Source: Octopus bimaculoides
Taxonomy: Eukaryota
DNA: 40,068 nucleotides
Reading direction: 5' to 3'
NCBI RefSeq assembly: GCF_001194135.2
Contig: NC_068984.1
Location: 23,381,398 to 23,421,465, forward strand
This document shows, piece by piece, positions 1-40,068 of the stretch (the first letter of the stretch is position 1; the number at the start of each line of letters is the position of its first letter). The notes below the pieces were generated by a model that was not told the origin of the DNA, searched no databases, and saw only the letters and a program-made list of their open reading frames with translations. The position numbers and the translations under genes were made by a program.

Positions 1-479
1 GGGGAGATAGGGAGGAGGAGGAGGAGGAGGGGGGTGTATATAGGCTCGACTGCCGGCTGCGAAGCATCCCTTATATTCCCATCTCATGGCATTCACCTTT
101 TACGTTCATCTCCTATGTTCCTGCCTCTAGGCTTTCACTCTACACACGCCAGCTCAACTTGATTCGTCTTTATTGGTCGAAAGATACCTGTTGTTATTTT
201 CCTGTTGTTTGTATTTGTAATTGTGTAACATATTCTCTGCATTTTTGTCTTTGTTGTCGTACACATTCGCTTGCTTTCTCCCCAAAAATTTAATGCTATT
301 AGCTTAGATTTGGGGGGGGGGCAACCAGATTTGAATAGTCTCAAGTGTAACCAGCTGAAACTGTAAGGATGCAACAAAATCTCAAATCACACCTCATGGT
401 CTTAAGTCATGGTTGTGCTGGATCAAAGCAACAACCATGCGCCTAACAGTACACCCTTTCACATTGCACCTCCTCACAT

Positions 480-757
480 TGTATCACAAAGATAAAGCAC
501 AGCACATTCAGGCCAACGAGATAAAGGTAACCCCTGCAGCTCATAGGGCGAGCAACCCGGTTGCCATGACCAATAAGTGAACGAGATCACATTTCCTTAA
601 ATGGGTCACCAGTCCGTCGCAGAGTTAGCCATTTACAGATGAGTAGACTGTAGCAACGTGAAATGATGTTTTGCTCAAGAACACAATGTACCAGCCGGTC
701 TGGGAATCGAAACCAGGATCTTGTGATTGTGAGTACAACGCTTTAACTATTAGGCCA
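480..757 (-). mobile_element. tRNA-derived SINE, degraded
   Basis: The minus strand reads TGGCCTAATAGTTAAAGCG (A-box-like) ... GGTTTCGATTCCCAGACCGG (B-box). The head resembles the copy at 17790-18177, but the body differs. Confidence 0.65.
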
Positions 758-834
758 ACACAGCCAACGACCGACAAAATAATAATATCGAAATCGTCTT
801 CAAATCACACCTTATACTGTCCTAGATATTCTTT

Positions 835-1128
835 AACTTGTTTCAGTCATTTGGCTGCGGCCATGCTGGAGCACCGCATTTAGTCGAAGAAATCGACCCC
901 AAGACTTATTCTCTGTAAGCCTAGTACTTATTCTATCGGCCTCTTTTGCCGAACTGCTACGTTAGGGGGACGTAAACACACCAACATCGGTTGTCAAGCG
1001 ATGGTAGGGGACAAACTCAGGCACACGCACAGACATACACACACACTCTCTCTCACACACACTCTCACACACACATACACACACACATACACAAATACAT
1101 ATATATATGTAACATATACATATATATA
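835..1128 (-). mobile_element. SINE family A, 3' half; internal microsatellite runs into a gap
   Basis: Reverse complement of the 3' half of the full copy at 2468-2873 (gcggccatgctggagcaccgc...acaccaacatcggttgtcaagcgatgg), followed by (CA)n/(TA)n. Confidence 0.85.
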
Positions 1129-1826
1129 NNNNNNNNNNNNNNNNNNNNNNNNNNNNNNNNNNNNNNNNNNNNNNNNNNNNNNNNNNNNNNNNNNNNNNNN
1201 NNNNNNNNNNNNNNNNNNNNNNNNNNNNNNNNNNNNNNNNNNNNNNNNNNNNNNNNNNNNNNNNNNNNNNNNNNNNNNNNNNNNNNNNNNNNNNNNNNNN
1301 NNNNNNNNNNNNNNNNNNNNNNNNNNNNNNNNNNNNNNNNNNNNNNNNNNNNNNNNNNNNNNNNNNNNNNNNNNNNNNNNNNNNNNNNNNNNNNNNNNNN
1401 NNNNNNNNNNNNNNNNNNNNNNNNNNNNNNNNNNNNNNNNNNNNNNNNNNNNNNNNNNNNAAAAAAAAAAAAAAAAAATGTAGAAATAAAACAGGAGGGT
1501 CGCGAAGGAATGCATTTGATAAATCCATGCCGATTCGTTACGTAAACAAAGGAGTTGACATCACTACAACCTATCCTCTCATTTGCACGTCTTCACCTAT
1601 TTCCCTGTCATTCCTTACGTATGACTGTACGTCTCCGTCTGTCACTCTCTCTTTCTCTCTATCTATATCTGTCTATCTTCTTCCCTCTTTTCGTCAACCC
1701 TCCGCCAATCATAAATCACAATGACCACCCTGACAACCAATTCAGTTACTCGTTTACTTCCTCGTATTCTCTCACATTCTTTTCTACCCCCACATATTTC
1801 TCTTTTTGTCACTGTGCTTATATCTA

Positions 1827-2056
1827 CAGCAATCCCTTGACTATTGCGGTTGTTACGTTCCATCCCCTACCCAGGTTTCGTAGGTGAAAATCCGCGAAGT
1901 AGAAACAGTACTGTACTATATATATTTTTTATTATCATTTTTATAATTTGTATATATTTATTTTATTACAAATGCAAAATAACACCACGGAGAAATCGAC
2001 GTAAGCTTAAATAATAAACCGCGATAGGTGCGTCGCGATATGGCACAAGATTACTG
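1827..2056. mobile_element. pogo/Tigger-type MITE (about 230 bp)
   Basis: The left end is TA|CAGCAATCCCTTGACTATTGCGGTT. The right end, AACCGCGATA...GATTACTG|TG, is an imperfect inverted copy. The interior is AT-rich and non-coding. Confidence 0.55.
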
Positions 2057-2467
2057 TGATTCCTTCTCTCAGCATTTACACACACACACACACAAACAAA
2101 CAAATGTATGAGTGTCAATATGTGCCTAACCCTCCGGTGGTGCGATGGGGTGTCTCATACCCCATGTGACGTTTTTATATGAGTATTCTACATCTGGTAG
2201 CAGTGATAGTGTTATCTTTCCGTGTAATTTCTTGGCACACTCCACTGAGTTCATGCACAACTCCACTCAGTTACTTGCTAAGTGATGAGAAGTGGGCACA
2301 CGTGGTATTTGTGTCTGGGGTTGTGCACATCCCACCATATCATTCACTGTATTCTTTATTGACAGGTACATTTTTGTTTCCTTTTCTTTATTATTGTTTA
2401 TTTCACTTGTTTATTTTTATATTTGAAAGGCTGATAGTTTCTCGTATAAAATTATATATTATTGTCA

Positions 2468-2873
2468 AGGAGTGGCTGTGTGGTAAGTAGCTTGCTTACC
2501 AACCACATGGTTCCGGGTTCAGTCCCACTGCGTGGCACCTTGGGCAAGTGTCTTCTACTATAGCCTCGGACCGACCAATGCCTTGTGAGTGGATTTGGTA
2601 GACAGAAACTGAAAGAAGCCCGTCGTATATATGTACATATATATATATATATGTATGTGTGTGTATATGTCTGTGTTTGTCCCCCAACATCGCTTAACAA
2701 CCGATGGTGGTGTGTTTACGTCCCCGTAACATAGCGGTTCGGCAAAAGAGACCGATAGAATAAGTACTAGGCTTACAAAGAATAAGTCCTGGGGTCGGTT
2801 TGCTTGACTAAAGGTGGTGCTCCAGCATGGCCACAGTCACATGACTGAAACAAGTAAAAGAGTAAAAGAGTAA
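2468..2873 (+). mobile_element. SINE family A, full length
   Basis: tRNA-like head (GGAGTGGCTGTGTGGTAAG ... CCGGGTTCAGTCCC), internal (TA)n/(TG)n tract and (GTAAAAGA)n tail. Homologous pieces recur at least five times in the window. Confidence 0.9.
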
Positions 2874-2899
2874 CTGACCAACTTTTTTTTTGTTATTAG

Positions 2900-3630
2900 A
2901 TGGTCCTGAATGCCATGAAAATGAGGAATCTTTCCTCTCAGATTCGCAACGGACTACGAAAGACAAATGGAGAAATTGAGAGATATGGTTGAGAGAGAAT
3001 TAGACATAGAAGAATCGGGATCATTTCTTGATGAAGAACCAGATGAAGAGGAATCTGAAGAGGAAGAAGAGAATATAGCTGAGGAAGAAGCAACAGACGA
3101 AGAAATGACATGAAGAGGGAGGAACTGAAGCAGATGGCATGTTGCAGACATCACTAGATGATCCTTCAGAAGAAACAGATGAAGCTAATGGCGAAGATGA
3201 ACAGCAAGCTACCAGGAACACAGAAAAACAGTTTATAGGCAAAAATTATAAAACTCTCTGGAAAGAAGTTCTCCCAAGTCTTCCACAGTGTACACGCGCA
3301 CACAATGTATACCAGGATTCACCAGGACCAAATGGAGCAGCGAAACATGTGTATACTGCAGAGGACTGCTGGTCTTTGTTTCTCACACAAGAACTTCTGA
3401 ATGAATTAGTAGCTTGCATTAATATCTACATTGACAGTAAACAAGGAAAATATAAAAATAAGTCAAAAGAGAGACATACTAATGAAAGGGAGATGAAAGC
3501 TGCAATAGGATTGTTTTATCTGTTAGGAGTTTTTTTGTAGAGGTAACCGAATGAATAAGGAAGATGTTTGGGCAGCCGATGGTACAGGAATTGAAATTTT
3601 TCCGTAGTTCTCTATAGTCCAGATTCAATC
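2900..3630 (+). pseudogene. piggyBac (PGBD-like) transposase N-terminal fragment, frameshifted
   Basis: Acidic N-terminus DYERQMEKLRDMVERELD...EEE, then FIGKNYKTLW..TRAHNVYQDSPGP..AEDCWSLFLTQELLNELV..INIYI..EMKAAIGLFYLLGV. After a +1 shift in a T run it continues RGNRMNKEDVWAADGTGIEIF. At least 3 frameshifts; the DDD core is absent. Confidence 0.8.
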
Positions 3631-3689
3631 AATGTAGAACTCTTTATACATGTGCGCATCACGTGTTTGTGATTGTTTTTCCCCGCTTG

Positions 3690-3848
3690 GCAGTTTGTTT
3701 ACTTCTATGTAATTTAGTGGTTCGGCAAAAAGGTTCCGATAGAATAAGTACCAGGCTTTAAAAAAATAAGGACAAAACCCGCTCGAAGCAGTACACCAGC
3801 ATGGCCGCAGTCAACGATTGAAACCATTTAAAGAATAAACGAATAGAA

Positions 3849-3850
<2 letters not shown>
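3690..3850 (+). mobile_element. SINE family A, 3' fragment
   Basis: ggttcggcaaaa..ccgatagaataagtacc..cagcatggccgcagtc matches 2735-2850, with an A-rich tail. Confidence 0.75.
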
Positions 3851-3881
<31 letters not shown>

Positions 3882-3884
<3 letters not shown>

Positions 3885-4940
3885 ATTGCGGCCATGCTGG
3901 AGCACCACTTATAGTCGAAGAAATCGACCCCAGGACTTATTCTTTGCAAGCCTAGTAGTTATTTTATCGTTCTCTTAGTTACGGGGCGTAAACACACCAA
4001 CATCGGTTGTCAAGCGATGGTGGGGGACAAGCACAGACACACAAAAATACAGACACAGAAATACATACATACATGTATAACTACAAAGATAATCTGAAAC
4101 TCGACTGACGAAAGAAAACTCCGAATGACCCGCCCTTGATTTTTCTTGTCCCTTTTGCATCATCTAACTGTCTGGATGTTTTGTTGTAGCCTGTTGCGTT
4201 CTTGTCCCATTTTTTTGTATTCTCATATATATATATATANNNNNNNNNNNNNNNNNNNNNNNNNNNNNNNNNNNNNNNNNNNNNNNNNNNNNNNNNNNNN
4301 NNNNNNNNNNNNNNNNNNNNNNNNNNNNNNNNNNNNNNNNNNNNNNNNNNNNNNNNNNNNNNNNNNNNNNNNNNNNNNNNNNNNNNNNNNNNNNNNNNNN
4401 NNNNNNNNNNNNNNNNNNNNNNNNNNNNNNNNNNNNNNNNNNNNNNNNNNNNNNNNNNNNNNNNNNNNNNNNNNNNNNNNNNNNNNNNNNNNNNNNNNNN
4501 NNNNNNNNNNNNNNNNNNNNNNNNNNNNNNNNNNNNNNNNNNNNNNNNNNNNNNNNNNNNNNNNNNNNNNNNNNNNNNNNNNNNNNNNNNNNNNNNNNNN
4601 NNNNNNNNNNNNNNNNNNNNNNNNNNNNNNNNNNNNNNNNNNNNNNNNNNNNNNNNNNNNNNNNNNNNNNNNNNNNNNNNNNNNNNNNNNNNNNNNNNNN
4701 NNNNNNNNNNNNNNNNNNNNNNNNNNNNNNNNNNNNNNNNNNNNNNNNNNNNNNNNNNNNNNNNNNNNNNNNNNNNNNNNNNNNNNNNNNNNNNNNNNNN
4801 NNNNNNNNNNNNNNNNNNNNNNNNNNNNNNNNNNNNNNNNNNNNNNNNNNNNNNNNNNNNNNNNNNNNNNNNNNNGCCACGCAATGGGACTGAACCCGGA
4901 ACCATGTGGTTGGTAAGCAAGCTATTTACCACACAGCCCT
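3882..4940 (-). mobile_element. SINE family A copy split at its internal microsatellite
   Basis: The 3' half (3882-4075) and 5' head (4876-4940) are both on the minus strand and colinear. They are separated by a foreign insert (4080-4239) and a gap. Confidence 0.65.
4080..4239 (+). mobile_element. Probable Penelope-like terminal repeat fragment ending in (TA)n
   Basis: GAAACTCGACTGACGAAAG motif, then a pyrimidine-rich tail running into (TA)n. The architecture resembles 36200-36520. The family assignment is inference. Confidence 0.35.
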
Positions 4941-4982
4941 CCTTCTGTATGTATGTATATATATATATATAAATATATACGC

Positions 4983-5013
<31 letters not shown>

Positions 5014-5989
5014 CATATATCACACATTGTTTGTCTTTTCTTTCCTATTATCTGCCTTCCATTTCTATGTCTGCCATACAAATCGCCACGTCCACCATTA
5101 CAATACAACCATTCACTTAACTATTCACATATTTTTCTCCTACTCCAAATAGCCTGTCTTTCTTTGTCTGTCTTTCTGTCTGCCTCTCCGTGTGTGTCTG
5201 CGTGTGTATGTGTATATGTTTATGTATGTATATATGCACATACATGTGTATCTACGCACACACACAAACACACACACATTCACACAAAGGCACCCACACA
5301 CTCAACCACCCATACACACACACGTATACACAGTGTTTGTCTAGTCACGTCGCCTATAAGTAGATACATGCAACCACTGCGATGACCACCACTATCACTA
5401 CAACCCATTCTCTCTTTTGCTCCCCCTTTTGTATCTTGCCTCTCCCTCTCTCTCTCTTTCCCCCTCTCTCTCTGTCGCTCGTTCCTTGTGCACCTCTCAT
5501 TCTCTTATACACGACCCACACACCACTACGACGACCACCAAGAATATATTCCCCTACATTACCATCATCAGTACTATAACGCCCACTTACCACCATACCA
5601 CCGCTATCACATTCACCAATACCATCCCAGTGTCACTATCATACACCCAGACATACCATCCTGGGTGTACGATGGTTGTTCGTGGGTACTGATTAACACC
5701 CACGACTAATCATATACCCCACGTTGTCACAGATTCCAACCTTATACTACTATTACCCCAACCATTACCACTACTGTTAATACCACTAGCGTATTACTAC
5801 TTATACCATCCATAGAGCCTATACCACCACCACCACCACCAGAGTTTTCTCTCCGCCGCTATCATCACCAGATACATAGGATGAACCAGTGACATCAGCG
5901 ATGTTTCTAGAACAGCGTATTCAACCATCGACCAAACTGACGCACGTGTTAAGACTTGTGTAGTAAGATACAATTGTACACAGCGCCTC

Positions 5990-6913
5990 TTGTTTGTCTT
6001 CCTCTTCCTCCGCCTCTTCCCCCTCCTCCTCCCCTCCCCNNNNNNNNNNNNNNNNNNNNNNNNNNNNNNNNNNNNNNNNNNNNNNNNNNNNNNNNNNNNN
6101 NNNNNNNNNNNNNNNNNNNNNNNNNNNNNNNNNNNNNNNNNNNNNNNNNNNNNNNNNNNNNNNNNNNNNNNNNNNNNNNNNNNNNNNNNNNNNNNNNNNN
6201 NNNNNNNNNNNNNNNNNNNNNNNNNNNNNNNNNNNNNNNNNNNNNNNNNNNNNNNNNNNNNNNNNNNNNNNNNNNNNNNNNNNNNNNNNNNNNNNNNNNN
6301 NNNNNNNNNNNNNNNCTCCCCCTCATCCTCCCCTTCATCCTCCTCCTCCTCTTTCTTCTTCTCCTCCTTCTCCTTCTCTTCATCCTCTTCCTCCGCCTCC
6401 TTCTTCTTCGTCTTCTTCTTCTCCTCCTCCTCCTCCTTCTTCTCCTCCTTCTCTTCATCTTCCTCCTCCTTCTTTTTCTTTTTCTTCTTCTTCTTCTCCT
6501 CCTCCTTCTTCTCCTCCTTCTCTTCATCCTCCTCCTCCTTCTTTTCCTCCTTTTTCTTTTTCTTCTTCTTCTTCTTCTTCTTCTTCTTCTTCTTCTTCTC
6601 CTCCTCCTCCTCCTCCTTCTCTTCATCCTCCACCTCCTTCTCCTCCTTCGTTTCCTTCTTCTTCTTCTTCTTCTCCTTCTTCTTCTTCTTCTTCTCCTCC
6701 TCCTCCTCCTCCTTCTTCTCTTTCTTCTTACCACCGCCACTGCTGCTGCTGCTGCTTCTTTTCTTGCTTTTCCTTCTCCCTTCTCCTATTTTCTTCTTTC
6801 TTTCTCTTTCTCTTCCGTCATTGTCGTCGTCATCATCATCGTTATCAACGTCGTTGTCGTCATTGACATCGTCATCATCATCATTGTTATCATCCCCCTC
6901 CTCCTCCTCCTCC

Positions 6914-6944
<31 letters not shown>

Positions 6945-7030
6945 TATCTTCTTTTTCTTCTTCTTCTTCCTCCTCCTTCTCCTCCTCCAACTCCACCTTC
7001 AACTTCTCCTGCTTGTCATTGTCATTATTG
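5990..7030. repeat. Compound (CTC/CTT/CAT/GCT)n trinucleotide array
   Basis: Directly visible. It is the source of the spurious 260-470 aa low-complexity ORFs. Confidence 0.95.
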
Positions 7031-7098
7031 ATTATGTGAGTGTCGAGAAAAGTGAGTGTGTCTATGTGTCTATGTATGTATGTGTATGAGTGGGTGTA

Positions 7099-7158
<60 letters not shown>

Positions 7159-7912
7159 CTTAGATCTAAAACTAGAGTTCGTTATGTCATTGGCAAAACA
7201 CATCGGAGGTGAACGCTCCAGGTCTCAATAACGAACTATGTCTGCTGCGCAGTTTCGATCCACATCTGAGACCCGTGGCACTTAACGACTCTAATAGCCT
7301 GAAACAACTAAAAGATATACANNNNNNNNNNNNNNNNNNNNNNNNNNNNNNNNNNNNNNNNNNNNNNNNNNNNNNNNNNNNNNNNNNNNNNNNNNNNNNN
7401 NNNNNNNNNNNNNNNNNNNNNNNNNNNNNNNNNNNNNNNNNNNNNNNNNNNNNNNNNNNNNNNNNNNNNNNNNNNNNNNNNNNNNNNNNNNNNNNNNNNN
7501 NNNNNNNNNNNNNNNNNNNNNNNNNNNNNNNNNNNNNNNNNNNNNNNNNNNNNNNNNNNNNNNNNNNNNNNNNNNNNNNNNNNNNNNNNNNNNNNNNNNN
7601 NNNNNNNNNNNNNNNNNNNNNNNNNNNNNNNNNNNNNNNNNNNNNNNNNNNNNNNNNNNNNNNNNNNNNNNNNNNNNNNNNNNNNNNNNNNNNNNNNNNN
7701 NNNNNNNNNNNNNNNNNNNNNNNNNNNNNNNNNNNNNNNNNNNNNNNNNNNNNNNNNNNNNNNNNNNNNNNNNNNNNNNNNNNNNNNNNNNNNNNNNNNN
7801 NNNNNNNNNNNNNNNNNNNNNNNNNNNNNNNNNNNNNNNNNNNNNNNNNNNNNNNNNNNNNNNNNNNNNNNNNNNNNNNNNNNNNNNNNNNNNNNNNNNN
7901 NNNNNNNNNNNN

Positions 7913-7963
<51 letters not shown>

Positions 7964-8029
7964 TTAGGGACTAAATCCAAAATTACAGGTAAAAACTCAA
8001 TTAAAATAATATATATATTAGTTGACATT

Positions 8030-8200
8030 TTAGTCGAAGAAATCGATCCCAGTAATTTTTTTTTAAAGCTTGGCACTTTATCAGTCTTTTTTGACGAATC
8101 ACAACAACACACACGCGCGCGCACACACACGTAGTGGGACTGAACCCTGGACCACGTGATTGGAAAGCAAGCTTATTACCACACAGCAACGCATGCGCCT
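8030..8200 (-). mobile_element. SINE family A, internally deleted
   Basis: Head (gtgggactgaacc...ttaccacacagc) joined to a tail piece (ttagtcgaagaaatcgatccc). Confidence 0.7.
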
Positions 8201-8449
8201 GTCTGTTTGTTGTCTGTCTGTCTGTCTGCTAAATATCAGAGGTTTTAGCCCGAATCAGAGGTGCTGGAAATTGATATTAAACTTCACTTGCCTTTGAATA
8301 AATAACATTGTTCGATGTTAGATGAAGGCTGCTGGTCATTTCTACTTGTCCTCAAAGGGGAGCTGGAATAACAAAAGGTTAAGCAATCCTCTCATAGAGG
8401 CTCCCCCATTGGATGGTAAAGCACCAGTAATACCCCCATGCACCACCTC

Positions 8450-8700
8450 CACTTATGCATGATTGTCACAACCTTCAATCTCTTCTTTCTTTAAATACAA
8501 ATACCGCAATTGTTGCAGACACTACACTGGAAGAGAGACTCGACAAGCGTTCTAGATGCCTTTTGAAGAAATGGAACGAATACTGAACAGATCAGAGACA
8601 TTCATGCCATACTTGTCTATTCTAGAGATAGGAAACTGAGGAAAATTTGACTACTATTCTTTGACATGCCGAAAGACCACTTACAAGCTCCCTAGAATAC
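8450..8700 (+). pseudogene. Highly decayed non-LTR reverse transcriptase fragment
   Basis: Frame-hopping translation gives DCHN..SLLS, then F*RNGTNTEQI..IHAIL...LLFFDMPK. This resembles the NYRGISLLS / GFR..RST..QI / F.D..KAFD motifs. Confidence 0.35.
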
Positions 8701-9249
8701 AGTTTAGAAAAGGCACAAATACCATTACATCTTATGTTTCCTTCAGTTATTTATCATATAGAATTCTGTAGACTAGACATAGATTCTGAGCTGAGCCATG
8801 ATGAAGTTTTGATTCCAATTTGAAGTTAGTGTCAATCAGCAACGCCAAATAAGTGGCACCAAAACGGTTGTCCCAAAATGACTCATTCCTATCAATGTAA
8901 TTATAAAAAACACTACCATCACAAATTCACATTTCTAGTCTCATGCATAGAAAACTGAAATGAAAAAATAGCGGTTATTGCCTGAGGTCGATTTTGTTGG
9001 CATAAACAGGTGTCGCTGTTGTTGTTTAATCCTAAACCGTTTCCAATGCCACAAATCTATCATCAAAAGCACTTCAACTGTGATCATCCTATATTTTCAG
9101 ATATACTATAACTAGGACTACACTAACCAACGTCTCTTTCGTCTTTTAAAAGATAGTAAGGTGTACTTTAAGAGACACATGGTTTTATTTCTAGTAGCTC
9201 GATCAATGGCAAGGAATTTCTCTCGCAGTTCCGTCACCTACCACACAGA

Positions 9250-10150
9250 TGGGTAATCTAATTCTTATCTATATCGTATTGTTTCACTCTTCGGTATTCA
9301 AATTCTATGTGGGTTTCTAACATTAACTCGAGATCACATATTTCGGATGAAGGCTGCTAGAATAAATTATTCTGTTGATGTAGTTCTATTTTTGTAACCA
9401 AGATGCTTTCCTAATATACTTGTTAATTTTGCCTAAGATAATTACAATGTGGAAGGCACATATTAGCTTTCAAAAACCCACACAGATTGCTATCTTTACT
9501 GAATCATTTATTATTTAGTGTCCAAATTTTCGATTCCACTACATCTCTCGTGTCAGGGACCCGGTTGCAGTTGGTGCAACGAAAATTTTGACACCAAATA
9601 AATGTTTAAGTGACGTGAGGCGTATTTGTGTGATTTTGAATGGCTAATTTGTATTTTCCACACAGTAATTGCCTTAGTTACAACACAAGATCCCAGATCA
9701 TATCACTTGCCTATCAAATACACCTCTGAAATTTATCTAAGATATTTCACTGTTTACTCCTCTCTCTCTCTCGGCTGGATTTATTACCCTACTCATGAAA
9801 TTTTATGTGGTCTCTGACCATGAAGCACGCTTCATGCATTGCTAAAACTTCTATATAATTCAAATGAATTTTCTGAGCTATGGTTTCTGCTTAATGTTAA
9901 TACTGTTCTATGTATATGCGATGTTCTTGCTACTGGTTTTAGTGATATTCTCATAAATTTACCCTTGATGTTTGGTATTTTCTACTTTTTAAAGTTGTTC
10001 GTTTTATCAGAAAACGTAAAGGTCTTAAATTTCTGAATGTGACTCTAGTTTGTTGGTGTACTTACGGAAATGAATGTTTGTTGTCAAGTCTAGCAGGCTG
10101 GTTTCCAGGTTCCTACGCCTTTAATTTTGGGTTAATGGTTTTCGCTCCAC
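9250..10150 (-). mobile_element. Decayed Penelope-like RT fragment
   Basis: Minus-strand remnants YVF*(D)KT..KVE..YENITKT, RDHIKF and INPAE align conceptually with the better-preserved copy at 13030-14640. Confidence 0.45.
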
Positions 10151-10379
10151 TATCACAGTATTCTGTTACTGTTACGGTTTTATTAGAAAAGTATAAGAAA
10201 AAGTGGTTTTCTTTTTATCTCATACGCCATTGGTTGATCAAAAACAGAAAGCCACAACTCTGTCTAATTATATATGGTAGTTGAAAGATATCAACATCAG
10301 CTGAAAATAAAATGGAAACTATAGGAACTAAGTAGACAATATATAAACGCACAAAGCCATGCTATTTATACTCTGCGAA

Positions 10380-11270
10380 GAAGAGTATTATAGAGAATAA
10401 CATCGAAGACACAAAAGAATTTCAATACAAATTTAGTATTTTTTAGCAGTAGCTACCACTTCTATAAATTTCTGTGGAAAGGAAGGAAATTAAAACTACA
10501 ACTAAATAGAAATGTTTGGCTAAACGTGAAGAGTATATTAATTCCAATTTGATAAAAATATTAATTAACTCAGCTGGGATTGAAATCCAACTTCTTAGTA
10601 AATGCATTGAAACTATATAGGTGTCAAAATATAAAACTACAAATCCCCAGCAATGAAATGAATGGATTACTGGAAGAGTTGTTTCAACGGTATAAGCAAC
10701 AAGAATATTTTATATGTTGACTAACTTTGATATTGTTCATCTTTGTCCTTCCAACCCACATCCTTATTCATCCAGCACCTTCACTTCCAAGCTTTCCAAA
10801 ATTAATAAGAAAATAAACTATAATACCCTATAGTTTAACCCGCCTTTCTCTCTGAATGACAAAACTAATGACGCAAAAGCTTTGTTAGCCCTCATTGACA
10901 GATGCTTTACATTAAACCAGTATTGGAAGTTATTCACACTGCATGCTTAAAAGTATCTCTTTACAACGTACCCATTTTAAGCGAGATAATGCGAAGTTCA
11001 TAGGAAATATAGAGATATAATCCTTGAAGAATATTGCAAAGCAGGCAGTAATTTATTTATAATGGTAATAATGACATCATTACAAAACGTAGAAATGACA
11101 GGCAAATTTCAAAAGACAATATTTCATCTACGTTCAATCTTTGCGGAACGAAGGAGAATGTCACAGTTCTTATAAGCTATATATGGAAATTGAGAGACAA
11201 CGAAGCTAAGACTTTTGACAGCTTTGGAGAAATAGTGAAGCAAAACATGGTATACATCAATCGTTCAAAT
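10380..11270 (+). mobile_element. Decayed Penelope-like element (RT remnant with internal deletion, linker, GIY-YIG remnant)
   Basis: FDIVHLCPS (RT motif); FNPPFSLNDKTNDAKALLALIDRCF (WFNPP linker); SYIWKLRDNE (endonuclease C-terminal part). Confidence 0.7.
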
Positions 11271-11971
11271 ATTTGAAATTTATGTATCACAAATGTTGTG
11301 TGTGTATGCGAGTGTGTATGTGTGTGTGTATGTGTGTGTATGTGTATGTTGTGTGTGTGTCCGTGTGCGTGTGTGTGTGCGAGTGTCTGTGTGTAAGCGC
11401 GTGTGTCTATATGTAAGCGCGTGTGTCTGTGTGTGCGTGTGTGTGTGTGTGTTCTAAATAAACTGAAAATATCAATTGCTTAAATAAGTCTGAAAACTTC
11501 ACCAAATACAGGCACATTTAATGATTCCTCGTAACTAAATTTAATCGTAAAATAAAACCCCGATGAAGACATAATACTCTGCTGTCGATCTAGCGTTACA
11601 GCGTAATGGACTTCTACTTACCACATTTTGCATTTCACATCTCACTTACACGCTTTTGATCCCTCTTAAATACTAGATATGCAACATGTAGCTTCGCATA
11701 ACTGACTTGCGCACACGATCTACAACATGAACATCTTCTTTCGACCTAGCGGTACCAGACAACACCTACACATATCAAAATATATTCCACATCATTGTAC
11801 ATGGTGTATTCCCACGTAAAATCAAATACACACGCGCAAGCACACACACACTTACACGCGCAACCCGTTATCAATTCACGTTTAGGAATGTGCATGCTAA
11901 AATACCAGTAGAGTAACATATATATACTTACACGTAAAAGTCTACAATATGTGTGTGCAAGCATGTATATG

Positions 11972-12041
<70 letters not shown>

Positions 12042-12619
12042 NNNNNNNNNNNNNNNNNNNNNNNNNNNNNNNNNNNNNNNNNNNNNNNNNNNNNNNNNNN
12101 NNNNNNNNNNNNNNNNNNNNNNNNNNNNNNNNNNNNNNNNNNNNNNNNNNNNNNNNNNNNNNNNNNNNNNNNNNNNNNNNNNNNNNNNNNNNNNNNNNNN
12201 NNNNNNNNNNNNNNNNNNNNNNNNNNNNNNNNNNNNNNNNNNNNNNNNNNNNNNNNNNNNNNNNNNNNNNNNNNNNNNNNNNNNNNNNNNNNNNNNNNNN
12301 NNNNNNNNNNNNNNNNNNNNNNNNNNNNNNNNNNNNNNNNNNNNNNNNNNNNNNNNNNNNNNNNNNNNNNNNNNNNNNNNNNNNNNNNNNNNNNNNNNNN
12401 NNNNNNNNNNNNNNNNNNNNNNNNNNNNNNNNNNNNNNNNNNNNNNNNNNNNNNNNNNNNNNNNNNNNNNNNNNNNNNNNNNNNNNNNNNNNNNNNNNNN
12501 NNNNNNNNNNNNNNNNNNNNNNNNNNNNNNNNNNNNNNNNNNNNNNNNNNNNNNNNNNNNNNNNNNNNNNNNNNNNNNNNNNNNNNNNNNNNNNNNNNNN
12601 NNNNNNNNNNNNNNNNNAA

Positions 12620-13030
12620 CTAACAGTGGATTTTGACGTCGATTTACGAGTCAACCCTTCTCGGAGCCAAATACTCTCCAAAGGCAGTCATTCTGGTTTA
12701 CTGTCTGTTCGATGTCAAAATTTCTTTTCATCAGCGAGCACCAGGTTAGGCAGCGTGCCTTCAGCCATCTAACGCAGGATAAGACTTCTCTCCAGTCTCA
12801 TGGACTTATTAACTTGCTTAACCGCTTATTAACCGCTCATGACAGCGGATCATCTTGTAGAGTTGTGGGGACGTGAGAGCCTCCTCCAACACGCAATACA
12901 TCGATGTTCGGCTTATTTTTGCTGTGACAGCCAGTTTTCTGACGGAACGACAAAGATTTTGCCGTATTTTTTCTCTGATACTGTTGATAAGCTGATGGAT
13001 CCGCACGCTTTATTAGTAGGAGTAGGATAA
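12620..13030 (-). pseudogene. DD37D (maT/mori-like) mariner-superfamily transposase fragment
   Basis: SIREKIRQNLCRSVRKLA...LYKM, then RLERS..GTLPNLVLADEKKF/DIEQTVNQND..W..RRQNP. This covers the HTH and the first catalytic Asp region, and runs into a gap. Confidence 0.75.
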
Positions 13031-14640
13031 CTTTAAATATTTATGTTGACGAGGGAAGTTGGAGTCTAGTATATTAGAAAAGGATTTGGCTATGTTCCTA
13101 ACATTTGGTAAGACAGGAGATCTATACCACAGAATAGAGTATCATCCACCGCTCTTTTTGATTGTTTAGGAGTAGTATAATCTATATTTTTAGAAATTAG
13201 AGGTGGATTATATGGCCCGTTATTGTTAGTTGTTTTAGGTTTTGACCTAGTGTTATATTTGTGCGTGTTGGGTCTAAGCTATATTAATCTGGGTTTTCCC
13301 GGGGTACTAGTATAGTATATGTATGGTTTGTTGTGATTAAGATGGTTAGCATGTCGTTGTGATATTACTTGAGATATATGTTGCTTGAGCCTAGTATCAA
13401 AGATGTATTTTATTTGTTGGGAGAAGCCGCTGGCAGTGAGCGCTTGGTTGTAATATGGAGCGTGGTTATTGAATATTTCTTAAGTGGATGATAGGTCAGA
13501 TATACGAATCGAGATACCCTTAACTATATTATCAAAGGTGGATTTGTGGTAATTGGAATTAATGTTTAAGTACTTAAGGTACTGGTTAGAGTTGTGATAT
13601 GGGGACTGTTGGGAGGTTTCTAAGTTTAAAGTGGCGGCTAAAAAATTAGTGGTTTTGTGTAAATTTTCAAAAGTAATAGATAGGTTGAGGTTAGAGAAAC
13701 ATTTGTGTAGATCTTTCCTAACTCGTTCTAAAGAGGATTTACTAACGCCCTTGGTGACTAGCAAAGCGTCATCTCAGTATAGACCTCCCTTGATGTTAGG
13801 GAAGTGTATTCGGAGCTGATGGAGTAAGTATAGTCCAACGACGTCGGTGATTTGGGCGGAGTTGGATGATCCCATTGTAATGTTAAAGATTTTGCTATAG
13901 TTATTGTTATTGTTATAGTGGTTGGCCCGGCACCAAAGTTTGTCCTCGATAGAAATGAGAGTTTCACGGGCATTAAGAATTAAGTTAATTTCTAGTGGGG
14001 TTAGGTTAGTTAGATTCATAGCTAGAAGGAGGGCTTGGTTCAGAAGTTTGGCAGAAATAGATGAATAGTAATTATTTATATTGAATTGTAGGAATGAAGA
14101 AGAGTTTTTGTTGTTCAAGAAATGGAACCATGTTATAACTTCACCTGTACAGAACCATAAATTGACGTTCAAGTTCTCCTTGACAACTGGTATTATTTTA
14201 TCCAGAACGTTCTTGCTTATTCTTCCCAGGTCAGACTTGGTAGGGCATATGAGGCGTATCGATGGTTTTGTTATGAAGTCCTTCTTATGATCCGTAAGGT
14301 TAAAGTTTGGAGATGTAGGGCAGTAGAGTTCTGTGCGATCGTCCACGTGTATTTTGTTCATAAGCTTGCATTGGTTGGTGTTCATATTGTCAAGGGATGA
14401 TACCGGTGCCAATTTATATGATTTGTATAGTTCATTCTTGATGAACTTGGTGTATTCCTCGATAGTAATAGGATATATGTTTCCCGTTTTAACTGAGAAG
14501 ATGTGCAATTTAGGTGATGAAGTGATCTGTTTTATAGTTTGGAAAGGTTTCTTTTCTTGAAAGGGGTATTTATATTTAGAGAATTTAATGTTCCTAATCA
14601 TATGAAGTATATCTGCTTCGAATTTGTCGGGCTGGGGATT
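13030..14640 (-). mobile_element. Penelope-like retroelement RT region, inactivated
   Basis: ORFs 13774-14601 and 13480-13764 contain DHKKDF..RLICPTKSDLGRISK, LQFNINNYYSSI, ITMGSSNSAQITDVVGLY, GGLY*DDALL and NFLAATLNL. (TA)n lies at 14648-14677. Confidence 0.9.
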
Positions 14641-14643
14641 GTA

Positions 14644-14680
<37 letters not shown>

Positions 14681-14919
14681 CGTGGAAAGTCATTTTAGCC
14701 AGTTAAGAACATAAAAATTTGCATTCACTGGTGTTTTGCTTCTTAACAGTACTATTTACTAGGAATATCAAAAAGGTTCGTCACCCTATCACGACCTGGA
14801 TACTAATACTCTGAATGAAGAGATGTAGTGGTAGTGCATCAGTGGCTGGGTCGCAGAAGAGCGACGAAATTTAATGTGTGTATATGTGAGTGTGTATATT
14901 AATACATTATATATATTTT

Positions 14920-15250
14920 ACGTATGAACACGCCAGGTCTGAGTGATTCCCGAGTTCGATCCTACCACGTAGTATTTTGGGCAGTTGTCATTTATCGTGG
15001 CTTCGGGACAGCCCCAGCTTTCGGAGTGGAAATAGGTAGACAAAAGCTCATTGAGAGTCATTGGATGTTTTTTTTAATCTGGAAATCTAAGATCCAGTCG
15101 TGTAACAGTGTCACACGTTATTCTACTCGTGAAGTGCAATAAGAGCACGTGTTTCTGTGGAATACTCAGCCACACACACAGTAATTCAATGAGCACGTAA
15201 TTTAGTTGATCGAACAACTAGAATAGTCATCATCGAAACCAACGCAGATC
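14920..15250 (+). mobile_element. Old SINE (family-A-like head, tail like 17790-18177)
   Basis: cccgagttcgatcctaccacg..ttgggcag head; gtggaatactcagccac..agttgatcgaacaactagaa tail. Confidence 0.5.
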
Positions 15251-15959
15251 CATATATTTTTTATTGAGACTTAACTGTTGTCAATGTTATCTCATTGATT
15301 CATACACAGTATCAAAGCAATAAAACTAGAACAACTCATAATGATTATTAACTCAGGCGGATGCCACAAATTTAAGGGAAGGGACTTAGTCGATTAAATC
15401 GATCCAGAATTGACTAATGCTTATTTCATTTGGTCGATCCCGGAAGAATGAGATCAGATCAGAAAATGTACATAAGTAAACACTGCAAGAAAAGTACTTT
15501 CGCTGTTGTACTGATTCTTTCAACCCTTTCCCTTGTAAGACAGGCTAATAAGATTGTACATGTGTAAATAACTCAATAATATATGGTAAATAATTCAATG
15601 ATATGTAACAACACATAATTCTGTCATGTATAATAGCATTGATATATATATATATATATATAATGTATGATTAGACTTTTTTTTACCATATGACGCAATA
15701 AATAGCAAAAGAATACGATGATATATTACTACATAGAAATACTAAAACATATTTGGACATAAATGCTTTAAAGTTTGGTCAAATCAGCTTGTTGTCAGCG
15801 TTCGTATACATCTAGCAGATGGCGACATAGCGAATAGAATGTATTGCTATCTAGAATGATTCTGAGCGCTCATTTGACATTGACTCTCGAACAAATGGCC
15901 GAGTAATAACGTTATAAATGTCATAAGACCTAACAACTATGGAGAAAAAAGAAGAAACA

Positions 15960-16236
15960 ACAAAAACTGTAAGGCAACTAAAAGTCTAAGCTGAAACTGG
16001 AACTACAAAATACTATGATAAAACGATGGCAAGAAAAGCCCTTACATAGCAAATTCTGGTATAAGCCAAACAGAAAACAAATAGACAAAGTAAAATCCCG
16101 GTTTGTAATTGCGGCACAAGATCAAAGCCTCCTCACCATAAACCAGCAAAAACACAAAATGAAGAAAACTACAATAAGTAACTGCAGAATATGTGGTGAT
16201 GGGGAAGAAATAATAAATCATATTTTCTGTGGTTGT
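15960..16236 (+). pseudogene. R4/Dong-type non-LTR C-terminal fragment (CCHC knuckle), internally deleted
   Basis: WQEKPLHSKF..IDKVKS/FVIAAQDQSLLT..CRICGDGEEIINHIFCGC, ending at (TA)n. Confidence 0.8.
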
Positions 16237-16238
16237 GA

Positions 16239-16270
<32 letters not shown>

Positions 16271-17245
16271 ACTGTTTCATAGTTGGTTGATTGTTCTCCA
16301 GAGAAGTCGTACCTATATTCTCGCCCCACTAATCGGTAACATAGCATACTTAGCCACTATATAAAGCAATCATAAATTAGTCTAGCACAGTAGTGCTTAG
16401 CTCCATTTGTGTAGTTTTGCTTTCAATAGCTTGCCGTTTATTAAAGGATATCTATTTTCATGTATGACACAGTGTGAATCAAGTGAACTGAAATAAATGA
16501 AATTATATTTTTTGCATGAGTGCACGTACATATGCGAATACCACACACACACAAACAAGACATGTGTGTGCGTGTGTAATTATGCATAGATATATATGTT
16601 TGTATCTTTTTTCTTTCTCTCTCTCTCTCTATCTGTATACATATATATGTATCTATGTATGTATGTATGTATGATGTATATATGTATGTATACGCACGAA
16701 TAATACACACATATGAATGCGTCTTCACATTTATATGTATCTGTGCCTGATATATGTCCCTATGAGACGGTAAGTGTATCTATTAATTCATGTCAAATCA
16801 CTGTGTTTACCTCAGTTGCTAGGAAATGGACTAGCTATAAATACTTCCGTGCGAGTTTTTCATTTGTCTTGCTCTCATTTCCTGCTATGTTAGAACTTCC
16901 TGAAAGGAAAAGATGTTGTCTCTTCACAATACTACCATTAAATGAGTAAATATACTCAATAATTGACAGCTATCGATTACTATTTCATTAACGAATATAA
17001 CGTTACCAATTTTACACGACCCTTCTATTACAAAATGTATTTCTACAAAGTAATCCATGTGTATTTGTTAAGGGGAATGAGTATAAAAGACATTGTTTAT
17101 GAGACAGCATTGAGCATGAAAGTCTAACACACACACACACGCGCACACACACACACACACACACATACAGACACACACACATACGCACACACGTAGTTGA
17201 ATATCAAAACAAAGATGGTTTAATAATGGATTGCTAATCCAAATG

Positions 17246-17373
<128 letters not shown>

Positions 17374-17789
17374 CATTATGTTTGACAGAAGGGGTATTAA
17401 TTATATTGTGCGTGAGTATCAATTTAAAATAGCAATCTATGTATCATACTTATTGTTGGTAAGCCTAGTACTTATTCTATCGATCTCTTTTACTGAACCG
17501 CTAAGTTTATATATGTATATATGACATTGTTCTTAAAAGCTAGAGAATCGCAAGCGTAACTTCAATACACAAAAATATTAATTTAAGTGACTATTTGGAA
17601 GCATTTTTGTTGCTTTATTGTTATAACATTTAAAGATGGGAGTGTAAATCAACATTAAAGAATGATCAAAAAGGTGGCAGTCAATGATAATATGTCTCAG
17701 AATGTGTGGATATTGTTCTTCTTCTTGTTGTGTGTCTTCTTTTTTTAAAGTCGAGTGATAAGTGTAGATAAGGCAAAACATGTTTACAT

Positions 17790-18177
17790 TGTTGTTGTTG
17801 GTACTCCGTCGCTTACGACGTCGAGGGTTCCAGTTGATCCGATCAACGGAACAGCCTGCTCGTGAAAATTAACGTGCAAGTGGCTGAGCACTCCACACAC
17901 ACGTGTACCCTTAACGTAGTTCTCGTGATATTCAGCGTGGCACAGTGTGACAAGGCTGGTCCTTTGAAATACAGGTACAACAGAAACAGGAAGAAAGAAT
18001 GAGAGAAAGTTGTGGTGAAAGAGTACAGCAGGGTTCGCCACCATCCCCTGCCGGAGCCTCGTGGAGCTTTAGGTGTTTTCGCTCAATAAACACTCACAAC
18101 GCCCCGTCTGGGAATCGAAACCGCGATCCTATGACCGCGAGTCCGCTGCCCTAACCACTGGGCCATTGCGCCTCCAC
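17790..18177 (-). mobile_element. Full-length young tRNA-derived SINE with (CAA)n tail and 11-bp TSD
   Basis: A-box TGGCCCAGTGG and B-box GGTTTCGATTCC; tail CCAACAACAACA. The TSD CATGTTTACAT is at 17779-17789 and 18178-18188. Confidence 0.92.
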
Positions 18178-19899
18178 CATGTTTACATACAATTGAATAT
18201 TTTGAGTTCATATATACCGACTTGATAAAGTCAGTGATTCAGTCTTGTCTCACATCTATACGAGCTGGTCGAACAGGATACTGAAACTAGTGATGAAAGT
18301 GAATAAAACAGATTGGCTGAACGTATCACAGTGTTATTAATAATGTCTTATAAATAGAACAAAGGAATAATATAGCTGGAAGACAAGACTTGGAAGATAA
18401 CGGAAGATTAATGAGTGTTGCAGGATCCTGTAAAAATTACGACTATAACTGTCATAGCTGAATCGATCGATCAAATTATTCTGCAAGTAATTAACCCCAA
18501 ATGATTTGCATCTCAACAAACTTATTAAGAACTTCAGAAATACGAGACAAGAGAGTCTCTACACGATGACTTGACTTACTAGAAATAGCAACCAAATCTC
18601 TCTCAATTACTCTTAGGCTTTAAATAAGATAATAACACATTAGACACTTTTGCCAAAACTAACTAGAATCTTAAAATAGTTCAACTTTTGTCAGATCCTT
18701 GCAATTGGCCAGTACTTGATCAAGGCTGACCTAGGGCGAAACACTGCTAACAATTTCTGGGAAAGGAAAATTACACGAAAGAAACTAAATTTGACTTAGC
18801 AGTATTAGATTTAAAAGAAACGTTCTAGTGGTTTCGCCTCAAGTTAACTCTGAGCAGTTCCGAGGAGGTGCCTACACACTTTACTTTCTAACTAGTGGCA
18901 GCGACACCTATCATTTAATCTAGATTTTTGTTTCTATTGTTCCGATTCGGTTTTTGTCGGTCAGTGTTTAATAGTTGTTTTAGGATATAGATTTGTTGGG
19001 TGATTTTTAAAAAATTTATTCGTTTTCATGAAAATACTTGTAAGTGTAATGAAAATAAACCGTTGGAAGTTCTTTGCTTGTAATGGGCCTTCCCCTGATT
19101 TCAGAATATCGATTAGTTTGGCTTTTCACCAAAACTAAGGTATTTTTTACGTGTGAGAGAATAGTCGTTAAAGAGTTTGATCAACCATGTTCTAAGGCTA
19201 AGTTATTTAGCTCCGTGAAGATGTCAAGTTCCACTGCTTTTTCATTTTTTAAAATTATTTTCAAGTAAAAATCCATGAAAATCATAATTTGAGTTGCGGT
19301 CTGGATGATTTACCTTCAGATAATTTTTTTTCCTTTTCTCTCTTTATACTTCATTGATCTTTTCTTGCTAACTGCAATAATGTTATGGTATGTGCTCAAT
19401 GCTCGAGGATAATTACATAAGATTTGTATGAAGTGCCATGTTTTCTTCCCGTTTCTGCTAATTTTTATGCATTCGATTAAATCTTTTCAAACTTGTCACT
19501 GAATTGAGAAGGAATTCTCTAGAGGATTTTGCTATTCATAGTATTCTCTGATAATGAATCAATTTTAACTATTATTTCATATAACTCGGAGATTTCCTTT
19601 GTGACTCCAGTTGTGAATTTATTTTGACAGCCTCGGGCTATGTTTCCTTTTCATACATAGCAAACCAATGCGCAAATTTGCCATTCAGTCTTCCAAAAAT
19701 ACTCTGCTACTTGATTAGTATTTACTTTATCGATCCTGGAAAGATTAAAAGCAAAGTTGAACCCGGCAGCATTTGAAATCAGAATTTAAAGTAATAAAAG
19801 CCTAACGCAGTGTACTAATTCAGCTATCCACCACACTACTATAATTTAAGACGGTTTCTTACAATGGCGTAAGAGCACAAATTTCTAGGGATGGGTATT

Positions 19900-20120
19900 C
19901 TTTTATCTTCTCTTCTTTACCTCGCTTCAGTCCTTGGCGTGAGGCCAGGCTGAGACACCGCCTTCGAGGATCTTAGTCGAACAAATTGACAGCAATACTT
20001 TTTCTTTTTAAATCTGGTGCATATTCTGCCAGTTATTTTGCTGAAGCGTTAAGTTAGGAGGACCTAAACAAACGAAAACCGGTTGTCAGGCGGTGGTAAG
20101 GACAAAATACACACACACAC
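19900..20120 (-). mobile_element. SINE family A, 3' half, degraded
   Basis: Reverse complement of the tail region (ttagtcgaacaaattgac...accggttgtcaggcggtgg), followed by an expanded microsatellite. Confidence 0.65.
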
Positions 20121-20177
20121 ACATGCAAACGTACACGCACACACATATACATATATAAATATTATATATACATATAT

Positions 20178-20260
<83 letters not shown>

Positions 20261-20300
20261 TATATATACATACATACACATATATATATATATATACATA

Positions 20301-21050
20301 CAAAGGTTGGACAAAATAATGAAAACACCTTAAAATTTCAAACAAATGTATTTTAATATGAGATAGAACTGCCTTTGGCAGTAATTACAGCTTGAATTCT
20401 ACGAGGTATGGACTCATACAAAGTTTAAATTGTTTCCAAAGGAATTTTTGTCCATTCTTCAGCTAAAACCATCTCCAGTTCTTGTAGTGATGATGGTGGA
20501 GGATATCGACTCCTTACTTCTTTTTCTAAAATGCACCCTAAATGTTCAATATTATTGAAATCTGGGAACTGTGGTGGTCAGATAAGATGTTCGGCTTCAC
20601 TAGAATGTTCCTCGTGCCATTCAGTAACAACTTTAGCTATGTGAATTGGTGCATTATCATCCCGAAAGATTGTTTTCCTTCTGGAAACAGTTCCGCAACC
20701 ATAGGATGAATTTGATCAGATGAAATCTTTAAATAGTCTTGACTATTAATTCTGCCATGAAGGGAAACCATTGGGCCCACAGATTTCCAAGATATAGCTC
20801 CCCTCCAAGATATAGATCCTCCTACATGTTTAATAGTTGGAAGAAGGCAGTCTGGATCAAATGCTTCTTTTGGCTGTCTCCACACGTATACTCGGCCGGT
20901 GGTCGGAAATAAGGTAAAGGATGACTCGTCCGAGAAAATAACATTCTTCCACTGCTCTAGGGACCAATTCTGTAGGTTTTTACTCCACTCTAAACGCTTT
21001 GCAACGTTTGTTTTTTGAAAGTAGGGTTTTTCTGATTGCAGAAAACCCTA
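20301..21050 (-). mobile_element. Tc1-like (DD34E) transposon, one end only
   Basis: TA|CAAAGGTTGGACAAAATAATGAAAACACC TIR. Minus-strand translation: KRLEWSKNLQNWSLEQWKNVIFSDESSF...VWRQPKEAFDPDCL..KHVGG..DDNAPIH..PPQFPDFNNIEHL..RRIQAVITAKG, with frameshifts. Confidence 0.92.
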
Positions 21051-21529
21051 CTTTGTATATCTGTATGCATGCATGTATGTATGCATGCATGTATGTATGC
21101 ATGCTTGTATGTATGCATGCATGTTATCATTCAGTTTTATTTCAAGTTTTATTTCAAGATTTATTTCAAGATTTCTTGCCAATAAAGAGCTGCTTTCTAA
21201 CCGAGAACCAAGGCCCCTTCATCAGAATTTGAAACAACCATTGATTTGTGCATGTTTGCGTGTATATGTGTAATATTTGGAATCAGTACATGTGAAGATT
21301 TGCAGTTTTTGCTTTATGTATGTATTCCCCATCTGATGGTCACTTCTTGTCGTGGGGGGGGGGTGCTTGTATATATATATGTATGTATGTATGTATGCAT
21401 GTATGTATGTATCTATGTATGTATTATGAATGTATGTATTTATGTATGTATGTATGTATGTATGTATGCATGCATGCATGTATGTATGTATGTATGTATT
21501 ATGTATGTATGTATGCATGTATGTATGTA

Positions 21530-21566
<37 letters not shown>

Positions 21567-21705
21567 ATGTGTATGTGCATGCGTGTATCAGTCACTGTCC
21601 ATCTCCAGAGTAGTCATAAAGTTAGTTATTCTGTTTTAATAATATCTGTAGTATATTAAATTTCGTCAGCGTGCTTTTAACATATTTAATTACACATTTA
21701 GAACC

Positions 21706-21740
21706 CATAAATATCGTTTGTGTGGGTAATAAATTCAGTT
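21706..21740 (+). promoter_or_regulatory. Candidate core promoter (CATAAATA TATA variant plus TCAGTT initiator)
   Basis: CATAAATA (21706-21713) starts 31 nt upstream of the A of TCAGTT (21737), which is canonical spacing. A GTAAGT donor follows 74 nt later. Confidence 0.35.
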
Positions 21741-21810
21741 TCTATATTCCTTACAATAAATACAACTTCACTTGCTACCGTATCAAAGAAAAATCTCAAG
21801 ATATGCTAAT
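21737..21810 (+). other. Candidate first exon of the secreted-peptide gene
   Basis: Runs from the initiator to AAT|GTAAGT (21811). ATG at 21803 would splice in frame to the 32780 exon (ATG CTA AT|A AGC AAA ATG). Confidence 0.38.
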
Positions 21811-22489
21811 GTAAGTTAATTTGCTTGTTTATTCTCTATTTCGAAAGTTGGAAAACTCGAGTTTTGAAATAATTCTTCTTATAGAAATTTTACTGTCAGA
21901 CGTTCTAATGGCCTTGACGTTAAATTAGCTACTTTCATGGATTGTAAGAAAAGGGCTAGCACTGTGATTTTTGCCGTGCCTTGCAGAATTGACACGGTAG
22001 ATACGGTTGATGTATGTTGGGCTAGCAAGAAAGCATGAAAAGGCAGATAATTCAAGTAGAGAGCATTTCGAGAATAGAAGAACTAACGAAGTCTTCAGCA
22101 TGTTTGTTGAAGGATTGACCAAGGGCTTAGCAAAATGTTTGTGGAGTCAGATGATGTATGAATAATATACAGGCGGGAAGCTGGAAGGCAGCTGCAATAT
22201 GTGAACTTAAAGAACAGTTTCATAGCCTATATCTCAGAGGAACTAGGCGTTATCATATAAGCAGTGATTGATAGAAGGAATACCGTATGTTTATGTGAGT
22301 TTGCTGATTGTTGATGTGTGAATTTTTACCAATAATGAAACCAGTCATTTTTGGTGTTGGTAGTGCAATTAATGAAGTCAATGCACAAATACACGCACAC
22401 ATGCACACGTACACACATACATACACAAACGCACACACCTGTACATACATAAATACATATATACATTCAGTGACATTCTTGTAATCCCA

Positions 22490-23180
22490 AGGTGCAAATG
22501 CATGTGTAGACTATGTCATGTTTCTGTGGAAAACATTATGCATGTGATTAGCAGCTGTCCTAAAATATCGTCACGGTACTACCTCCCTATGCGGCACGAT
22601 GTTGTTGCTAAAACAATTTACAATGCCATCCGCAAAAAAGACTGTCCTGAAAATTCCTCTGTTAGAAAATTCCTCTGTTAGAAAATTCCTCTGTTAAGAA
22701 ATACATTCATAAACACCAACTCAAGGAATACTGATGAAATATTCCCATCAAAACTTCTGTCAAATGTAAACATAACAGGCCGGATGTTGTTATTTGGGAC
22801 AGAGGGGCAAAGGTATGCAGCTGACCATAGAGGTCAGCTGCACTGTAGATATAAATATCTCTTTGAAAATCAAAGTAAAAGAGGATATCTATGGGAAACT
22901 GCTTCGGAACCTTTAGCTTCTATATCCAGACTATGAATATATATTCATACCAATAATAATTGGAGCACTAGGTTTTATTAGCAAATTCTTAAAGGAGAAA
23001 GAGAAATCGACCGGCTAATTCGTACATTACATGTGCAATCTATGAGTGGAACAGTAAAAATATGCAAGACTTTTCTCAAGTTCCAAATGTAAATTTGTTT
23101 GTGTTAACTACATCCCAAAGATGGAGCCTTGTATCTTTGTTGGAAAACGGCTGCTTCCTCAGTGGAAGATTTATAATAAC
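22490..23180 (+). mobile_element. Non-LTR retrotransposon 3' end with CCHC and restriction-like endonuclease (R4-related), inactivated
   Basis: CRLCHVSVENIMHVISSC..RHDVVAK..NIPIKT..HNRPDVVIWD..IEVSC..KEDIYG..IIIGALG..ICKTFLKFQM*. In-frame stops; 16-bp unit x3 at 22649-22696. Confidence 0.88.
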
Positions 23181-23269
23181 TAAAAAAATAGAAGAGACAT
23201 ACATACATACAGTAGCGTGCAAATTCATCTGGACAGGATCAAATTTCATAATTATTTTCAGGTTTTGAT

Positions 23270-24290
23270 TAGAATTTGGTGCGAATTTTTGGATGAGTAT
23301 CGCGTTCATTCATACTGGTTTCTTTAATTTTCATCCATTCAATCATGATTTGATTTTTTAGATCATGTAGTTCTGTTGGGTCAATTTCTGTGTGACTTTC
23401 TTCATCTATTTGATTTTCATCTGCCTTAGTGTTTATGGTTGGTTCAGAGAATAGTTCACTTTGCCTATCAATTACATTAACTCTTTCAATCATTATTATA
23501 TTTTCATCAGCCCTCGGTTGGTCTATAATTATTTCCTCTGTAGTATCTTCTTTAGCTGCAGCTTCGTTCTTTTATCCTTTATTACTTGTTTAATTTGGTC
23601 AATCTCTATTTCAGTTAGTAATTTCTTTTTCATAATGTTTCTTCTGACGCTGGCAAGTTTGTTACTGTCTATGTAGGGTCTTACTTCGAGGTGTTTCTGT
23701 CTCCAGTTTAAGTAGGTTTGTACAGTATTAGATTTATTTGTGGAGAAACATATGGTATGATAGAAGGCCGTAAGAACTTCTTTATTATCTTCCCTAGACC
23801 ATTTTTCATTCTTTTTCTTTTGGTTATTTGATAATGAGCATGGCTGGCCATCTGTTGGAATATTCCGGTTGTAGGGTACTTCCAGCTCCTCTGTTTCGGG
23901 AAGATTTGAACCGGTAGCTGATTTTTCGTATTGAATCTGATTCATCATTCGAGTACGTGGCCCTTTGTAACCCGGTTGATGACCATTCCGGTTTGTATTT
24001 TGCTTTATTATCAGTGAGGCATGACGAGCTTCGACGTTGACATTAGGGGACGGATCTGTCTGTTTAGAGTTAATTTTTTGAGACAACACCGTCTCCGAGT
24101 TCTCTGCATGTAAACATTGCTCGTAACGTAGCTTCTTATGGCTAACATATCTATATCGAGTACATGGCCCTTTTCAATCCGGTCGACAACCAATCTGGTT
24201 TGTAATTTGCTTTGTTATCATTGAGGCATGACGAGCTTCGACGTTGATATTAGGAGACGGATTTGTCTGTTTAGGGTCAATTTTATTTTT
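23270..24290 (-). mobile_element. R4/Dong-type element, 5' ORF region
   Basis: KWSREDNKEVLTAFY..WRQK..NKLASVRRNIMKKKLLTEIEIDQIK and IMIEWMKIKETSMNER..PKI are typical R4-clade N-terminal segments. Truncated before the RT. Confidence 0.75.
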
Positions 24291-24839
24291 ATTATTATTG
24301 GGTGAGAGACTAGTGCATGCCATCAAAGTGACACTGGGGTAAAATATACGAAGCCCGTTATACCCATCATGACTACCCGTCTGATAAGGGTACACCAGGC
24401 ACATGCATCACAACCATATATGCGTGACATGATGATCTCATATCAAGATAAACAGCGCATGACCTCGTAGGTGGGACCCAGTTAGAATTTTCTTCAGGTC
24501 GAGTAGCCCATCCCGCTCAAAAGGTCCCTGAATAAGGTTTGTTTAAGGATGTTGAGCAAAACACCCATGTTTCCAAAGGTGAATTATTCAAACCCCAAGG
24601 AATTCCTCTCAACACATGACTATGATGCTCCCCCACTAATTCTTCTCGTGGTCAGAGCTGCACATATCGTCAGCTGCTAAAGAACACACCCAACTGGTTA
24701 TGGTCAAACAACTGACAAGCAAATCTGTGGTATTAAGCAGAATATTTGCTGTAACCCATCTTTTTATACCAAGACAAAACAATGCACATGATAACACTTC
24801 CAATCAATTAAGACCAGAAGCCATGAGAGCTACTGCCTG

Positions 24840-24840
<1 letters not shown>
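24290..24840 (-). mobile_element. Non-coding retroposon bounded by TAA repeats
   Basis: About 550 bp with no ORF or tRNA boxes. The minus strand ends ...CTCTCACCCAATAATAATAA, and (TAA)n lies upstream at 24841-24890. Confidence 0.5.
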
Positions 24841-24891
<51 letters not shown>

Positions 24892-25650
24892 GTTGTTGCT
24901 TTTTCTTCTTTCTTCAAATTTTCTTCCATTTCTCGCCGAGTGTTTTCCGTACACCTAGGGCAGAGAAACTCGTATGCATTCCCAGTTTACACACGCAAAT
25001 TCACAGGTAAAACATGNNNNNNNNNNNNNNNNNNNNNNNNNNNNNNNNNNNNNNNNNNNNNNNNNNNNNNNNNNNNNNNNNNNNNNNNNNNNNNNNNNNN
25101 NNNNNNNNNNNNNNNNNNNNNNNNNNNNNNNNNNNNNNNNNNNNNNNNNNNNNNNNNNNNNNNNNNNNNNNNNNNNNNNNNNNNNNNNNNNNNNNNNNNN
25201 NNNNNNNNNNNNNNNNNNNNNNNNNNNNNNNNNNNNNNNNNNNNNNNNNNNNNNNNNNNNNNNNNNNNNNNNNNNNNNNNNNNNNNNNNNNNNNNNNNNN
25301 NNNNNNNNNNNNNNNNNNNNNNAGTATGTACGGGGAAGTCCCAGAGAATCGATACATTTTCTCCCTCAGTCACAGCTTCAGGATGGTGTTTATACCATTT
25401 GTCAGCGGTTTTGATTTTATAATGTTGACATATTGTCCAGTGTAAATACTGGCCAACTCTGTCATGTCTTGCTTTATATTCTACAGGTGCTAAGACTCTA
25501 CACCCTGAGATTAGGTGGTCTATAGTTTCAATCGGATCGTTACAAAATCGGCATTTTGGGTCAGCTCCATTTTTTATCACATTGGCTTGGTAGTTCCGGG
25601 TTAATAAGTTTTGGTCTTGAGCAGCCAATATGAAACCTTCACCCTCTGCT
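24841..25650 (-). mobile_element. R4/Dong-type element, 3' portion with (TAA)n tail
   Basis: EGFILAAQDQNLLTRNY..CRFCNDPIETIDHLISGC..RHDRVGQYLHW..ILWDFPVHT, then a gap, a 3' UTR and the (TAA)n tail. Confidence 0.9.
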
Positions 25651-25797
25651 TCAGTAGTTTTATTTTTATAGCGTGCTTTCACTTCACTACCGAGCGCAGC
25701 TCTGTGTACTTTGGGTATGTGCTGTGGTTTACTGTGATGCTCTTATGGTTACTGTATTGAAAGTGTTTTGCGTAGGATGTGTGCAGTGCCCAGTAGT
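25640..25797 (-). mobile_element. Extreme 3' end of a second R4/Dong-type family
   Basis: LLGTAHILRKTLSIQ* (stop at 25749-25751) plus about 100 bp of 3' UTR, fused directly to the element at 24841-25650. Confidence 0.7.
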
Positions 25798-26859
25798 GGA
25801 AATATCCCTAGTATAAGTTTAAGTGATAAAAATCCTTTATTGAGGAGGAAGAGCATAAGGCACCATATGTGCCATCTTTAAAACAGAAAACGGAGTAAAA
25901 GCGCTACAAGAGAGTTAAAGTAGGTCTATGGGATGCTTTTAGCTGTTAGAAATAACAACCAAATTTCCTTTAAATAAACCTACCACGCTAAAAATGATGT
26001 TTAAAACCACATTAGATAATATAATATTAGATATACACTTGGCGGTCAATAAAAGAACAGGATAGTCATAGGTAGAATGCTTTCTATCATCAGCCAACTT
26101 TGGGCTAAACAACAAGAACGAAAAACTCTTCTGCAAACACTGCTTAAAAACAATATTGCATAGACAATTTGATTAAAAGTTCTTTCTCTCGCATTCCTAG
26201 CTGTCTACAAATAAATTCCATGTCAAATATTTACAGCAATCGGCATTCTATTACTGTTAATAAAAGATCAGCATTCTTTTACCGCCAATAAAAGATCCTC
26301 TATGTGGTCGACTGACTTGCCAGAAATAGCAGCCATGCATTCTTAAGCTCATACACTATCATTATTAATTTAGAAGGACTACTTGTATAATAGTTATTAG
26401 TAAACAATGTATGAAATGGTGAAAGCGGTTCATCACAACTAAAGCTCTTTCAATCATGTATTTGCTTGATGGGTGCTTACCAAGAGGCTAAACAACAACC
26501 ATATTTAACTTCTCCCATCAGACTATCTGTTCTCACTCTGTGCAAAGTAATCTACCCTACTGGTCAGGTACATGTAGCTCTTCAACATCAACCTCCAATG
26601 GTCACATTAAGGTCGGATCTACACGCATTCTACACTAACTGCCCTTCATTACATATAAAACCACTGTTTTAAAGTTCACTCGTGAATCAGCCGAAATAAC
26701 GAAGCTACTAATTGAAACAATCTATCTATGTCTACCCACAACTTACACATAATCAAAACCCGATGCCACCAAACATCCAAACTTTTTGGGCTGAAAACTT
26801 AAGTACCTCGTTGTATTCCACTGAAAACTTAGATTTACGTTGATCTATCATATTCATTA

Positions 26860-27000
26860 GCAATATAGGGACCAAGACCAGCAGTCTTTAAGGAAAGGGG
26901 TCAATCGTTACTATCGATCCCAGTACTTCACTGGTACTTCATGTTATCGACTCTGGAAAGAATGAAAGGCGAAGCTGGCCTTACCAAGATTTAAGCCAAA
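26860..27000 (-). mobile_element. SINE family C fragment, old
   Basis: atcgatcccagtac..ctggtactt..ttatcgac..gaaagaatgaaaggc matches the reverse complement of 35245-35310. Confidence 0.6.
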
Positions 27001-27249
27001 TGCTAGACAGTCTGAAGAAATACTTCGAGGCACTTTTCTGATGTCCGAACGATTCTGTCAATTCCTCGACCTAGAATAATAATAACAACTGGAACCGAAT
27101 GACTCTGATCATTTATAGATAGTCTAGTTACTATCGAACATATCTGCAGATTTATTAGCCAACACTGTATATTACGATAGATGTAAACAATATGTCTACA
27201 CAATGTTTGTTTTTTGTTACTCAGTTTTTAGTGAAGCTTATGATACTGA

Positions 27250-27750
27250 TATCAATGGATAGAAGATTGATTTGACGTCGAGGTTTAATGTTAAATATAC
27301 CTTTCATTTTTTATCGAGTATTATTAACTGTTCTGGAATCCATCTGCATAACAAGGGGAAAATTGGTTCGGCAAATTGTTTTAGAAAATAAATTACCGGA
27401 TTGAATTACTCAGAGAATAGTCAGCGACAGTGTTGTGCATATCAGTTACTTAGACTTCTATGTGGCTGGATATTAATAAAGGTTAAGATGGCGACAATAT
27501 GATATTTCAATAACATATACTTCCATGTAGTTGGATATTGATGAAAGTTACAATTCTCGGTTAGTTTCAACCCAAAACATTATGTGTGACATGTTTTGTT
27601 TGCTTGGTTGGAAATCGATCCAACATTTGCCAAATTGAGATAGTTATCTCAGTCGCTGCATCTACTTCAAGATGAATTGGAATGTTATTTGTCCTTAAGC
27701 ATTTGTGTAAGTCTTCTGTTTCGACGAAGAGTGAAATTTCAATAACTGTT
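27250..27750 (-). pseudogene. Ty3/gypsy-like aspartic protease remnant
   Basis: NNIPIHLEVDAATEITISIWQML..KHVTHNVLG resembles the L.LDT(A/G)SDIT..W..LG..HVARNASG segment. Many stops. Confidence 0.45.
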
Positions 27751-28559
27751 CAAATGAAAGTGTATAAAGATGCATGCAATATTCCCAAATGTTCAATAAT
27801 CAATCTAAAATATGAAGAGTTCATCGTATATTGAGCAACAAAACTGTCTAAATGACAAATCTATCTATTTTACAGTAGCGTGCAAATGTAAAACTGTTAA
27901 GTTCTGCAAAAACAAAAGTAGAAAAAGTAAGTGTGGTGATATTGCACTCTGTCTTGCCATTAATGCTATTTGTTGACCATTTATCTTATCAGAATAGATT
28001 GATAAATTGATACCAATTCATTGACGCCATTTCATGAGTGATTTGATTTCAACGAGTTATAAAGTCACGTTGACATCTAATATAAATACACCACATGAAT
28101 ATCTAATAAAAAGTAGATGAATACTTAGATGTTTAACAGTAGTAAGTAGTACAAATTGGTCGTGTGACTAACTATTAACCTGCCTGTGCTTTGTTGAAGG
28201 TAAACATTACCGGTCTTATCATAGCCAATATTTCAAATTCATATTTCGAGTACATTAATGCTAATGCTCAAGTTTCTAAAACAGCTTTTCTTTTATTTAT
28301 TTATTTTTAGAATTTAGTAAATGACATGAGAAAAAAATTTCAGCAGATAAACTGGACCTTAACTCTATGCACCCCACCCCATACACACACACACAAATGC
28401 ATTTTAGACATTTCACGAGTGCCATAACCCACATTCCCCACATCCATATGCAAAAATTGAATCTTGTTCATCAACATCGAAGAACCCGTCGATGTCGGGT
28501 CATCCACTTTCTCGGTATATCTATCAGCGGGAGTGAAAAGTATTCGATACAGCTGATGA

Positions 28560-30180
28560 AATAAATTATCTGGAAATAATCCTGTCAGTCACAAGGAAAG
28601 TGTCTTGGAAAAGTGTTTGGCGTAGACTCTGTATTGACAATACTGAAGCAGCATCGCCTGAAATTTATTGCAACCGAATATCTGCTAAATACACAGGAGA
28701 GGGAACACTTCCAGGGTGATGTTCTCCAAACATGTCTGAATTCAAAACAAAGTCCTTTATTGAACGAGGTTTAAAATGCATATAAATTTCCATTGCTTTA
28801 TGTAGTAAGTAACGCAAATTAACAACTTTGTAATTAAACTGGATGATCATACGTGTATAATGAATACAAGGCATTCACTCGCAGACAACTGACCACCTAT
28901 GACAGTAGCTTCTGAAATGCAGAAACTATTCGACTTCACTGAAACATCAGCTCCATATGATGCTACTGATTTCGAATTTCTCTAAATCAATCCTGGTTTT
29001 TCACAATAAATTATTGGAAGCTGTTAAGTAATCTAGAGTAATTCTTACAGAAAGTCTCTTCTCTTCAAGCTGTCTCCTTCAGATATGATGTTTCATCTCA
29101 GCTGATGTAATACAAAACAACCAGTTTCTGCGACTGAAAATTACAGACAGCAATAGTAAAGATGGTAGACCTTTCTTATGAATTGGTGAAGTAACAGAAT
29201 CGAGCGCAGCAAAGCATTTGCAAGCCTTTTCAAAGCCCAAAGCAGTTATTCCAATGATGTTTTTAAAAAACAAATTATATAACCGATCGAAAGTACAAGA
29301 ACACAGGAATATAAAAGTTTACGAGCACAACTGAATCTCTCCAATGAGGGGCTTTACGTAATGTATCTTATGTTAAAATCAATAAGTGCAATTCATAGCT
29401 TGGCATTTATATTCAAGGATGTCTGCGGGTCAGTTGCATAACTTCAACTTGTGATGGAAAGTCTGGTGGAATTGCCACTTTTTTTCAGTTGTCACCATTA
29501 AAAAACTTCAGGAGTGAAGAAAATTGTAGTAAATAATTCAGTCTCTCCAAAGATTCCCTGCCAATGCCAAGTGAGAGGAGAATTGGCATTGAATTTCATG
29601 AGTACTGTTCTGATTTCATGAAAGGCGTTAGTTATTAACTTACAAACAGAGTGATGTAAATCAAAGTAAGGATTTCGAGAAATTTCTTACTGATGTGGAC
29701 TGTTTGCTACTGACCAACTTTACATAAGATATTCAATTTTTTTTTTATAATTTTCTGCAGAGACTTTCAGTTGTGGACCTGGAACAAGAAATTCGGTATT
29801 TTATCAAAAATATTGAGTGTCTTGTCAAGAAACCACTCCTGGGTGTTTGGGAGGAAGCACTTTTCTCTAAACTCGTTGAAACAGATCTAAGATTGAAAAA
29901 TATATTCCTGTAGATGAAAGAAAAGAAGTATCAAATAAAATCAATTGGTTACAGCTCGCATAAGTTTTGGTACCATTCATGAACAAGTAATTTGAGTCTT
30001 AAAAAAGTTTTGTCCAGACGGTATGAACTTGCTGTTTATACGATTGTCTTCTGTAAGGTGAAGGCAACTGATGAGTATAGCTGTAATGTCCATGCAAATG
30101 TTTTGACATTAGATGTGGTAGAATAATAAAACAAAATCATTAGAGTACTGGAAAGTCATGTAAACAAATCTTATAAATCC
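28560..30180 (+). pseudogene. Heavily decayed hAT-like transposase
   Basis: Fragments appear in the expected order: QGD(G)SPNMS (28712), FHCF (about 28790), helical LKSISAIHSLAFIFKDV..LQLVMES, VDLEQEIRYF..W..LKNIF, and LA*VLVP. Many stops and frameshifts; no TIRs found. Confidence 0.42.
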
Positions 30181-30738
30181 TATGTGAACAGGGTGACTTC
30201 TCTTCTTTAAAGAGAAGAATTTTGTATGTAAACCGCAATCTACAAGCAGCGAACGTTTGATATCTTCATACCGTTTGTTAAGTCACCAGGAAGGCTTCTT
30301 CAACAAAATTCTACAACCACAAATTACTAAAAATTAGCGTTAGCCAACTTTTACCCAAAGCTGTAATCTTATATCATCTAAATAAAAAAAAACATACATT
30401 AAACATCCCCAATAAAAATGTTTTAAAGCATATTTGGAATAGAACAAAACAGCTGGAGAGAAAAACTAAGAGTTGCAAGGAAACTTACTGAACTTAAGTT
30501 TTCCTTCTAAGAATTATAGTATTTCATATTAATACAGTATTGATTAATAATTCACAGTAGTCGGTTTGTATCAGTCACTGTCAAACTTCGAATATCCATT
30601 GTGTTGTAAGATAACCCAAATAATTAATCCACAGATGTCATTGGACGTCACTTCGGATTAATATCTTTAAATATGCATCGATTATTTACTTTTTCAAAGT
30701 TAAAATTCATGTAATCTACGTGCAGTCTATTTGTTAAA

Positions 30739-30778
<40 letters not shown>

Positions 30779-31370
30779 NNNNNNNNNNNNNNNNNNNNNN
30801 NNNNNNNNNNNNNNNNNNNNNNNNNNNNNNNNNNNNNNNNNNNNNNNNNNNNNNNNNNNNNNNNNNNNNNNNNNNNNNNNNNNNNNNNNNNNNNNNNNNN
30901 NNNNNNNNNNNNNNNNNNNNNNNNNNNNNNNNNNNNNNNNNNNNNNNNNNNNNNNNNNNNNNNNNNNNNNNNNNNNNNNNNNNNNNNNNNNNNNNNNNNN
31001 NNNNNNNNNNNNNNNNNNNNNNNNNNNNNNNNNNNNNNNNNNNNNNNNNNNNNNNNNNNNNNNNNNNNNNNNNNNNNNNNNNNNNNNNNNNNNNNNNNNN
31101 NNNNNNNNNNNNNNNNNNNNNNNNNNNNNNNNNNNNNNNNNNNNNNNNNNNNNNNNNNNNNNNNNNNNNNNNNNNNNNNNNNNNNNNNNNNNNNNNNNNN
31201 NNNNNNNNNNNNNNNNNNNNNNNNNNNNNNNNNNNNNNNNNNNNNNNNNNNNNNNNNNNNNNNNNNNNNNNNNNNNNNNNNNNNNNNNNNNNNNNNNNNN
31301 NNNNNNNNNNNNNNNNNNNNNNNNNNNNNNNNNNNNNNNNNNNATATATATATATATATATATATATATA

Positions 31371-31560
31371 GGGAGAATTCACAGAAAAAAAAAAGACGAA
31401 GACAGGTGGTGTAGAAAACAGATGTATTAGTATAACGCTCGGGAAGTGAAAAAGTCTTTAACGTTTCGAGCCTACGCTCTTCCACAGGAAGGAACACAGA
31501 AAGAAACGTGGAGAGAAACACGGAGAGAAAAAAGAATGTGTAGTGGCTAGCGATCTATCG
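31371..31560 (-). mobile_element. Penelope-type terminal repeat with hammerhead-like motif, abutting (TA)n
   Basis: The minus strand reads CTGTGGA-A-GAGC-gtag-GCTC-GAAACGTTA, followed by a pyrimidine-rich tail into (TA)n. Confidence 0.55.
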
Positions 31561-32489
31561 TATATATGCATATATATACACACACACACAAAATATGGGG
31601 GTTTAGTGCACAGGTAATCTAAACGACTAGGTTCGCTGGGTAAGTGCTGTAACTGATTACCAGGGCTCCATGGTTATGGCCGAGACGGGAGTTATGGAAC
31701 CATTGTAGATTTCCAATATAGTGAATATATAATTGTTAAAGAGGCCAACAAATGTTAAGACAAAAACAAACATCTCAAGTCATATACGTTATTATTATTG
31801 GAAAAATTCAAAGTAGTACAACTGTTTCTAGGATATCCTAGTGTGTGGGATATTCCGTCATCGGAGACAAATAGGGAAAATGGGATGGGTATAGATGAAT
31901 GAAACGACGACATAGAGGACAGGAGAAAAGGAATAAGGAGATGAAGAAAAAGAAAGAGAAGAAAAAAGAAGCTTAAGAATACACAGTTTAACTTTCCGAT
32001 CGAGTAGATGTTAGTCCATAAGTCCTTAGGTGCAATCTTGTGTAAGTTAAAGTCTTAATAGTGTAAATATCGAGATACAAACGCGAACGTATAGACGTTT
32101 CGTAAGAGAATGGTAGCGGAGGTGGCTATTAAGGGGTAAAGAGAATGAAAAATAAATAAATAGTAAGAGCAGTAGAGAGAGTCAGGGAGGAAAGCAAGGG
32201 TTGGTATGAAGGATTAGATAAGGTATATATATATATATATATATATATNNNNNNNNNNNNNNNNNNNNNNNNNNNNNNNNNNNNNNNNNNNNNNNNNNNN
32301 NNNNNNNNNNNNNNNNNNNNNNNNNNNNNNNNNNNNNNNNNNNNNNNNNNNNNNNNNNNNNNNNNNNNNNNNNNNNNNNNNNNNNNNNNNNNNNNNNNNN
32401 NNNNNNNNNNNNNNNNNNNNNNNNNNNNNNNNNNNNNTATATATATATATATTATTAGCATCTCAACACTAACAATACTAAAAGATATT

Positions 32490-32590
32490 GACTTCAAGTT
32501 TTGGCACAAGGCCAGCAGGTCTGGTGGAGGGATAAGTCGATTACATCGACGCCAGTGTTCAACTGGTACTTATTTTATCGACCCCCAAAA
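32490..32590 (-). mobile_element. SINE family C, 3' fragment
   Basis: ttggcacaaggccagc..taagtcgattacatcgac..aactggtacttattttatcgacccc. Confidence 0.7.
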
Positions 32591-32786
32591 ATATAAGTTA
32601 TTATATTCAAGCCCAGCCTTTCAAAGGAATAAAGTGCATTTGAAATTTAGACTAAAAAAATATATTTTAAATAATGCAAATTAACGTAAATTTGAAAATT
32701 TGGTAGTAAAGTACTTACCCTCGTTACATTTATGTTTCCAATGCACCTTGTAAAATTGTATAAATATGTAATTTTACAGAAGCAAA

Positions 32787-32853
32787 ATGAAAATACTAAT
32801 CACAATGGCACTGCTTTTTATAATGACTGGAAACGAAATATGCGAGGCCCAAT
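32787..32853 (+). CDS. Signal-peptide exon of a small secreted peptide precursor (MKILITMALLFIMTGNEICEAQ plus phase-1 T)
   Basis: Acceptor ttttacAG (32778-79), start context gcaaaATG, a K followed by a hydrophobic core and a C-E-A cleavage-type motif, then donor T|GTAAGT at 32854. Confidence 0.75.
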
Positions 32854-33307
32854 GTAAGTAATTATTTAGTATATTTATTTGTCTCTCGAAAAAATGTTAT
32901 GAGAAATTCATTTTGGTAGTTTGGGAATGTGGACAACGTTTTGGCCTACTTAATCATGTCTTCTGTTAACATCTACCATATAAATTTCATTCTTTTTCCA
33001 CAATACATCTATACTTTTCATCTTATTTAATTGTTTCGAATAGGTGTTATGTTCTCTTTGTTTGTTACTTCAATGTTGCTTTAATTCTTTTAATTTTTTT
33101 TCCTTTTATTTTAGTCTCATTTCACTTCATTAATAAGGCCGATTATACTATACTTGCACACAAATTACAATTGTTTTATACGCACTTTAAGAATATTTCC
33201 GAGATTGAATAAGAGTCTCGAATGTCAACAAGAACGATATTTCTAGAAATAAAAATTTTAATTTAGGATTTAAGATAAAGCCCAACACTATGACAGAACC
33301 CATATAA

Positions 33308-33343
<36 letters not shown>

Positions 33344-33419
33344 NNNNNNNNNNNNNNNNNNNNNNNNNNNNNNNNNNNNNNNNNNNNNNNNNNNNNNNNN
33401 NNNNNNNNNNNNNNNNNNN

Positions 33420-33472
<53 letters not shown>

Positions 33473-33682
33473 GAAAATCTTACCGTGACGCAAAATTCCA
33501 TTATGCAAAAGGAATTTTTTGTATTTAGATCCATTCGAACAGCTTTTTCTTTTGCTTTTCAAGGACAAAAAAAGAACAGGCCTCATGACCTCTTTTATGC
33601 ATAGAAATATCAATTTCTATAAATACACAGAACATATTTGTACATAAAATACTTGAAGAGAAATACGTTCGAGAATAAATAA

Positions 33683-33708
33683 GAATCGTAATATCGATAT
33701 TACGATTC
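33683..33708. repeat. Perfect 26-bp palindrome GAATCGTAATATCGATATTACGATTC
   Basis: The sequence equals its own reverse complement, with no spacer. Confidence 0.95.
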
Positions 33709-33889
33709 ATAATATTAGATTTTATCTTCAATCTGAAATTTTGATTTCACTTTTTATACCTTCCAAACCAAGATTTTTAACATCTTTTTCTGCAAATCGT
33801 TAGACAAACTTTTGGGTTTTTTAATTACCATCATTCTTATTGCGTTGTGTCTGATCTTCGATCCATATACGCGAGAGCTGTCCATTTTA

Positions 33890-34250
33890 AGCACCTCGTT
33901 AGATCTATGTAAAGATAAGACACGAAAAGTTTACAGACTAACTTCCCAAGCTTCCGGCTCTTTATGTTCTAAGTTGATATCACCAAGACCGACTTTACCT
34001 TTCATAATTTTTGGGGTCGATGAAGTAGGTACCAGTCGAGCACTGGGGTTGATGTTATTGATTAAGTACCTTCCCCAAAAAATTTCAGGTCTTGCGCCTT
34101 CCAGCTCTTTACTTTCTAAGCTCAAGTTGACTTTTCTTTTCATCCTTTTGGAGTCAATGAAATAAGTACTAGTCGAGCATTGGGGTCGATAAACAAATTT
34201 CTTCCACCCTCAAAATTGCTGGCCTTCTCTCAAGATAGGAAAGAGATTAT
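33890..34250 (+). mobile_element. Two tandem old SINE family C bodies
   Basis: The block gactt..ctttcat..ttt(g/t)ggg(g/a)gtc(g/a)atgaa..agtac..gtcgagca(c/t)tggggt occurs twice (about 33990-34060 and 34125-34190). Confidence 0.6.
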
Positions 34251-34484
34251 ATACTCTAAAACACGACCGTATTATTTCTACAAAAATGAATAAAAATAAA
34301 CGTGAATAGTAAATGTAAACAAATGAAAATGGATAGTAATATATTCCGATTTTAATAATTTGTTTGATTTTGTTTCAATTTTTTGTTGGTTATGTTATTG
34401 CTAAGATTGGTCTGGAAATATATGAACAACCGTGTATGTTTGTTCGTTCGGATAATCAAAGTTTTCAGGCACAATATAGAATAT

Positions 34485-34805
34485 ATATAAACGAAATTGT
34501 TACAAACACACATATGGACGCACATACTTACATATAAGCACGAACACATAAGTGCGTGCACACATATGAGCGTGCACACATACGAGCTTGCACACACTCA
34601 CATGCTCATACCGAACAGTTTCAAATGAACGCCAAATCATACATTCAAAATAAATGGAAGTGGAGAGACAAGTTACTGAAGAGATTGCAAGAGTGCAATG
34701 AAATTATTTAACAAAAAACTATATACTGTTTATAAATTAATAAAGGACTGAACCAGTGCGTGTGTTTATTACCGGCATAATGCCTCTCCCAAGGTTTAAT
34801 TGTAT
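34485..34805 (+). repeat. Local repeat copy 1 (left arm of outer inverted repeat)
   Basis: Near-identical reverse complement at 36648-36981; partial direct copy at 37596-37857. Confidence 0.92.
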
Positions 34806-35148
34806 TTCTTTCAACACACGTATCCACATCAAGAATCTTGCACACGAAATACACATACGAAATAGAATATTCGTTACTTCAGAAATTAGTATTTTTCATT
34901 AGGTGGGTTTTTACAGAATGACTTAGAAGATAAGCTGATCATACATGTTGTTAGAGTTAATTATATGGGCTATTTATTTAGGAGGAAGAGAGGGTAAATA
35001 TGCTGTGTTATTAAGTCCAGAGTATGTAAATAACTTGATGCTTTTGCTTTTGACCATGACACATAAACACTTCCTTCCTCACCCAGGAGTTCAAACAATA
35101 AATTAATAGTGTGCATTTACTTACATACATACCTATGTATATAGATAC

Positions 35149-35379
35149 GCGGCGAGCTGGCAGAAACGTTAGCACGCCGGGCGAAATGCTTAGCGGCATT
35201 TCGTCTGCCGCTACGTTCTGAGTTCAAATTCCGCGGAGGTCGACTTTGCCTTTCACCCTTTCGGGGTCGATTAAATAAGTACCAGTTACGAACTGGGGTC
35301 GATATAATCGACTTAATCCGTTTGTCTGTCCTTGTTTGTCCCCTCTGTGTGTAGCCCCTTGTGGGTAGTAAAGAAATAA
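35149..35379 (+). mobile_element. SINE family C, full length
   Basis: GGCGAGCTGGCAGAAACGTTAG head, GAGTTCAAATTCC B-box-like motif, central GCCTTTCA.CCTTTCGGGGTCGA..AAATAAGTACC block and AAAGAAATAA tail. Confidence 0.88.
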
Positions 35380-35579
35380 CACATACACACGCATACACAT
35401 ACATACAAATACACATACATACTTAAACACACACACACAAACACACAAGTTATACAAGGACAGTATAGCACTCAACACAAGTTACATGTAAACTCATTTG
35501 CATAAGTGAACATCTATATATAGTTTTTTATGCGTGTATGTGCGCGCGTGTGTACATGATGTGTGTATGAGGAAGGAGG

Positions 35580-35941
35580 AAGGACCCTTCATCAGTTGTC
35601 GGCTGTCTATCTACTCCTCATTTCGGGCATCCAACGACAATATGAGTCTTCAAAGACAATTGCTCCCATAAATTCTAAAATAAAATTTAGGATTTATGGA
35701 GGGTCAAAGTTAGGAACAAAAACATGACAGTGGAGACATATATATTAATTATTATTTTTTAATTAAACGTGATGCATCCATTTCCAAGTTAGTTTACCTT
35801 CACCTTTTTGATGTGATTCTCTACTCTATACAGTATTTTACCTCCATCCTTCTCTAATTCCATTTTTCCCCTCCTCCCTCCTTCACCGTTTTCTACCTCT
35901 CTTTCTCTCTCTCTCTTTACCCCCTTTCTCGTTCTCTCTCG

Positions 35942-35977
<36 letters not shown>

Positions 35978-36357
35978 CTTTACCCCTTTTCTCTTTCTCT
36001 CTCTCTCTCGTCGCTCAAACGTGACCATCGTCCATCTTTCTTTTCTTCAAATGACCATCTATCTTTTCCTTCACGGATGTGTTTTCTCTCTCTTTTCTAT
36101 CTTTTGTCTTTTCAAAAAAAATTTTCTCCCAGCGTTCACTATTTTCCTCTCATTCTGGTCTGACGACCCTCCATGTTTGTTTTCGTTCGGTTTCCTTGTG
36201 TCTCGATTGTCATGTTTTTATTCCCAACTTTGACCTCCCATAAATCCTAAATTTTATTTTAGAATTTATGGGAGCAACTGTCTTTGAAGACTCAAATTGT
36301 CGTTGAATGCTCGAAATGAGGAGTAGATAGACAGCCGACAACTGATGAAGGATCCTT
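35580..36357. repeat. Inner inverted repeat, arms 35580-35738 and 36199-36357
   Basis: Arms of about 160 bp at roughly 90% identity by eye, around a (CT)n-rich spacer. Confidence 0.9.
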
Positions 36358-36647
36358 TCTCTGTGTTTACTTGTCTTGTTTTCCATTTTTTCTTGTTGTT
36401 CATGTATTTCACTCGTTTTTCCTTCGTTTGCTTACGTATTTCATGTTATTTTCACTGTTGGTGACGTCCTGTACACTTATATGCATGTGTGTATGTGTGT
36501 ATATATATATATATGTGTGTGTGCATATATGTACATATATGTATATGTATAGTGAGTTCAAACAAGAGAAACGACAAAAAAAACCAACAAAAAGCAACAA
36601 CGCGAGGACGTGATACAGATATTGTGTTACTGTATATGTATACATAT

Positions 36648-37003
36648 ATACAATTAAACCTTGGGAGAGGCATTATGCCGGTAATAAACACACGCACTGG
36701 TTCAGTCCTTTATTAATTTATATAGTTTTTTGTTAAATTATTTCATTGCACTCTTGCAATCTCTTCAGTAACTTGTCTCTCCACTTCCATTTATTTTGAA
36801 TGTATGATCTGGCGTTGTTTTGGCGTTGTTTTGGCGTTGTTTCGAAACTGTTTGGTATGACCATGTGAATGTGTGCAAGCTCGTATGTGTGCACGCTCAT
36901 ATGTGTGCACGCACTTATGTGTTCGTGCTTATATGTAAGTATGTGCGTCCATATGTGTGTTTGTAACAATTTCGTTTATATCAGATCAGATAGAGACTTT
37001 TTA
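36648..37003 (-). repeat. Local repeat copy 2 (inverted relative to copies 1 and 3)
   Basis: Reverse complement of 34485-34805 and of 37596-37857; it runs up to the gap edge. Confidence 0.92.
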
Positions 37004-37595
37004 NNNNNNNNNNNNNNNNNNNNNNNNNNNNNNNNNNNNNNNNNNNNNNNNNNNNNNNNNNNNNNNNNNNNNNNNNNNNNNNNNNNNNNNNNNNNNNNNN
37101 NNNNNNNNNNNNNNNNNNNNNNNNNNNNNNNNNNNNNNNNNNNNNNNNNNNNNNNNNNNNNNNNNNNNNNNNNNNNNNNNNNNNNNNNNNNNNNNNNNNN
37201 NNNNNNNNNNNNNNNNNNNNNNNNNNNNNNNNNNNNNNNNNNNNNNNNNNNNNNNNNNNNNNNNNNNNNNNNNNNNNNNNNNNNNNNNNNNNNNNNNNNN
37301 NNNNNNNNNNNNNNNNNNNNNNNNNNNNNNNNNNNNNNNNNNNNNNNNNNNNNNNNNNNNNNNNNNNNNNNNNNNNNNNNNNNNNNNNNNNNNNNNNNNN
37401 NNNNNNNNNNNNNNNNNNNNNNNNNNNNNNNNNNNNNNNNNNNNNNNNNNNNNNNNNNNNNNNNNNNNNNNNNNNNNNNNNNNNNNNNNNNNNNNNNNNN
37501 NNNNNNNNNNNNNNNNNNNNNNNNNNNNNNNNNNNNNNNNNNNTGCATGTGTTGTTCACACATATGATGCGGAATATGAACGTAAATAAATTAAT

Positions 37596-37857
37596 TAAAA
37601 AGTCTCTATCTGATCTGATATAAACGAAATTGTTACAAACACACATATGAACGCACATACTTACATATAAGCACGAACACATAAGTGCGTGCACACATAT
37701 GAGCGTGCACACATACGAGCTTGCACACACTCACATGCTCATACCAAACAGTTTCGAAATAACGCCAAAACAACGCCAAAACAACGCCAGATCATACATT
37801 CAAAATAAATGGAAGTGGAGAGACAAGTTACTGAAGAGATTGCAAGAGTGCAATGAA
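37596..37857 (+). repeat. Local repeat copy 3
   Basis: Shares the 11-bp (AACGCCAAAAC) expansion and AAAAGTCTCTATCTGATCTG with copy 2. Confidence 0.92.
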
Positions 37858-38503
37858 CGAAAGGGATTAAAATTTTGATATTCCGTATCAAAGGTTCCGA
37901 AAAGAATAGGCGGAAAAACAGAGCTTGAGACAAGAAGACAGTTTTGACCAATCGGAATTCTGTTTACATAATCAGTTTGATCGGCCACCTTCTTCTGTCG
38001 GTTGAGTAAAGTGTCATGCAAGCTGATGTTTATTGGTAATCAAACTTATTTTGCAACACTTGTGTGTATTTATCAGCTTTGTTTTTGTTGATAAGAATTA
38101 TCACCAACTTTTCCTGTGATCATGATCTGAGAAGACATAAAGAAGTATGCTAAAGATCAGACATAATCTCTTGTGGGCAAGAAATGTAAAATAAAGTTTA
38201 TAATAAACATAAACACTTTGTAATTTAGTAACTTTCAATGTGATACCTGTTAAACAGAAATTATTCTTATTTAATGAAAATTTAATAAAATCTAATCATA
38301 AGTAAAGTAAATTATGCTAAATACAACTAAATTGAAAACCTTTTTCTCTTGGCCATACTGGCAATTCTGAAAACTTTTGGATACGAATTTTACACGAGTA
38401 GAAGCTTTTTTTAAACAATTTTTTTTTCCTGAAAATCATATATATATATAACGTGATGTGAATTTCAGTGTAGTTCTAAAATGTTTAATGTTTTTAATTG
38501 CAG

Positions 38504-38616
38504 ACAGATATAATGGGGCATGTATCACTGAGTGCCTAAAACAATCGAAGAATAAAGTTGACTCGAGCTATCTCCACGTATGCTCGGATGCGTGCAGACA
38601 TCGTATATTCGTGTAG
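38504..38616 (+). CDS. Terminal coding exon: (Y)RYNGACITECLKQSKNKVDSSYLHVCSDACRHRIFV*
   Basis: Acceptor tttttaattgcAG (38502-03). The only open frame is phase 1, matching the 32853 donor. It encodes two C-x3-C motifs and ends in a TAG TGA double stop. Confidence 0.72.
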
Positions 38617-38753
38617 TGATTGCATTCAAGTCATTTTGAATACAACTAGAAAAATGAAACCAGAAACATCACTCCTGAGCACGTCTAATCCCCTTAAATT
38701 AAATAAGAAAGAAACAATATTATTTGTGAATACATCCGATGTATTTTAACGGA

Positions 38754-38790
38754 AATAAAGCATTTCAAATACATTCTTTCTTGTGATTCT
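38754..38790 (+). terminator. Polyadenylation signal and downstream element
   Basis: AATAAA at 38754-59, CA at 38772-73, then U/GU-rich ttctttcttgtgattcttttc. Confidence 0.55.
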
Positions 38791-38935
38791 TTTCAACTTT
38801 TGGCACAGGGCCAGAAATTTCGGCGAGGGAGTAAGGCAAAGTCGACCTCGGCGGAATTTGAACTCAGAACGTAGCGACGAGCGAAATACTGCTAAGCATT
38901 TTGCCTGGCGTGCTAACGATTCTTCTAGGCACCCT
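38790..38935 (-). mobile_element. SINE family C, internally deleted
   Basis: ggcaaagtcgacctcggcggaatttgaactcagaacgtagcg..gcgtgctaacg is the reverse complement of the 35149 head. Confidence 0.85.
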
Positions 38936-38940
38936 GCCTT

Positions 38941-39047
38941 GAGAAGAAGAAGAAGAAGAAGAAGAAGTAGAAGAAGAAGAAGAAGAAGAAGAAGAAGAAG
39001 AAGAAGAAGAAGAAGAAGAAGAAGAAGAAGAAGAAGAAGAAGAAGAA
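38941..39047 (+). repeat. (GAA)n microsatellite
   Basis: Directly visible, with one GTA interruption. Confidence 0.97.
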
Positions 39048-39199
39048 AGTGGTGGTAGACGTGATGGTGGTGAGGATGGTGGTAGGACCAAAATGAAACA
39101 AAATATAAAGAAAAATTAAACGTAGAGATATAAGGGAAACGGACAGCATTAAAAAAGTAGAAGTGTTAGATCTGAAATATTCTGATTACTTCCTACATA

Positions 39200-39580
39200 T
39201 AAATTATGGCATAGGCTTGGAGCAACAATATTTTGCAGTGTTTGCAGTAACAAACAGATTACGAAGCTTTCTTCGAACAATTTGGGATACATAAAAAAAA
39301 ATGGTTGTTTTCTCTGCGAGACACAAGGGACCAATGTAGTTTGAGGTATAAACAACTGAGAAAGTAAGGTGAAGCAAAGCTAAGGATGGACAGCCATTTT
39401 TTTTTTAAAGCTGCAATCAAATTACACCATATTCCATCACGGAAGGAGAAACGCCTTTAAAATTTCAGAGTATTGGAATTGAGTGCGCTGTTGCTGGCGA
39501 TATAAAACGTGAGAAGAGATAATTAACCTAAATGTTGTTTTTGAAGATTACTAATAAAATAGTCTTTACAGTTTTAAAAA
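39200..39580 (+). pseudogene. Possible decayed CGGBP1-type/hAT zinc-finger fragment
   Basis: IFCSVCSNKQI and a later AL/VAGDI...FLKITNKI segment resemble such N-termini only after frame-hopping. Confidence 0.25.
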
Positions 39581-39697
39581 TATGAATTTAACGTTAAGTT
39601 AAATATTTAACTTTATCTTCTATGTAAGATCAGTGTTTTTTTTCTCAGTCTTCGACATTCCCGGAGTTTAATGTTTTCTTCCTGTCTTTATTTACTT

Positions 39698-40068
39698 ACT
39701 AGCAGAGATACCCGGCGTTGCCCGTCTTACATGCAATTGAAAAATGAGACTTTTCTGTTATATTTTCTGTAAGGAACTGGAATACATATGATTCGAATTT
39801 CATCAAAATTGCACATGAGGGTTCTTTCCCTCTTTACACATCCTAAAAAAATTCTAATCATGAGACATGTATCCCATACTATTGATCTTTATGCGCATAT
39901 TCCAAAATTTCAGTCTTCTGGAACCTGTGAAAAAGATTTTACTCCTGCAAAATGGAGCTCATGGAGCTCTAAAATGTGGGAATGAAGGCCCCTATTGGGG
40001 GTGGGGGTGTTAATGTCAACCAGAGAAGTTGAATTGTTGGGAATGTTTTTACTTGGGTCTTATAGTAT
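39698..40068 (+). mobile_element. Non-autonomous Helitron-like element, 5' part (continues past the window)
   Basis: Begins ACTAGCAGAGATACCCGGCGTTGCCCG in a T-rich site; internal AAATTTCATCAAAAT and AAAATTTCAGTC blocks are typical of these elements. Confidence 0.55.

Follow-up and report, generated by a model that had tools for sequence, protein, structure and literature searches.

The Cys motif Xn-C-X3-C-Xn-C-X3-C-Xn defines the CS-alpha/alpha or alpha-hairpinin class of peptides (PMC7191063). In the literature, this motif marks the plant alpha-hairpinins, the scorpion kappa-KTx, and the cone-snail peptides flf14, vil14a, and pl14a, with bonds between C1 and C4 and between C2 and C3; the statement of a preliminary description of this DNA, that such spacing marks helix-loop-helix folds as in alpha-hairpinins and scorpion toxins, agrees with this. 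The plant alpha-hairpinins or vicilin-buried peptides (nigellin-1.1, luffin P1, the Ara h 1 and Jug r 2 leaders, and EcAMP1) have approximately 35 to 47 amino acids. Their precursors, from which they are cut, are of vicilin type or consist of several modules (PMC7191063). The scorpion kappa-KTx (kappa-hefutoxin, OmTx, and HelaTx1) are weak Kv1 blockers from arthropods with a basic/aromatic surface. Among molluscs, the secreted framework-14 conotoxins (flf14a-c, vil14a, and pl14a) have 22 to 27 residues, adopt a helix-loop-helix with C1-C4/C2-C3 bonds, are expressed in the venom duct, and act on Kv channels or nAChR. Twin CX3C motifs are also found in the small Tims (Tim8/9/10/13), which form a helical hairpin with a comparable spacer of 11 to 16 residues. 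These proteins, which were missing from the motif comparison of the preliminary description, have approximately 80 to 100 amino acids and enter mitochondria with no need for a cleavable hydrophobic signal. Finally, Aplysia attractin is a disulfide-stapled helical water-borne pheromone.

Here, we analyzed a window of 40,068 nucleotides of Octopus bimaculoides DNA (the whole stretch, to which all positions refer). In the reading that we favor, the locus is a three-exon gene whose product is already deposited in UniProt as A0A0L8IAX1 ("Uncharacterized protein"), and the peptide, as modeled, would be similar in fold, though unrelated by descent, to plant alpha-hairpinins, scorpion kappa-KTx, and the framework-14 toxins of cone snails.

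Exon structure and the public protein model

The coding parts (16762-16769, 32780-32853, and 38504-38616, plus strand) make up three exons across approximately 22 kb. Exon 1 (32780..32853) was read directly; it follows the acceptor ttttacAG|A at 32779/32780, has an in-frame ATG at 32787-32789 with an A at -3, and encodes the signal-like segment MKILITMALLFIMTGNEICEA followed by Q and the first base of Y. Its frame is open up to 32853 and meets a phase-1 GTAAGT donor at 32854. After intron 2, of nominally 5650 nt (32854..38503, plus strand), the coding part of exon 2 (38504..38619, plus strand) begins at the acceptor tttttaattgCAG|A (38503/38504), where AC completes the Y codon and is followed by RYNGACITECLKQSKNKVDSSYLHVCSDACRHRIFV and by a double stop, TAG at 38614-38616 and TGA at 38617-38619. 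The phase-1 frame alone is open in this exon, since the other two hit stops within 3 to 12 codons. The probable 3' UTR (38620..38780, plus strand) carries ATTAAA at 38698 and AATAAA at 38754, with a T-rich stretch downstream. Both introns have GTAAGT donors and pyrimidine-rich CAG acceptors. Direct reading bore out the paired exons, their phase, the stop, and the poly(A) signal of the preliminary description, and the computed translation matched the proposed 59-aa spliced precursor exactly.

The public protein A0A0L8IAX1 has 64 aa, corresponding to MRRSK plus the 59-aa precursor, with a match over all 59 residues (100% identity, 100% coverage, E = 5e-33); its exon 1/exon 2 junction and its stop are likewise identical. 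The exon 1 product is identical to residues 3 to 28 of this model, which begins five residues earlier than the precursor, has the ATG at 32787-32789 as its second in-frame ATG, and carries no functional annotation. The gene had been called hidden, which does not hold for a protein that is already public; its absence from the ORF track is literally true but reflects only the inability of such a track to detect spliced genes. No paper containing either the accession or the peptide sequence was found in the literature.

The MRRSK extension fits an 8-nt coding mini-exon, ATGAGACG|GTAAGT, at 16762-16769. This putative exon 0 (plus strand), derived from the protein sequence, reads ATG AGA CG|GTAAGT and would encode M, R, and two bases of a CGA (R) codon that is completed by A32780. 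It is the sole upstream site in the window able to yield MRRSK, and the analytic expectation of strong-donor MRRSK sites by chance is 0.0008 in 29.3 kb. The start context is weak, with C at -3, and the mini-exon sits in low-complexity sequence. The acceptor previously seen before exon 1 is consistent with such an upstream mini-exon in the public model. A promoter at exon 1 was considered and rejected, since TATAAATA at 32760 is too near the ATG and would place the start of transcription at the ATG or beyond it, which fits exon 1 being internal. Gene predictors pick strong splice sites by construction, and therefore the splice sites are not independent evidence.

Intron 1 (16770..32779, plus strand, approximately 16 kb) holds three assembly gaps (25017-25322, 30779-31343, and 32249-32437) and retroelement fragments, and intron 2 holds two gaps, a (GT)n microsatellite, a SINE-like copy, and an inverted repeat. 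Since both gaps of intron 2 (33344-33419 and 37004-37543) lie within 32854-38503, no coding frame crosses them and the intron length alone is uncertain. The gap at 33344-33419 falls within the microsatellite, with GT runs flanking both sides. The gap at 37004-37543 is bracketed by the inverted repeat (36742..37857, no strand assigned), whose 262-nt arms (36742-37003 and 37596-37857) are 98% complementary. The repeat is either genuinely palindromic sequence or a product of misassembly, so continuity and orientation across the gap are not provable from the window. The exons themselves are unique and not repeat copies, as tblastn and blastn found no paralogous copies within the window. No RNA genes were found there by Rfam or a tRNA scan.

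Predicted peptide, fold, and relation to described families

The spliced frame encodes a precursor of 59 to 64 aa. The signal-like N-terminus of the preliminary description could be recognized by eye as a basic n-region (MRRSKMK) and an 11-residue hydrophobic core (ILITMALLFIM), followed by C-E-A|Q, which obeys the -3/-1 rule; an alternative cleavage site is MTG|N. Judged from the sequence, the product is a small peptide that is probably secreted. For the predicted 38-aa mature form, a charge of +2.9, close to the +3 given earlier, and a pI of 8.85 were computed. The translation also bore out the Cys spacing, C-x3-C-x15-C-x3-C, and the motif of the CS-alpha/alpha or alpha-hairpinin class is present. 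Read directly, the sequence lacks both dibasic processing sites and a C-terminal Gly that could be amidated.

The basic and hydrophobic stretch at the N-terminus would act as a cleavable signal peptide, and cleavage, most likely after CEA, would release a 38-aa mature peptide with an N-terminal Gln and a charge of approximately +3. In the endoplasmic reticulum, the two CX3C pairs may staple two antiparallel helices through C29-C53 and C33-C49 (numbering of the 59-aa precursor), which would result in a rigid cystine-stabilised alpha/alpha hairpin. By analogy alone, aromatic and basic side chains might face a target outside the cell, for example, a channel, a receptor, a protease, or the surface of a microbe. 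Whether the role would be that of a toxin, of host defence, or of signalling or reproduction is a guess.

For the 36-aa exon-2 peptide, AlphaFold2 predicted a helix (residues 2 to 13), a loop, and a second helix (20 to 31) at a pLDDT of 82.4, although a single-sequence model of 36 aa is weak evidence. Cys 6 and 10 lie in one helix of this model, and Cys 26 and 30 in the other. Foldseek returned nigellin-1.1, the Ara h 1 leader, luffin P1, and the Jug r 2 leader as the nearest PDB folds, none of them significant (best E = 1.5, TM 0.57; TM about 0.55 for this group of alpha-hairpinins and vicilin-buried peptides). The helix-loop-helix anticipated from the Cys spacing was reproduced in the prediction, but the alpha-hairpinin matches did not reach significance.

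A word-indexed search among 5.8 billion proteins and a full HMMER scan of 1.84 billion representatives found no relatives except the protein itself. With E up to 10, Pfam gave a sub-threshold Fe-S domain match alone (E = 0.08) and the PDB sequences a trefoil factor alone (E = 0.17, Cys not aligned), both taken as chance. Record lookup of the 64-aa product and of two genomic exon-2 ORFs gave no encoding contig on record. As a coverage control, a 275-aa transposon-like ORF from the window gave one ENA match and zero octopus entries; the database thus lacks unannotated octopus ORFs, and the absence of orthologues is informative for annotated proteomes only.

Against this background, the octopus precursor, a signal peptide plus a single module, differs from the precursors of plant alpha-hairpinins, peptides of another kingdom with the same Cys motif, a similar length, and the PDB folds closest to the AlphaFold2 model; there is no sequence similarity, and the single module, with no Pfam or PDB sequence match, argues against membership in that family by homology. 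The scorpion kappa-KTx have the Cys motif and the predicted fold in common with the octopus peptide, and a basic/aromatic surface as well, but they are shorter and show no homology to it, so any similarity would be convergent. The framework-14 conotoxins are likewise mollusc peptides with C-x3-C-xn-C-x3-C and are secreted, as is predicted for the octopus peptide, but are shorter than the 38 residues predicted here and have no detected sequence similarity. The length of 38 aa, no PDB match to either toxin group at E up to 10, and no relative among the 1.84 billion representatives place the peptide outside both by length and sequence.

Chance expectation and alternative explanations

The window contains four signal-like first-exon candidates, three of which are low complexity. 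Of 238 terminal-exon candidates, 29 have at least four Cys, as the TG/TA-rich repeats make Cys-rich frames frequent here, and only one has twin CX3C; this exon lies downstream of the only nonrepetitive signal-like first exon and agrees with it in strand and phase. In order-3 Markov simulations, a compatible exon pair was found in 0/120 windows, and a looser pattern, a signal exon with a terminal exon of even Cys number, in 10% of them, under criteria fixed after the finding had been seen.

We therefore weighed whether the model might be spurious or nontranslated, that is, fortuitous open frames between splice-like sites in AT-rich, repeat-rich DNA that yield no peptide and whose transcription, if any, may not exceed noise. 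We regard this as the main alternative, though as rather unlikely. In its favor, the product is an orphan for which the searches gave neither orthologues nor paralogues, no encoding contig is on record, it has just 64 aa, the 8 coding nt of exon 0 lie in low-complexity DNA, and both the frequency of terminal-exon candidates with at least four Cys and the recurrence of the looser pattern in simulated windows point the same way, as does selection, since striking windows were chosen from many that were read. However, the annotation pipeline and a reader of the sequence alone reached the same junction independently, and neither signal peptides nor twin CX3C motifs are something that the pipeline selects for. 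Moreover, no second exon in the window has the exact twin CX3C, the pair was never reproduced in simulation, the predicted helix-loop-helix has its Cys in register, and a poly(A) signal lies at a sensible distance past the stop.

Other explanations accept a real protein and assign it differently. A secreted hormone, pheromone, or reproductive signal in the manner of attractin, rather than a toxin or defence peptide, seems improbable to us. Single-copy, fast-evolving orphans are typical of reproductive and chemical-communication proteins, and the peptide gene is one; a helical hairpin is predicted by AlphaFold2, and ITECLKQS loosely resembles the attractin motif IEECKTS, which is a lead only. 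Nevertheless, the peptide has four Cys, not six, lacks dibasic sites and a C-terminal Gly for amidation, and matches neither attractin nor, beyond the two chance matches noted above, anything else in Pfam or PDB sequences at E up to 10. Very improbable is a reading as the N-terminal part of some longer protein or as a different isoform, reached by onward splicing, for example, from GTATGC at 38578, or from exon 1 to another acceptor. Such a GT does lie inside exon 2, and the window ends at 40068, but as a donor GTATGC is weak, the frame runs into a double stop with AATAAA beyond it, and no additional related exon was detected by tblastn in the window. The preliminary description had named use of this donor as an outcome that would overturn it; the public model does not use it and ends at the same TAG. 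As for a divergent small Tim-like protein of the mitochondrial intermembrane space, the 15-residue spacer is within the small-Tim range, but the hydrophobic signal-like N-terminus is absent from small Tims, the mature length is much shorter, and there is no zf-Tim10_DDP or other Pfam match at E up to 10 and no PDB sequence match, which makes this assignment extremely unlikely.

A candidate cephalopod hairpin peptide

On balance, we lean toward a genuine secreted twin-CX3C hairpin peptide, restricted to its lineage, whose similarity to CS-alpha/alpha peptides is one of fold and not of ancestry. Several of the observations above count against it, namely, the lack of an encoding contig and of orthologues or paralogues in either protein collection, the unproven continuity across the gap at 37004-37543 within its inverted repeat, the low-complexity surroundings of exon 0, the nonsignificant Foldseek values, and the looser exon pattern in simulated windows. 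Toxin and antimicrobial genes usually occur as families. More tentatively, this could be the first cephalopod secreted cystine-stabilised alpha/alpha hairpin, encoded by a lineage-specific and possibly recently born Octopus gene that reached independently the scaffold seen in cone-snail, scorpion, and plant defence peptides and has extracellular bioactivity, a proposal that we consider doubtful at present; if true, candidate activities would be channel modulation, antimicrobial action, and signalling.

If the gene is expressed, cephalopods would be one more lineage in which the twin-CX3C helical hairpin serves as a secreted scaffold, and the locus would offer a compact orphan gene for studying the origin of new disulfide-stapled peptides and a small, readily synthesised candidate ligand. 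Should expression be lacking, the locus illustrates how a plausible orphan model can remain unchallenged in a public proteome.

An origin of the second CX3C from TG/TA repeats (VCMHACMY-type frames) was also considered and rejected, as tblastn gave 10 aa at 50% identity with E of approximately 1 and there was no DNA similarity. Intron 1 contains a zf-RVT reverse-transcriptase tail on the minus strand at approximately 25323-25682, and a SINE-like repeat begins at approximately 38790, past the probable 3' UTR.

A spliced frame for a small twin-CX3C protein

The exon pair was read and translated directly on the forward strand. The ATG at 32787-32789 lies 7 bases past a good acceptor (aattttacAG/A, 32779/32780), and the frame of exon 1 (32780-32853) reads MKILITMALLFIMTGNEICEAQ plus one extra base (T32853), after which comes GTAAGT. 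Exon 2 starts at 38504, right after tttttaattgCAG, and phase 1 is its sole open frame, the two others hitting stops within 3 to 12 codons. The frame ends in CRHRIFV, followed by TAG TGA at 38614-38619, ATTAAA at 38698, AATAAA at 38754 and a T-rich stretch. The spliced product has 59 amino acids, and its C-terminal 38 residues have a computed charge of +2.9 and pI of 8.85. Every detail of the preliminary description, namely the exon pair, phase, stop, poly(A) signal and product, matches the sequence as read and translated. Overall, these results show that a spliced frame with strong signals encodes a 59- to 64-amino-acid protein that carries twin CX3C motifs and whose N-terminus is basic and hydrophobic.

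The gene had also been called hidden, which did not hold. Among 5.8 billion proteins searched, the single match was the Octopus bimaculoides entry A0A0L8IAX1 of UniProt ("Uncharacterized protein," 64 amino acids), with 100% identity over the full query; the same protein is thus public, and is missing solely from the prokaryote-style ORF list. A0A0L8IAX1 consists of MRRSK plus the same 59 residues and shares the stop. Since MRRSK needs an arginine codon split as xx/A at 32779/32780, an upstream exon must end in ATG-Arg-(AG or CG) before GT. One site alone upstream in the window fits, at 16762 (ATGAGACG/GTAAGT), the chance expectation for such sites in 29.3 kb being 0.0008 with a strong donor and 0.14 with any GT donor. 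We conclude that three coding exons (16762-16769, 32780-32853 and 38504-38616), spread over approximately 22 kb, make up the public model; this explains the acceptor noticed earlier ahead of exon 1. Of the two ATGs, the upstream one stands in a weak context (C at -3) and the downstream one in a strong context (A at -3); the predicted mature peptide is identical from either, and were the first used, MRRSKMK would form a textbook basic n-region. A literature search found no paper mentioning the accession or its sequence. The gene model is already public, though uncharacterised.

Two assembly gaps (33344-33419 and 37004-37543) fall within intron 2 (32854-38503); the frames cross neither, and the exon phases are independent of gap length. 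The first breaks a (GT)n microsatellite, GT runs flanking it on either side, and is apparently a simple repeat left unread. The second, of 540 N, is bracketed exactly by an inverted repeat with 262-nt arms, 98% complementary (36742-37003 and 37596-37857), which is a real palindrome or else a fold-back artefact of assembly. Because both gaps lie in this intron, its nominal length of 5650 nt is unreliable, and because the second is bracketed by a repeat, the order and orientation of the exon-2 block are unprovable from the window alone.

Chance expectation and search for relatives

To weigh the pattern against chance, both strands were scanned with criteria that were fixed after the finding had been seen. 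First-exon candidates (an ATG, an uncharged hydrophobic core and a GTRAGT donor 15 to 35 codons downstream) numbered four in the window, three of which translate TG/TA low-complexity DNA. Terminal-exon candidates (a pyrimidine-rich YAG acceptor and a frame of 25 to 60 codons to a stop) numbered 238; at least four cysteines were present in 29, and exactly four arranged as twin CX3C in 1 of the 238, which is exon 2 of this gene. That exon lies downstream of the sole nonrepetitive first-exon candidate and shares its strand and phase. A compatible exon pair occurred in none of 120 order-3 Markov simulations, whereas 10% of them contained a looser pattern, in which a signal-like exon precedes any phase-matched terminal exon whose cysteines are even in number. 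The specific pattern is rare but the generic one is not, a distinction that matters because many windows were scanned.

Degenerate repeats of the (TGTA/TGTG/TGCA) type, at 16520-16760, 17068-17376, 21246-21659 and 36869-36940, give periodic C-x-C and C-x3-C frames, for example YVCMYVCM. Such repeats raise the count of Cys-rich ORFs in the genome, so that scans for cysteine motifs need background correction.

When 1.84 billion representative proteins were scanned in full with HMMER, no homologue other than the protein itself was recovered. In Pfam, the precursor had no match and the mature part a sub-threshold chance match; PDB sequences gave a trefoil factor alone (E = 0.17, cysteines unaligned), and at E up to 10 none of the solved chains of kappa-KTx, conotoxin, alpha-hairpinin, attractin or small Tim proteins was detected as having a similar sequence. 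Within the window, no paralogous exons were found, nor are the gene's exons copied from any local repeat. For so short a peptide, E ≤ 0.001 in such a large library takes a score of approximately 40 bits or higher, which limits detection to fairly close relatives. A control query, a transposon-like ORF from the window, matched zero octopus entries; the databases thus lack unannotated octopus ORFs, and orphan status is meaningful for annotated proteomes alone.

Predicted fold and possible function

The preliminary description expected a helix-loop-helix from the cysteine spacing, and at the level of prediction this agrees with AlphaFold2 models made without an alignment. The full precursor (pLDDT 65.6) was modeled as a long helix across the putative signal peptide and first cysteine pair, a loop and a second helix, and the 36-residue exon-2 peptide (pLDDT 82.4) as helix 2-13, loop 14-19 and helix 20-31, with Cys 6/10 and 26/30 within the helices. 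Foldseek gave no significant match in the PDB (best E = 1.5); among its nonsignificant matches, nigellin-1.1 came first, and the list also held the leaders of Ara h 1 and Jug r 2 and luffin P1, these four being plant peptides of the alpha-hairpinin or vicilin-buried type. Published work bears out the motif: alpha-hairpinins are defined by Xn-C-X3-C-Xn-C-X3-C-Xn with C1-C4/C2-C3 bonds, an arrangement common to scorpion kappa-hefutoxins, OmTx and the cone-snail peptides flf14a-c and vil14a (PMC7191063), and the cystine-stabilised (CS) alpha/alpha fold also occurs in HelaTx1 and conotoxin pl14a (PMC7262511). The octopus peptide would, according to the models, fold like these peptides, but its membership in any homologous CS-alpha/alpha family is not demonstrable; sequence similarity was looked for and none found. 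Animal toxins of this fold have 22 to 27 residues, compared with 38 in the predicted mature octopus peptide, and the precursor differs from those of plant alpha-hairpinins in being single-module. A convergent addition to this structural kind is possible.

On the likeliest reading, the precursor would enter the ER cotranslationally and be cleaved after C-E-A, in line with the -3/-1 rule; cleavage after M-T-G is the weaker alternative, and the mature peptide would then retain a fifth cysteine. The N-terminal Gln might be cyclised, and two disulfides would staple two antiparallel helices into a rigid hairpin that, by analogy, might offer side chains of Tyr, Arg and Lys to a target outside the cell. 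Since dibasic processing sites and an amidation signal are both absent, the peptide is probably used whole. Toxin, host-defence, signalling and reproductive roles are all candidate functions, none ranked above another by the evidence, and a venom-family expectation fits a single-copy orphan least well.

That the gene model is spurious or nontranslated seems unlikely, yet it is a reading to be taken seriously, given a very short orphan gene, an exon 0 (16762-16769) within low-complexity DNA and no contig on record encoding the product in a look-up of the 64-residue product and exon-2 ORFs. Nevertheless, an annotation pipeline and a reader without tools, independent of each other and selecting quite different features, reached the same junction, and the twin-CX3C exon is unique in the window. 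We give little credence to a pheromone or hormone-like role, for which the attractin family offers no sequence support. A longer isoform is very improbable, given where the public model stops, the double stop and AATAAA, and we hardly credit a small Tim-like protein, given the absence of a Pfam match and a conflicting signal-like N-terminus.

Other elements in the window

Three SINE-like copies with segments 86 to 88% identical lie approximately 180 bp upstream of exon 1 (32490-32600), approximately 30 bp past AATAAA (38790-38945) and in intron 2 (35162-35315, reverse strand); Rfam and tRNA scans gave no match at them. Long purine-rich (GAA/GAG)n tracts at 5797-7203 and 38945-39000 carry Glu/Lys-rich or Ser/Leu/Phe-rich pseudo-ORFs of up to 468 residues, which were rejected as genes, being low-complexity artefacts of the ORF list. 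A 133-residue ORF (3139-3540, forward strand) gives a weak match in the N-terminal part of the piggyBac-type transposase domain DDE_Tnp_1_7 (E = 7.5e-5, at the Pfam cut-off) and is probably a transposon fragment. The 275-residue ORF at 13774-14601 (reverse strand) has no Pfam domain, and neither does its sole database relative, a 474-residue ENA protein (32% identity, 96% coverage, E = 3e-31); the ORF possibly encodes an uncharacterised protein of a mobile element. In intron 1 (16770-32779), a reverse-strand ORF at 25323-25682 enters a gap (25017-25322) and contains a zf-RVT motif (E = 2e-4, below the Pfam cut-off), apparently representing the C-terminal part of the reverse transcriptase of a retroelement. 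Near it, a basic ORF of 186 residues without a Pfam match (23529-24089, reverse strand) may be a piece of the same retroelement.
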